Part shown: positions 1 through 64,000 of the stretch, piece by piece
Layout: each line of letters opens with the position of its first letter
Position numbering within the stretch: position 1 is the stretch's first letter
Source of the DNA: Marsupella aquatica
Lineage: Eukaryota; Plantae; Marchantiophyta
NCBI GenBank assembly: GCA_973895155.1
Contig: OZ316895.1
Coordinates: 18,423,880 to 18,487,879, forward strand
Length of the DNA stretch: 64,000 bases
Reading direction: 5' to 3'
Notes under the pieces: model-generated
Seen by the model: only the letters and a program-made list of their open reading frames with translations
What the model was told of the DNA's origin: nothing
Database searches by the model: none
Made by a program: the position numbers and the translations under genes

Positions 1-1
1 T

Positions 2-166
2 GGGCACCCTCTTGACACCGTTCGTATTCGCCTGCAACAGCCGCGAGTCGTACCTAGTCTTGCACCCACGACATGTATGGGCCTTCTTCGTCACATCGCA
101 AAAACTGAGGGCCCTCTTGCTCTGTATAAGGGCATGACCTCCCCTCTTTCGACCATTGCATTCCAG
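2..166 (+). CDS. BAC2: Mitochondrial basic amino acid (arginine/ornithine) carrier, upstream exon, 5'-truncated by window edge
   Basis: Frame 2 reads GHPLDTVRIRLQQP...LYKGMTSPLSTIAFQ, with the carrier signature PxDxxRxR. It ends at CAG|GT (donor 167) and joins in frame to NAVAFQ at 1197. Confidence 0.88.
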
Positions 167-1196
167 GTCAAATCCCTTTCGCTTCTACCAAAGCAGTGGA
201 CTTCGTTCTCCTTTTTTTTATTGGAGATACATGAATTTGTGTAGGGATAGGGGATTGACGGCGAATTCGCTCTTTCCTGGGTAGTGGGTAATTGATTTTG
301 CCTGAATGATTTTGGAATGAGTCGATGGAGTTCCACGCTTTTCACCGCTTCATCCTTTTGCCCATTGCTCCGCTGGGGTGTTGTTGAATCTGCAAGTCAG
401 TCATTTTGTATTTTCTAATTAATTTCTTCTTTCATAGTCCTTGATCAGAGGGACCCATCGAACTGTGCAGGAAGTGTCCTTCTGTTGCTGGTTTGCTTCG
501 TTTTCTAATGACAAATCGTGTCGAGGACCTTCCATTCGTTCCATGTTTGCTTGCTCTCTGCTCGAGTTCGCAAATCCTCTGGGATTTCATTTCTTATGAT
601 TTGATAAACTTAGGTTACTGTCTATTTCCTTTGTCTGATAGGGTCTGTTAGGTCCCTAAATTGTTCGTGTAATTTGCTCTCCGGCTGCTATCGATCAGCG
701 TGCTGCAGAGGGAAATTGACCTTTCCCTGTGTGAGAAACTTTAGTCTAAATGGGTGTACGTCCCCTGAGACCAGCTCAACAATGCCTCCGAAGGAATAAT
801 GGAAGCTTGAATCCTGTCGAGATAACTGCTAGGGATAGTCTATGGCACAAGTCTCACTGGTGTTCATAACAGATGCCTACATCTATACTTATTTGGACAA
901 TCACGACTGTATTCCTCGCAATAATGAAATTGCGGACGACCGCGCTCTCTACATTTGAGGGTCTTGTTGAGGATGGTCTCTGTCGCAAGTGAGTAGTCCA
1001 AACTTGCGGCTGTAGCAATTGACAGCGGGTGTGACCATCGGACACAAGGCCCTCATTCAGTGCGCAAGTAGCCCAAATAGCGTGTATGACCATCCGACAG
1101 AGTCGCTGGTAGGGCTGGACTTTGTCGCCTCAAGCAATGCAAGGAAGCACAAAACATAAGTCGTGGTCCTAACGGAATTCATTTTTCGCCTTGCAG
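167..1196 (+). other. GT-AG intron (1030 bp) of the BAC2-like gene
   Basis: GT at 167; pyrimidine tract TTTTTCGCCTTGCAG ending at 1196; splicing restores IAFQ|NAVAFQ in frame. Confidence 0.88.
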
Positions 1197-1919
1197 AACG
1201 CAGTAGCTTTCCAAACGTATGCGGCCTTGTCACGAGTGTTACAAGGGAAACAAACAGATGACCCGCTGTCGTTCGACAAGGTAGCTCTCGCAGGCGTCGG
1301 CGCTGGAACCCTGCAGACTCTGATTCTTACTCCAGTGGACTTGATTAAAATTCGATTGCAATTGCTGACCATCCCAGTTCCTTCCCGGCAAACAGTATCA
1401 GCTCCAGGGCCAGTGGATGTCATGCGAGACATACTGCGACGTGACGGAATCAGAGGTCTCTACAGAGGGCTGGGAATTACGGTGATTCGAGACGCTCCTA
1501 GCCATGCTGTCTACTTTGGGACCTACGAGTTTACTCGCGAGTGGTTGCATCCAGGTTGCCGCAAGAATTGCGATGAGTCGCTGCTGACAATGCTCCATGC
1601 AGGCGGGCTCGCAGGAGCTTTTAGTTGGATTTGCTGTTACCCTCTCGATGTCGTCAAGTCTCGGCTGCAAGGGCAAGGAGGTGGCATTGGGGGTGCGCCA
1701 AGTGCTGGGCTACCCCGTTACAACGGCATAATTGACTGCATGAGAAAGAGCGTCCGCGAGGAAGGACTCAAGGTCTTATGGCGGGGACTTGGCACAGCTG
1801 TGGCGCGTGCGTACCTCGTGAATGGTGCCATCTTCTCTGCCTATGAAATGACTGTCCGATTCTTATCTCCAGGCCCTCCTCGAGACTTAGGGCTGAAAGC
1901 CATAGACATCCCTACTTAG
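1197..1919 (+). CDS. BAC2: Mitochondrial basic amino acid carrier, last exon
   Basis: Carrier repeats PVDLIKIRLQ and PLDVVKSRLQ; RDAPSHAVYFGTYE, LHPGCRK and LWRGLGTAVARAYLVNGAIF closely resemble Arabidopsis BAC2 as recalled. The ORF-track TTG start at 1191 is really the splice acceptor. Confidence 0.92.
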   Translation, partial: NAVAFQTYAALSRVLQGKQTDDPLSFDKVALAGVGAGTLQTLILTPVDLIKIRLQLLTIPVPSRQTVSAPGPVDVMRDILRRDGIRGLYRGLGITVIRDAPSHAVYFGTYEFTREWLHPGCRKNCDESLLTMLHAGGLAGAFSWICCYPLDVVKSRLQGQGGGIGGAPSAGLPRYNGIIDCMRKSVREEGLKVLWRGLGTAVARAYLVNGAIFSAYEMTVRFLSPGPPRDLGLKAIDIPT

Positions 1920-3554
1920 TCGTCGAACTTCTCCACTTTCGGATAGACTAATCGTTTATCCAATTCGACGGCTCTGTCCGTCGTCGGAATATGGTCGATC
2001 TGAGCACGGCTGGTGCGTTGATTTTGAGCTCCGGCTGTGAAGGAGGAGAGGATTTATGGTAAGCTGGCCCGGAGCAGAGGACAAGGCGAAAATGATATTA
2101 CCTACCTTTCCTGCAACGATCATGCAACAAATATGGGAAAGATGATTGTTTACCAAGCGATGATGCGGCACCCGAAAGATACAATGTGAAAATTCTCATT
2201 GTTGAGATTGTAGGATTTTAAGAAATTTCTGTGATAGGATGGTAGTCTTCTTGGGATCGTTGCGCAAGAGCTGGCTAGCCGTACCAGGGAACGGCTCGTC
2301 GATGAGTAGCGTTTTTATATAATTGTGTTTCGTGGACTGAGCGAAAGTATGCAACCGTCTCAAGGGCTGATGTACTTTCCGAGTTTTACACCTGTGCATG
2401 AATTTAGTGAGGGTATAATGAGGTTAGGTCGCCTTTGTGGACCTATCAAAACCTGTAGATAGATATGCAGTCTACTTGATGCATTGTTAGCAAAGCGTGG
2501 AGATGGGTCCGATGCTTGTATTTGCTGATAATCTGTTGATATCTGAAGTGCGCAATGGTTTGGAAACACATCTTTTTGCGTCTCGACAAATTATAGAAAA
2601 GGTGCTGTCAGGCGAACTTGATAAGGATGCTTGCTATTACAGCGACAGTATATTGGACATATTGTTTGCGAGACCAGTAGGAGAGAAGAACATATAACAT
2701 TCCCAGCCATCAAATAAACTGTTGTAACCACTCCAGTACATTCGACAGAAAGTAATTGCAAACTCCAAATTAGGTTCAATATCATCAAAGAGCTCAAATT
2801 CCACGACGGGAATTTCTTTCTTCCAGTCTGTGCTGTGTCCCTCACCAATTGGTTGAGTAGCTTTGGATAAATTGCAGTTCGTCTATGCGCAAGAAGATTG
2901 ATTGTGTGACGGGTCCCGTTCGTCTACTGCACTTTCCGATTTGCTATCAAGCTTCCTCCCGCTTGTCATTTGACGGAACATAGACTTTTTTTTTCCTATT
3001 CAGGATTGTTGATAGATTTGACAACCCGTCCAAGCAGTACCTTCTATCACTCTCCACAGTAATGTAATGTTTCATCCGATTCCCTGGCACCTTCTACCAC
3101 TCTACGCAGTAATTTAATATTAAATTTATCCGATTCCCTGGCAGTAAGGATGGAACAAAACGAGGAGTCTCCTGTCTACTGGAAGCCAATACTCGTTCAC
3201 ACAGAGGAATGGCTTCGACCGTTATAAGTTACATTAAGCATGTTACCAAAGAAAATAGACAAATCAGTCTAGTCTCTACTTCTCGCCATTCCTAGTGAAA
3301 TCTATCAACGATGTATCAAGCACAGCCTCTTGCGCTTCCTACTTAAATCTATAAACAATCATAAACAAGGCACAGCCGATGGAATAAGCACCAGTGTGAT
3401 AGTAATCTACTGGGCGAGTACTTCGGAGTACCATAAAACCATAATCATACTGCTCGAGGTGGTGCTAGAGTTCAAGAGCCTTGACACCGTGAGATTTTTG
3501 ACGTAGAATCTCACCCCATTATTGTAGAACTTAAAAGTCCGGATGGACTGGTAG

Positions 3555-3714
3555 ATTGTACATGAAACCCCCATGGATAAATGAAACTTGGATGGACTGG
3601 GCTAAAACATATAAATATGCATGGATACTAATGTATTGTACATGAAACCCCCATGGATAAATGAAATTTGGATGGACTGGGCTAAAACATATAAATATGC
3701 ATGGATACTAATGT
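3555..3714. repeat. Tandem duplication, 2 x 80 bp
   Basis: ATTGTACATGAAACCCCCATGG...GATACTAATGT at 3555-3634 and 3635-3714, one mismatch seen. Confidence 0.9.
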
Positions 3715-4977
3715 TTATTTTTCTGTCCATACAGAACAGTGTCAAATGACCAAAGCATCACTTCTGTCCAAAGATTTTCCCTGTCACTAACTTTGTCCTC
3801 ACTCATATCTTAAAGATATTTTGTCAGAGGCCATAGCACTTTAATTGAAGGCTTCGCTCCATTCCCCAAATAGAGTTCAATAAAAATATAAAGTACATTT
3901 AGGCCCTTATATAAATACCTGATTTGGCGTCTATGGTTTATGAATGCTTTACATTTTACTCATAGTGTCTCAAGTAATTTGCTCAATGGTAAAGTACCAA
4001 ATGAACTTAATTTACTCAAAATTATTTTTTAATGTTTGTAACCCCCCTAAAAAGGAAGCAAGCAACACAATGACTCATGAACCAAAGGAACAATTCTCAC
4101 CAAGGGAGGCTATGGGGCAAATCTAATGCCAAATAACCTCAATATTTAAAATGGATTCATATTTTTCTACACATTAAAGACCCTAGGGCATTGACACTTT
4201 ACGGAATGACTATACTATTTTCAGAAATTGTTTTACATAATCTTGTATTTTATATAACATTGTTCTTGTTACCGAGATTGAATAAAGGTTTTCGTTGTGG
4301 AGCTAAAGGAAATTTTAATTTGCATAAGCAATTGTTGAATACTATTTTTGACAGACCATTGTTCTTGTTGTAGATAATGTTTTGACTAATTTATTGCCAT
4401 AGTGCTACTTGAGATTTTTTGGGGAAGTTTTGTGAATGAATCCTATTTTTTTGAGAGCGCTGCTCTTGTTCCAAGGAGCACTTCAAATACTTTGCCGTGG
4501 AGATGCGGAAGATTTGAAATGTGTATTTTCATTCCATTTTGACATTCTCAATTTGACTTTGAGGTGAGCACATAATGTTCTTAGAGGGACAGAAATGTAG
4601 GTAATCAATTAATGAAAAAGTTTACCATCCATTTATAGTTGGGCTGTCTCATAATTAGGTGTAAAATAGTCTGTCCCCTCTGTCACAATCCATGGGGATA
4701 GATGGGGTTATGGTAACAGTCCATCCAAGCTTTTGTTTTCATTATTGTATGTTGCAATGATTTTTGGATAGCAAATTACTTGCTGAAAATATTCTAAGAA
4801 ATATTTACCCTTATTGTTATAATGATTTTTGCATAGAAGATTAGTTACTTAAAATATTCCTAGGAAGATCATCGACCACTGATTGTATAGAACAAGCTAT
4901 TCCATAATTTGAATTCTTAGGTATGAAATCGAGCTTACTATTCATAAGATGTATCTACACGAAGATGTATTTACACC

Positions 4978-5328
4978 CAGACCAGGGTGAGCCCCAACGG
5001 ATCCGACAGGGACCCGCACCAGGAAGGAGAGAGTATTAAATCAGGGCCACAAAGGGACCCGCACCAGGAAGGAGAGAGTATTAAATCAGGGCCACAAAGT
5101 GGACGACCAGGGGCCGAGCAGATAATTAGAACTCCAATCCACTACCCACAAAACCCATCCCACCCACACACATATACCCTCCACACCCCAGTGTGTGGAG
5201 GGGAGATTGAACCTGGGACCTCTCAGTTCCAGGCAAATCCCCTAGCCAATTGACTAGAAACACTGTCACATTGAGATGGGGGAGTCTAATTGTATTTCCT
5301 CCCCATTTCCATTCAAGACAAAAAAAAA
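4978..5328. mobile_element. Short insertion with a tRNA-derived (SINE-like) segment
   Basis: Flanked by ATGTATTTACACC at 4965-4977 and 5329-5341 (possible TSD); A-run at 5320-5329. The minus strand has a pol III A-box-like TAGTCAATTGG (5246-5256) and a B-box-like GGTTCAATCTCC (5202-5213). Confidence 0.45.
5008..5097. repeat. Tandem duplication, 2 x 45 bp
   Basis: AGGGACCCGCACCAGGAAGGAGAGAGTATTAAATCAGGGCCACAA repeated twice. Confidence 0.9.
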
Positions 5329-5428
5329 ATGTATTTACACCGGTCAAATTATTGACTTAAGATTCATCACCGAGAAAAAAAATGTATTTACACGGGTCAA
5401 ATTATTGACTTAAGATTCATCACCGAGA
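5321..5428. repeat. Tandem duplication, 2 x about 52 bp
   Basis: AAAAAAAATGTATTTACAC(C/G)GGTCAAATTATTGACTTAAGATTCATCACCGAGA twice. Confidence 0.85.
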
Positions 5429-5440
5429 GCACACTAATCA

Positions 5441-5690
5441 TTTGGACTTTTCCAGCGTTTGGATTATCCCATCGTTCGGACGCACGCTATCGAAAGGTGC
5501 ACCCATAGTTCGGGACTTTCCAGCGATTGGACTATCCCATCATTCAAACTGTCCCATGTTCGAACGCACGTTATCGAAAGGTGTACCCAGTGTTTGGACT
5601 ATCCCATCGTTCAGACTATCCTATCGTTCACACACACGCTATCGAATGGTGTGTACCCATTGTTCGGAATAACTCTCAGGTTTGGACACC
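5441..5690. repeat. Degenerate minisatellite
   Basis: Recurrent motifs TTGGACTATCCCATCGTTC, ACGCTATCGAAAGGTG and GGACTTTCCAGCG, several imperfect copies. Confidence 0.7.
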
Positions 5691-7329
5691 TACAATAACT
5701 CTCAGGTAAAAGAAATTTGATTCTCTATATATATAGAACTATTGGCTCACAGGTTCAAGTTTAGAGTTAGTGATACATGTACTCTGCATCTAGCGCTTGT
5801 CCTACCCTGAGATTCTTTCTTTTGCAACCTTCAATGTTTGATCATAACACTCATCCTCAACCTCAGAATGGTGGGCATGTTCACCTCAGTCGCTTGGACA
5901 TATGGTCATGACGATCAGAAGAAATCGAGAGTATCACATTATGAGAAGCACCAGCGTTGGGCCTGAGAGAGCAATGGCAGTTGCAATTTGACAATGATCA
6001 ATGGTACTAGAAGATGGATATCGATCTTGGCTTTGACTACCGACTAGCCATGAACCTCTCAAACATCGTGTTGAAAGACAAAAAAGCTTTAGACCGTGAA
6101 CAGTTGTACACATAGTACCTATTAAGTAATAGAGTGGAACATTACACCGAGTGTGCTCCTATCCCACACAATTATTTTGTAAGCAAAGTAACCCTCACTC
6201 CTCGGAAGACGAGTTGGAAGAATTTAACAAGTGAATGGCAAGTCATGACATGAAGGATTGTCAGGTGTTATTAAGAAATAATGTAGTTACCAATTGCGAA
6301 AAAAATTCCATAATATATGCTCCGATCTCGCATCGTGCAGATGGAAAAAATGTCAATCCAAATTTCAGGAATGCAGTTCACAGTACAAACAAGACCCTAA
6401 AATCATCTGAGACACGATCCCCTGTACAGTCGCACAGAACGGATGAACAACTGAGGACTCGACCAATCGTTACTACTAACGACAACGCGCATAGAAGAAT
6501 TACACCCGTGGTAGAAGGCAAGTAACTCTGCAACTTCAACTGATATTTACCAAAGCTCGTAATACTTCTAGGCTTGGACTTAGCCAACGATCAACCCAAC
6601 GTAATTCCTGGCAAATGCTTCGCTTTCGTGGCAATCTTTTTGATCGATTGCTCTCAGTCTTCGTTCGCATGCAATCTTTTCCCTTCCTCGCTCTACACAA
6701 GAAAGGTCGTAAATTGACACCTTCCATTTTGATAAGCCGTGTAAAGTCACAGAAGGATGTTGCTTAATGCTCTGTGTCTACAATAATCTGCAAACGGTGA
6801 AATCTACACACGAAGTCAAGAACGACTCACTCTATCGGTTCGAATACAACCACAAATCTTCGTTCTTGCACCGGCAATTCATTTAATTCATGGTACCCAG
6901 AACAGGACAAACAGCGAATCATTCCGCATCTCTGAATTCAGAGTCTAAGGCCAGCAATTTCCATTAAAGAGCTTAATTTTCAAGTCTACACGTATGCTTC
7001 CCATAGCTCCCAAACCGAAGAGATCCAACGGGTTATCCGGTTCATCGTCGCTGGTACACCAGAGCTTTGAAGACCTTGCCAGATGTTGCTTGCAACCCAA
7101 TATCCAGAGCGCACTCGGACCACTTTGAAAAGAAACCCTAAACCTTCCACTTTCCGAGTCGGACATGAACTTCGCGCCGTAGAAGTTGACAACCTCCGAA
7201 ATCCCAAACCGCTAGACCTTCGCTTGATGAAAGTCACTAGGCTGTAACCACTACAACGATAGCGTGCATGCACGGCAGCAAGAGCGCACACAAGTGTACA
7301 AAGGTCATCTTGTTCAAATCACTTCAGTT

Positions 7330-7980
7330 TCAACGAACAATATATGAATATTGGTCCTCTCGAATTAGGTACGAGTAGCCAATTGAAGCCAGAGTGGGAA
7401 GGAGGAACGCTACAATGATTGCAACGAAATCCCAGAATCCATTGGGAAGAATGAACGCAAGAACGACGAGAGCAATTCCAGCAACAACGTAGAACTTGTA
7501 CGCCCACGCATGAGTCTTCTCCCAAACCTGAGGGCTTCTAAGAGTCCAAAGGTCCCGAATGCCAACTACGTAGTTCTGCTCTATGCTGTAGAAGATGAAG
7601 CCGATGCCGATCAGTAAGAGCCCGCAGACGAAGACGATGGAGGATGTGCCAAGAGTGTGCCCTGCCAAGCCCGCAATGAGGACGATGATGTGAAGAACCA
7701 GAGCTGTGGCCGTAGGGAGGACGATGGTTGCTCCAACAGATGCGCGCGACGGGGGTGTGTGCGAGGCTACTAGTGGGTCACACTGTACAAATAACGCTAG
7801 GAAGAGCGAGATCACGAGGCCCCCTGCAGGTATCAGAAATGAGAGTATGAGTTTCGGGACCTCCGCTCCATATACGCTCACGTTCTCCGGCTCAAAAGGC
7901 CACACTATCAGTCCCAGTACTACTCCAATGAGTGCCACTATCCCTGCCGCCTGCAACGCTTGAATTGAGTTTCCTGCCAT
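7330..7980 (-). CDS. Intronless SdpI/YhfL-family multi-pass membrane protein (about 216 aa from the ATG at 7980)
   Basis: About six hydrophobic helices plus the motif IEQNYVVGIRDLWTLRSPQVWEKTHAWA, matching the recalled SdpI consensus N-x-x-x-G-I-R-T-x-W-T-L-x-S-x-x-V-W-x-K-T-H. The first ATG in the 255-codon ORF gives MAGNSIQ. Confidence 0.75.
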   Translation of the reverse strand: MAGNSIQALQAAGIVALIGVVLGLIVWPFEPENVSVYGAEVPKLILSFLIPAGGLVISLFLALFVQCDPLVASHTPPSRASVGATIVLPTATALVLHIIVLIAGLAGHTLGTSSIVFVCGLLLIGIGFIFYSIEQNYVVGIRDLWTLRSPQVWEKTHAWAYKFYVVAGIALVVLAFILPNGFWDFVAIIVAFLLPTLASIGYSYLIREDQYSYIVR

Positions 7981-9174
7981 TTCACTATTCGGGACTTCTG
8001 AGAAGTTCAACTTCAATCTGTCCTCTTCTCCTTCTGACACCGTGTTGGTTCGACGATTCGATGAATTGATCGATGAAGAAGATCCTTGCCTGCTCAATTA
8101 GGTCTGAGGCGAAATAAGAGAATTGAATCTCGTTCTCTCTCTCTCTCCCGCTTCTGTCAGTCCCTCGCCGATTGTACTCTGCTAATTGACCTCCCTCCGA
8201 AGATTTCTGCGGCGTCCAGTCCACGCCACCCGTCCGCTGAAGGGGAAGTGCAGAGGATACGCACAAACTCTGTCGACCTTTCCCTCGGTCCCTTCATGAG
8301 ACTGGACCCACTGCAACAATCCAAGTAAGCGTGTGCATCTTAAAAGCCTGCCTGCCTCGCCAAAACGCAACCACGTAGCGCACATGCAGAGACCACCATA
8401 GTGTGGAGTAGTGGAGTAGACTGACACAACGCTAGAGCATATCCGAGTTATCGAGTTTACCATTTTTAACTAGTAAGTGGGTCCAGGTGAATCATTTGCC
8501 CAGTTGGTGATGTAAAGTTCCTTCCGACCATTCATTGATTGCCACATAGGCAATTTTCCAGGGTGATTTAGCAGTCTGACGCTAAATGTTTTGCTCTTTG
8601 TTTGGTGATAGTTGTACACATGGATATGATTCCTAGCGAGACCTGCTAATGAATTACAGGTTTGGCTACAGTAGGGAACAGAAGATTGAAGCCATGTCCT
8701 GGGTCTCTTGGAGTAAGGTTTAAGGTCAGTAAGGATTCTAGTGTCTCACTCTTAGTTGAATTCCCCACCTCCACTTGCATTTTTCAAACATTCTGCTGTG
8801 GAGATAATACAGGAATGAGATGCAAGGTTTTAGGTTCTGTTTCTCTTTGGAGGAGTGTTTCCTCCCCTTGCAAGGACAAGGCAAGCACCATTTGAGTGCC
8901 TAAGATAATATAGGAATGGGGTTTAAGGCAGTGTGTACTGAACGTAACCAAATTAGATCGGTCCACTTTCTGGAAAATGATTTTATATTTTGTCCATGCT
9001 GCTAGTGACCATTGCTAAGATCAAAGGTAGCTATGGGAGGCAGGCTCAAGCCTACACCCATTGTGTGGGGTCAATTGTGGGCTGACAAGTAGTACAAAAA
9101 GAGTCACTTGGGTAATTAGTACAAGAACACTCAGGTCTAACTATAAAGATGATAACTGTAAATTATCCTTGAAA

Positions 9175-11163
9175 TTTTTCTTTTTTTTCTTTTAATAAAG
9201 TTGAAGCCAAGAAAACCCCATGGCAGGGGGGCACAAGCAGCAGCACCGCAAAAGCAAAAAGCAGCAACACTCTACTGGGAGAGCAGCCAGTGCAAGCAAC
9301 AACAGCAGCTAAACAGCAGCTAAGGGTCTGTCATCTTAGGCCAGCCCCAATCAGAGCCACCGACCAAGCCAAACAATGCCCAAATACAGCAGAGTCAGGA
9401 GCAAGAGATCTGTGCGACAGTGCATTGCAACCCTACTGTCCAACAAAGGCCTCAACTAGATGTGATCCACACTTGGCGGCTAGTCAGCCATGCTACTCTC
9501 TCCTGATTAATAAGTTCTTTAACTCGCAGCAGTCTAGTACGACGTCTGCCCGGGGACAGGCTCACCCCAACTGCTGTCCCATGTCAGCGGCCTCTGATAA
9601 TATAAACCTGAGATCAAATTTTCTGCAGCCATTTGCCTGAAAGTCATGCGTATTCCGACCTATCCATAGTGACCAGAGGATCTGAAAGAAATGAATAGAT
9701 GTGCAACTTTGTTGTGTTCTCTCCCAATGGTCAGATCAAGCATGTCTAGTAGTCTATTCAAGTAATCAGGAAAGGTGCCTTGGAAACAATGAGCACTTAA
9801 TGTCCAGCATCTTCAAGCAAGCATCTTCAAGCATGCACACACTGCACAAAGAGTGGGGGATGGTTTATGTAACACCATTGCACAACTTGCAAAAACCATC
9901 ACCTTTGCCAATGCGAACCTCTCTTATTCCCGTAAACAGACATGAGGCCAGTACCCTCCATACAAAAGTCTTGGCTTGTGAGGACAGGTCAGAGCACCAC
10001 ATTCCAGTCCAGGCCGCTTTCCATTCCCCTTTGGTTTTTGTGTTGTCCCAAGTGCGATTCAGGCGGGTAGAGAATAAGCCCGCTTGTTGGTGATTCTGAA
10101 AGTATTCATCAGGGCCAGTTGGTCTGCCCAGCGCTAACAACGAGCACTAGTAACATAATGCATACTGTATCCCTCAATGGCTTTAACCGCCTCCAGGAAC
10201 ATCCAGCAACATTCTCTCTCTCGTGTGGAAAAACCTCTGATGTGCTCCAGTTGTTCAGACATATCACGCCATGCGCTCAAATCCGCTGACCACAGGTCCT
10301 AAAGGCAACAGATGCCCAGGCGTCCACAAAGCACGGTGACCACCGCAGAATCCGCATTAGGCCATGACTGAACGCCCTTGAGCCAGCGGAGAGTATCGTT
10401 GACATTCCATCTTCCAGGCATGAAATCCCTAGGAGCAAAGATTAGGTGAGGTTGCAATTGCATCCAAACTTCCCATAACCCACCAGTGTATGTTAAGCCA
10501 CTAATGAGCGTGGAAAGCACAACAGCATTTTGTCCTTGAAGGAACACGGGTTCCTCCGGATCCACTTATAGTTCACCCAACTGACCAGTTTCAGGTTTTT
10601 AGCAAAGAGGCAGGCCCATTCTATGCCCGGGGAGTCCAATGCTCCAATGAACCATTTGGAGAGTAGAGCGTTAAGAGTGACAGCAAAAGTCCTTTATCCC
10701 CAGTCCACCCTCCATCCTAGACCTAGCCATTCTGGCCCATGAAACCAAAGGTCGATTTCCTCCTTCTGAGTTGTAGCCCCACAAAAAATCCCTATACAGT
10801 GCTATCAATTTCCTTGCCAGTCCCTCAGAAACTCGCAAGAACATAGAATGGTAAACGAGGATGGCCTGTAAAACATGTCTAATCAGAAGAGTTCTATCAG
10901 AAAATGATAACATCTTGTTAGCCCATGGGGATATTCGGGCACCAATTTTGTCTAGAATAAAAACAGTACAAATGATCCATCCTCAGCTCCACCCCCAATG
11001 GAGCACCCAAGTACTTTTCCAACTCACCTTTCCTGCTAATCACACACCCTATATTAATCAACCATCTGGGTATAGAAACCATTGCCAATGTTATAATCAT
11101 AGACTTACGCAGATTAAGTCTGGCTCTAGTTGCACATTCATAGCAGTGCAACACAATGGTGGG
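9175..11163 (-). pseudogene. Decayed L1-clade LINE ORF2 3' part (RT C-terminus, zf-RVT) with poly(A) tail
   Basis: Fragments YECATRARLNLRKS..KYLGAPLG, LSFSDRTLLIRHVLQAILVY..FLWG..LVSW..GGLGIKD and WCSDLSSQAKTFVWRVL..CKLC in different frames; T-rich run at 9175-9193 is the minus-strand A tail; interrupted at 11164 by an LTR. Confidence 0.8.
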
Positions 11164-13209
11164 TGTGGTGCGTCCCATGGCTCTCTAAACCCAAGAACCC
11201 TCCCTGAACAAGCCTATTCCCACCGGTTTTGCTCTTGCCAAGGCCGGTTCCACCATTTATCGGCATGGGACGTTGCTAACTCTACTCTACTAACTTTTTA
11301 ACCACATATATTGGACAGATCCTTCATTGGGTCATGAGATATGCACCCGGCCTACTCTAGGCCTCTCCTTACTCTCTTCTATCGGTCTCCCTTTGGGTAT
11401 GTTTGGATTTTTCCCCCGGAATGATGCACAATTGGCTTGGGTAGCCGATATGATCCCTCTCAGCTCAACACATCCAACTCTCCTGGCTTCTAAACTTCCT
11501 TTCCCTCCTGTAGTTGATGTGGGCAATCTTCACACAAGTTGATGCAACACACAATTAGAAAGATGACTCCTACTGACTAAGGTATGCCATGCCATTGCCA
11601 TACAAGGAGTATTTCTGATACACAAGGTCTGCAAACTAAGCCGGAAGGCCAACTCTATTCAGCTCTTAGGCATGAGGAAACATGAACATACACAAATGTC
11701 AGTGCATAACTAACCGAGAGTTTCTCTTTACTAATTGATCCCAGCCTTGCTGATGCACTAAAAACTTGCTTAAGAAGAATGCCCTTGGGTCCCCGTTGCC
11801 CAGGTATTTATCCCGGCAACGTACCTACCTATTTCCTTGCTCCGTAAGCCAAATCTACCTCTAAGTGGAATTTACCTATGTATAGCGGGGCAAGAGCACA
11901 AGTGTTGCTCTTATCAATGGATCCGCAATCCCCACTAATCTAAGTGTCAGGGCCGCTTCTTGGTCCTGATCCTAATCCTAAATCTGGAGGTCCGCGCTCG
12001 CTCTGCCCACTCACGCCTCCTTCCTCCACGTCCGCCCTCCCTAAAGGGGACGGTGCTCTTCCACCGTCAGGATGCTGGTGGTTGGCCCTTAATGGACGCC
12101 TCCAATCCTTCCTCAGCAGCCAATGTAGGCGTCCCATCCTCTGACAGGTTACCTGCTCCTGATTGAGTCAAACCCATTCTCGGCGTGACCGGGCCCCACC
12201 CTTACTTTGGCCTCTACTCCTCCGGCTTCTGCTTCCCTGGCTTTTGCCTCCCCAACTTTGGCCAGTGGGAGGTCCACCCCTGCGGCTTCTGCACTGTCCC
12301 TCTCAGCATTGGCTATCTTGTTGAGCATGGACAACAATCACAATGGCAAGCCCATGAACTATCCAACGTACAAGAGTCAACACAGAGAGATACGTGGTTC
12401 ACCTCCACATGAGGCTACATCCACGGGAATACACAAGAGCTTTACTGCACTCTAGGCTGACCGGCCATACCAAGCATCCACAACGCAAGCTCTCCCTATT
12501 TCTCAATTGGCTCCGTAACAATGAGCCTAAGTTCCTCCAAGGGCTGGCACCAGCCCTGGCAATATGTGACAACACTACTACTAACATTAGCTAAATCCTA
12601 ACCCAAGTTAGCCTAACTATGGTTAGCTCATGAGTCACAAGACTAAGAGCAATACCTAACATATCTTACCATAGTGGTCCTCCTCATAGGCTTGTTCTAT
12701 GAGTCGGGTTGTCTCATCCTCCCAAGGTTGCGGTTGATGCCGATCAATGGTTGGCAACTTTGAGTCAGTGCCTGTCATGGCCTCCCCCAATCGGTCTTCT
12801 TGGCCTACCTCCAGGACTGCCTTTTTGACAGCCACTACCTCGCATAAGGTCAGTGCCATGCTCTCCACCTCAGCCATGGTGGCCTGACAAACGGTGTGGC
12901 TCCTAGTGGTGGACCTTGCCACTTAGCGTCCTCACCAATCCCAACACTCATGCCTAAGTGCCCTTGGTGCCCGAACGCCTCCACGGAATACCTCAAGCAA
13001 GCACCCTAGTGCCCCTTGCACCGCTAGCAACCCCTCCCATACGAAGCCACACTTGCTCTCTAACACGACCACTACTCAACAGTCCTCACTGTCTGCACAA
13101 GCAACCAAGCACCTTGGTAAGTAACCCTTCAAGATCTAGAACCCACCAAGTCTAGCATCCTAATTCAAGCTCAACAGACGTTGGTAAATAGGTCAGCGAT
13201 AGGTCCTCC
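11164..13209 (-). mobile_element. Old, diverged family-A LTR (copy E); probably continues at 44923 to about 45480
   Basis: Begins TGTGGTGCGTCCCATGGCTC like the other four family-A LTRs and aligns to them for about 1.1 kb. Hosts the 343-bp solo LTR and solo LTR D. Its other end was not found in the window. Confidence 0.75.
12319..12661. mobile_element. 343-bp solo LTR of an unrelated (probably Ty1/copia) element
   Basis: TGTTGAG...CCTAACA termini with perfect 5-bp TSD TATCT (12314-12318, 12662-12666). The copia assignment rests on size and the internal CGTGGTTC..CTACATCCACGGG motif and is weak. Confidence 0.8.
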
Positions 13210-13978
13210 TGTGGCGCGTCCCATGGCTCCCTAAACCCAAGAAACCCCCTTGCACAAGCCGATTCCCGTAGGTTTTGCCCTTGGCCAGGCCGGTTTTGTG
13301 GCTTAGCGGCATGGGACGCTGCTAACCTCCTTCTACTAACATTTTACACATATATACTGGACAGATCCTTCATCGGGTCATGAGATACATAGCCGACCTC
13401 TTCTATGTCTTCCCTTGGTCTCCTCTCTTGGTCTTCCTTTAGGTATGTTTGGATTCCGCCGCCGAAATGATCCCCAACTGGCTTGGGTAAGTCGCTAAGA
13501 CCTCTCTCAGCTCGACACATCCAACTCTTACTACCTTGCTTACTCCCTTCTCTTGGTTGATGTGGGCAATCTTCAAACAAGTTAATGCGACACACAAATA
13601 GCAAAATGACTCCTTCTGACTGAGTTATACCATGCACTTGCCATACAAACAATATTTCTCATACACAAGATCTGCAAACTAAGCCGTGAGGCCAACTCTA
13701 TTCATCTCTTAGGCATGAGGAAACGTGAATATACACAAGGGTCACAGTATAACTAACCGAGAGCTTCTTTTACTACCTGATCCCAGCCTTGTTGGTGCAC
13801 TAAAAACTTGCTAAAGAAGAAGGCCCTGAACTCCCCGCAGCCCAGGTACTTATCCTGGCAGTGGATCCGCCTAATTCTTTGCAGCGTAAGCCTAATCTAC
13901 CTAACTGTAAACTACCTTCGTACAGCGAGGCAGGAGCACAAGTGTTGCTCTTACCAGTGGATCCACAATCCCACTAAT

Positions 13979-16900
13979 CTAAGTGTCAGGACCGCCTCCT
14001 GGTCCTGATCCTAATTCTAAACTTGGAGATCTGAGCCCACCCTGCCCACTCACGCCTCCTCCCTCCACGTCCACCCTCCTTAAAAGGAGCGGCCCTCCAC
14101 CACCGTCATGGTAGCAGTGGCTGAACCTCAATGGACACCCCAACGCTTCTTCCACAGCCACTGCCGTAGGTCCGTCCTCTGACAGATTACCTGCCCCGGA
14201 CCGAGTCAACTCTCCATCGGCCTGACTGGGTCCACCCTCGGCTTCGGTCTCAGCATCGGCCACGGCCTCTAATACGGCTACGGCCTCCCCGACATGCTCT
14301 AGTGGAGGATCCGATACCCCATCTTCATCACTGATTGTTCCGGCCTCGGCCTTACCATCCCCGCCTTCTAGGGGTGGATATACCGTGATCCTGCCTGAGG
14401 TTGGCGCCGGTTGTACCTCCTCTATCACGACGGCTTGAGAAGCCGCATTACTCCCTGACCCAGAAGGTTTCTGCTTCTTCTTCTTCCCTGTTTTGGCAGC
14501 TGGTCCCTTCCCCTTGCCACTTATCTCCGGCAAGTGTCGCGGCTTGTCCTTCGGCCAGTACTACTCCTGGCAACTTGGTTGCCCCAATTGGACTTGATGA
14601 AGCCAAGCACTTAAATACTGCGACTTGTTTCTTTAGCCACTCCGTTTGGTTGTCGGCTCGCCGCTGTAAGTTCTCCATCTTTCTCGTGCTTTCCTCCAAC
14701 TCCTCCTGCACTTTGTCTAGGTCCTTGCGCGCCTCCTCCAGCTCCTTTTGGGCTTCCTCCAATTCCTTTTTTAAGGTAGCCCTCTCCTCCTGGGTTGCTC
14801 TTAGCTCCTTGTCGAGCTCCGCTATGACCTCAGACTCCATTTTATTCATCTTGGCATAAGATCAAGCTGGTCGTCTTTCTCACGCAGGTCGGCCTTGAAG
14901 CTGGCCGTCAGGGATGCAAGCTCCTGCTACAGCACAATAATCCCTTGATAGGATTTCCCTAACTCGGCCTCCTTCAGCTCAAGGGCTCAGCGGATATCCT
15001 CGAGTTCTCCCTTCAATGCCCTTTCCCTTCTTTGAGTCTCCGCCATGGCCCGATTGTTGGCTACTATGTGGGCCTCCTCTGCGTCCCTCAGCTCCCGCTT
15101 CCACTTCTCCCTTTCCTTGACCGCAATGGCCAACTCCCCCTGGGTCCTAGTCAGTTTATCCTTGATAATCTGATTATCAGACTGAACGGTATCCAATTGC
15201 CCCTGCATGATGTTTGGCTCATGCCGCTTAATCTGCAGCTCATCTTGGGCTTTCTTGGCCGCCTTCAGGTCTTCCACCTCGGCTTCCCTTGCCCTAAGTC
15301 GACGGATGACCTCGTCTTTCTTTCTTCTCTCCAAAGCCATCGCTTCTTCTAATCGGCGTTTTTCCAACATCTCCCTCTGGAAAAAAGGTCCCTGCTCCAA
15401 CTCCTCCCCAAAGATGATGAGCGCAAGTTCCCCACACATCTCCCCGTACTCCATGGCTCTGTCTTTAGCATAGGTGGAGTGAGTAGAAGTCATCGACATC
15501 AACCACCGTGGCCTTTGTTCCCAAGCCGCCTTGCAGATTTCTTCTATCGTGGCTAGAGGGCTGCTTTGTTTTTCTGCAAGCCGCCTGATGTCCTCTGGCC
15601 ATTCTCCCCTTGGTAAATCTTTCTCCCTAGCTAGGGCTGCCCTCTCTTCCTCCCTGAGTCGCTCCTGAAACTCTTGTGCCGTCTGTTTTATGCCGTCAAA
15701 GCTCGGGGGAGCGACATTTGGCAGGGGGACTCGGGGCTGTTCTACTGGGTGGGGTCCCCTTGAACTACTCTTGGAAGCGTGGGGATGAAATGGCCACAGG
15801 TCCTTATTCCTGGGACATGATGGTCCAACCCGTAGCCGGAGTCATCATTGCCGTAGTCCTCTACTGCCTCCTCCACTGCTTGGACTACCGGTTCCCCCGT
15901 TGCTTCCCTGGTCTTGCCGTGAACACGGCCTCCTGCGGATGATAGCTACCAGGTCCTAGTTCCTCCTCTGGCTTCCAAGCTGTCCTCTCCCTCTGTTTCC
16001 CCTGAACAGGAGCCTTAGGCTGCCTTCCCTCGGCTATAGGACTCGAGGCTCCTACATATATACAAACCCCCGGCTCGTGTTCCAGCCTCCTTCTTTCCTT
16101 GGCTCCGGTAAAGGCATTTTCCTTCATGAGTCGGCTTAGGCCGACCTCTGAAGGAGTGTCTTGTACCTGTGCCATTGCCGTTGCCATTCTCTTTTCCTTC
16201 TCCAGCAATTTCAGCAGATTCTGCATGATTGGTTGCTGCATCGGCAAGTCCTTCGTCCTTGGCCTAAACACCTGCTCCATTGTAGGACTGCCGGGCTAGT
16301 TTGGTTTCTCTGTTGTCGGCCTTTGTTTCGGAACCTCCTCTGGTGCCCTTGCTTGCAGTGGAAGTACCGGGGCAAAGATCTGACTTCGGGCATATCGGCA
16401 TAACAGCGGCATGTGATAGCTAAGCCAGGACACGCTTCCCATGCCGATTGCCTGCTGTTCCTCCTTCAAGATCTTCTTCAGTTGGGTGAGGAGGTACCCG
16501 TTGTAGTCCCAGCTTGGGTCTGGCCATTCCGCTAGGTAGACCTGTGCCTTGCCAATCTCTGGCCTCGGCAAGTTGCAGTGCATGGTTACCCACAAGAAAT
16601 CGATGATCTCTCCTATGTGCGGGTTGGTGCAGGTGTTCCGAAAGAAGCCATTCTTCGTTGATGGCCCTGGGAACAATTGGAACTCTTTGTTTGGCAAGGT
16701 CTTCCGGGTATCTACTTTGGTCTTATTGCCCATAGGCAAGCCAAACACTTCGGCAATCACACGGGGAGTGAGATAGAAATCCTTCCCATACACCCTTGTG
16801 GAATTGGTCTCAGGTTCCCATGATCCCACAAATTCTAATAAGTCTGAATCCGGCACCTCTGGCTTCATCCATGATCATTTCACGAAAGCTTCCAAGCCGG

Positions 16901-17570
16901 ATCCGGCCATGAAGCCCTAGTACTTCCGAGTCTGCATAGCCGTAAAGCATGCATCCTCTTCACGTGCAAAGTGTAATTGCACTTCCTCGGGGAGGGTCGC
17001 CGCCCAGCCTTTCCAGGTGTCATCTCTTGTCGGAACGACATTGATGGGGTCGACCTCCTCTTCTTCAGCTTTGTCCTGCCTCCTGCTCCCTTGCTCGGAT
17101 GGCTTCCTTGGTGCCGCCGACCTCATTCTCTTTGCAAGGGTGGTCACTTTGTTGGCGTTCCCTTTCCTCTTCATAGCTGCTGCCGTGGATATTTCTCCTA
17201 GCATAGTTGCCTTCGTCCACCCCTCCGTGCTACCCTTCAACTCCCAGTGTATGTCGTTGTAGCGGTTGATGGCTTCTCGGATGCCAACTATTCTGTTCTC
17301 ACAAAATAGAAGATCGTCAAGTTCGTCGCCAGTAGGTGTCCATAGGAATTCAGCCGTGATGAGTTCTCCTCCTAAGAAGGCAGACTTCTGCAGCTCCCAC
17401 AGTCGAGCGAGCTCCTGCCATTCTCGAGCGGCTCTCTCCGATTCCTTGTCCTCGTAGGTCCCAATGTACTTAGTTGCCCGTTCTAACAGGCATCCCCCAA
17501 AATGAGCAGCCTGATTGACGTTGCTCATACCCTTCCTTGAATTGATAGTCGGTATCTGCTTCCTCCCCAA
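13979..17570 (-). pseudogene. Decayed copy of the LTR-encoded ORF in solo LTR D
   Basis: Six ORF-track fragments (16917-17570, 16296-16868, 15885-16280, 14987-15502, 14448-14849, 13979-14533) are collinear with and clearly similar to the 444+651/764 aa LTR protein. Confidence 0.85.
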
Positions 17571-17699
17571 GTGCTTGCCTAAGCAGTTGGCAGTAGTTGC
17601 TTCACGTAGTCATATGCTTAGTTCGTGCTTGCAAATGAGCCACCATTTCTTGCGATCGATCCTTACCCCCCCTGCCTGGTCTTCCTTCCCGTTAGTTAC

Positions 17700-18860
17700 T
17701 GTAAACGGTAACTGAAGGGCGAACCGTCCAACTGAAGTCGGCGCGCCCCAGAAAGTAGTTAGAAACCTCAGCAAAGACGGACGCGAGGCATAGGTATTTA
17801 GAGGCTGTGGAGCGCTAGGCGCTCGGTCACTTTTTGCTAGGAGCTTGGTTGAGAGGTAGAGCCGGACTCACCTCAAGATTACCAGCGTTTTGTATTAGTG
17901 TCCCTACTCGTTTTGAGTAGTTTTTGATTATAAAGAGATGTGTATGAATGCAATAGAGTGCAGAGCAACTTTGTTACCTTGTGCTTGAGCGGTGAGTAAG
18001 AGTCCAGAGTCAACGTTGGAAGAATGTTGTGAATCAAGTCAGAAGAAGCAGTAACTTTGAAAGTCATTCGAAGAAGGAGAGGCATTCGTGATTAATACTG
18101 AGAGTCGAGGAGTGCGGTTATGGGAGTTCGCGCGAAGTACTCGTTAGGAACATGTGTTAAGTCGATTAATCGTAAATCGCTGGGATGAATGGAAATTGTC
18201 TCACTACGAGTGAGGACCTTACGGTTTAGCACGTTAAGGCAGCGATTTAACAGACAGCTCTTGGGAAGCAAGGTCTGGTTGGAGATTGTGTGTATCCAGG
18301 ACATGACCTTGGTCGTCGTACACCTTCAACATACAGGGTCAACCGTTAAACTGGGGTTCCTACTACGGATACCTCTATTTAAATTGCTTGATTTAGCCAA
18401 AGACAGATCGATTGCCAGGAAGGCCGATTGAGGGACAGCAGGACCTAACCCGGTCACTGCTACTATAACAACCATGAATGTAGACAGTAAGGCGGACAAG
18501 CCTTGCTCCTTGATTAAGTTAAGACCACTGGAATTGTGGATCTGTTCCATCGGTTCCCACCTGATTACCCGAGCGTTACGCCAGGAGAGTATTCCCATCT
18601 GTTTAATTACTTACCGCTACTGGTGTGGGTTTATCGAGATCATCTACAGGGAGGGTCTGGTGTTGACTGAAGTAGTCGTGCCCAAGAAGTGGAAGGAAGA
18701 GTTAGACATTATAGAGCACTTGGTAGGATTCACTTACGGGGACTATATAGAGGAAGAGGGGAGTACCCCGCTAGAAGGTCGGTTGATCGTTTAAGCGGGA
18801 GATACTGCAAAGAAGGCAGTTAGACGTCCAATAATCGCAAGTCAAACTGGGCGTTTAACA
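17700..18860 (+). repeat. 5' LTR of element B (1161 bp)
   Basis: TGTAAAC...GTTTAACA imperfect inverted termini, followed after 4 T by a TGG-starting PBS. Confidence 0.85.
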
Positions 18861-18864
18861 TTTT

Positions 18865-18882
18865 TGGCGACCATACTAGGGA
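18865..18882 (+). promoter_or_regulatory. Primer-binding site of element B (tRNA-Arg-like)
   Basis: TGGCGACCATACTAGGGA just after the LTR end. TGGCGAC starts are typical of tRNA-Arg PBS; exact tRNA unverified. Confidence 0.65.
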
Positions 18883-19784
18883 ACGCCTCGTTGAGGGTTC
18901 CGAGAGAGGAGCAACTGCTACGACCAGCAGTCCGAACCAGGAGAGAGAAGAGCAAATCAAGAAGGGCGAATGGGTGACATGAACTCACCGAAGGAGTTCT
19001 GGACGTTGTTCTATTTTGAGAAAGATGCCGAAGCAGCAATCATAACGACACTGAACGAGAAAGAGCACTCGATACTGGCCAATAGGAGGAGCAATGCACG
19101 AGAAGGCGATGTTATGATAATCGCTTACACCACGCCCACACACACCGAGTTGGTACTTCGAGAAGCGCATGGCGGAACCTGGAACGTGAGGAGGTGGGCG
19201 ATTCATTTGCAATCCTCTGTTTGGAGCAGTGTTTACAACAGCGACCATGCCACCAAGTGATCGGTTACCCCAAGGCTACACGCAGTACCGCCTACCCAAG
19301 AGGAAGGAGGACCTTCGAAATATCTTAGAGTGGTGTCGTTGGAATCGAAATGAGTACCCTGTTGCGATAGCATTCCAGATAGGCAGAATCGCTAGGAAAT
19401 TAAGTTCTAAACTAGAGGAAACCACAGGGGCTTGCCCAGGATGTATGATGTGGAGTCAACATGACAATTTTGAGTTTTCTATATTAAAACAGTTATTAAC
19501 AATGTGCTTTAACGAGGAACTCATGGCTCCAGAAGCCTGCACTCCTAGTTTAAGCGAATAGGAGTCATTTCGCAAAGGGCATAGCCGCAGTTAAGTAAAG
19601 GAGAGAGAGAAACTGATTAATAGAGGTCATAACATTAGTCAAGTAAAGGAGACAGTAGAAGGTCTCCATTTTTGTGAAAAGTAATGAGTAATAAGAACTT
19701 GATGCCACCTTTGTAAAGAAAAGACCTGATCATCGAGTATATTGCTTGTAGGCAGAGAGAGGGCTTTGCTACCCCAAAAGATAA

Positions 19785-22700
19785 ATGGGCAAGATGCCCG
19801 TCAATCCCAACGAAGGGGAAATGGCAGGGGAGTTCGAACCTTTCCAAGAAAGCAGACCCAGACTTGAGGCTGAAGAACAAATCGAGAATTCAAGGACTCA
19901 AGATAAGGTCGAAGAAAACCTGGAAGAAGCCATGGAATGACTTAAAATCCACCAAGGAGCTGGCAGTAGTTCAAGATCGGCTCCTACCAGAAGGGTTAAA
20001 ATACCCATGTTCAAGGGAGCACCTGATGAAGATGCCGATACCCACTTAGCACATTTCGAAGAAATGCTCAGAGCTAACCACAAACAGAACGACACGGCCC
20101 GATTAGAGCTATTTCCCAGCTCGCTGGACAAGGAGGCTATTGTATGGTACACTCAATACCCAGCTGACCATTTCAAAACTTGGCCTGATTTTTCAAAAGA
20201 ATTCTTAGATCATTACAGAAGGGCTAAGGAAGAATCCGATTTGTATAGCATTCTGCAAAACATGACTCAGAAGAAAGGAGAACCAGTACAGAACTATATT
20301 GGACGGTTAAAGGTAACAATGAGACGATTAACGAATAAACCGTCCGATGGGCAACGAATTAGCTGGATGAGGAAGGCTGTGAAGGGGAGTCTAGTTACAG
20401 TGGTGGAACAAAATCCCACTTCTAATGCTGATGAATACGAGAAAAGATTAATACGGCTAGAGGGCATTACTCAGATGCTTAACCAGGAAAAGAACGAGAG
20501 CAGTAAGAACGAAGAGAGGGTTAACCGGAAAACAGAAACTTCTAAGGTAGAAGTCAAGGAAAACCGAGAGCGAGGCGAGGTTAGTACTCATAAATTCTGT
20601 GAAATACATATGAGGCCTGGACACACTACTCAGGAATGCAACCAAAATCCTTTTAAAAAGAAACCTAGCCTAGGTGTAAATCAGGTAGGAACAAGCAAAC
20701 AAGATGGGGATAGGATGGAGAGTAGCCAGGGATATTACAATCCTGATCGTAACACAAACCGAAGGCCTTATAAGGATGGTGGAGCTAAATACCCACCAAT
20801 TTGCTATTACTGTTGACTAACCGGCCACATCAAGGGCCCCGATTGTGAATTATGGATGAAGCATATGAAAGAAAAGGAAGAAATAGCGGGGAAAGCCCCA
20901 GCACCTGTGAACACTATGCAGGTGTCGACATACGTGGTGACAAGATCTCAGGGGCAGCCAGAGGACTCAACCCCAACCAATCCCACGGAGACTGAGGGAG
21001 GATTCGATTGGAGCCAAATGGACGCAACCACACGAGAAAGAACGGATGAAATTTGCCACAAACAGCAAAACGAGACGCTGCCACGGCCTGAACGATTAAT
21101 GCGTTCAGAACCTTACGCAGAGACGGATACTGAAATTCTAGAGGAGGGAGTGACGATGGGGGGATTCGATCAAGAAACGGGACAACTCCCACGAGACGAA
21201 GAACCACCGAATAACCCTGCCGAAGCGAACCAGCGAATAGTGGATAAGCTAGTGCAACTCATCGCGAAGACCAGAGTCGACATCACTATCGAGGAACTGT
21301 TCCAGTTAGCACCACAGTGCAAGGAAGCAGTAATGAGATGGTTGGGAGGCAGAATTAGTCCTACCACACTGCCAAGGGTACCACTGTACCAAGCTGGGAA
21401 GATTCCCCTGATCGACAAAGGAGCCGTAGTACAGATCAGCGTAAGGGGCATCAAACTGAAGAACGTATTGCTGGATGGAGGGTCAGCCGTAAACCGCATG
21501 AGTGAGCAGACCTACAGACTGCTAGGCAGAGTCAAGCTCTTACCGGCCCCTTTTAATCTAGTAATGGCCGATCAAAGCAGCTGTCACCCACTGGGTTACG
21601 TGCCAGACTTACCAATGCTGATTTCAGGCATCAAGTACAATTTAGGAGTGGTAGTTTTGAGAGAAGCAGATTCTACCCGAGGACAACCCATGTTGTTAGG
21701 ACGACCTTGGCTAAGACAGGCCAAAGTAAAACAACACTGGGGGGAAGAGAAGGATTATATAAAAATAGAACACAGAGGAGAGACCTTCAAGATCAGGACC
21801 AAGGCCATCGAAGACGGTGTACCACCTATGGCCAGAGTCTGTACTTTGAACTGGGCAGAGGGGTTGAATGAGGATGAAGAAGAGACCTATTTAAAATGCC
21901 GTCCAGACTTAGTACCAATTTCAGATATGGAAATAGTCAAGCTCGACGAGATGCAAGGAATGACCAGAGAAAAGATGGATCATGATCTACGAAACGATCT
22001 ATTTAAACACATAGACCCGCAAGGCATTCAGGAGTGCTCGTTAAAGGAGGAAGAAGCACAGACCACCTTGCAGGATCTAGCAAAGAAAGTGGTGGGATGG
22101 AGTGCCACCGAGGAAGAGCACATTCAGAAGGTTGATTTGAGTGACACCGAACGACCGCGAGAAGTAAAGATAGGAAAACACCTTTCCCCCGAGCTCAAAG
22201 AGGAACTTGTTACACTACTCACCGAATTCCGAGATGTTTTTGCCTGGGATTACACGGAGTTGAAGGGAGTACCAGAGTCAATTGGCGTACATCGAATCCG
22301 ACTCGTACCAGGGTCAGTACCGGTGCAGATGCAACGATATAGGATGAACCCCAACTATGCGGAAAAGGTAAAAGAAGAAATCCAAAGGCTCCTTGATGCC
22401 AAATTCATTGAACCCGTTAAGCGTTATACGTGGCTATCTCTGATAGTCGTAGTACCTAAGAAAAATGGGAAGTTGAGAGTCTGCATTGATTTCAGAAAAT
22501 TAAACGCAGCTACCATAAAAGACCCTTTTCCAGTACCATTTCTAGAAGCAGTTCTGGATGTGGTAGCAGGAAAATCAGCTTATTCATTTCTAGATGGGTA
22601 TAGCGGGTACAGTCAGGTCCGGTTAGCAACAGAAGCGAGGGAGCTAACCACTTTCATTACGGAATGGGGCGCTTTCTAGTGTCTCGTATTACCCTTTGGA

Positions 22701-24954
22701 TTATGCAATGGGCCTAGTACATTTCAGCGATTAATGATGATGTTATTTCATGAGTATTTGAATCAGTTTATGCAAATCTTCCTGGATGACTTCACCATAT
22801 ACGGAGAGGAAGAGCAACACATAGGCCACCTCAGATTATGTCTCTTAAGATGTAGGGAAGGGGGAGTCAGCCTGAACCCTGATAAGTGCACCTTCTTTGT
22901 ACCATCGGGCAAGATATTAGGACACATAGTTTGTAAACAGGGCTTGTTAGTAGACCCAGATAAGATAAAAATCATTAAAGAGATGCCAGTCCCCAATAGT
23001 GCAACCCAAGTCAGAAGGTTCCTGGGAAGTGGAGGTTTCTATCGTCGTTACATCAAGAGTTACTCCCAAATCAGTGCCCCGTTGGCACGATTAACGGGTA
23101 ACCATCAAACGTTCACTTGGGACGACGACTGTCAGAAAGCATTTGAAGAAATCAAGGACCGGTTGTGCCATGCACCCATACTCAAGGAACCAGATTGGAA
23201 GAAGGAGTTCCATCTACATACAGATGCCTCTCTGGTGGCGATGGGAGCGGTGTTGGCACAGAAGGGAGAACAAGGTATCGATTTACCAGTATACTATGCC
23301 AGTAGACTGTTAAACGTGCATGAAAGGAATTACACTACGACCGAGAGAAAAGCGTTAGCCATGATATTTGCCGTAAAGAAATTCAGGCATTATTTACTCG
23401 GTAATCGCTTTGTGTTTTATGTAGACCACAATGCCTTAGTCAATTTGGTAAACAAACCACAATTGTGAGGCAGAATAGCAAGGTGGATTTTACTGCTATC
23501 AGAATTCGATTACACCATCATTTATAAACCAGGGAAGACCCATGTTATACCCGATTATCTTAGTAGATTAGAGTCAGGAGAGACCTGTAAGGAAGGGGAT
23601 GATCAATTGCCTGATATGGAGTTATTCCAAGGCGATCAAGAGACATACCATGTAAAACTGGTCACCTTAGATGACAAACCGGCGTTAAAAAGGTATTTAC
23701 GCACAGCAGAATACCCCGACGGGTTATCCAGTAAAGAGAGGAAAATCTATGCATACAAGGCAAGGCCCTATACTTTAATCAACCACGTGCTTTATTACAA
23801 AGGGCCGGATGATATACTACGAAGGGTCATCCCAGAAGAGGAGAAGCAGGAAGCCTTGATCGCGGCACATGAGGGGCTAGGCGGAGGACATTTTGGCACC
23901 GAAATCACCATAAGGAAGATTCTGTAGCAAGGACGCTGGTGGGCAACAATCCATAAGGACACTCGGGAGTTTGTGAAGACTTGCAATTTGCGTCAGCGAA
24001 CGGGCCCAATAAAAGAAAACATGGAATTCCGGCCCATAATAGCGTCGTACATCTTCCAGAAATGGGGATTGGACTTCATCGGGCCCATTACCCACCTTCC
24101 AGGTATAGCCAGAATCAGTATATTTTGGCAGCAACGGAGTACACGACGAAATGGGTAGAGGCAGTCGCAACTCGCGACAACATCGTGTGAGTAACGGCTA
24201 AGTTCATATATCAAAACATCATTACAAGGTACGGATTACCGGGGGAACTGGTAAGCGATTAGGGGTCGCACTTCATGAACAAGGTCATCCAGGAGCTAAC
24301 CGACAACTATCATATCAGTCACCGGTTCTCAACGCCCTACTACCCGCAGTGTAATGGACAAGCAGAATTGACGAATAAGATTCTACTCAACGTTTTACGG
24401 AAAGTGATTAACAACCAACAGAATGATTGGGACGTTCAGCTACCCGCCGCAGTATGGGCATTCCGAACGACGTATAAGGTAACCACGACCACACTCCCTT
24501 TCAGTTAATGTTTGGAGTAGAAGCTCGTATGCCAGCAGATTACGAACTTCCCAGTCTGCAAATCGCCGTCGGGTACGACATTAATCATAATCCGTCTTTA
24601 AGCAAACGATTAAGGACATTACTGGAGGTAACTGAAACCCGAAGGAAGGCTGAAGAACGATTAGAATACGTACAAGGACAACGCAAACGACGGATAGACG
24701 ATCAACGGGATGTCACCACGTTCACTGAAGGAGAATTGGTACTTTGGTGCCGGAAAAGGGCATGCATAAAAAAAGGGAAGTTAAGACTTAAGTGGGAAGG
24801 GCCTTTCACTATACTCAAGGTATGGGGGAATGGAACCTTCGAAATTGCCAGCCATGACGGCAGCGAGCAGCAGCTGGTGAACGAGAACAAAATGAAGACA
24901 TATCACGTTAGAAACGACGTGTACTTGCGGGAGGTAGAAAGCGCGGTTAACGAC
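19785..24954 (+). pseudogene. gag-pol of element B (gag, protease, RT, RNase H, integrase) with stops and frameshifts
   Basis: Gag FKGAPDEDADTHLAHFE; protease VLLDGGS; RT LRVCIDFRKLN and FLDDF; RNase H FHLHTDAS..ERNYTTTE; integrase [25 protein letters not shown]. Gag to RNase H share one frame; the order PR-RT-RH-INT indicates gypsy. Confidence 0.9.
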
Positions 24955-27900
24955 TGTGGTGCGTCCCATGGCTCCCTAAACCCAAGAAACCCCCCAGCTC
25001 AAGCCGATTCCCGCAGGTTTCGTGCTTGGCGAGGCCGTTTCCGCGGCTTAGCGGCATGGGACGCTGCTAACCTTCTACTACTACTATTAACATTTTACAC
25101 ACATATACTGGACAGATCCTTCATCGGGTCATGAGATACGTAGCCGGCCTAATATAGGTCTTCCCCTGTCTTCCCCTGTCTTCCCCTCCGTCTTGTTAGG
25201 TATGTTTGGATTCCGCCGCCGGAATGATCCCCAATAGGCTTGGTTAAGCCGCTAAGACCTCTCTTAGCTCGACACATCCAACTCTCACTCCCCTGCTTAC
25301 TTTCCTTCCTTCTGTTGATGTGGGCACTCTTCACACAAGTTAATGCGACACACAAATAGCAAAATGACTCATTCTGACTGAGTCATACCATGCACTTGCC
25401 ATACAAACAGTACATCTCATACACAAGTTCTGCGAACTAAGCCGTGAGGCCAACTCTATTCAGCTCTTAGGCATGAGGAAACATGAATATACACAAGGGT
25501 CACTGTATGACTAACCGAGAGCTTCTCGTACTACTTGATCCCAGCCCGGCTGGTGCAAACTAAAAACTTGCTAAAGAAGAGGCCCTGAGCTCCCCGCTGC
25601 CCAGGTACTTATCCTGGTAGTGGATCCGCCATTCTTTGCATCGTAAGCCTAATCTACTTAACAGTAATCTACTTGCCCGAATCTACCTATGTACAGCAAG
25701 GCAGGAGCACAAGTGTTGCTCCTACCAGTGGGACCGCAATCCCACTAAGCTAAGTGTCAGGGCCGCTCCTGGTTCTAATCCTAATCCTAAACGTGGAGAT
25801 CCGCGCCCGCCCTGCCCACTCACGCCTCCTCCCTCCACGTCCGCCGTCCCTAAAAGGAACGGCGCCCTTGCACCGTCACGACACCGGTGGTGGATCCTTA
25901 ATGGACGCCCCCAACGCTTCCTCCTCAGCCACTGCCGTAGGCTCATTCCCTGACAGATTACCTGCCCTTGACTGAGTCAACTCTCCATCGGCCTGACTGG
26001 GTCCACCATCGGCGTCGGCATCGGCTCGAGAATCGGTTACGGCCTCAGCCTCGGCTACGGTCTCCCCGGCCTGCTCAAGAGGCGGATCTGGAATACTGGC
26101 CTCCTTACTGAGTAGTTCGGCTTGGGCCGCACCATCCCTACCTGTGATCATAGCGGGATCTATTGCCGTATTCATGTCGGAGGATGGTGCTGGTTCTACC
26201 TCTTTGGTCACCATGGCTTGTGGAGTCGGATACTCCTTGACCCTGAAGGTTTCCGCTTTTTCTTCTTTTCTGGTTCGGCAGCTGGTCCCTTCCCCTTCCC
26301 ACTTACCTCCGGCACTGGTGCAGTTGGCGCGGCTTTTTCTTCGGCCAGTACCACTCCTGGTAACTTGGTTGCCCCAATTGGAGTTGGGCCTGATGAAGAC
26401 AAGCACCTAAATACTGCGGCTTGTTTCTTCAGCCGCTCCGTTTGGTTGTCGGCCCGCCGCTGGAGGTTCTCCATCTTCCTCGTGATTTCCTCCAACTCCT
26501 CCTGGGTCTCATCCAGGTCCTTGCGTGCCTCCTCTAGTTCCTTCTGGGCTTCCTCCCATTCTTGTTTCAAGGTAGTCCTCTCCTCCTGGGTTGCTTTTAG
26601 CTCCTTGTCGAGCTCTGCAATGATGACAGACTCCATCTGGTTCATCTTGGCGTAAGTCTGTTCGAGCATCTCGTCCTTCTCCCTTAGGTCGGCCTTGAAG
26701 CTGGCCGTCAGGGACGCAAGCTCCTGCTGCAGCGCCATAATCCCTTGATAGGATTTCCCTAACTCGGCCTCCTTCTGCTCAAGGGCTCCGCGGATTTTCT
26801 CGAGCTCCCCTTTCAACGCCCATTCCTTTCTTTGGGTCTCCGCCATGGCCCGGCTGTTGGCTGTTATGTGGGCCTCCTCTATATTCTTCAGCTCTTGCTT
26901 CCACTTCTCCCTCTCTTTGATCGTGTCGGCCAACTCTTCCTGCGTCTGAGACAGTTTATCCTTGATATTCTGATTATCAGCCTGCGCGGTGTCCAACTGC
27001 CCCTGCATGATGTTCAGCTCATGTCGTTTAATCCGCAGTTCATCTTGGGCTTTCTTGGCCGCCCCTAGATCTTCAATCTCGGCTTCCATCCTCCTAAGCC
27101 GCCGAATGACCTCGTCCTTCTTGCTTCTCTCTAAAGCCACCGCTTCTTCTAATTGGTGCTTCTCCAACTGCTCCCTATGGAAAAAGGGTCCTACCTCCAA
27201 CTCCTCTCCAAAGATGCCGAGCGCAAGTTCCCCACACATCTCACCATACTCCATGGCTCTATTCTTAGCGTAGGTGGAGTAAGTAGAAGTGATCGGCATC
27301 GCCCATCGCGGCCTCTGCTCCCAAGCCGTCCTGCGGATCTCTTCAATCGTGGCTAGAGGTTTGCTTCCTTTTTTGGCTAGCCGCCTGATGTCCTCCGGCC
27401 AATCTCCTCCTGGTAAATCCTTTTCCTTAGCCAGGGCGGCCTCCTCCTCCTGCTTGATTCGCTCCTGAAATTCCTGCACCGTCTGTTTTATGCCGTCGAA
27501 GCTCGGGGGAGCAACATCTGGTGGGGGAGACTCAGGGCTACTCTGCTGGTTGGGGTCCCCTCGCACTACCCTTGGAAGTGTGGGGACAAACCGGCCACAG
27601 GTCCTTACTCCTGGAACGTGATGGTCCGACCCATAGCCGGAATTATCATGGCTGCAGTCCTCCACTGCCTCCTCTACCTCTTGGACGTCCGGCTTCTCCC
27701 TCTCCTCTTCGTCGGTAGGAGCTTCAGGCAATTCTACCTCAGATTCGGAGCTTGAGGTTCCCACGTACATTCGAACACCTGGCTTGGATTCCGGCCTGAT
27801 TCTCTCCTTGTCTCCAGCAAAGGGGTTTTCTCTTGTGAGCCGGTGTAGGCCTACCTCTGTAGTAGTGTCCTGCATTGTTGACGTTGCCGTTGTTGTTGCC

Positions 27901-29622
27901 GATGCCGATTTCTTTTCTTTCTCCAGTAGTTTCAGCAGACTCTGCATGCCTGGTTGCTGCATCGGCAAGTCTTCCTTCCTGGGCCTAAACACCTGCTCGA
28001 TCGTAGGACTAACAGGTGGTTGAGGCTTCTCAGCCAACGGCCTCGGCGTTGGAGCTTCCTCGGGTGCCCTTACCTGCAGGGGAAGTACCGGGGCAAAAGT
28101 CTGACCTCTGGCATACCGGCACAACAGCGGCATGTGATAGCCCAGCCGCGACACGCTCCCCATGCCGATTACCTACTGCTCCTCCTTTAAGATCTTCTTC
28201 AATTGGTTGAGGAGGTACCCGTTGTAGTCCCGGCTTGGGTCTGGCCTTTCTGCCAGATAGACCTGTGCCTTGCCGATCTCTGCCCTCGGCAAGTTACAAT
28301 GCATGGTCACCCGCAAGAAGTCGATCATCTCTCCTATGTGCGGGTTGGTGCAGGTGTTCCGGAAGAAGCCATTCTTCGTTGATGGCCCGGGGAACGACCG
28401 GAACTCCTTGTCAGGCAAGGTCTTCCTGGTATCAACTTTGGTCTTATTGCCTATCGGCAGGCCAAACACTTCGGCAATTACCTTGGGAGTAAGATAGAAA
28501 TCCTTCCCATATATCCTCGTGCAATTGGTCTCGGGTTCCCATGACCCCACGAATTCTAATAGGTCTGACTCCGGTACCTCCGGCTTCAGCCATGGTAATC
28601 TTACAAAGGCCTCCAAGCCGGATCCGGCCATGAAGCCTTGGTACTTCTTGGTCTGCATGGCCGTAAAGCATGCATCCTCCTCCCGTGCAAAATGTAGTTG
28701 CACCTCCACCGGTAGGGTTGCCGCCCAGCCCTTCCAGGTGTCATCCCTGGTTGGAATGGCCTTGATGGGATCGACCTCCTCCTCTTCGGCTTCTCCCTGC
28801 CTCCTGTTCTGCTGCTCGGCTGGCTTCTTTGGTGCCGCCGACCTCGTTCTTTTTGCCGGGGTGGCTTCATCGTTGACGGCTCCCTTCCTCTTCATCTCTG
28901 CTGCCGTGGAGGTTTCTCCTAGCACCGTTGCCTGGGTCCACCTTTCCGTGCTACCCTTTAATTCCCAGTGTATGTCGTTGCAGTTCTTGATGGCCTCTCG
29001 GATGCCGACGACGCTGTCTTTGCAAAACAGAAGATCGTCGAGTTGATTGGAAGTAGGCATCCACAGGAACTCGTCCTTGATGAGTTCGCCTCCTAAGAAA
29101 GCCGTCTTCTGCAGCTCCCACAATCGAGCGAGCTCCTGCCGTTCTCGAGCTGCCCTTTCTGATTCCTCGTCCTCGTAAGTCTTGATGTACTCAGTTGCCC
29201 GTTCGAATAGGCATCCCCAGAAATGTGCCGCTTGATTGACGTTGCTCATACCCTCCTTAGGTCGATCGTCGGTATCTACTCTCTCCCCGAGTGCTTGCCT
29301 AAGCAGCTGACAGTAGTTGGCCTCCCGTAGTCGTCTGCCTAGTTCGTGCTCGCAAATGAGCCACCATCTCCTGCAAGCGCTCCTTACCCCTCTCCTCTGC
29401 CGGTCCTTCTTCCCGTTGATCCTTCCTAGCCGCCGACGCTTAACGCGCCCTAACCCTAATCGGGTTTTCACCCTCAGCCTTACCTCCGGCCTCGGCCCGG
29501 GTTCCATGGTTGCCCCTAATTGTTTATATTTTCCTTGTTTTGTCCCTATACTAAGGTGTTCCTAGGGTGCCTTCCTGCTTTACCCACTTAACCGGCCGAG
29601 TGATTCCTGTCTAGGCATCACA
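24955..29622 (-). repeat. Family-A LTR, 4668 bp (3' LTR)
   Basis: Minus strand TGTGATGCC...GCACCACA; preceded by a purine tract; the same boundaries are defined by the TSD of solo LTR D. Confidence 0.9.
25876..29249 (-). pseudogene. LTR-encoded accessory protein (about 1120 aa reconstructed; PMD/Athila-ORF1-like domain plus long coiled coil), one stop and one frameshift
   Basis: ORFs 28173-29507, 26208-28163 and 25876-26406 join into one protein when compared with the copy at 61691-64000, where KEEQ*VIG reads KEEQQVIG. Start at MSNVNQ (29249) or at 29507. Confidence 0.8.
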
Positions 29623-32600
29623 TAGCTCCCCACTTAATTGTGAAGCGTCCTCGCGAACAACTTCATCTTCGTCCATATAGTATTTCTTGAGGCGGTCATA
29701 ATGGATGCGAACTGGATATACCTCTCCCGTAATGTTGGCCAATTGTACGGAGCCATTGGGGAACATCATGGTTACTCTAAAGGGTCCTAACCAGCGAGTG
29801 TAAAGCTTTCCTGGAAACCTACTATACCTACTGTCATAAAGTAGCACAAGATCACCGGTATGAATACTAACTACTTTTAACCTTTTATCATACTGCTGCT
29901 TCATGATATTCTGTCTATATTCTACTCTCTCGGCTGAAATCATTCTCGCTTCCTCTAAAGCTTCTAACCTATATTCTCGCTCCTTTAGGCTCTCCTCCGC
30001 TGAGGCTCTTTCCTCAATTGTAACTTGAAATGTCGGTATCTCAAGTTGCATGGGTACCAGGGCTTCTTGTCCAAAGGTTAAGAAGAAGGGTGTATGACCG
30101 GTAGTGGATTTATAGGCAAGATTGTAAGCAAAAACAGCAGCAAACAATTTATCATCCCAATCGAGTTTGTTCTGAGCTACTGTCTTGTTCAATATCTTTC
30201 CTATAATTCCGTTTGCTCGTTCTGTCAACCCGTTTGCCTTTGGATGGTAGGGAGTAGTAGGCCTATGTTTAACTAAATACTGCTCATTTAAACGACTAAT
30301 TATATCATTCAAAAAATGGGTTCCTCTATCACTAACTAATTCTAGGGGTGCTCCATACCTGGTGAAGATCTGCTCATACATGAATCTAGCCGTAGTAATT
30401 GCATCATCCTTCGTTGTTGGTCTGGCCTCTACCCATTTAGTTGCATAATCCGTAGCCAGGATTATGTACTTGTTCCGTCGAGGGTGGGTCAGTGGTTTCA
30501 GAGGTCCAATGTAATCAATACCCCACTTCTCGAATGGTGCCAGAGGTAGAATAGGGTGTAGTGGATGCCTGGTGGACGCCCTTGGTCCTCCCGCTCGTTG
30601 ACAAGGATCGCATTGTTTGATAAACTGATAGACATCTTTGTGCAAGGTGGGCCACCAGTAACCGGCATTTAATATCTTTTTAGACGTGGTTACTGGGGCA
30701 AAATGTCCTCCGGCCTCCTCTCCATGCATGGCCCGTAGGACTCGTTTTACCTCTCTCTTTTCCAAACATCTTTGAATCGTGCCGTTGATTCCATGCTTGT
30801 GCAGTATGCCTTTAATGCACTGATACTGTCTGACCTTCCGCACAAAGACTGCGGCTTGCTCTCGGCTTAATCCTGGCTGTAATCTGGAAGTGCTGAGAAA
30901 TTGTAAAATCTCAGGGTACCATGTACCAGCTATTTCCACAACGAATAGCTCCTCGTCGGGGAATCGATCATCGATGCAATCCGTGGCAAGTTTACCTGTG
31001 ATCCTTGAAAAGAAGTCGGCATTGGCATGTAACTTTCCCGGCTTGATCCTCAGCTCATAGTCAAACTCCTGTAATAGCAAAATCCATCTTGCTACTCTGC
31101 CTGTAAGGTCCGGCTTATTAACTAGGTACTTCAAACTTTCGTGATCAGTATGAAAGATTACCTTGTACCCTAGTAAATAATGCCTAAACTTTTTACAAGA
31201 ATAAATGACTCCTAATGCTTCTCTTTCCGTGGTAGAGTAGTTCCGTTCGGCATCGGCAAGCTGACGGCTTGCGAAGTATATGGGATGGTCCCTTCCTTTC
31301 TCATCCAACTGACTTAGTACTGAGCCAATACAGAAGCCCGAGACATCTACAAAAACATGAAAATCTTTGTTCCAGTCCGGTGCTATCATGACTGGGGCCT
31401 CTACTAACATCTGCTTCAATTCTACCACCGCTGTGACTCGTTCGGGTGTGGGTTCGAAGTCTGCTCCTGCCTTGAGCATATTGGTTAATGGTAAAGCTAG
31501 CTTGGCAAAATCCTTGATGAACCGGCGATAGTAACCAATGCATCCCAAGAAGGATCTTACATCCTTTATGTTCTTAGGTTGCATGATATCTAGCCATACT
31601 GCTAGCTTACCTTTGTCAATCTCAATGCCCTTCCTTGATACCTTGTGACCTAGTAGCACCCCCTCGGTTACTGCAAAAAAACATTTATCTGGGTGTAACT
31701 TGAGACCCACCTCTCTACATCTCATGAAGGTTTTCCTGAGGTATTTAGCATGTTTCGATGCCTTCCCGAATACTGCAAAGTCATCAATGAAGATTTCCAT
31801 GAACTTTCTCAAGTAATCATGAAAAATGTTCACCATTAATCGTTGGAACATAGCTGGTGCGTTGCAGAGTCCAAACGGCATACGATTGAAGACATAGATC
31901 CCCCATTCCGTGATGAAGGCCGTCTTGATTTGGTCTTCCTGCCGAATCCTGATTTGGTTATAACTAGAGTATCCATCCATGAATGAATATAGTTCATGAC
32001 TGGCTACCATGTCTAGTACCATATCAGTAAACGGTAAAGGAAAATGGTCTTTTAATGTTGCTTCATTCAGCTTCCTGTAATCCTGACAAACCCGGATCTT
32101 GGGTTTACCATCGGGTCCAGCTTTCTTGGGAACTATCACAATTGGAGACACCCAGTCTGAATGCAGGATTGGAGTGATGAATCCAGCTTCCACTAGTTTG
32201 TCGATTTCTGTTTTGACCAGCAGGGAATACTTCGGGTTCATCCTTCGAATTGGTTGTCGAAATGATTTGGCTCCTAACATGAGATCAATTCGATGTTCCC
32301 CTAGTGTTGGATCTACTCCCTTTAGATCTTGGTGACTCCATGCAAACACATCCTGAAATTCAATCAATAAGTCACTGATCTCTTTCTCGAGCTCAGGTGC
32401 TAGGTTTCTCCCTAAGTTCAGTTCTCTTCCCTCTCCTAAGTCGAGCTTCCGATATTGCCGTGCTTGGATCATATTAATCTGCTTCTTCAAATTCGGGTCC
32501 AGTTCGGCTTCCAGTCTCTCTAATCTCATACCTCCATAAACTGGGATCTCGGCTGGACTAGCCGAGTCGGTCCCTTCCTTGGTGTCCATAGATTGTCCCC

Positions 32601-32877
32601 TTACCGGTCTATTCGGTTTTGAATTAGTGGTCGGCTCCCCTTCCTGCCTTGGCTCTGGATCGTGTCTGTCCATCTCATCCACCTCTTGCTCCTGAGAGTT
32701 AGGCCGCTGTGCTCTCTCGGCTTCTAATAGGGCCTCAATTTGTTCTGCCCTCGTAATCGGCTTGTATGCCGATCCCTTGGTATTTAATTCCTTGCCGATG
32801 ATCGATGGCGTTGTGGACCCCGTCGGCTCTGCCACAACGCCTGCAGAAAATCCACTGTCCCTGCTACTGCTCCCCAC
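29611..32877 (-). CDS. pol: Family-A pol (RT, RNase H, integrase), open 1088-codon frame
   Basis: WVSPIVIVPKK, RVCQDYRKLN, MPFGLCNAP, FIDDF; RNase H FHVFVDVS..ERNYSTTEREAL; integrase H-H-C-C, KWGIDYIGP, VSDRG, NGLTE, WLGPF. Confidence 0.93.
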   Translation of the reverse strand: MGSSSRDSGFSAGVVAEPTGSTTPSIIGKELNTKGSAYKPITRAEQIEALLEAERAQRPNSQEQEVDEMDRHDPEPRQEGEPTTNSKPNRPVRGQSMDTKEGTDSASPAEIPVYGGMRLERLEAELDPNLKKQINMIQARQYRKLDLGEGRELNLGRNLAPELEKEISDLLIEFQDVFAWSHQDLKGVDPTLGEHRIDLMLGAKSFRQPIRRMNPKYSLLVKTEIDKLVEAGFITPILHSDWVSPIVIVPKKAGPDGKPKIRVCQDYRKLNEATLKDHFPLPFTDMVLDMVASHELYSFMDGYSSYNQIRIRQEDQIKTAFITEWGIYVFNRMPFGLCNAPAMFQRLMVNIFHDYLRKFMEIFIDDFAVFGKASKHAKYLRKTFMRCREVGLKLHPDKCFFAVTEGVLLGHKVSRKGIEIDKGKLAVWLDIMQPKNIKDVRSFLGCIGYYRRFIKDFAKLALPLTNMLKAGADFEPTPERVTAVVELKQMLVEAPVMIAPDWNKDFHVFVDVSGFCIGSVLSQLDEKGRDHPIYFASRQLADAERNYSTTEREALGVIYSCKKFRHYLLGYKVIFHTDHESLKYLVNKPDLTGRVARWILLLQEFDYELRIKPGKLHANADFFSRITGKLATDCIDDRFPDEELFVVEIAGTWYPEILQFLSTSRLQPGLSREQAAVFVRKVRQYQCIKGILHKHGINGTIQRCLEKREVKRVLRAMHGEEAGGHFAPVTTSKKILNAGYWWPTLHKDVYQFIKQCDPCQRAGGPRASTRHPLHPILPLAPFEKWGIDYIGPLKPLTHPRRNKYIILATDYATKWVEARPTTKDDAITTARFMYEQIFTRYGAPLELVSDRGTHFLNDIISRLNEQYLVKHRPTTPYHPKANGLTERANGIIGKILNKTVAQNKLDWDDKLFAAVFAYNLAYKSTTGHTPFFLTFGQEALVPMQLEIPTFQVTIEERASAEESLKEREYRLEALEEARMISAERVEYRQNIMKQQYDKRLKVVSIHTGDLVLLYDSRYSRFPGKLYTRWLGPFRVTMMFPNGSVQLANITGEVYPVRIHYDRLKKYYMDEDEVVREDASQLSGELCDA
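29623..29637 (-). promoter_or_regulatory. Polypurine-tract-like sequence of family A, inside the pol coding sequence
   Basis: TTAAGTGGGGAGCTA directly precedes the LTR start TGTGATG on the minus strand; same at 40506-40520. Confidence 0.65.
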
Positions 32878-34256
32878 TTAGCCGTTTCATCCAATTGGTC
32901 TACATCCTTTACTTCCTCCGGAATTGCAGCTAAAAAGGTGGATTCTATTGTAAAGCAGTCCTCGACCTCTTCGTCTTCTTCTTCCAAGTCACCTTCCATT
33001 GGTTCTTGCCATAATCCGCTGGGGGCTACCTCTGGTCCAAAGACTCCTTCTTCGGTTAGGTTAGTGAGGCATTCTAACCAACGTACTTCATCGGCTGACT
33101 CCAGTCCACTGTCGTACCCATCTACTTCCCTTATGCTTTTCCTACGGTCATCCTTAGTGTCCCAGGATACCGTGATAGAGGGGGTCCCGAAAGTGAACTG
33201 CTTTTTACCCCAATCTTCTATTACCTCGGCTAGGTACAGCCATGGCCTACCAATCAATAGCCGGAATGACGTAGGATTTACCGGCTTCATTACTACATAG
33301 TTAATGCTAAAGAAGATACCTCCTATCTCTGTCTTGATGCCGGTTAACACTCCCGTAGGAATGACCTGATATCCATTGGCCATGTTCAACACTCTTCCAG
33401 TCATCTCCGGTGTTAGACCCCACCCTTTTGCTGTTGAATCAATCATAATACATACCCCTGATCCTCCATCGATGGTTACCCGTAGTAATAATTCTCCTTG
33501 AATCATTAATGGTAATGCTGGGGCTCCTTGATCTTCTTCTATCATTAGTACGTCGGATCTGGTTGCTACCTTGGGTAATCTCGGCTTGCCGAGAATAGCC
33601 TTCCTTAATTGCTTCCGGAAATACGGGCTATTTTTCAATAGTTGACCTACTGTTGCCGAGACTCTAGATTCTAGTACATCTTTAGCCAGGTCATAGGGAA
33701 CAATCGGCTTCTCTTCTGGTGGTGTTTCCGTCTTGGATTCGGCCAGTTTTGCCACGCTAGTCTCCACAACTGTTGGGTCTTCCGAAGCAAACAATGCTTT
33801 TGCTCGTTTTACATCCTTGGCAATGGCTTCGGTATTCTCCAGGGTTTCTAATTCTCTTAGTTGTTCCTTAACACTAGCCGTAACAGAGGGGTAGAACAAC
33901 TTAGGATGATCTCGATTGAAGTCGCTATCTTGTGAAGGATTGGTTTCACTGGTGGGCTCATGGCTTACCTGTATTGCCGGAGCCCTCCCTTCTCCTTCTG
34001 TTGATGTTGACGAAGAGTCGATCCTTTCCTCCGTAACCTTCCCTTTATTTTTGGCCAGCCCATCCCACCTTTCCTTCCTTCTGGTAGATCGAGTAGAGAC
34101 CCGGTAGCAATCATGATCTAAATCCTCCTCTGAGAAGGTTGATAGGGCTTTGGCCTCATCAGCAGATGGTACAAACTCTGCCTCGGCATCCTCTTGCCAT
34201 CCTAGTTCGATGTGGTTGATTTGAACTCCTCCGGGGGTAGTACCTGGCGGTAAGAT
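32784..34256 (-). CDS. Family-A gag-linker plus aspartic protease
   Basis: In frame with gag after a single TAG; open from 34256; motifs VTIDGGSGVCIM and LLIGRPWL. Confidence 0.85.
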   Translation of the reverse strand: MLPPGTTPGGVQINHIELGWQEDAEAEFVPSADEAKALSTFSEEDLDHDCYRVSTRSTRRKERWDGLAKNKGKVTEERIDSSSTSTEGEGRAPAIQVSHEPTSETNPSQDSDFNRDHPKLFYPSVTASVKEQLRELETLENTEAIAKDVKRAKALFASEDPTVVETSVAKLAESKTETPPEEKPIVPYDLAKDVLESRVSATVGQLLKNSPYFRKQLRKAILGKPRLPKVATRSDVLMIEEDQGAPALPLMIQGELLLRVTIDGGSGVCIMIDSTAKGWGLTPEMTGRVLNMANGYQVIPTGVLTGIKTEIGGIFFSINYVVMKPVNPTSFRLLIGRPWLYLAEVIEDWGKKQFTFGTPSITVSWDTKDDRRKSIREVDGYDSGLESADEVRWLECLTNLTEEGVFGPEVAPSGLWQEPMEGDLEEEDEEVEDCFTIESTFLAAIPEEVKDVDQLDETAKWGAVAGTVDFLQALWQSRRGPQRHRSSARN

Positions 34257-35777
34257 CTAAATCGGCAAAAGCTTATGATTTGCGGCCAGGCCTGCCAACC
34301 AAGTAGGACATTGCCCTAGCATATGACCTTCCTGTCGGCATCCCATACATAGTTGAGCTGGTTGTCCATCACCCTGTTTGCGTGCATTCGGGCATTCTCT
34401 AGCAAAATGGCCAGGTTGACCACAATTATAGCACGCCGCAAATCTTTGCACATTCGGCCTAGGAGGTACTGACGGGTTCTGAATAATCCGAGGATACATC
34501 TCTCCTGGATTGTTCCTTAACCCTGACCACAGAGATGCAGGTCTGTTGGATAGGTCTCGTGCTCCAGTCTCACTGATGCCGAAAACACTATCAGCGGCAT
34601 CTCCTAAAAAGTACTCTACTTCTCCCTGACATGGTTTGATCTCGGCCACATGCCGAACATGATTAGTATTAAGCTTAGGACACGCATCTTTATGGTGTCC
34701 GGTTTTATAACATAAGGCACACCATACAGAGCTATCCTCCTGTACTACCTTCTTCTTTGGTTTTACCTCTGCAATGATAGCCTTAAGTTGCTCGGTAAGG
34801 GCTACGATGTTATCTGGTGGCTTAGCCTCCATCTTGACTTTCGTCTTCCCTCTCCTTCTGCCCTTCCTTTTCCTAGTTTTTTCTTCTTCAGAACTAGAAG
34901 ATGACTCACTCTTGCTACTCCCACTATCCGAGCTTGACTTATCACTTCTAGACTTCTTGGGATGTTTCTTCTTCTTATCTTTTCTCTTATGGGGTGATCC
35001 CTCCTCTGATGAGGAACTCTCAGACTTAAGCTGTTTCTTCCGGCTTGTGATATCTGCATTAATGTATAATTGAATATCCTTAATTGCTTCGGCTAAAGTC
35101 TCCGGGTTCTCCTTCCTAATTGCAAAACTCATCTTCTGTGGCAAAGCATTCACCAACCATTGAAGTTGCATACCTTCAGATGCATTGGTCTTTGTACGTC
35201 TTACCAGTTTCTGAAAGCGTTGCAAGAACTTCCTGAAGGATTTGTTCTCCTTGAACCGAAGTTGTCCCAACTTCAGCACTGCTAGTTCTGAAGTTCCAAT
35301 GGGTCGAAACTCCTTAACAAAGAGTGTTTTGAAGATATCCCAGATGGCTTGATCTTCCACATCTAATGCTCTGTACCAAGGCCTAGCCTCACCCTTGAAC
35401 AGGCCGGGAAGAATCTGCATCTTGATGGCCGATTCTCCATTTGCTGCAGCGGTTCCCTCGAAATCATCCAACCATTCGTCCGGATCCTCATCTCCTCTCC
35501 CATGAAATGCCTTGTAATGTATGCGTGACCGCTGGCTCAATCTGGTCCCTGGCCTCTCGTCTGGCCGTGCCTCTGGTTCCCCCATGTCAGTTGGAGACTC
35601 ACTTCTCCTTACCGACTCTTCTTCTGGTATGTCTTCTTCGACGCCACTTCCAGTTTCGGAGCTACCAGCTCTTTCTGCCCCTCTCAGTCGCTGTGTATCA
35701 TGCCACCCGGCGAGCTGCTGCAGTCGAGCTCTCTCCCGTTGAATCACTCTTTCTTCCCTCGGCGTAAAGTCAGTCAT
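34257..35777 (-). CDS. gag: Family-A gag with CCHC zinc knuckles
   Basis: FHGRGDEDPDEWLDDF capsid-like start; knuckles CALCYKTGHHKDAC, CYNCGQPGHFAREC, CMGCRQEGHMLGQC. Confidence 0.9.
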   Translation of the reverse strand: MTDFTPREERVIQRERARLQQLAGWHDTQRLRGAERAGSSETGSGVEEDIPEEESVRRSESPTDMGEPEARPDERPGTRLSQRSRIHYKAFHGRGDEDPDEWLDDFEGTAAANGESAIKMQILPGLFKGEARPWYRALDVEDQAIWDIFKTLFVKEFRPIGTSELAVLKLGQLRFKENKSFRKFLQRFQKLVRRTKTNASEGMQLQWLVNALPQKMSFAIRKENPETLAEAIKDIQLYINADITSRKKQLKSESSSSEEGSPHKRKDKKKKHPKKSRSDKSSSDSGSSKSESSSSSEEEKTRKRKGRRRGKTKVKMEAKPPDNIVALTEQLKAIIAEVKPKKKVVQEDSSVWCALCYKTGHHKDACPKLNTNHVRHVAEIKPCQGEVEYFLGDAADSVFGISETGARDLSNRPASLWSGLRNNPGEMYPRIIQNPSVPPRPNVQRFAACYNCGQPGHFARECPNARKQGDGQPAQLCMGCRQEGHMLGQCPTWLAGLAANHKLLPI

Positions 35778-35821
35778 TACCTACGCTTCCGTTCTAACTT
35801 CATATCTCACGGCTTAAGAAA

Positions 35822-35842
35822 TGCCCCCTCCATCTAGCGCCA
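35822..35842 (-). promoter_or_regulatory. Primer-binding site of family A
   Basis: TGGCGCTAGATGGAGGGGGCA 4 nt after the LTR end CCACA; identical to the element C PBS. Confidence 0.8.
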
Positions 35843-35846
35843 AAAA

Positions 35847-38800
35847 TGTGGTGCGTCCCATGGCTCCCTAAACCCAAGAAACCCCCCAGCTCAAGCCGAT
35901 TCCCGCAGGTTTCGTGCTTGGCGAGGCCGTTTCCGCGGCTTAGCGGCATGGGACGCTGCTAACCTTCTACTACTACTATTAACATTTTACACACATATAC
36001 TGGACAGATCCTTCATCGGGTCATGAGATACGTAGCCGGCCTAATATAGGCCTTCCCCTGTCTTCCCCTCCGTCTTGTTAGGTATGTTTGGATTCCGCCG
36101 CCGGAATGATCCCCAATAGGCTTGGTTAAGCCGCTAAGACCTCTCTCAGCTCGACACATCCAACTCTCACTCCCCTGCTTACTTTCCTTCCTTCTGTTGA
36201 TGTGGGCACTCTTCACACAAGTTAATGCGACACACAAATAGCAAAATGACTCATTCTGACTGAGTCATACCATGCACTTGCCATACAAACAGTACATCTC
36301 ATACACAAGTTCTGCGAACTAAGCCGTGAGGCCAACTCTATTCAGCTCTTAGGCATGAGGAAACATGAATATACACAAGGGTCACTGTATGACTAACCGA
36401 GAGCTTCTCGTACTACTTGATCCCAGCCCGGCTGGTGCAAACTAAAAACTTGCTAAAGAAGAGGCCCTGAGCTCCCCGCTGCCCAGGTACTTATCCTGGT
36501 AGTGGATCCGCCATTCTTTGCATCGTAAGCCTAATCTACTTAACAGTAATCTACTTGCCCGAATCTACCTATGTACAGCAAGGCAGGAGCACAAGTGTTG
36601 CTCCTACCAGTGGGACCGCAATCCCACTAAGCTAAGTGTCAGGGCCGCTCCTGGTTCTAATCCTAATCCTAAACGTGGAGATCCGCGCCCGCCCTGCCCA
36701 CTCACGCCTCCTCCCTCCACGTCCGCCGTCCCTAAAAGGAACGGCGCCCTTGCACCGTCACGACACCGGTGGTGGATCCTTAATGGACGCCCCCAACGCT
36801 TCCTCCTCAGCCACTGCCGTAGGCTCATTCCCTGACAGATTACCTGCCCTTGACTGAGTCAACTCTCCATCGGCCTGACTGGGTCCACCATCGGCGTCGG
36901 CATCGGCTCGAGAATCGGTTACGGCCTCAGCCTCGGCTACGGTCTCCCCGGCCTGCTCAAGAGGCGGATCTGGAATACTGGCCTCCTTACTGAGTAGTTC
37001 GGCTTGGGCCGCACCATCCCTACCTGTGATCATAGCGGGATCTATTGCCGTATTCATGTCGGAGGATGGTGCTGGTTCTACCTCTTTGGTCACCACGGCT
37101 TGTGGAGTCGGATTACTCCTTGACCCTTAAGGTTTCCGCTTTTTCTTCTTTTCTGGTTCGGCAGCTGGTCCCTTCCCCTTCCCACTTACCTCCGGCACTG
37201 GTGCAGTTGGCGCGGCTTTTTCTTCGGCCAGTACCACTCCTGGTAACTTGGTTGCCCCAATTGGAGTTGGGCCTGATGAAGACAAGCACCTAAATACTGC
37301 GGCTTGTTTCTTCAGCCGCTCCGTTTGGTTGTCGGCCCGCCGTTGGAGGTTCTCCATCTTCCTCGTGATTTCCTCCAACTCCTCCTGGGTCTCATCCAGG
37401 TCCTTGCGTGCCTCCTCTAGTTCCTTCTGGGCTTCCTCCCGTTCTTGTTTCAAGGTAGTCCTCTCCTCCTGGGTTGCTTTTAGCTCCTTGTCGAGCTCTG
37501 CAATGATGACAGACTCCATCTGGTTCATCTTGGCGTAAGTCTGTTCGAGCATCTCGTCCTTCTCCCTTAGGTCGGCCTTGAAGCTGGCCGTCAGGGACGC
37601 AAGCTCCTGCTGCAGCGCCATAATCCCTTGATAGGATTTCCCTAACTCGGCCTCCTTCTGCTCAAGGGCTCCGCGGATTTTCTCGAGCTCCCCTTTCAAC
37701 GCCCATTCCTTTCTTTGGGTCTCCGCCATGGCCCGGCTGTTGGCTGTTATGTGGGCCTCCTCTATATTCTTCAGCTCTTGCTTCCACTTCTCCCTCTCTT
37801 TGATCGTGTCGGCCAACTCTTCCTGCGTCTGAGTCAGTTTATCCTTGATATTCTGATTATCAGCCTGCGCGGTGTCCAACTGCCCCTGCATGATGTTCAG
37901 CTCATGTCGTTTAATCCGCAGTTCATCTTGGGCTTTCTTGGCCGCCCCTAGATCTTCAATCTCGGCTTCCATCCTCCTAAGCCGCCGAATGACCTCGTCC
38001 TTCTTGCTTCTCTCTAAAGCCACCGCTTCTTCTAATTGGTGCTTCTCCAACTGCTCCCTATGGAAAAAGGGTCCTACCTCCAACTCCTCTCCAAAGATGC
38101 CGAGCGCAAGTTCCCCACACATCTCACCATACTCCATGGCTCTATTCTTAGCGTAGGTGGAGTAAGTAGAAGTGATCGGCATCGCCCATCGCGGCCTCTG
38201 CTCCCAAGCCGTCCTGCGGATCTCTTCAATCGTGGCTAGAGGTTTGCTTCCTTTTTTGGCTAGCCGCCTGATGTCCTCCGGCCAATCTCCTCCTGGTAAA
38301 TCCTTTTCCTTAGCCAGGGCGGCCTCCTCCTCCTGCTTGATTCGCTCCTGAAATTCCTGCACCGTCTGTTTTATGCCGTCGAAGCTCGGGGGAGCAACAT
38401 CTGGTGGGGGAGACTCAGGGCTACTCTGCTGGTTGGGGTCCCCTCGCACTACCCTTGGAAGTGTGGGGACAAACCGGCCACAGGTCCTTACTCCTGGAAC
38501 GTGATGGTCCGACCCATAGCCGGAATTATCATGGCTGCAGTCCTCCACTGCCTCCTCTACCTCTTGGACGTCCGGCTTCTCCCTCTCCTCTTCGTCGGTA
38601 GGAGCTTCAGGCAATTCTGCCTCAGATTCGGAGCTTGAGGTTCCCACGTACATTCGAACACCTGGCTTGGATTCCGGCCTGATTCTCTCCTTGTCTCCAG
38701 CAAAGGGGTTTTCTCTTGTGAGCCGGTGTAGGCCTACCTCTGTAGTAGTGTCCTGCATTGTTGCCGTTGCCGTTGTTGTTGCCGATGCCAATTTCTTTTC

Positions 38801-40505
38801 TTTCTCCAGTAGTTTCAGCAGACTCTGCATGCCTGGTTGCTGCATCGGCAAGTCTTCCTTCCTGGGCCTAAACACCTGCTCGATCGTAGGACTAACAGGT
38901 GGTTGAGGCTTCTCAGCCAACGGCCTCGGCGTTGGAGCTTCCTCGGGTGCCCTTACCTGTAGGGGAAGTACCGGGGCAAAAGTCTGACCTCTGGCATACC
39001 GGCACAACAGCGGCATGTGATAGCCCAGCCGCGACACGCTCCCCATGCCGATTACCTACTGCTCCTCCTTTAAGATCTTCTTCAATTGGTTGAGGAGGTA
39101 CCCGTTGTAGTCCCGGCTTGGGTCTGGCCTTTCTGCCAGATAGACCTGTGCCTTGCCGATCTCTGCCCTCGGCAAGTTACAATGCATGGTCACCCGCAAG
39201 AAGTCGATCATCTCTCCTATGTGCGGGTTGGTGCAGGTGTTCCGGAAGAAGCCATTCTTCGTTGATGGCCCGGGGAACGACCGGAACTCCTTGTCAGGCA
39301 AGGTCTTCCTGGTATCAACTTTGGTCTTATTGCCTATCGGCAGGCCAAACACTTCGGCAATTACCTTGGGAGTAAGATAGAAATCCTTCCCATATATCCT
39401 CGTGCAATTGGTCTCGGGTTCCCATGACCCCACGAATTCTAATAGGTCTGACTCCGGTACCTCCGGCTTCAGCCATGGTAATCTTACAAAGGCCTCCAAG
39501 CCGGATCCGGCCATGAAGCCTTGGTACTTCTTGGTCTGCATGGCCGTAAAGCATGCATCCTCCTCCCGTGCAAAATGTAGTTGCACCTCCACCGGTAGGG
39601 TTGCCGCCCAGCCCTTCCAGGTGTCATCCCTGGTTGGAATGGCCTTGATGGGATCGACCTCCTCCTCTTCGGCTTCTCCCTGCCTCCTGTTCTGCTGCTC
39701 GGCTGGCTTCTTTGGTGCCGCCGACCTCGTTCTTTTTGCCGGGGTGGCTTCATCGTTGACGGCTCCCTTCCTCTTCATCTCTGCTGCCGTGGAGGTTTCT
39801 CCTAGCACCGTTGCCTGGGTCCACCTTTCCGTGCTACCCTTTAATTCCCAGTGTATGTCGTTGCAGTTCTTGATGGCCTCTCGGATGCCGACGACGCTGT
39901 CTTTGCAAAACAGAAGATCGTCGAGTTGATTGGAAGTAGGCATCCACAGGAACTCGTCCTTGATGAGTTCGCCTCCTAAGAAAGCCGTCTTCTGCAGCTC
40001 CCACAATCGAGCGAGCTCCTGCCGTTCTCGAGCTGCCCTTTCTGATTCCTCATCCTCGTAAGTCTTGATGTACTCAGTTGCCCGTTCGAACAGGCATCCC
40101 CAGAAATGTGCCGCTTGATTGACGTTGCTCATACCCTCCTTAGGTCGATCGTCGGTATCTACTCTCTCCCCGAGTGCTTGCCTAAGCAGCTGACAGTAGT
40201 TGGCCTCCCGTAGTCGTCTGCCTAGTTCGTGCTCGCAAATGAGCCACCATCTCCTGCAAGCGCTCCTTACCCCTCTCCTCTGCCGGTCCTTCTTCCCGTT
40301 GATCCTTCCTAGCCGCCGACGCTTAACGCGCCCTAACCCTAATCGGGTTTTCACCCTCAGCCTTACCTCCGGCCTCGGCCCGGGTTCCATGGTTGCCCCT
40401 AATTGTTTATATTTTCCTTGTTTTGTCCCTATACTAAGGTGTTCCTAGGGTGCCTTCCTGCTTTACCCACTTAACCGGCCGAGTGATTCCTGTCTAGGCA
40501 TCACA
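35847..40505 (-). repeat. Family-A LTR, 4659 bp (shared central LTR)
   Basis: Near-identical to 24955-29622; has a PBS on one side and a PPT/pol end on the other. Confidence 0.92.
36758..40132 (-). pseudogene. LTR-encoded accessory protein, second copy, two in-frame stops
   Basis: ORFs 39056-40390, 37127-39046 and 36758-37096 lie in one frame; stops at 39056 (shared with the other LTR) and 37127 (private). Confidence 0.8.
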
Positions 40506-43500
40506 TAGCTCCCCACTTAATTGTGAAGCGTCCTCGCGAACAACTTCATCTTCGTCCATATAGTATTTCTTGAGGCGGTCATAATGGATGCGAACTGGAT
40601 ATACCTCTCCCGTAATGTTGGCCAATTGTACGGAGCCATTGGGGAACATCATGGTTACTCTAAAGGGTCCTAACCAGCGAGTGTAAAGCTTTCCTGGAAA
40701 CCTACTATACCTACTGTCATAAAGTAGCACAAGATCACCGGTATGAATACTAACTACTTTTAACCTTTTATCATACTGCTGCTTCATGATATTCTGTCTA
40801 TATTCTACTCTCTCGGCTGAAATCATTCTCGCTTCCTCTAAAGCTTCTAACCTATATTCTCGCTCCTTTAGGCTCTCCTCCGCTGAGGCTCTTTCCTCAA
40901 TTGTAACTTGAAATGTCGGTATCTCAAGTTGCATGGGTACCAGGGCTTCTTGTCCAAAGGTTAAGAAGAAGGGTGTATGACCGGTAGTGGATTTATAGGC
41001 AAGATTGTAAGCAAAAACAGCAGCAAACAATTTATCATCCCAATCGAGTTTGTTCTGAGCTACTGTCTTGTTCAATATCTTTCCTATAATTCCGTTTGCT
41101 CGTTCTGTCAACCCGTTTGCCTTTGGATGGTAGGGAGTAGTAGGCCTATGTTTAACTAAATACTGCTCATTTAAACGACTAATTATATCATTCAAAAAAT
41201 GGGTTCCTCTATCACTAACTAATTCTAGGGGTGCTCCATACCTGGTGAAGATCTGCTCATACATGAATCTAGCCGTAGTAATTGCATCATCCTTCGTTGT
41301 TGGTCTGGCCTCTACCCATTTAGTTGCATAATCCGTAGCCAGGATTATGTACTTGTTCCGTCGAGGGTGGGTCAGTGGTTTCAGAGGTCCAATGTAATCA
41401 ATACCCCACTTCTCGAATGGTGCCAGAGGTAGAATAGGGTGTAGTGGATGCCTGGTGGACGCCCTTGGTCCTCCCGCTCGTTGACAAGGATCGCATTGTT
41501 TGATAAACTGATAGACATCTTTGTGCAAGGTGGGCCACCAGTAACCGGCATTTAATATCTTTTTAGACGTGGTTACTGGGGCAAAATGTCCTCCGGCCTC
41601 CTCTCCATGCATGGCCCGTAGGACTCGTTTTACCTCTCTCTTTTCCAAACATCTTTGAATCGTGCCGTTGATTCCATGCTTGTGCAGTATGCCTTTAATG
41701 CACTGATACTGTCTGACCTTCCGCACAAAGACTGCGGCTTGCTCTCGGCTTAATCCTGGCTGTAATCTGGAAGTGCTGAGAAATTGTAAAATCTCAGGGT
41801 ACCATGTACCAGCTATTTCCACAACGAATAGCTCCTCGTCGGGGAATCGATCATCGATGCAATCCGTGGCAAGTTTACCTGTGATCCTTGAAAAGAAGTC
41901 GGCATTGGCATGTAACTTTCCCGGCTTGATCCTCAGCTCATAGTCAAACTCCTGTAATAGCAAAATCCATCTTGCTACTCTGCCTGTAAGGTCCGGCTTA
42001 TTAACTAGGTACTTCAAACTTTCGTGATCAGTATGAAAGATTACCTTGTACCCTAGTAAATAATGCCTAAACTTTTTACAAGAATAAATGACTCCTAATG
42101 CTTCTCTTTCCGTGGTAGAGTAGTTCCGTTCGGCATCGGCAAGCTGACGGCTTGCGAAGTATATGGGATGGTCCCTTCCTTTCTCATCCAACTGACTTAG
42201 TACTGAGCCAATACAGAAGCCCGAGACATCTACAAAAACATGAAAATCTTTGTTCCAGTCCGGTGCTATCATGACTGGGGCCTCTACTAACATCTGCTTC
42301 AATTCTACCACCGCTGTGACTCGTTCGGGTGTGGGTTCGAAGTCTGCTCCTGCCTTGAGCATATTGGTTAATGGTAAAGCTAGCTTGGCAAAATCCTTGA
42401 TGAACCGGCGATAGTAACCAATGCATCCCAAGAAGGATCTTACATCCTTTATGTTCTTAGGTTGCATGATATCTAGCCATACTGCTAGCTTACCTTTGTC
42501 AATCTCAATGCCCTTCCTTGATACCTTGTGACCTAGTAGCACCCCCTCGGTTACTGCAAAAAAACATTTATCTGGGTGTAACTTGAGACCCACCTCTCTA
42601 CATCTCATGAAGGTTTTCCTGAGGTATTTAGCATGTTTCGATGCCTTCCCGAATACTGCAAAGTCATCAATGAAGATTTCCATGAACTTTCTCAAGTAAT
42701 CATGAAAAATGTTCACCATTAATCGTTGGAACATAGCTGGTGCGTTGCAGAGTCCAAACGGCATACGATTGAAGACATAGATCCCCCATTCCGTGATGAA
42801 GGCCGTCTTGATTTGGTCTTCCTGCCGAATCCTGATTTGGTTATAACTAGAGTATCCATCCATGAATGAATATAGTTCATGACTGGCTACCATGTCTAGT
42901 ACCATATCAGTAAACGGTAAAGGAAAATGGTCTTTTAATGTTGCTTCATTCAGCTTCCTGTAATCCTGACAAACCCGGATCTTGGGTTTACCATCGGGTC
43001 CAGCTTTCTTGGGAACTATCACAATTGGAGACACCCAGTCTGAATGCAGGATTGGAGTGATGAATCCAGCTTCCACTAGTTTGTCGATTTCTGTTTTGAC
43101 CAGCAGGGAATACTTCGGGTTCATCCTTCGAATTGGTTGTCGAAATGATTTGGCTCCTAACATGAGATCAATTCGATGTTCCCCTAGTGTTGGATCTACT
43201 CCCTTTAGATCTTGGTGACTCCATGCAAACACATCCTGAAATTCAATCAATAAGTCACTGATCTCTTTCTCGAGCTCAGGTGCTAGGTTTCTCCCTAAGT
43301 TCAGTTCTCTTCCCTCTCCTAAGTCGAGCTTCCGATATTGCCGTGCTTGGATCATATTAATCTGCTTCTTCAAATTCGGGTCCAGTTCGGCTTCCAGTCT
43401 CTCTAATCTCATACCTCCATAAACTGGGATCTCGGCTGGACTAGCCGAGTCGGTCCCTTCCTTGGTGTCCATAGATTGTCCCCTTACCGGTCTATTCGGT

Positions 43501-43760
43501 TTTGAATTAGTGGTCGGCTCCCCTTCCTGCCTTGGCTCTGGATCGTGTCTGTCCATCTCATCCACCTCTTGCTCCTGAGAGTTAGGCCGCTGTGCTCTCT
43601 CGGCTTCTAATAGGGCCTCAATTTGTTCTGCCCTCGTAATCGGCTTGTATGCCGATCCCTTGGTATTTAATTCCTTGCCGATGATCGATGGCGTTGTGGA
43701 CCCCGTCGGCTCTGCCACAACGCCTGCAGAAAATCCACTGTCCCTGCTACTGCTCCCCAC
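40494..43760 (-). CDS. pol: Family-A pol, second tandem copy
   Basis: The 1088-aa translation appears identical to 29611-32877. Confidence 0.92.
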   Translation of the reverse strand: MGSSSRDSGFSAGVVAEPTGSTTPSIIGKELNTKGSAYKPITRAEQIEALLEAERAQRPNSQEQEVDEMDRHDPEPRQEGEPTTNSKPNRPVRGQSMDTKEGTDSASPAEIPVYGGMRLERLEAELDPNLKKQINMIQARQYRKLDLGEGRELNLGRNLAPELEKEISDLLIEFQDVFAWSHQDLKGVDPTLGEHRIDLMLGAKSFRQPIRRMNPKYSLLVKTEIDKLVEAGFITPILHSDWVSPIVIVPKKAGPDGKPKIRVCQDYRKLNEATLKDHFPLPFTDMVLDMVASHELYSFMDGYSSYNQIRIRQEDQIKTAFITEWGIYVFNRMPFGLCNAPAMFQRLMVNIFHDYLRKFMEIFIDDFAVFGKASKHAKYLRKTFMRCREVGLKLHPDKCFFAVTEGVLLGHKVSRKGIEIDKGKLAVWLDIMQPKNIKDVRSFLGCIGYYRRFIKDFAKLALPLTNMLKAGADFEPTPERVTAVVELKQMLVEAPVMIAPDWNKDFHVFVDVSGFCIGSVLSQLDEKGRDHPIYFASRQLADAERNYSTTEREALGVIYSCKKFRHYLLGYKVIFHTDHESLKYLVNKPDLTGRVARWILLLQEFDYELRIKPGKLHANADFFSRITGKLATDCIDDRFPDEELFVVEIAGTWYPEILQFLSTSRLQPGLSREQAAVFVRKVRQYQCIKGILHKHGINGTIQRCLEKREVKRVLRAMHGEEAGGHFAPVTTSKKILNAGYWWPTLHKDVYQFIKQCDPCQRAGGPRASTRHPLHPILPLAPFEKWGIDYIGPLKPLTHPRRNKYIILATDYATKWVEARPTTKDDAITTARFMYEQIFTRYGAPLELVSDRGTHFLNDIISRLNEQYLVKHRPTTPYHPKANGLTERANGIIGKILNKTVAQNKLDWDDKLFAAVFAYNLAYKSTTGHTPFFLTFGQEALVPMQLEIPTFQVTIEERASAEESLKEREYRLEALEEARMISAERVEYRQNIMKQQYDKRLKVVSIHTGDLVLLYDSRYSRFPGKLYTRWLGPFRVTMMFPNGSVQLANITGEVYPVRIHYDRLKKYYMDEDEVVREDASQLSGELCDA

Positions 43761-44806
43761 TTAGCCGTTTCATCCAATTGGTCTACATCCTTTACTTCCT
43801 CCGGAATTGCAGCTAAAAAGGTGGATTCTATTGTAAAGCAGTCCTCGACCTCTTCGTCTTCTTCTTCCAAGTCACCTTCCATTGGTTCTTGCCATAATCC
43901 GCTGGGGGCTACCTCTAGTCCAAAGACTCCTTCTTCGGTTAGGTTAGTGAGGCATTCTAACCAACGTACTTCATCGGCTGACTCCAGTCCACTGTCGTAC
44001 CCATCTACTTCCCTTATGCTTTTCCTACGGTCATCCTTAGTGTCCCAGGATACCGTGATAGAGGGGGTTCCGAAAGTGAACTGCTTTTTACCCCAATCTT
44101 CTATTACCTCGGCTAGGTACAGCCATGGCCTACCAATCAATAGCCGGAATGACGTAGGATTTACCGGCTTCATTACTACATAGTTAATGCTAAAGAAGAT
44201 ACCTCCTATCTCTATCTTGATGCCGGTTAACACTCCCGTAGGAATGACCTGATATCCATTGGCCATGTTCAACACTCTTCCAGTCATCTCCGGTGTTAGA
44301 CCCCACCCTTTTGCTGTTGAATCAATCATAATACATACCCCTGATCCTCCATCGATGGGTACCCGTAGTAATAATTCTCCTTGAATCATTAATGGTAATG
44401 CTGGGGCTCCTTGATCTTCTTCTATCATTAGTACGTCGGATCTGGTTGCTACCTTGGGTAATCTCGGCTTGCCGAGAATAGCCTTCCTTAATTGCTTCCG
44501 AAAATACGGGCTATTTTTCAATAGTTGACCTACTGTTGCCGAGACTCTAGATTCTAGTACATCTTTAGCCAGGTCATAGGGAACAATCGGCTTCTCTTCT
44601 GGTGGTGTTTCCGTCTTGGATTCGGCCAGTTTTGCCACGCTAGTCTCCACAGCTGTTGGGTCTTCCGAAGCAAACAATGCTTTTGCTCGTTTTACTGGGC
44701 GTTTAACAGTTACCCATAGCCGCCGGTACTTAGCGCGCCCTAACCCTAATCGTGTTCCCTCTCCCGACGTCCTTACTTCTGGCCTCGGCTTGGGTTCCAT
44801 AGTCAC
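43667..44806 (-). CDS. Chimeric ORF: solo-LTR-D ORF start, B-LTR remnant, then family-A protease
   Basis: MTMEPKPRPEV...LGLGR comes from LTR D; VKRAKALFASEDP onward matches the protease ORF 32784-33899; junction at 44694-44695. Confidence 0.7.
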   Translation of the reverse strand: MTMEPKPRPEVRTSGEGTRLGLGRAKYRRLWVTVKRPVKRAKALFASEDPTAVETSVAKLAESKTETPPEEKPIVPYDLAKDVLESRVSATVGQLLKNSPYFRKQLRKAILGKPRLPKVATRSDVLMIEEDQGAPALPLMIQGELLLRVPIDGGSGVCIMIDSTAKGWGLTPEMTGRVLNMANGYQVIPTGVLTGIKIEIGGIFFSINYVVMKPVNPTSFRLLIGRPWLYLAEVIEDWGKKQFTFGTPSITVSWDTKDDRRKSIREVDGYDSGLESADEVRWLECLTNLTEEGVFGLEVAPSGLWQEPMEGDLEEEDEEVEDCFTIESTFLAAIPEEVKDVDQLDETAKWGAVAGTVDFLQALWQSRRGPQRHRSSARN

Positions 44807-45854
44807 CCTTAATTGTTTATATTTTCCTTGTTTTTGTTACTATACTAATGTGTTTCCAGCGTACACTCCTGATTTTACCATTTAAATTGGCCTAGTGATT
44901 CCTGGCTAGGCATCACACCTCCCGATGCCATAAGCCGGAACCAGAACCTACGCCCACTGTTCGTCTAGAACAGCTCCTTCCTTGGGCGCAGTCCAAGTTC
45001 CCCCTTGTACCTATCCATCACTAATTGACCGCCCTAACCTCAAGACATGCTCATGGCCCAAATAGCGTAGCTTGTCCTAAAGCTTGTCCTAACACGCCGG
45101 GACCAGACTGGTCCCGACTCTAGCAACCAACTCTCGGTTTGCCCCACTGATGGTCTAGGGACCAAGTACTCTTGGAACTCAACCTCCATACCTACTTGGC
45201 CTTGCCTCCCCAATGCAAGCTCCCTTGGGAGACGGAACGCGGCTTGGCTACTGTTCGACAGGATTTGGCAAGTGGGGGAGTTAACACCCGCAAACCCCGA
45301 GAACCCAAGGTGCCCCCAGACCTAGCTGAGCTCAGCAGGGCGTAGCCCTCCTCAAGAGCTTTCCAACGCACCCAAGAAGTCCTCCAACGGACTTCCCGTT
45401 GGGAAGATATCGTCGTTTCCGTTTGACGGTTTCCCCTAGTGTCGTGACCGCCGCGGCTCACGACTTCTGCTCGCCCTTAGGGGTATAGCGACCGAGACAG
45501 CAAACAGGCAAACAGCAAATACTTTTCCTGTTTGCCTTATGCTGTTACCAGGAAAAAACATCTTGTACCAGGGGAAAGAACACACAATCAGGAGTTTAGA
45601 ATTGTTTAAGTTGGAGTTAGGCCATTGCGGTGAGGGAGGATACCATGTCATGAATCGTTGAACCACATAATAATTAAACCTCATATCCCAACACAAACAA
45701 GGGGGAGCATACATAAAAATGTCAAGGAATGCGCACAAAAATGGTAGGTCCCACCACAATCGGCAACAAAATATATAAAAATAATACAAAATGAATGCAT
45801 CCCAAAACTTTATGGTATTATATGGTCCAAAATAAAAGCGAACAACGTCTTGAC

Positions 45855-48800
45855 TAGCGCCTGGCGCTATCTTATCGGTATTTCAGGAAACAAATAGTTG
45901 GCATTGAGAACATCAAGCACAACACGATGATATTTGACGGTGTAGCCTAAACGACAAAATTATCAGCGCCTGGCGCTAACAAAACATGACGCGACATAAA
46001 TAACACTTTTCCGTTGACATACAAAAAAATCAATATAACCGTTTGGACCAATAATACAACCTACATCATCATGATTCATGCTATAAACCATGAGCATTTT
46101 GCCTCTCTATTATGAGCCGAACCTCTCCAACAGTGAGAATTGGTTGGCTGGTCAATGTAGATTCCTCAATGTCTAGTTTGAAAACGGTAAGGAAAATCCA
46201 ATACAAATGTTTGCAAGGCATATATGGATGTTTCCGAGAATGTCGCCGGTAGAAATCCTCACATGAGCAAGTGGGGAAAATGCAAATTTGAACAAAGTAA
46301 CAATTTGGCGTCCGCATATTTTTGTGCGTTTTCACCTTAAACTGCTTTCCCCATGCATTCCCAATCGCAACATCCCACTCTCCCTGAATGGACATCGTCT
46401 CTTTTTTTGTAGACGCAATTCTGTTCATGTGACCCTGGGTAAGATTTGACCGAGGAACCGTATTCCTCCCATTCCGGCTTCGGAGACAAACATTGGGTTT
46501 GACAAGATTCACATGTTCTGGAAAGATATTGACATTGATTCGAAGATCAAAATCTGACGGGGGTGTAGTTGTACATTCATTTCCGCGCACTAGGGAGATT
46601 CCGTTGTCAAGAAGATATTGCAGCTCGTCTTCCGAAACATTTGTCCCTTTCAAAACGGGAAGAACATCTGGGAAAGGGGGTAGGTTCAATACACCTCGAC
46701 GAGGGCGGCTTCTATAACATGTATTGTTTGGGCAAAACCAAATCATTTCGGTTATGGGTTCCCCCCTGAAAATGCGTTGTCCTTTGACAACAACGCCGAT
46801 AACACCATGTGGTGAGGGAAATCCAACTTTTTTCACGCGATTGCGACACTCATCTCTTTCAGAATTACGGGAAAATGATCCGTTGCACTGAGGACCAGCG
46901 CCAAATTTTGAAGTTCGACGTAATTGCCATGCAGCTGGAGCAACCTCGGTCTCACGGACAAGACACTCTTGTAACGGTTGCTGAAGCACGGAGGGAGCAG
47001 TCTGGGGAAGCCTCGTTGAACGCGTTCGGTCTCGAGCAGGAGGGGTATTGAAATCGACATCTTCTCCACCACCCAAAATGTCACTTCCAGACAGATTAAC
47101 AACAGGATTAACTTGAGGTGTAGGGCCAGGGATAGCATCAAACGTCGTGCAATTAAGATTCTTCCTTTTCATCGATCTAGTATTGGGCAAGGTGACAAGG
47201 ATTTTATCATGCCTATGGGAGTCTTGTGGCGAGATATTCCCAGAAGCATGTCCTTTCCTCTTCAAAGATTTGGTGACAACGTCTCCATTGAGAGGTGCAC
47301 GTCTCTCCAACTCAAACTCGGCAGCATTGGACAGTAGCATATTCATTGCATCTTCATACAACTTGGGGGAGCCTGCCTGGTCCGCTGATTGGAAAGCGAG
47401 TTCCCAAATTGTTGGACCTTTTCCTCTATGCAACCCTTTTCGATACGCAGTGTAAGCAGCAACCTGAGAAATAGCTCAATTTTGGTCCATTTCACATGCC
47501 TCAAAGAGGCCAACCTTTTTCTTCATTACCCATGCTTTCATACCTGCGTGCACGGACTCTGATCCTGTACAATTAGGAATCTTAGCCCCTTCTTCGACAC
47601 TCTTGTTCTGCAATTACATAGAATAAATTGTCCGTTATGCAACAAGAAAACACTAGCGTCGGGCGCTAGTGAAGTAAAGTCTGTACCTAGAAGTAAAAAC
47701 TGGCACTGTCCATTAAGGGATGACTTATTGCGTCGTATTGTGTCATATGACAGTTTGAATAAATGATAGCGCCAGGCGCTAGTATTAAAGGATGCTATGG
47801 TATTGTAATATTTGAATATGGATACAAACATTTTGTAATGAGAATATAGCACAGTAATACCTAAAGAGCGGAAAGCAAAGTAAACTAACTTACCAAACGA
47901 ATAAAATTTCCCCATTGCCTCCACCTGACGACCCACCATGAAATCCAACTCTGGAGCATCCGAAGCTTCCCCGGGACACAGTTACCCGACTGCCACCACA
48001 AATCAATCTCCCTTGAAATTCTGTAAGCCTCTACAAATGTGGGGGCATTTTGCATCTTATCCCAAAGCCTCCGATGCTCTCCTTGACTCTCTTCAATCAC
48101 TCCTTCAACTGAATGGCGATGGAAGGCTTGATAGAAATGGAATGCGTTAGTTCGCTCACGCTCAAGGTTTGGATGCCCTCCAAAAAAGACATTTCGGACT
48201 GCCAGCCAACCAGCTTGAGCATTGTCCGCCATGAATCCATGAATAATTGGATTTTCTAATCCATTCTCCTTGGACACCTCAATCATTAGTCTCCAAGCCT
48301 TCTCGAACGACTCTGTATCCTCCGCTTTTAGTTCGCAGGTAAATAAGGTACACAGAGCGCGATAGTTATGATCGTAAATATGCGCACTAAAAGTAACCCA
48401 GTCTTTTGTGAGTCGTTTCATCACATCAAAACTTACCCAAGAACCTTCGAGACTTCCACCAGGTTGCATTTGTCTCAAAAGATCGACGCCTGATCCATGG
48501 CCGATCGAAGTCATCTTGAATATGTGAGGACGGTCTTCTTGAGACCCTTGACCTGGTAGGAGGTACCTTTGGAGGAAAGGCATGTTGATATTTCTTTGAT
48601 ACCGAACAAGAAAATCTAGTTCACCTCGACCTTTCTGGTCCTGTCTAACACTACGAAAGAGGGACGCAAACTTCTGGGGTGTGGAAACTACCATGAGCGA
48701 CTCAAATATCTCAGTTTCTTCAATATCTTGAATATCTTCCACACTTTCACACAAGGACTTTACAAAAGACCCTGTCGCCACATTTTTTACACCAGCAGGA

Positions 48801-50528
48801 GTGAAAATTGGATTTCCTTCCAATTTCTTTTTGATAACCTCCTCAACAATCTTCTCTGCGCTCCGAGAAAACATCTTTCTTGAAGGATGGTTGTGCATCC
48901 CCATATGAATTGCCAAGCGGGACATGTGAGTACAGGTTTCTGAGTCAACTAGAACCTGGGGGTACATGTAAAATAACCTTGCTGGACAAGATTGGACACA
49001 AAACGGAACTTGATCACAAAATTGGCAAACAACTCCACCTTCGTCAAGGAAGGAGCCAACACGATGTTGCCCGCCAAGTTTAGGGGTTCCACCCCAGGCC
49101 TTTTGGTTCCTCCTTTTCTTCCGTCAAAAATAGTCGCAAGTATTATTCCTACACTCAATGGAACCAGTGCACGTTACTTTACCAAATTCCCAATATTTCT
49201 TGGGATGAACATTAGCTGATGTAGGAAATATTCTGGTCCAGATGTAGCAATCCTTCGACCGGTCCATGTCGCGTAGACGTGACCCCTTTGAAAGAGCTCC
49301 CGCAGGAGGCAACTCGAATACAATATTTCCATTGTATTTCTTTGGCAAACAGCCGACTTGTTCATGGCAGAAGTCCCCAACCGCGATGAACCTCGAGATT
49401 TCACTGGAACCAATTGACTTGAGAATGGTATCCATTGCACTTCTCCGATACACAATGGAATTTTTGGTAAAAACTACTCTAACCTCCTGTTTAACAGGGG
49501 TAACCTCCTGTTTAACAACTGTGTGAGGGGGTTTATCACTAGACTCAGGCAAACCAGAAGGTCCATCATCGTCGCTATCTGAAAGCAAGACAACATCAAC
49601 AAAGGGTTTGGATGAAGATGAGAGATCGGATGCGACTGGTTTTTGAATGACAATAGAATACCAAATTCCTGCATTCAAGTGCCAAAAACGAATCCCGACA
49701 TCAACATCAAAAGAAGCAGTGAAATTAGAGGCTTCATCTCCGTTTCCCTCCTCCAAAATGTCCTCAATGTCATTCAAATCCAAACCAAAGCGCCCACAGA
49801 GATAATTTTCACTAACTTGCTTGTATATGTCATTGGCCGACAATGGAATGGATACAAGGTCACCCGTAGACGGACGCGTCAGAACAATTGACCTCGACAT
49901 TGTAAGATCATCCAACCCAAAAACACTCAGTTCACAATAATGAATGACGTCTTCGAATGCACACAATGGTATTCATAGTCAATAATCCGTTTATCAGAGC
50001 CGTTAGAATACGACAGAATCACTACCGGTCGAAACCACATCTGACACAATAAATGTTTTTTGTCGTTATGTCAACGACATTTACACTAATGAGCCTAAGA
50101 TGTCCGTTTACGAAGACCATAATCATGTTTATTAAATCATCTTAATTGAGTAGCGTCGGGCGCTACTCAAACATCATCACTCCAACATGGACCCAAAATG
50201 GTTCAATATATGTTTAGCGCCAGGCGCTACTCAAACCCACACCCTAAATTGTGGTATAAAACTGGAAAATTTTATCCGGAGTTTCAGAATAAATCCTAAT
50301 GTTTGTAGCTATTTTCCAAATATTATCTAAAATTTTACCAAAATGTTCCCATTTAATATTAGCGTCGGGCGCTAATCTGAAACGGTAATCATGACATTCA
50401 TTTAAGGCAAAATATTCAAAAATTGTATTCATTTTGTTTTTTATTTTATACTTCAGGGTCAATGTTGGCCTAACTTAGGGAAATTTTAGGGTTTGAATAT
50501 TGATCGTTTTGGGTAGCGCTAGGTGCTA
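45855..50528. repeat. Eight dispersed copies of the 15-bp palindrome TAGCG(C/T)CNGGCGCTA
   Basis: Copies at 45855, 45964, 47654, 47767, 50151, 50215, 50360 and 50514 (45964 and 50514 imperfect); none seen elsewhere in the window by eye. Confidence 0.88.
46081..49900 (-). pseudogene. MULE transposase (GCM/WRKY-like Zn finger, DDE core, SWIM finger), one intron 47608-47893, two premature TGA
   Basis: CTGSIECRNNTC..CQFC..CPARLFY..HMGMHNHP; WVSFD..GFMADNAQAGWLAVRNVF..AFH; after a GTAAGT...TGCAG intron, NCTGSESVHA (catalytic E); CSCEDF..MPCKHLYW SWIM. Stops at 49124-49126 and 47476-47478 are in frame. Confidence 0.8.
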
Positions 50529-50982
50529 CCATTGACCAATATCAGATTTGACCTAGGAATATAGATTAAAATAACCGAACTCTTCTTTAATGGTCATATT
50601 CAACGGTAACGTTAGGTCGCGTAATGTTGAAGATATGCCAACGGTATTCTAAACCACTAATCCAGAATTGACAAGTGGCGCTCAGGAGAATGTCGTAAAT
50701 AGATATCAATGTAGCGAGTGGATAGTTTAGAGATGATACTCTCCCCACCTCCCTTGTCCGCTGTATTTAGGCTTCGTTTCGGAGGTTCTTCGTGCAAGAA
50801 TTCTCTAGAAGAAGTACGGTACGAATGAGGTACTCAACACGATCGTGAAGCACTTCATGTGTGGGCGAAACATGGACCCTCTCCCCACCACCTCACATGG
50901 GTATAGTGCTAACGGGCAGAGAGAGTAGATCCATTCCCAGACATCCGAGTGCTCATTTTCTGGATCTGTTTATAGTCGTCGT

Positions 50983-51543
50983 GTGACACGGTCTACAGCA
51001 TCCCAAGATCCTGAAACAGTCATGGTAGTCACATTTCCGAAGAGCAGGAGAGCGAAGATGGACGATCTCGACACATACGCTATGGAAGATCGAGGAGAAC
51101 TGTCACTGACGATGTCCGACGTTATCTCCAAGCACGTTATGGTGTTTGGCAAGGATTTTAGAGGGCACGACAAAGACCCCCCAAGGATTCCAATGTGCCG
51201 CTTGGTTCACATGGAAGTTGTCCGCACCTTACAGAAGGGAAGTCCTTCAATTGAAAAGTTGAAGGACTCTTTTTGTAGCACAGGATACAACTCAAAAATT
51301 GGAATGCTATTCTATGTCCAGCCGGCAGATTCGAATGGGAATGTCCAGACATGTACTCCAGAAATTCGAGCGACTTGGGACCCCGTGTGGGTGGCCGAGA
51401 ACAAGAAGTTTGAAGCTAAATGTGCGGCCAATCCAGACTTCATGGTGTTACAAGATAAGATGTTTTACGTTTTTGACGGTAACCATCAACTTTACGCATG
51501 GTCGATCGTTACGAAAGAAAATCCGGAAGATAGCAAGTATCAC
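50983..51543 (+). pseudogene. ParB/Sulfiredoxin-like domain protein, N-terminal part, interrupted by element C
   Basis: RIPMCRLVHMEVVR..IEKLKDSF..GY..FYV..MFYVFDGNHQLYAW follows the ParB/Srx layout (I-x-x-x-x-L..R..L-x-x-S..G..Y-x-x-x-DG-x-H-R-L-x-A). Q in place of R is CAA, one CpG transition from CGA. Confidence 0.65.
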
Positions 51544-54500
51544 TGTGACGCCGCCGGTACGGCGGTTAATGAGTGATTCGGTCTAACTACGCTCGGCACG
51601 CGCGTTAGAAGTGTCTTAGGCCGCTATTATTAGCATAACGACAGTATTTAGGTAATCATTATGGGTAGAACATCATTAGGCAATAAGGGGGAATTCAGGT
51701 TCGGACTGGCGGCGGGTCGCTATTCGCACACCCGGGTTACGAGCGTGGAGGGGCCCCTCCCTCGGGTCCGTATAACAAACTTAAGGAAGCGGCCACTGAC
51801 ACGCGCTGACTCAGACCGGCGGAGTGACCGGTACACCACAAGCGTGAGCGGTTCAGCCTATGGGCATCGAGGAGACATCGGGGGATCGACAAGCCCTCAA
51901 GGTATAAAAGGGGAGCCAACCCTTTGTAGTGCACCAGTCCATCAGTCCACGCGCCATCTTCGACCCCAGCTCTCTCGTTCGCTCTAAGTCGCCACTACTA
52001 TCTCCTCTGAATCCTCTCCAGCTTGGCCATTCGATTTTGGACGCAGTTCCTATCTACCGGAAGGCACTTGGCCGACTCATTGAAACACGCCAACCCGCAC
52101 CGATACAAAATCGAACGCGAGTACGAGAGAGCCATACTAACAGCAGTGGCACTACCCAGGCCCGATCGGGAGGATGGGGAAGTGTCACCTTCCCCGAGCC
52201 AGTCACGAGGGAAGAAGAGGAAGGAATCCACCACTGCATGCGGGTTACCGTTGGCCACGGTAGCCGTAGCCAAGGTGACGATGCACCGCATGGGGGAAAA
52301 CGTTCACAAAAACATCCTCCATCACAAACATGCGGTGTACCTGAAGACTCAGGGATTCGAGCACCTCGCCTCCCTCCCCTGGAACACTTGCAGGTACTAC
52401 GGGGAGGACATGACGGAGTTCGTCAAGAATTATGACGACGCGCATCAACATACTCGGCTGCGGGGAAGGAGTATGTCCCTCACGGAAGAACGGCTCAGGA
52501 TGACCTTCGGGTTACCCGAAGGTGACCATCGAGTCAAATCACGGGCTCCCGGGGGCAAGGGAGCCAAGTACCAATCTTCAAGTTTTCCCTCAGAGGGAGC
52601 AGTGGACAACGGGTTCGTGATGAGGACCTGCCTCATCCCCAAGATAGCTGAGCGACTGGAGTTCCAGAGGTACGCCCTCCACATGATGGAACCCCGGGGG
52701 GAGATCTCCGCCGCCTAGGTTATCCAGGTCGAGAACTATCGACCTAGGAAGTGGGCGTCGTACTTTGCTAAGAAATTCCATGAAGAGATGGAGCGGCAAA
52801 GGAAGACGCTGTACATTGGCGGGAAGGCGTATTTCGCTAGCCACATCGAGATCATTCTTGAGTGGTACGCCCGGTTTGATCGACGAACCCTTCCCCGTGT
52901 CAATGTTACAAAGCTGGTCCCTGCTAGGTGGGTTTTCCCGGCCTTGGAGAGACGGCCCCAACCGAGGCCCAGAGTCCAGCGGACACGCCAGCTTCACCCA
53001 CCCCACCTCCACAAGTAGCTGTAGTCGTAACTGAGGAGGTACCGGATGGGTCGGTTGTCGCAACCGTTGATGCGACCCAATAAGCCGGGCTAAGTACAGA
53101 AGTCGGTACGGCGGAGGTCTTACCCGAGCTCGGGTCTCCCAGAGACCCACCAGTGGCTATTTCGGAGAACCGGACATTGCTGTAGGAGGACACTCTAGCC
53201 CCTTCCAACGTTACGTCCCCAGGGCTGGACGTCACTGCCCCGGCCCCCGCGCGTGTTGACGTCTGCCCGTGCCCAACTCCGGACAGGCACAACCTGGACC
53301 ACCCGGAACTCTTCGTACCGGGTACATTTCTGAACGGGCTTCTGGGAGATTTCTCTCATCAAATTTCCCGGGATACCGGGGAGTTCATGGCCCGGAAGGT
53401 AGCCTATTTCTTCAATCAGGAGTTGGTTGCCGTAGTAAAGGCAGGTCGGACCCAGTCAGAGGCCCTTCAGAGGATAGAGCGGTACCGGGTGGAGTCCGTG
53501 TACTTAAAGAACAAAGTTGCGGCTCAAGAGGCTGAGCTTCTGCAACTACGACCCAAGGTTGCAGCCGCCAATGAGTTGTTAGCAAAGGTGCACGGTCTTA
53601 CCGCCCTAGCCGAACAGGCCAAAGCTGGGAACGAGGCCGAGATTACACGACTCCGGAACCAGATTGACAGTTTGAAGACTCACCTGGCAGAAAGACCTGG
53701 AGGAGGCCGAGGAACGGGCCCAACGGGACACGGCGGAGATAGCCACGCTGTAGGCTGAGGTGGCGCGGCTCCAAACCGAGGCCGAGAAGCAGGACCAGCT
53801 GGCGGGTAAACTGACGAGCGACGCCCAGCAGCTGGAGGAGGCATGTCAGGAGGCAGCAGAGGGGACGGACACGGCAAGGCGAGAGAACGAATCTCTGCTG
53901 GACCAGGTCCAGCTCCTCAAGGCGGACAATGACAAGCTTCGAAGGCAGCGGGATGGCCGCTCCCATTCGGGCGGCTCTGGCAAGCGTGCCAGGCATTAGT
54001 AGCGGAGTAGGAATAGATTAGGATTAGGACTGGCTTAGTCAGGCTCTTGGGACAGGCACCTGCCTTAGGTACAGCAGCGCTGCCATGCTGTCCAGCCTGC
54101 GTAGATTAGGATCTTCTAATAAGACACAGCCGTTTTCTGGCCTGACTGTCAGCTTGGTTAGGACCTTAGTCAGCGAATCTTCGGCGAGAGGACACCCCAT
54201 CCCTCGGCCCTTAGTATTTAGTGCACCCCTTGGTAGAGGCGAGCGGGGGGTTTTTAGTTTCAGAGTTGGACGTCCGTGGTATATGCAGGGAGTCCCGACC
54301 TCTGGGAATGAAAGAGTACCAAGGGGGGGTAGGACTAAGCTCGCCGGGCGAGTGCGGAGCCAGGCTCCGTTGTAGTGTGCACCCTCGGCCTTGAACCTGT
54401 TCATTCCGGGGCTGTCGGGTCAACTAAGTGTACGCATATGTTCCCTTTGTAGTAAAATCCTTTCCCATCATTTTCCTTCGTGTAAATCAAGATTGTATGC

Positions 54501-54895
54501 ATGTGTGCGTGTATGTGTGTGGGTTTCTCGTATATGGGTGGCAGCGCCAGGCCGAACGCACTACCCGGGATGTGCACAGGATGCAGCCTGCGGGTAAGTG
54601 GTTGCAACCACGGGTTGAGGACCTATATCATTGAATCCGGATCGAAGGCGGACAGCACGAAGGCTTAGAAGCCCTTAAGCCGGGGTCGATCCTGCTATCG
54701 ACTAAGGTACGTTCCGGCGGTGGAACACAAACCATACCTAGGAGGTGTCCGTATTTAGCAGTATGCGCACTTAGTGCTAGTTTACGAGAATAAGGTGCAT
54801 TACGTGCTTCCCTTCCTGCCCGAACCCTCAGATTTACGAGGGATGTGCCCATCTAAGCTGAAGTCTGAGTTAAGGCCGAAGCCGACGACGTGACA
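51544..54895 (+). repeat. 5' LTR of element C (about 3352 bp)
   Basis: TGTGACG...CGTGACA imperfect inverted termini; TATAAAA at 51903; PBS 12 nt after the end. No second LTR in the window to confirm. Confidence 0.65.
52023..53999 (+). pseudogene. LTR-encoded accessory protein of element C, decayed homologue of the family-A LTR protein
   Basis: GFEHLASLPW..DMTEFVKNYD..TRLRGRSMSLTEERLRMTFGLPEG..EISAA*V aligns with GLEAFVRLPW..DLLEFVGSWE..TRIYGKDFYLTPKVIAEVFGLPIG..EIGKAQV; C-terminal coiled-coil fragments at 53387-53999. Confidence 0.75.
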
Positions 54896-54907
54896 TAGCC
54901 TTTGTTT

Positions 54908-54928
54908 TGGCGCTAGATGGAGGGGGCA
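54908..54928 (+). promoter_or_regulatory. Primer-binding site of element C
   Basis: TGGCGCTAGATGGAGGGGGCA, 21/21 identical to the family-A PBS. Confidence 0.8.
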
Positions 54929-55018
54929 CTCTACATATCGTAGAGGGGAGACATGTGCGTATTCACCTAGGCAGGATACATCAGGACGTACTACTAACCA
55001 TCGCATTTATATGAGTAA

Positions 55019-58000
55019 ATGCCCGTCACTCGTTCTCAAGCAGCTTACTTGAGGAGATTGACCAGCGAACGAGAAAGTGCAACCACGATAAGTTCCGATT
55101 CTTTGGGCTCGGAGGACTCGCAATCGCCCCGACGTATGAACATACCCCCGGGACCTTCGGGGTCGGTTTGACCAGTCCTGCTGCGGTTCCTCCGCCACCA
55201 CCACCACCACCGCCACCTCCACCACCACCTATGGGAGCCGCTCCACCGATGGCCCGCGCTGCTCAAGCTCCTCCACAAATATCGCAACGATCGTGATTTC
55301 ATTATCGACCTTTCAAGGGGCGTCATGGGGATGATCCGGATGAATGGTTGGATGAGTTTGAAGCCACTGCTAAAGCTAATGGGGAAGACGCCATTAAGCT
55401 AACCGTCCTCCCGGGAGTGATGCGGGGAGAAGCTCGCCCTTGGTACAACTCGTTGCCACCCGGGACTACATGGGCTCAATTCCAAGCTGCATTGCTGCAG
55501 GAGTTTCGTGCCATTGGATCAGAACAGCGTTCTCTATTAAAGATTGGCCAGCTTCGCATGGGAAAGAAGGAGTCCCTGCGGAAGTTCATTCAGAAGTTTC
55601 AGAAACTTGTGGCCAAGATCCGGCCCAGGCCGGGAGACGCGCTCCAGCTTACATGGTTCCTTCATGGTTTGCCCACAAATATGCAATTCTGGGTACGCCA
55701 GAATAATCCAATTTCAATGCAGGCGGCCATAGCGTGCGCCGAAACTTACCGGGAGTCCACCTATAACTCCCGGCGGAGCCAGCGAGCACGCCGCAAGAAG
55801 GGTAAGTACGAGACCTTCAGTGACAGTGACTCCGAATCGGACGATGAGAGGAAGAAGAAACGCAAGAAGAAGAAGAAACATCGTTCGACCTCGTCCAGCT
55901 CGGAGACGGAATCCAGTTTGGATTCAGCTTCAAGCATCGGATCCTCTACCTCCAGTTCATCAGGAAGTGACTCAAAGAGCGAAAGTCGGAGCAAAAAGAA
56001 GAAGAGACGAGTGAAGAAGGAGGGGAAGATCAAACCCCGGGCGCGAAGAACGATACCAGATCCAAAGGCTGCCAAAGCAGACAAGCTGAACGAAATCACG
56101 GATCGACTCAAAGCACTATCAGTACATCTTGCGGAAAAGCCGGTGGAGAAGAAGAAGCCATCTGAGATTCGAGCCCATGCATGGTGTTCAAAGTGCTTCC
56201 AATCCGGCCATGTGGTGCAGGAATGCCCAAGGTGGAAGAACCGAGTTCACCAAGTAGAGCTAGATGATGTTGACAACCCGGGTCCCGAATCGAAGTCCAC
56301 GGAGTATTTCTTTGAGGACCCTCCTGATTCCGTGTACCAGATTTCAATGGTAGGTCCGCGTAATTTAGCGGGTAGAACTACGTACCCCTACCCAAACAAT
56401 GGCCGGAGTTTCCAGGTTATCAATAACCCGAGCATCCCTCCTAAGCTAGGGATTTGGCGATCCCCGGTTTGTTATAACTGTGAAAAGCCAGGACACTTTG
56501 CGAGGGAATGCACCGAACCAAGATGTCAGGGAGATGGCCGAGGCACCCCACTATGTCAAGTCTGCAAAACGGAGGCTCATTCCACGGCCAACTGTCCGTT
56601 GGTAATCGTTGCTCGAACGAGCGCAGCTAGACCGGCCCAGGCTAGACCGGCCACGAGTGATGCAGTCGTCCAAATGATTGCTGTAGAATGGCAAGATGAC
56701 AATACCGAGTGGGTGAATCTGGTGGACGTGGTGGAACACCCTAATCCATTGGATGAGGCCGAGTGCTACCGAGTGTCGACAAGGGCCGAACGGAAGGAAG
56801 AGAAGACGGAGGAGAAACGAAGGAAAAAGCAAGATACTACTCCGGTGCAGCCAGTGATAGATATACCCCCGGAAAAGGATGATGACTACCGACGGGACGA
56901 CCCGAAGCTATTTTTCCCCCGCATCAAAGAATTGGTAAAGAAACAGCTGGAGGCTTACGAAGCTCGGGAATACTAGAAGGCAATCGATAAGGACATCAAA
57001 GCAGCCGAGACAGCCCGGCGACAGGAGCAAGAAAAGCAAGATAAACAAGAGGAAGCCAAGCAGCAGCCGAAGGAAGAAACGAAGGAGGACTATGATATTA
57101 AGGAGGACATGAAGAGTTGCCCGGTTACAGCGACGGTGGGGCAACTGCTGCAGAACAACCCACAGTATAGACGGCAACTAAGGGAGTTGCTCATGGGTCG
57201 CCAAAGGAGAAGACTACCCCGAGTTGGGATCGCGGACTGCAACATGATATACGAGGACCTTGGAGCGCCGGACATCTCGATCGAAATTAATAATTGTACC
57301 ATCAAGATGGTTCTTGTAGACGGAGGAGCGGGAGTCAACATCATGACTGAAGAAACGTCAGTCAAGTTAGGATACCTCACGTATCAACCCACAGCCCGAG
57401 CTATCAGATTAGCAAACGGGGCAAGGGTCCTCGCATTAGGCACGCTCACACGAGTGCTCACTCTGGTGGGAGGGGTGGAGTTCTATCTCAACTTCCTAGT
57501 CATGAGGCCGGTTTGTCCCTCCTCTTACCCGATTCTTCTGGGCAGGCCGTGGCTGTACGGTGGCCGCGTAGTCACGGATTGGGGAAAGAAGGAGCTACGG
57601 TTCGGGGAACCCACCATACGGGTATCATGGGCAATGGACGATTATCAGGGAGAAACCCCACAAGGACCCAAGGAATATGATTCGGAGACCTCAGAGGAAG
57701 AGGAACTCAATATGATTGAACTCATCTTGTCCCTGTCCGAGGAAGATGTCTTCGGAGTTGAAGAAACCCGCAAAACACATCTCCTAAATTACCCGAGGGC
57801 TGCCATTGAGTCCACCCCAAGCACATCTACTGCCGGGGATGAGGAAACGCACGAACAACTTGTCGAGATGGAGGACACGGCTCCAGCTAAGCAGGGAGCC
57901 GAGGATGCTTCTACCATTGCAGAGCCTCGTGACCACGAACCAGCCCAACAATCGCCCCCGAGGCCGAAAACTCGAGACCGAGACATAAGAAACGAGTCTC

Positions 58001-58035
58001 ATGGGATCCATCCATTCCGCAATTGGAGGAAGTAA
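55019..58035 (+). pseudogene. gag-protease of element C
   Basis: MPVTRSQ start, HYRPFKGRHGDDPDEWLDEF, three CCHC knuckles, VLVDGGAGVNIM, ILLGRPWL; in-frame stops and one early frameshift. Confidence 0.85.
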
Positions 58036-60769
58036 CTCCAATCCTGAGACCAATCCTGGTTCCACCCATGTACGGAGGAGTTTGGTTAGCTGAGCTTGAT
58101 GCGAGCCTGGACCCGAGCCTGCAAAACCAGGTTGAAGTCATCAGGAAGGAGCACTACCGGAAGTACACCATTGGGATGGACAAATCTTTTAACCTGGGCC
58201 ACGCTCTGACAGGGGAGGCTGAAAAATCCATCCAAGCTTTGCTCAAGGAATATGAAGATGTGTTTGCATGGAGTCATCATGATTTAACAGGCGTCTCCCC
58301 CGAGTTGGGAGAACACACGATCGATCTGAACCTAGGAGCCCATGCGGTACGGCAGCGACAACGTCGCATGAACCCGAGGTACTCCATCTTAGTGAAGGAG
58401 GAAATTGATCATCTCCTCGCCGCCGATATCATCTACCCGGTAATGGCCAGCGACTGGGTCTCTCCCATTGTTATTGTACCAAAGAAGGGAGGTACGGATG
58501 GAAAATCTAAGATTCGTATTTGTCAAGACTACCGTAAGCTGAACGACGCAACCCGAAAAGACCATTACCCATTACCATTCACGGATATGGTTCTAGATAT
58601 GGTAGCCCAAAATGAAATCTATACATTTCTTGACGGGTATTCAGGTTATAACCAAATCTGGATTCGCCTCGTGGATCAGCTCAAAACAACTTTCACTACG
58701 GAGTGGGGGACTTTCGCATTTTGGAGGATGCCTTTCGGTCTGTGTAACGCCCCGGCCATGTTTCAGCGCCTTATGATGAATATCTTCCACGATTTCCTAC
58801 GGGAATTTCTGGAGAGATTTATCGATGACTTTGCCATCTTCAAAACCGTTGCCATGCACCCCGAACACCTAAGACGAACGTTGCAACGATGCCGAGATGT
58901 TAACCTCAAACTACATCCCGCCAAATGCTTCTTCGGGGTAGAGGAGGGGGTGTTACTCGGGCATCATGTGTCCAAACGGGGCATTGAGGTGGACCAAGAG
59001 AAAGTTGCGCCCTGGATGGCAGTGGTGTTCCCCGTGGATCAAAAAGCAGTATGATCCTTCTTGGGCTGCGTAGGGTATTACCGTCGGTTCATTAAAGATT
59101 TTGCTAAAATAGCTTTGCCCCTAACAGAGATGATGAAAAAGGACACGGTGATCGAGGAGACCCCAAGGAGACGGGTTGCTTTCGAAGAACTCCGTAAAAG
59201 ACTCACCACCGCACCTATCATGGTCACTCCAGACTGGAACAAGGAGTTCCACGTGTATGTCGACGTGTCAGGGTTCTGTATCGGGTCTGTGCTTAGTCAG
59301 CTTGATACGGACGGACGCGATCACCCCATCTACTTTGCTAGCCGTCAATTATTCACAGCCAAAAAAAATTATTCCCCCACGGATCGAGAGGCACTGGGCA
59401 TAATCTACTCATGTAAGAAGTTCCGACACTATCTGCTCGGCTACAAGGTCATCTTCCACACGGATCACGACAGCCTGAAGTACATGGTCAACAAAGCAGA
59501 CGTAACGGGACGGATAGCCCGTTGGGTGCTACTTCTCTAGGAATTTAACTACGAAGTTTGGGTTCGGCCAGGAAAGGCACACCTCAATGCCGACTTCTTC
59601 TCACGGCTGGATGACGTACCAATCGATCAACCAATTGATGATATTTTTCCGGATGAGGAGTTGTTCCACGTAGGGGAGGGGACACCAACGTGGTACGGCT
59701 CAATAATCACCTTCCTTTTAACGGGCCGCATCCCTGACGGCATCAATCAGGAGGCCACCGTTGTGTTTTTACGGAAAGTCGGGCCTTACGTCATGATACA
59801 GGGTCATCTACATAAGGAAGGTATTAATGGAAAGTTACGACGCTGCTTAGAGTATAAGGAGATGCTTATCGTGATGCGGGCCCTACATGAAGAAGAAGCT
59901 GGAGGCCATTTCGCGGCGGTCACGACAGCCCGAAAGATTCTGGACTCGGGGTATTGGTGGCCTACGTTGCATCGGGATGTACAGCGCTTCATTAAGGGCT
60001 GTGACTTGTGTCAGCGAGCTGGGGCCCCGAGGCGGGCTCATCATCACCCGCTCACATCTGTGCTTCCATTGGCACCATTTGAAAAATGGGGAATTGATTA
60101 TATCGGGCCGTTTACTCCCGTTACCCGAAGGCGAAGATGCAGGTACATCCTACTAGCTATTGATTACTCCACCAAGTGGGTCGAAGCGCGGGCTACGATA
60201 AAGGACGACGCCGCAACCAGTGCCAGATTCTTATACGAACAGATTTTCACCCGATTCGGCCCGCCCTTAGAATTGGTAAGCGACCGTGGAACCCACTTCC
60301 TCAATGACACCGTAGCCCAGCTTACGGAGCGTTACCTAGTCAAGCACCGCAAGACTACCCCGTATCATCCTAAAGCCAACGGGATGGCGGAGAGAGCAAA
60401 TGGTATCATTGGGAAGATCCTCAACAAAACTGTAGCTGCGCACAAAACGGATTGGGATGATAAGTTGTACGCAGCGGTGTACTCGTATAATCTAGCTTAC
60501 AAAACTTCTACGAGTCACAGCCCGTACTTTCTTGTGTTCGGCCAACATTCGTTGGTGCCCGTCAAGTTTGAAGTACACACTCCACGGGTCAGCATTCGGG
60601 ATCGCTTACCTGAATCTGAAAGTTTGTCAGACCGAGCTTATCAGATTGAAGCCTTGGAAGAAGCACGGCTACTAGCAGCTCGACACGCCGTGAAGAAACA
60701 GGCAACTTCGAAGAAGCAGCACGACAAAGGACTACGAAGGGTCGACGTCGTGGCAGGCGATCTAGTCCT
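58023..60769 (+). pseudogene. pol of element C (RT, RNase H, integrase) with premature stops
   Basis: RICQDYRKLN, FIDDF, FHVYVDVS, KWGIDYIGP, VSDRG, NGMAE; cut at GDLVL by an LTR insertion. Confidence 0.88.
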
Positions 60770-63700
60770 TGTGGTGCGTCCCATGGCTCCCTAAACCCAA
60801 GAAACCCCCCAGCTCAAGCCGATTCCCGCAGGTTTCGTGCTTGGCGAGGCCGTTTCCGCGGCTTAGCGGCATGGGACGCTGCTAACCTTCTACTACTACT
60901 ATTAACATTTTACACACATATACTGGACAGATCCTTCATCGGGTCATGAGATACGTAGCCGGCCTAATATAGGCCTTCCCCTGTCTTCCCCTGTCTTCCC
61001 CTCCGTCTTGTTAGGTATGTTTGGATTCCGCCGCCGGAATGATCCCCAATAGGCTTGGTTAAGCCGCTAAGACCTCTCTTAGCTCGACACATCCAACTCT
61101 CACTCCCCTGCTTACTTTCCTTCCTTCTGTTGATGTGGGCACTCTTCACACAAGTTAATGCGACACACAAATAGCAAAATGACTCATTCTGACTGAGTCA
61201 TACCATGCACTTGCCATACAAACAGTACATCTCATACACAAGTTCTGTGAACTAAGCCGTGAGGCCAACTCTATTCAGCTCTTAGGCATGAGGAAACATG
61301 AATATACACAAGGGTCACTGTATGACTAACCGAGAGCTTCTCGTACTACTTGATCCCAGCCCGGCTGGTGCAAACTAAAAACTTGCTAAAGAAGAGGCCC
61401 TGAGCTTCCCGCTGCCCAGGTACTTATCCTGGTAGTGGATCCGCCATTCTTTGCATCGTAAGCCTAATCTACTTAACAGTAATCTACTTGCCCGAATCTA
61501 CCTATGTACAGCAAGGCAGGAGCACAAGTGTTGCTCCTACCAGTGGGACCGCAATCCCACTAAGCTAAGTGTCAGGGCCGCTCCTGGTTCTGATCCTAAT
61601 CCTAAACGTGGAGATCCGCGCCCGCCCTGCCCACTCACGCCTCCTCCCTCCACGTCCGCCCTCCCTAAAAGGAACGGCGCCCTTGCACCGTCACGACACC
61701 GGTGGTGGATCCTTAATGGACGCCCCCAACGCTTCCTCCTCAGCCACTGCCGTAGGTTCATTCTCTGATAGATTACCTGCCCTTGACTGAGTCAACTCTC
61801 CATCGGCCTGACTGGGTCCACCTTCGGCTTCAGCCTCGACACCGGCCTCGGCAATACCCACGGCTTCGGCCTCAGCCACTCCCACGGCTTCGGCCTCCCC
61901 TTCCCCTAGGGTAGTTGGATCCTTAGCCGTGACCCTGTCTGGGGTCGGTGCTGGGTCTACCTCCTTGATCACCACGGCCTGTGAAGTCGTATTACTCCTT
62001 GACCCTGAAGGTTTCCGCTTCTTCTTCGTTGGTGGCTCGGCAACTGGTCCCTTCCCCTTCCCACTTACTTCCGGCACTGGTGCAGTTGGCGCGGCTTGTC
62101 CTTCGGCAATTACCACCCCTGGTAACTGGTTTGTCCCAACGGGAGATGGACCTGCTGCAGCTAAGCATTTAAATACTGCGGCTTGTTTCTTCAGCCGCTC
62201 TGTTTGGTTGTCGGCCCGCCGCTGTAGGTTCTCCATCTTCCTCGTGATTTCCTCCAACTCCTCTTGGGTTTCATCCAGGTCCTTACGTGCCCCCTCCAGC
62301 TCGTTTTTGGCCTCCTCCTGCTCCCTGTGGGCTTCCTCCAATTCCTTCTTCAAGGTAGCCCTCTCCTCCTGGGTTGCTCTTAGCTCCTTGTCGAGTTCTG
62401 CAATGATGACAGACTCCATCTGGTTCATCTTGGCGTAAGTCTGTTCGAGCATCTCGTCCTTCTCCCTTAGGTCGGCCTTGAAGCTGGCCGTCAGGGACGC
62501 AAGCTCCTGCTGCAGCGCCATAATCCCTTGATAGGATTTCCCTAACTCGACCTCCTTCTGCTCAAGGGCTCCGCGGATTTTCTCGAGCTCCCCTTTCAAC
62601 GCCCATTCCTTTCTTTGGGTCTCCGCCATGGCCCGGCTGTTGGCTGTTATGTGGGCCTCCTCTGTATTCTTCAGCTCTTGCTTCCACTTCTCCCTCTCTT
62701 TGATCGTGTCGGCCAACTCTCCCTGCGTCTGAGTTAGTTTATCCTTGATATTCTGATTATCAGCCTGCGCGGTGTCCAACTGCCCCTGCATGATGTTCAG
62801 CTCATGTCGTTTAATCCGCAGTTCATCTTGGGCTTTCTTGGCCGCCCTTAGATCTTCAATCTCGGCTTCCATCCTCCTAAGCCGCCGAATGACCTCGTCC
62901 TTCTTGCTTCTCTCTAAAGCCACCGCTTCTTCTAATTGGTGCTTCTCCAACTGCTCCCTATGGAAAAAGGGTCCTACCTCCAACTCCTCTCCAAAGATGC
63001 CGAGCGCAAGTTCCCCACACATCTCACCATACTCCATGGCTCTATTCTTAGCGTAGGTGGAGTAAGTAGAAGTGATCGGCATCGCCCATCGTGGCCTCTG
63101 CTCCCAAGCCGTCCTGCGGATCTCTTCAATCGTGGCTAGAGGTTTGCTTCCTTTTTCGGCTAGCCGCCTGATGTCCTCCGGCCAATCTCCTCCTGGTAAA
63201 TCCTTTTCCTTAGCCAGGGCGGCCTCTTCCTCCTGCTTGATTCGCTCCTGAAATTCCTGCACCGTCTGTTTTATGCTGTCGAAGCTCGGGGGAGCAACAT
63301 CTGGTGGGGGAGACTCAGGGCTACTCTGCTGGTTGGGGTCCCCTCGCACTACCCTTGGAAGTGTGGGGACAAACCGGCCACAGGTCCTTACTCCTGGAAC
63401 GTGATGGTCCGACCCATAGCCGGAATTATCATGGCTGCAGTCCTCCACTGCCTCCTCTACCTCTTGGACGTCCGGCTTCTCCCTCTCCTCTTCGTCGGTA
63501 GGAGCTTCAGGCAATTCTGCCTCAGATTCAGAGCTTGAGGTTCCCACGTACATTCGAACACCTAGCTTGGATTCCGGCCTGATTCTCTCCTTGTCTCCAG
63601 CAAAGGGGTTTTCTCTTGTGAGCCGGTGTAGGCCTACCTCTGTAGTAGTGTCCTGCATTGTTGCCGTTGCCGTTGTTGTTGCCGATGCCGATTTCTTTTC

Positions 63701-64000
63701 TTTCTCCAGTAGTTTCAGCAGACTCTGCATGCCTGGTTGCTGCATCGGCAAGTCTTCCTTCCTGGGCCTAAACACCTGCTCGATCGTAGGACTAACAGGT
63801 GGTTGAGGCTTCTCAGCCAACGGCCTCGGCGTTGGAGCTTCCTCGGGTGCCCTTACCTGCAGGGGAAGTACCGGGGCAAAAGTCTGACCTCTGGCATACC
63901 GGCACAACAGCGGCATGTGATAGCCAAGCTGCGACACGCTCCCCATGCCGATTACCTGCTGCTCCTCCTTTAAGATCTTCTTCAATTGGTTGAGGAGGTA
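60770..64000 (-). mobile_element. Family-A LTR (copy A'), runs off the window
   Basis: Starts TGTGGTGCGTCCCATGG and is highly similar to 24955 onward. Confidence 0.92.
61691..64000 (-). CDS. LTR-encoded accessory protein, uninterrupted copy (N-terminus outside the window)
   Basis: At least 764 open codons; lacks the stops and frameshift found in the two tandem LTRs; long EK-rich heptad region. Confidence 0.85.
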   Translation of the reverse strand, partial: YLLNQLKKILKEEQQVIGMGSVSQLGYHMPLLCRYARGQTFAPVLPLQVRAPEEAPTPRPLAEKPQPPVSPTIEQVFRPRKEDLPMQQPGMQSLLKLLEKEKKSASATTTATATMQDTTTEVGLHRLTRENPFAGDKERIRPESKLGVRMYVGTSSSESEAELPEAPTDEEEREKPDVQEVEEAVEDCSHDNSGYGSDHHVPGVRTCGRFVPTLPRVVRGDPNQQSSPESPPPDVAPPSFDSIKQTVQEFQERIKQEEEAALAKEKDLPGGDWPEDIRRLAEKGSKPLATIEEIRRTAWEQRPRWAMPITSTYSTYAKNRAMEYGEMCGELALGIFGEELEVGPFFHREQLEKHQLEEAVALERSKKDEVIRRLRRMEAEIEDLRAAKKAQDELRIKRHELNIMQGQLDTAQADNQNIKDKLTQTQGELADTIKEREKWKQELKNTEEAHITANSRAMAETQRKEWALKGELEKIRGALEQKEVELGKSYQGIMALQQELASLTASFKADLREKDEMLEQTYAKMNQMESVIIAELDKELRATQEERATLKKELEEAHREQEEAKNELEGARKDLDETQEELEEITRKMENLQRRADNQTERLKKQAAVFKCLAAAGPSPVGTNQLPGVVIAEGQAAPTAPVPEVSGKGKGPVAEPPTKKKRKPSGSRSNTTSQAVVIKEVDPAPTPDRVTAKDPTTLGEGEAEAVGVAEAEAVGIAEAGVEAEAEGGPSQADGELTQSRAGNLSENEPTAVAEEEALGASIKDPPPVS

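Follow-up and report, generated by a model that had tools for sequence, protein, structure and literature searches.

Long terminal repeats that enclose a selected sense gene in a Ty3/gypsy lineage, likely of liverworts

Introduction

The closest described systems in which a gene lies inside a long terminal repeat (LTR) are retroviral: the accessible part of PMC12789967 places sag of MMTV wholly inside U3 and nef of HIV-1 partly so, and it gives the MMTV U3 additional promoters.

Among plant elements, the reviews consulted place extra open reading frames (ORFs) in the internal region (PMC6317226, PMC11728184, PMC11963269, PMC7264820). For Athila, Ogre, and Retand, these sources list Athila ORF-1 (PF03078), Transposase_32 (PF20167), and PMD (PF10536), together with a type in which Transposase_28 occurs with Smc-like coils, and describe these frames as internal, one per element, and often antisense. 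The Athila aORF appears in the available text of PMC11728184 as a sense frame with Transposase_32 and a predicted nuclear localization signal (NLS), and TE-borne PMD proteins are proposed, in the accessible portion of PMC8616336, to act in counter-silencing. Very long LTRs (>3 kb) together with a sense extra ORF are found in Retrosat2/RIRE3, whose ORF0 is described in the available part of PMC3485330 as lying upstream of gag-pol and not as part of the LTR. In seed-free plants, Phygy (moss) and Selgy (Selaginella) have an internal region that is nearly all polyprotein, with neither an aRH nor a chromodomain, a 4-bp target site duplication (TSD), a length of 4.4 to 10 kb, and no listed eORF (PMC6317226); the words "Marchantia" and "liverwort" are absent from the main text of this reference survey.

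In a literature search that drew mostly on papers open without subscription, we found no description of a plant or retrotransposon ORF inside an LTR, and to that extent the layout reported here, familiar from the mouse retrovirus MMTV, appears new for plants. Annotation pipelines treat LTRs as non-coding.

Results

The window, that is, the whole stretch of 64,000 nucleotides analyzed, contains a young element of 15,551 bp on the minus strand, a member of what we call family Y. Its downstream LTR (copy A) spans 24955 to 29622 (4,668 bp) and its upstream LTR (copy B) spans 35847 to 40505 (4,659 bp); the two differ by 13 substitutions, one 10-bp indel, and one 1-bp indel. The limits of A, as proposed in an earlier sequence-only reading, are borne out by several marks. 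The LTRs run from TG to CA with a terminal inverted repeat matching at 7 of 8 positions, a polypurine tract adjoins both 29622 (29623 to 29639, minus strand) and 40505, and a primer-binding site of 21 nt (35822 to 35842, minus strand) begins 4 nt past 35847. Contig depth steps about 500-fold at 24955 in runs X1 and X2, and loose contig ends occur at the same position in X3 (four) and X6 (two). The right flank of the young element is deleted; the 5-bp TSD is known from a solo LTR (copy D, 4,694 bp, minus strand), which has CCTCC on each side (13205 to 13209 and 44918 to 44922). Solo LTR D is split by a nested element inserted between the TATA box and the start codon, with its first 204 bp, including the TATA box, at 44714 to 44917 and its main part, in which the ORF has decayed, at 13210 to 17699. 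Two further minus-strand copies are an LTR cut by the window end (copy C, 60770 to 64000, a mosaic relative to A) and an older fragment with the tail and the last part of the ORF (11164 to 12340).

The 6.2-kb internal region (29623 to 35846, minus strand) is nearly all gag-prot-RT-RH-INT, with Pfam matches to gag, zf-CCHC, RVT_1, RT_RNaseH, Integrase_H2C2, and rve and a protease-like DGGSG motif; a Pfam protease match is found in a second family, G, described below. With this gene order, TG..CA LTRs, a primer-binding site, a polypurine tract, and a TSD, family Y has the features of Ty3/gypsy elements. No extra ORF was seen in the internal region, no chromodomain of the chromovirus type was matched in the complete 1,088-aa pol, and the aRH of the Tat elements (TatI-III, Ogre, Retand) is missing, with a single RNase H region and 102 aa between RNase H and the integrase zinc finger. 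At the change of frame between prot and RT there is no slippery heptamer. The pol frame runs across the polypurine tract to a stop at 29611 to 29613, 12 nt inside the LTR, so that the LTR-borne ORF occupies the place of 3' extra ORFs. A second, truncated internal region follows upstream of copy B (40506 to 44695, minus strand; 6 differences in 4,190 bp) in a tandem LTR-internal-LTR-internal arrangement.

The LTR-borne ORF lies wholly inside the LTR, in the sense orientation on the minus strand, and comprises 1,124 codons from a conserved Met at 29249 to a stop at 25876, or 72% of the LTR. It is seen in copies A, B, C, and D, in agreement with the sequence-only reading, and a full element carries two copies, one per LTR, as that reading had proposed. 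In copy A itself the frame is not open, a point missed in that reading; it is broken by an in-frame stop at 28173 to 28175, inside the conserved core, and by a 1-nt deletion near 26230. Copy B has the same stop and a second at 37127 to 37129, and D has six stops and seven frameshifting indels. Copy C, described in that reading as open over its whole visible part (61691 to 64000), is open in 769 of 769 codons, compared with a maximum of 345 in 1,000 first-order Markov resamplings. With A, B, D, and the family G copy broken and C cut off, none of the five copies in the window is both complete and intact. At 28173 to 28175, 97 to 100% of contig depth carries a different letter from that of the stop in all four runs, and both the stop and the frameshift of copy A are minority states among the runs. 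Read-through of this stop was ruled out, as neither C nor D has it and few contigs of the four runs do. Since the stop common to both LTRs of the young element cuts the core, the gene may not be needed in cis. The presence of the stop in both A and B could also be explained by duplication or by conversion.

Met 29249 aligns with the starts of homologues and is the likely translation start; the first ATG, at 29507, was ruled out, being 16 nt from the TATA box and unconstrained.

Comparison of the copies shows that the LTR ORF is a real gene under purifying selection, as indicated by a dN/dS of 0.25 between B and D over the ORF (CI 0.21 to 0.31), far below the value near 1 that had been named in advance as evidence against a functional gene. 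For the same pair, dN/dS is 0.11 in the core, 1.11 and 1.37 in the shifted frames, and 0.73 to 1.17 in pseudo-frames of the tail. Between B and C the ratio is 0.38 (CI 0.28 to 0.52), and all three ORF indels are in frame. The A-B comparison has just 10 differences and a CI of 0.10 to 2.07, which includes 1.

The predicted protein begins with a helical domain (aa 1 to 110; 28920 to 29249, minus strand; dN/dS 0.18) that has an M..xxFW start as in its homologues. The conserved core follows (approximately aa 166 to 385; 28095 to 28754, minus strand) and is weakly like Transposase_32, ATHILA ORF-1, and DUF1985. A long predicted coiled coil of about 280 residues, rich in E, K, and Q and free of proline (26400 to 27200, minus strand), is followed by the NLS-like motif KKKKRK, one of two such motifs in the protein, and by an acidic, variable tail. 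As no transmembrane helix is predicted (the highest 19-residue hydropathy is 0.9), the protein is not Env-like.

The protein itself has no Pfam match, and none of the 21 aligned members matched the Pfam models for Athila ORF-1, Transposase_32, DUF1985, or PMD at E values up to 10. In the Atlas, the named neighbors of a homologue's core were Transposase_32, ATHILA ORF-1, and DUF1985 at 0.80 to 0.81, values to be read with the caution that shuffled proteins attain scores of this order (<0.9) about one-third of the time; the N-terminal domain retrieved only unnamed clusters, at <0.8. A word-index protein search returned two matches with the core profile, nothing with a 1,099-aa query, and nothing for targets of 1,379 to 3,935 aa. 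Searches of PDB sequences gave nothing below E 0.03, and two AlphaFold models of low confidence (pLDDT 44 and 53) found no clear match through Foldseek PDB, BFVD, or VIA-align, the best (Z 5.8) being a generic helical hairpin. The patterns W.PET and LT...I..FGLP may resemble PMD. Likeness of this kind is a lead only, pointing to the product of a plant extra ORF that has changed its place and not to something new and unrelated.

Several candidates were set aside. Of 19 phmmer matches, one was judged spurious and removed: P0012, a repeat protein of 2,214 aa that contains bacterial Ig domains. A related-locus scan passed none of 12 viral candidates and 7 of 64 metagenome candidates, and the latter were rejected because none of the seven scored with the core profile. 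A nested element whose 5' ORF begins M..EFW was ruled out as a carrier of an internal homologue, having no profile match.

Upstream of the ORF, the TATA-like box AATATAAA (29523 to 29530, minus strand), the sole TATAWA in copy A, lies about 95 bp into the LTR and is kept in D, exactly as first reported. The likely 5' leader (29250 to 29522, minus strand) is open in A, has a dN/dS of 0.59 (CI 0.32 to 1.21) and four frameshifting indels relative to D, and contains a telo-box-like GATTAGGGTTAGGG that is kept in D. Downstream of the ORF is a non-coding tail of 921 bp (24955 to 25875, minus strand), about 12% diverged from D as against a dS of 0.51 in the ORF, where synonymous sites have thus changed about four times as much. 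It contains a UGU-rich block (25223 to 25422) that is a candidate 3'-end signal and a terminal hairpin near 24958 to 25064. An Rfam search returned no matches. No TATAWA occurs in the tail of copy A; placing the ORF in U3 needs one there or must do without.

The divergent family G has the same layout, which the sequence-only reading did not report. Its 5' LTR (putative limits 51544 to 54895, plus strand; 3,352 bp) has a terminal inverted repeat matching at 11 of 14 positions, a TATA box at 51903 (+360), the sole TATAWA in this LTR, and a primer-binding site at 54908, identical over 21 nt to that of Y; the 3' LTR lies outside the window. The LTR encloses a broken homologous ORF of about 660 codons (52011 to 54002, plus strand) with core and coiled coil, matched by tblastn to the Y ORF at 27.5% identity (E 1.8e-13) and found by a profile built without the window rows (E 7.8e-48). 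The pol proteins are 65% identical, and the LTR DNA of the two families shows no real match (best 29 nt, E 0.004). Both families thus present TATA box, homologous ORF, 0.9-kb tail (895 bp in G), and primer-binding site in one order, with the UGU peak at mid-tail in each. Since so divergent a family has the same layout, it probably goes back to the ancestor of a lineage, judging from two families in one window.

Discussion

The resemblance to MMTV sag lies in a complete sense gene within the LTR, present twice per element. Sag, however, is a transmembrane protein of a retrovirus, whereas family Y is a plant retrotransposon without env, and the U3 position of its gene is putative. With the extra ORFs of Athila, Ogre, and Retand, the Y gene has in common a host element not of the chromovirus type, a globular domain, a coiled coil, and NLS-like motifs, and it has a weak feature likeness to PF20167, PF03078, and PF09331; unlike them, it is a sense gene between the polypurine tract and the primer-binding site and survives solo-LTR formation. 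Family Y has the 5-bp TSD and lacks the aRH, as in Athila, but pol enters the LTR and leaves no internal 3' region for an extra ORF. Its internal region agrees with Phygy and Selgy, while its 5-bp TSD, 15.6-kb length, and LTR gene do not.

We think it fairly probable that in this Ty3/gypsy lineage, likely of liverworts, the LTR with its enclosed gene functions as a self-contained transcription unit for a putative trans-acting nuclear accessory protein. In this scenario, the TATA box near the LTR start would drive transcription of an mRNA about 4.2 kb long (3 kb in G) and ending in the UGU-rich middle of the tail. The gene may once have been an Athila-ORF1/Transposase_32-like extra ORF between pol and a 0.9-kb LTR, which would have entered U3 when plus-strand priming shifted up to the integrase end. 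The protein, with its folded N-terminal and core domains, coiled coil, and NLS-like motifs, might then bind chromatin or host silencing factors and so aid family transcription or integration, the least certain step. More tentatively, and with appreciable doubt, we suggest that a gene of the Athila-ORF1 kind, acting in trans on chromatin or against silencing, was relocated into the LTR in an unclassified liverwort clade of Ty3/gypsy elements, that young solo LTRs keep expressing it, and that this could be the sag-like layout with the longest ORF outside retroviruses.

With respect to position, the sequence features give slightly better than even weight to an ORF in U3 with its own promoter, a clearly smaller but still considerable share to R/U5, and little to any other position. 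An explicit version of the R/U5 reading, which we regard as rather unlikely, has the TATA box at +95 start the genomic RNA, with the ORF as first cistron downstream of the only promoter and gag-pol reached by splicing, re-initiation, or read-through of the poly(A) site of the 5' LTR. It would account for the only TATAWA lying upstream of the ORF in both families and for AG/GTAAG-like donor motifs kept in the leader in the alignment of A and D, and Ogre and Tekay have 5' extra ORFs (in the accessible part of PMC6317226). Yet it requires a minus-strand strong-stop DNA of 4.5 kb and some means of bypassing 1,124 upstream codons, family G has no such donor motif from its TATA box to the ORF, and the conservation of the tail is as expected if promoter, R, and U5 lie there. 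As for the protein, a structural or transport role (coiled-coil particle scaffold, nuclear import, or cell-to-cell movement) in place of a chromatin or anti-silencing one seems unlikely: the length of the coiled coil fits it, and nuclear import of the pre-integration complex has been proposed for plant aORFs (PMC7264820), but there is no transmembrane helix as in Env, and it is the globular core that is most constrained, with a dN/dS of 0.11 against 0.24 in the coil.

It is very unlikely that the ORF is decaying as a passenger, having been an internal gene until a recent shift of the LTR boundary trapped it and showing a selection signal left over from that time, even though every complete copy in the window is broken and the A-B interval spans 1; selection persists between copies that have both LTR ends (B and D) or the visible end (B and C) in common, the breaks of copy A are minority states, and family G has the layout despite 27% ORF identity. 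The reading in which the true LTR is short, and the 4.67-kb unit either combines it with a duplicated piece of the internal region or is a tandem-array assembly artifact, takes its appeal from the tandem arrangement, at 99.66% identity, and is largely refuted and extremely improbable. The TSD surrounds the whole of solo LTR D, the primer-binding site and polypurine tract lie at the outer ends, and no shorter direct repeat was found inside the unit. Furthermore, contig depth over the ORF is at the level of the LTR, 3.4 to 3.7 times that of the internal region by a rough measure in the high-depth runs X1 and X2, and 15 X1 contigs with loose ends at 35847 have dissimilar flanks (agreement 0.41); the depth speaks against short LTRs with an internal ORF, the finding named in advance as refuting the original claim.

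A selected 1,124-codon gene as the bulk of the LTR, in two distant families, offers a concrete reason why some LTRs are so large, and solo-LTR formation need not remove an accessory gene. If solo LTRs do still express the gene, the host's main route of retrotransposon deletion leaves behind a gene that helps the family. The function of plant extra-ORF proteins becomes testable in a compact cassette. The named homologues of the LTR protein come from the liverwort Calypogeia, and some "unnamed proteins" of liverworts may be encoded by LTRs.

Results and Discussion

Our data support the LTR-borne gene under selection as a real and well-supported anatomical feature of this window; its enclosure in the LTR, the selection on it, and the layout common to two element families are all shown here. 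Self-comparison of the window yielded four long further copies of the 24955-29622 unit, namely LTR B (35847-40505), copy C (60770 to the window end), copy D (13210-17699 plus 44714-44917), and fragment F (from 11164). The minus-strand LTR ends are TG..CA with a 7/8 terminal inverted repeat, a polypurine tract (PPT) adjoins the LTR start at 29622 and at 40505, and the primer binding site (PBS) lies 4 nt beyond LTR B. LTR A (24955-29622) is separated from B by 6.2 kb, nearly entirely gag-prot-RT-RH-INT; pol of the young element (family Y) continues across the PPT to a stop 12 nt within the LTR. Beyond B follows a second, truncated internal region. Copy D is a solo LTR, since CCTCC stands at both its outer ends; it is interrupted by element E (17700-44708, TSD GTTAC), itself the site of the young element's insertion at 24955, whose own TSD is unreadable because a deletion removed the right flank. 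D, E, and Y thus form a three-deep nest. Both young insertions (24955 and 60770) struck a Ty3/gypsy element of the opposite strand in its integrase end, making retrotransposon DNA a possible preferred target (n = 2).

The LTR limits set by the sequence-only reading, 24955-29622, held up on these grounds and also against contigs from other sequencing runs. In X1 and X2 alike, the summed depth of contigs climbs by a factor of about 500 at 24955, and 15 contigs of X1 terminate at 35847, their flanks being unlike. With likeness set to 85 and 88, and with contig depth being no copy number, the median depth of the ORF part was near that of the noncoding tail in X1 and X2 and 3.7 and 3.4 times that of the internal region, respectively (X3, X5, and X6 were left out of this ratio). 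Because the ORF stands at LTR-level depth and the flanks at 35847 differ, it is unlikely that most copies have short LTRs and carry the ORF internally.

The ORF comprises 1,124 codons, from Met 29249 to the stop at 25876 (counted on B). In the alignment this Met coincides with the initial Met of four homologues (P0005, P0019, P0023, and P0027), which have an M..xx(F/L)W start in common with the ORF, and the open stretch upstream is unconstrained. The frame, previously read as one shared by the LTR copies, is open across all 769 visible codons of C and is broken in A, B, and D. Copy A is interrupted by a stop (28173-28175) and by the loss of 1 nt near 26230, B has the same stop plus one more, and D, the single solo LTR in the window, is dead, with 6 stops and 7 frameshifts. 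At 28173-28175, 97 to 100% of the depth carried another reading in four of four runs; the base lost near 26230 was present in about all depth in three of the four and in 31% in X2. The stop after gag (34257-34259) is likewise a minority state in all four, and the young element is therefore defective in gag-prot too. C and A are 0 to 2% apart over most of the LTR and 8 to 34% apart over a 700-bp ORF-tail patch (26000-26620), a divergence that probably reflects recombination of a variable C terminus between subfamilies.

Among the LTR ORF copies, for which the sequence-only reading had proposed dN/dS as a check, the ratio was not near 1. Nei-Gojobori estimates with codon bootstrap gave 0.25 for B versus D over 1,095 codons (0.11 in the core, about aa 166 to 385; 0.18 in the N-domain, aa 1 to 110), values that decay of D after insertion pushes up, versus 1.11 and 1.37 in shifted frames. 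For B versus C the ratio was 0.38, with three of three indels in frame.

Element G (plus strand), which is 65% identical to family Y in pol and 38% in gag, has a 5' LTR at 51544-54895 (+; terminal inverted repeat 11/14), limits that are less secure because its 3' LTR lies beyond the window. Its PBS, 12 nt downstream, is identical to that of family Y over 21 nt. The LTR encloses a broken ORF whose core matched at E 7.8e-48, using a profile without any window sequence. Both families have the order TATA, ORF, tail of ~0.9 kb, and PBS, and both tails carry TAGGATTAGG shortly 3' of the stop and a UGU-rich middle, although their LTR DNAs do not align. A separate ORF without a Pfam match (50929-51543, +) is broken off by this LTR at 51544.

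When the N-terminal 444 aa were searched with phmmer, 19 proteins matched at E up to 0.001, and 18 of them resemble family pieces. Two of ten homologues looked up are named Calypogeia fissa proteins, and a third named one came from a separate search; hence we regard the family as likely one of liverworts. The domain-linker-domain-coil plan recurs in some homologues (P0026). Pfam gave only weak coiled-coil matches for the ORF protein and homologues; the protein has two NLS-like motifs and no transmembrane helix. Atlas neighbors of one homologue's core were Transposase_32, ATHILA ORF-1, and DUF1985 clusters (0.80 to 0.81); one family or clan accounts for 8 of the 10 top-ranked named matches. Such a kinship of the core is a lead, and a motif likeness to PMD agrees with it; predicted folds gave no clear match.

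In the mechanism that we propose, a 3' extra ORF would have been captured into U3, an mRNA would be driven by the LTR TATA and end within the tail, and the protein would be nuclear and act in trans. The tail is about 12% diverged versus 51% at synonymous sites, and its last 110 nt form a hairpin in three copies (A, z -5.3; D, z -2.2; F, z -2.6) and none in G (z -0.6); the classical LTR signals are therefore likely to reside there. The tail of A contains no TATAWA, which counts against the U3 reading. Solo LTRs may retain the function of the gene, as the sequence-only reading proposed; D, the only one in the window, is dead.

Additional ORFs (aORFs) of plant elements are placed in the internal region (PMC7264820; PMC11963269), whereas the family Y ORF lies inside the LTR. 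According to PMC6317226, non-chromovirus LTRs reach about 5 kb; extra ORFs are sorted there solely by whether they precede or follow the polyprotein, and LTR-borne genes could therefore hide in its element-level table. The literature searched yielded no description of a plant gene inside an LTR; the gene is a new case in which an extra ORF of plant type occupies a position like that of sag.

Additional observations

In both Y and G, the start of RT overlaps the protease region and lies in the frame -1 to it (32784-32877 and 57933-58035), pointing to a putative conserved frameshift or splice; neither has a canonical slippery heptamer at the frame change. The 1.16-kb 5' LTR (17700-18860) of E, which is the more distantly related element, holds a 120-codon open frame (18432-18794, +), preceded by 80 further codons in frame; it has no homology to the family Y ORF and is possibly another LTR-borne gene. 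Between PBS and gag of E, two overlapping ~120-codon frames (18895-19561, +) are likely a broken 5' extra ORF. A broken MULE-like transposase (46081-49972, -), without a Pfam match, shows a SWIM-type C..CED..C.H motif by eye, and AGCGCC(T/A)GGCGCTA motifs are repeated on either side (45850-45980 and 50150-50530). An intronless ORF at 7330-8097 (-) encodes an SdpI/YfhL domain (PF13630, E 7.7e-12), a family known mainly from bacteria, and horizontal transfer is a possible origin. The nearest host gene is represented by a mitochondrial carrier exon at 1173-1919 (+; PF00153, E 1.5e-49).

What the first reader, a model, noticed from the sequence alone, without database searches (positions are those of the whole stretch)
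45480..51543. Mutator-like transposon with a ParB-like partner gene and parS-like palindromes
Seen: a MULE transposase (minus) and a ParB/Srx-like ORF (plus) are arranged head-to-head about 1.1 kb apart, and a 15-bp palindrome occurs eight times, only in non-coding parts of this unit. Known: bacterial ParB is a CTP-dependent clamp that loads at 16-bp palindromic parS sites and spreads; Arabidopsis VANDAL MULEs encode VANC, which binds short motifs in non-coding regions and demethylates the element. Inference: a eukaryotic transposon may use a ParB-like load-and-spread module, for example for sequence-specific anti-silencing or end synapsis. The C-terminus (possibly an HTH or a DNA methyltransferase, as in ParB-MTase fusions) lies beyond element C and cannot be seen. 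That both genes belong to one element is itself inferred.
Basis: partly seen in the sequence, partly recalled or inferred. Interest (0 to 1): 0.85.

Follow-up and report, generated by a model that had tools for sequence, protein, structure and literature searches.

The report
Plant transposon with ParB-methylase partner gene
This is a broken copy of a many-copied plant jumping gene that sits head-to-head with a second gene of the bacterial ParB DNA-clamp fold and carries eight copies of one mirror-image DNA word in its non-coding parts; the second protein likely recognises that word to mark or shield its own element, an idea already raised for algal transposons but untested.

Summary
Observation confirmed. 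Eight 15-bp palindromes (consensus TAGCG[C/T]C-N-GGCGCTA) lie only in non-coding parts of 45481-51543, two of them in the transposase intron. The transposase is Mutator/IS256-like (DDE, SWIM finger, two in-frame stops). The partner ORF belongs to a large family with a ParB/Srx fold: 12 of 12 structural matches at Z>=2 among 48,161 chains are ParB/Srx proteins, and Boxes I-III are conserved. An LTR element cuts it at 51544; other copies run on in frame. Full-length relatives in Riccia and Adiantum (~1,200 aa) end in a beta-class N6/N4 DNA-methyltransferase-like domain with a non-canonical catalytic motif; no HTH was found. The whole unit is repeated in two organisms, but no contig spans both genes, so linkage is supported, not proven. 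Binding, nucleotide use, spreading and anti-silencing are untested. The pairing is published for algae (Ectocarpus Sola1-1_Ec32, red-algal PAG3), with self-binding proposed. This is a land-plant Mutator-like variant with an unusually clean candidate site. Interest 0.5.

The parts
45481..51543 (.). Visible part of a multi-copy two-gene Mutator-like DNA transposon; the right part lies beyond nested LTR elements, outside the window
   Evidence: all 30 bins covered in 4 of 4 runs; junctions at 45480/45481 and 51543/51544
45481..45500 (.). Probable left end (begins GGGTATAGCGAC; holds a near half-site at 45486-45492). Could be one base further left. TIR and TSD not determinable
   Evidence: table 7: in 7 contigs of run X2 the flanking repeat goes on with another sequence behind 45480 (agreement 0.94)
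47894..49900 (-). Transposase exon 1 (669 codons): Cys/His-rich N-terminal region, D492, D559, (C/D)xxH motif (N585 here); in-frame TGA at codon 259
47608..47893 (-). Transposase intron (GT..AG, 286 nt) holding two palindromes
   Evidence: close homologues' ORFs break at the same place; same intron position in L005
46081..47607 (-). Transposase exon 2: catalytic E (SESVH), C-terminal SWIM finger; one in-frame TGA
   Evidence: SWIM Pfam hit in homologue P0192, E 6.8e-5
51022..51543 (+). 5' part of the partner gene: ParB/Srx-fold domain (Box I VR, Box II GNHQ here and GNHR in most copies), cut before Box III by an LTR element
45855..45869 (.). Palindrome 1 (perfect), downstream of the transposase
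45964..45978 (.). Palindrome 2 (1 mismatch), downstream of the transposase
47654..47668 (.). Palindrome 3 (TC-G variant), in the intron; arms extend 3 bp further
47767..47781 (.). Palindrome 4 (perfect), in the intron
50151..50165 (.). Palindrome 5 (TC-G variant), between the genes; arms extend 5 bp further
   Evidence: also in a contig of run X2
50215..50229 (.). Palindrome 6 (perfect), between the genes
   Evidence: also in a contig of run X2
50360..50374 (.). Palindrome 7 (TC-G variant), between the genes
50514..50528 (.). Palindrome 8 (2 mismatches), between the genes
51544..60769 (+). Inserted Ty3/Gypsy-type LTR retrotransposon that interrupts the partner gene (not part of the unit); itself interrupted at 60770
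   Evidence: 19-20 contigs with unrelated sequence before 51544 (agreement 0.39-0.41)

Best explanation
This is a decayed copy of a multi-copy, two-gene Mutator-like plant DNA transposon whose second gene begins with a ParB/Srx-fold domain and, judging by relatives, likely ends in a DNA-methyltransferase-like domain; that protein is predicted to bind the element's own 15-bp palindromes and would thereby mark or shield the element against host silencing. Shown: the palindromes and their non-coding placement, the DDE/SWIM transposase, the ParB/Srx fold with three conserved nucleotide boxes, the methyltransferase-like C-terminus in liverwort and fern relatives, and the repetition of the whole unit. 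Inferred: (1) this family has the same C-terminus; (2) a dimer reads the two-fold site through the uncharacterised helical middle region; (3) NTP binding (CTP is only one option) gates loading or spreading; (4) the methyltransferase-like domain writes 4mC/6mA or, where the catalytic aromatic residue is lost, binds or flips bases without methylating; (5) the outcome is family-specific escape from 5mC silencing, as with VANC.
For: Sites: (8 of 8 non-coding, p 1.4e-4). The spread over intron, intergenic and terminal DNA is the one reported for VANC21 sites (PMC5735166, passages). In run X2 a 229-bp contig over 50118-50346 has 4 differences, and 4 other places there differ in all X2 depth, so sites 5 and 6 are unchanged in it (my deduction). 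Fold: model of P0001 (44% identical, E 3.7e-35) at pLDDT 92; Z 8.4, rmsd 2.3 A over 91 residues to M. xanthus ParB; 12 of 12 hits at Z>=2 among 48,161 chains are ParB/Srx-superfamily proteins (assignment of SspE, BrxU, Osa and Atu1540 is from my knowledge). Boxes over 102 rows: R 88%, G-N-H-R 93/99/91/81%, Box III N 82%. Other copies continue in frame past 51543 (PRVQCT..) in 4 of 4 runs and mostly have R where the window has Q. C-terminus: Pfam N6_N4_Mtase E 9e-6 to 5e-5 in 3 of 5 Riccia proteins scanned, PADLOC/PHROG methyltransferase hits, Foldseek E 2.7e-5 to CcrM; a fern protein keeps DLPF. The window domain groups with the Riccia fusions (SH-aLRT 94 and 90, quick trees). Precedent: PMC12477816 and 10.1101/2025.02.11.637652.
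Against: No binding, nucleotide or methylation data. No contig spans both genes. The one named transposase relative (R1sor_024525) is 24-26 locus numbers from the nearest known partner genes, not adjacent. The C-terminus of this family was not seen. No HTH or other known DNA-binding domain was found in the middle region. Foldseek gave no ParB match at E<=0.001 (best 0.023) and the best Z of about 8 is middling. The methyltransferase hits are below Pfam's cut-off (26.2 against 26.7 bits) and that model is poor (pLDDT 42.6). None of 22 motif-IV matches is canonical [DNS]PP[YF], and 21 of 22 lack the aromatic residue. Many ParB-fold fusions bind ATP, GTP or nothing detectable (17 of 28 showed no binding; PMC12704722). 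A near half-site lies 5 bp inside the left end, as a transposase site would. The arms extend by site-specific flanks, which a simple protein site does not predict.
Confidence: 0.5

Rival explanations
1. The palindromes are transposase sites (end synapsis or self-activation), and the ParB-methyltransferase-like gene is a co-travelling helper with no sequence specificity of its own.
For: Near half-site TAGCGAC at 45486, 5 bp inside the probable left end. AtMu1 transposase alone binds and hypomethylates cognate copies (10.64898/2026.08.24.746577, section 7). No DNA-binding domain was recognised in the partner. Phage ParB-like activators can lack a DNA-binding domain and not need the NTP residues (PMC13229309, abstract).
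Against: AtMu1 peaks were at the TIRs, whereas 6 of 8 sites here are in the intron or between the genes. A 30%-identical transposase gene (L005) shows no repeated palindrome in its intron or 3' DNA (whether it has a partner is unknown). Inverted-repeat arrays also go with ParB-like genes in red-algal elements that have a different transposase.
Confidence: 0.25
2. The palindromes act as structures (RNA hairpins in UTRs and intron, or DNA cruciforms) rather than as double-stranded protein sites.
For: Arms extend beyond the 15-mer by 0,1,3,0,5,0,2,2 bp with different flanks at each site: sum 13 against a null mean of 2.8, p 4e-4; flank permutation p 0.009 (test devised after seeing the pattern). 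All five imperfect sites extend; the three perfect ones do not.
Against: A fixed 15-bp core repeated eight times suggests sequence reading. The stems are short. No Rfam match in 45000-55200. Template-switch mutation at quasi-palindromes could lengthen arms without selection (own knowledge).
Confidence: 0.1
3. Two separate elements lie side by side: a Mutator-like element and a piece of another element that carries the ParB-like gene.
For: No contig spans both genes. Such accessory genes move between transposon superfamilies in red algae. The right end is not visible.
Against: One motif is spread from 45855 to 50514. All 30 bins are covered in 4 of 4 runs, and no shared junction between the genes is among the loose ends shown (1,085 rows not shown). 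The opposite-strand layout matches Ectocarpus Sola1-1_Ec32.
Confidence: 0.1
4. The partner is inert captured cargo and the palindromes are host transcription-factor sites.
For: This copy is broken; the catalytic motif is degenerate in Riccia.
Against: The family has 209 clusters at 50% identity with conserved nucleotide boxes and a conserved architecture in a liverwort and ferns. The motif is absent from the rest of the window.
Confidence: 0.05

Closest known systems
ParB-like + N4C/N6A methyltransferase accessory protein of Ectocarpus Sola1-1_Ec32 (PMC12477816, passages)
   Same: About 1,100-1,200 aa ParB-like + amino-methyltransferase protein on the strand opposite the transposase; self-binding and self-modification proposed, untested.
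   Different: Sola-1 transposase in a brown alga against a Mutator/IS256-like one in land plants. The passage names no binding site. The plant motif IV is non-canonical. Sequence kinship was not tested.
PAG3/PAG2 of red-algal Plavaka elements (10.1101/2025.02.11.637652, section 8)
   Same: ParB-like gene beside inverted-repeat arrays, proposed to bind and modify its own element; homologues reported in Chondrus Mutator elements.
   Different: PAG3 is fused to a 2OG oxygenase and the methylase is a separate gene. The repeats are tandem arrays beside one gene; here single sites are spread over intron, intergenic and 3' DNA.
VANDAL21/VANC21 of Arabidopsis (PMC5735166, passages)
   Same: Mutator-like element with an accessory gene and short motifs in introns, intergenic and terminal non-coding DNA.
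   Different: VANC motifs are 8-9-base words in tandem repeats, not dispersed 15-bp palindromes. VANC function is shown. Homology to VANC was not tested directly; no such Pfam hit appeared.
Bacterial ParB/parS, Noc and KorB CTP clamps (PMC11790492, PMC12704722)
   Same: N-terminal fold, Box I R, Box II GxxR, Box III N; palindromic candidate sites. KorB shows that a mobile element can use such a clamp for gene control and tolerates a non-Glu residue in Box II.
   Different: About 11-16% identity, a helical insertion of about 45 residues before Box II, no HTH detected, a methyltransferase-like tail in relatives, no ParA.
Phage/prophage ParB-N6N4-methyltransferase fusions (PMC12704722 section 7; PMC4738411 passages)
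   Same: Same two domains in the same order; a plausible source (inference).
   Different: Prokaryotic and shorter; only weak sequence links were found (tblastn E 0.01-0.4 to phage methylases in the rows listed).

Membership tests
Mutator/MULE (IS256-related) transposon | DDE triad with (C/D)xxH motif | tested here: met
   D492 and D559 in 16 of 16 rows, H588 in 15 of 16, E of SESVH aligns with L005 AETVH; window has N585 in place of C/D. Relatives P0192 and P0197 hit the IS256 model at E 0.003 and 0.009, far below its cut-off.
Mutator/MULE (IS256-related) transposon | Zinc finger (SWIM) on the transposase | tested here: met
   CxC..CKH in exon 2 aligns with P0192, Pfam SWIM E 6.8e-5.
Mutator/MULE (IS256-related) transposon | Match to Pfam MULE transposase models | tested here: inconclusive
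   No MULE hit for the window pieces or for 25 of the 53 homologues that were scanned; divergent branch.
Mutator/MULE (IS256-related) transposon | TIRs and 8-11 bp target site duplication | not testable with these tools
   The right end is outside the window and no genome is held.
ParB/Srx superfamily | ParB/Srx fold | tested here: met
   on the model of homologue P0001 (44% identical to the window ORF).
ParB CTPase clamp | Box I R, Box II GxxR, Box III N | tested here: met
   88%, 93/81% and 82% over the 102-row alignment. The window copy has Q for R, most other copies R; Box III lies beyond the insertion.
ParB CTPase clamp | Central HTH that reads parS, and C-terminal dimerisation domain | tested here: inconclusive
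   No HTH hit by Pfam, NCBIfam or PDB sequence search; the middle region was not folded and searched alone.
ParB CTPase clamp | CTP binding/hydrolysis, site-dependent loading and spreading | not testable with these tools
   Nucleotide choice cannot be predicted from sequence (PMC12704722).
Beta-class N6A/N4C DNA methyltransferase | Motif IV before motif I, Rossmann fold, SAM-binding loop | tested here: met
   In relatives only: order and loop (DFAGGWG, DVMAGCG); Pfam PF01555 just under cut-off and precomputed on 4 of 26 hits; Foldseek to CcrM and M1.HpyAVI from a low-confidence model.
Beta-class N6A/N4C DNA methyltransferase | Catalytic motif [DNS]PP[YFW] | tested here: not met
   0 of 22 motif matches are canonical; 21 lack the aromatic residue, one fern protein has DLPF. 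Not visible for the window's own family. The canonical motif is recalled.
Algal-type ParB + amino-methyltransferase transposon accessory proteins | Both domains in one protein, encoded in a DNA transposon opposite the transposase | tested here: inconclusive
   Fusion seen in relatives; opposite-strand layout seen in the window; both together not seen in one locus. Homology to the Ectocarpus protein not tested.
VANC-type anti-silencing system | Motif confined to non-coding parts of the element | tested here: met
VANC-type anti-silencing system | Accessory protein binds the motif and lowers methylation of cognate copies | not testable with these tools
   Needs ChIP/EMSA and methylomes.

The most novel reading that the evidence does not exclude
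Liverwort and fern Mutator-like transposons have turned a phage-type ParB-methyltransferase fusion into a nucleotide-gated sliding clamp that loads at the element's own parS-like palindromes, spreads over the element and writes or mimics a 4mC/6mA mark that keeps host 5mC silencing off: a ParB load-and-spread device working in a plant nucleus.
Probability: 0.2. Interest if true: 0.9.

Novelty: new variant of a known kind. Interest (0 to 1): 0.5.

Why it matters
[quoted passage not shown] This family extends the architecture to seed-free land plants and to a divergent Mutator-like transposase that Pfam misses. It also supplies one short candidate site placed as VANC sites are, so the proposal can be tested with one protein and one oligo. 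If the clamp model holds, it would be a CTP-type sliding clamp acting on eukaryotic chromatin and a second, independent route to element-specific anti-silencing. I found no paper on it in land plants, but the library lacks most subscription journals.

Tried and rejected
No whole genome is held, so intact copies, TIRs and TSDs could not be recovered. Pfam, NCBIfam and PHROGs found nothing for the window's ParB ORF; no ParBc hit among 102 family members, only weak DUF1015 and DndB hits in 4 members each. A word-seeded search for longer homologues found none among 89 candidates. PDB sequence searches with the ParB, methyltransferase and transposase alignments gave nothing significant; the full-length alignment gave CcrM at E 0.034. 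The metagenome scan gave 4 loci of 1.2-1.8 kb, too short to test linkage, none with the 15-mer. Viral contigs gave no relative of either gene. The genome scan gave one locus, L005, which starts inside the transposase. No gene model among the proteins held joins transposase and partner, which a head-to-head layout would not give anyway. No RNA holder was listed. The homodimer prediction for P0017 135-420 returned no verdict (score 0.00, alignment not used). Both trees are quick trees; the careful searches did not finish (132 of 153 domains of at least 105 aa, then 58 hand-picked rows). CpG o/e across the parts (0.69-1.05) was uninformative. The likeness of the site to KorB OB (TTTAGCGGCTAAA) is limited to TAGC..GCTA with different spacing and was set aside as probable chance. 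Kinship with Marchantia DN4MT1 (TSPPY) was considered; the motifs differ and no sequence test was made. No Rfam match. Look-ups of earlier findings by sequence and place were empty.
Full report
Observation. The pattern search found eight sites of the 15-bp palindrome between 45855 and 50528 and none elsewhere in 64 kb at up to two mismatches; shuffles gave a mean of 0.09 matches. Three sites are perfect, three share one variant, two are decayed. Two lie downstream of the transposase, two in its intron and four between the genes. Non-coding DNA is 33% of the unit, so 8 of 8 has a chance of 1.4e-4. A near half-site lies at 45486.

Boundaries and repetition. No genome is held, so I used contigs of four public runs (two organisms, two studies). 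All 30 bins over 45200-51900 are covered in 4 of 4 runs by many contigs at 85-99% identity, the intergenic stretch included; depth is not a copy number. On the left, the flanking repeat goes on with another sequence behind 45480 in 7 contigs of X2 (agreement 0.94), so the unit was inserted there and begins at about 45481. On the right, 19-20 contigs carry unrelated sequence before 51544, which marks the end of an LTR element. No listed contig spans both genes. One X2 contig over 50118-50346 has four differences, and four other places there differ in all X2 depth, so sites 5 and 6 are unchanged in it (my deduction). One contig each in X3 and X4 (one study) shows a local duplication at site 6. 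Linkage of the genes is therefore supported but not proven. One earlier AI note reports head-to-head pairs in 9 of 21 related copies in another genome (e1-9727448); I did not check it and do not count it as support.

Transposase. Exon 1 runs 49900-47894, a GT..AG intron 47893-47608, exon 2 47607-46081, about 1,180 codons with two in-frame TGA stops. A search with exon 1 gave 53 homologues among 3,502 candidates, at 28-71% identity; one is named, from Riccia sorocarpa. D492 and D559 are invariant in 16 rows, the (C/D)xxH motif is kept (N here), the E of SESVH aligns with L005, and a SWIM finger ends the protein. Two relatives hit the IS256 model weakly; Pfam MULE models do not match. It is a divergent Mutator-like transposase; TIR and TSD could not be tested. 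L005, a 30%-identical gene with the same intron position, shows no repeated palindrome in intron or 3' DNA.

Partner. The ORF 51022-51543 has 209 relatives at E<=0.001 among 1.84 billion representatives; 150 were listed and one (P0003) is a spurious repeat. Named ones come from Riccia sorocarpa and two Adiantum species. The model of P0001 (44% identical) has pLDDT 92. Foldseek's top ten are Noc, KorB and ParB, none at E<=0.001. VIA gives Z 8.4, rmsd 2.3 A over 91 residues to M. xanthus ParB, and in the unbiased search all 12 hits at Z>=2 among 48,161 chains belong to the ParB/Srx superfamily (four assignments from my knowledge). Box I R, Box II GNHR and Box III N are 81-99% conserved. KorB hydrolyses CTP with a non-Glu residue in Box II (PMC11790492, passages), but nucleotide choice cannot be read from sequence and 17 of 28 purified ParB-fold proteins bound none (PMC12704722, abstract, passages, sections 7-8). 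In 4 of 4 runs other copies continue past 51543 with the expected residues, and most have R where this copy has Q.

The hidden C-terminus. Full-length Riccia relatives (about 1,200 aa) have a disordered N-terminus, the ParB domain, a helical region of about 400 residues, a charged linker and a beta-class amino-methyltransferase-like domain. Evidence: Pfam N6_N4_Mtase just under cut-off in 3 of 5 proteins scanned and precomputed on 4 of 26 Riccia paralogues; PADLOC and PHROG methyltransferase hits; Foldseek E 2.7e-5 to CcrM from a poor model (pLDDT 42.6). Fern proteins carry the same tail. Of 22 motif-IV matches none is canonical; 21 lack the aromatic residue and one fern protein has DLPF. Catalysis is therefore doubtful in the Riccia clade and open in ferns. 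The window's domain groups with the Riccia fusions at SH-aLRT 94 and 90 in quick trees, below the starred level; that it had the same tail, and that the host is a bryophyte, are inferences. No HTH was detected. The Atlas links a Riccia member to fungal DUF3723 clusters (scores 0.93-0.94, 162-167 shared features, family on 17-51% of members), a lead only.

Mechanism. A two-fold site repeated in every non-coding part of an element that encodes a ParB-fold protein fits best with the partner binding it as a dimer, nucleotide binding gating loading or spreading, and the methyltransferase-like domain marking or shielding the DNA (0.5). The placement matches VANC21 sites (PMC5735166, passages). The main rival is that the transposase reads the sites (0.25): a near half-site lies at the end, and AtMu1 transposase activates its own family, though at the TIRs (10.64898/2026.08.24.746577, abstract and section 7). 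A ParB-like activator of phage dioxygenases needs neither a DNA-binding domain nor the NTP residues (PMC13229309, abstract), a warning against assuming a clamp. One oddity is unexplained: the arms extend by site-specific complementary flanks (sum 13 against 2.8; p 4e-4, permutation 0.009; post hoc).

What is known. Earlier notes of this scan pointed to prior art, which I read. Ectocarpus Sola1-1_Ec32 encodes a 1,104-aa ParB-like + N4C/N6A methyltransferase protein opposite its transposase, and the authors propose a class of accessory proteins that bind and modify their own elements (PMC12477816, passages; it cites Iyer 2011, which I did not see). Red-algal Plavaka elements carry a ParB-like gene beside inverted-repeat arrays, with homologues in Chondrus Mutator elements (10.1101/2025.02.11.637652, passages and section 8). 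ParB-N6N4-methyltransferase fusions are frequent in phages (PMC4738411, passages). A MULE survey names no such gene in the passages found (PMC6446971). Searches for a land-plant case found none. I read no supplements; those of bioRxiv are closed, and the Bostrychia Supplemental Table 6 could list further associations.

Verdict. A real, ordinary-looking decayed copy of an unusual element. The architecture and the self-binding idea are published for algae, so this is a new variant: land plants, a divergent Mutator-like transposase, a non-canonical methyltransferase motif and a clean dispersed candidate site. Several other windows of this scan show similar pairings (unchecked notes), so the pattern is not unique to this locus. 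Interest 0.5; the clamp reading has probability 0.2 and would deserve 0.9.

Noticed in passing
window 7330-8097 (-): Uninterrupted 255-codon ORF with a Pfam SdpI/YfhL hit (E 7.7e-12), a mostly bacterial membrane-protein family (own knowledge), near a plant mitochondrial-carrier exon at 1173-1919; a possible horizontal transfer.
   Followed up: partly
window 24955-33812 and 35847-44695; 60770-64000: Two tandem Ty3/Gypsy copies 99.66% identical over 8.9 kb and a third at 94%, with extra coiled-coil ORFs 3' of pol.
   Followed up: no
window 47654, 50151, 50360, 50514, 45964: All five imperfect palindromes have complementary flanks that lengthen the arms by 1-5 bp; the three perfect ones have none. 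Unexplained.
   Followed up: partly
window 51544-54925: The inserted LTR element carries ORFs (52011-52718, 53186-53999) between its start and a primer-site-like sequence near 54907, so either a very long LTR or an unusual layout.
   Followed up: no
P0026 (Riccia partner protein): Atlas features place it nearest fungal DUF3723 clusters (0.93-0.94). DUF3723 is recalled as Starship cargo; the link suggests a wider eukaryotic ParB-like family.
   Followed up: partly
L005 1-4101: An intron-containing transposase gene of this family sits on a 4.1-kb contig of a cyanobacterial genome bin; probably eukaryotic contamination.
   Followed up: partly
   Followed up: no
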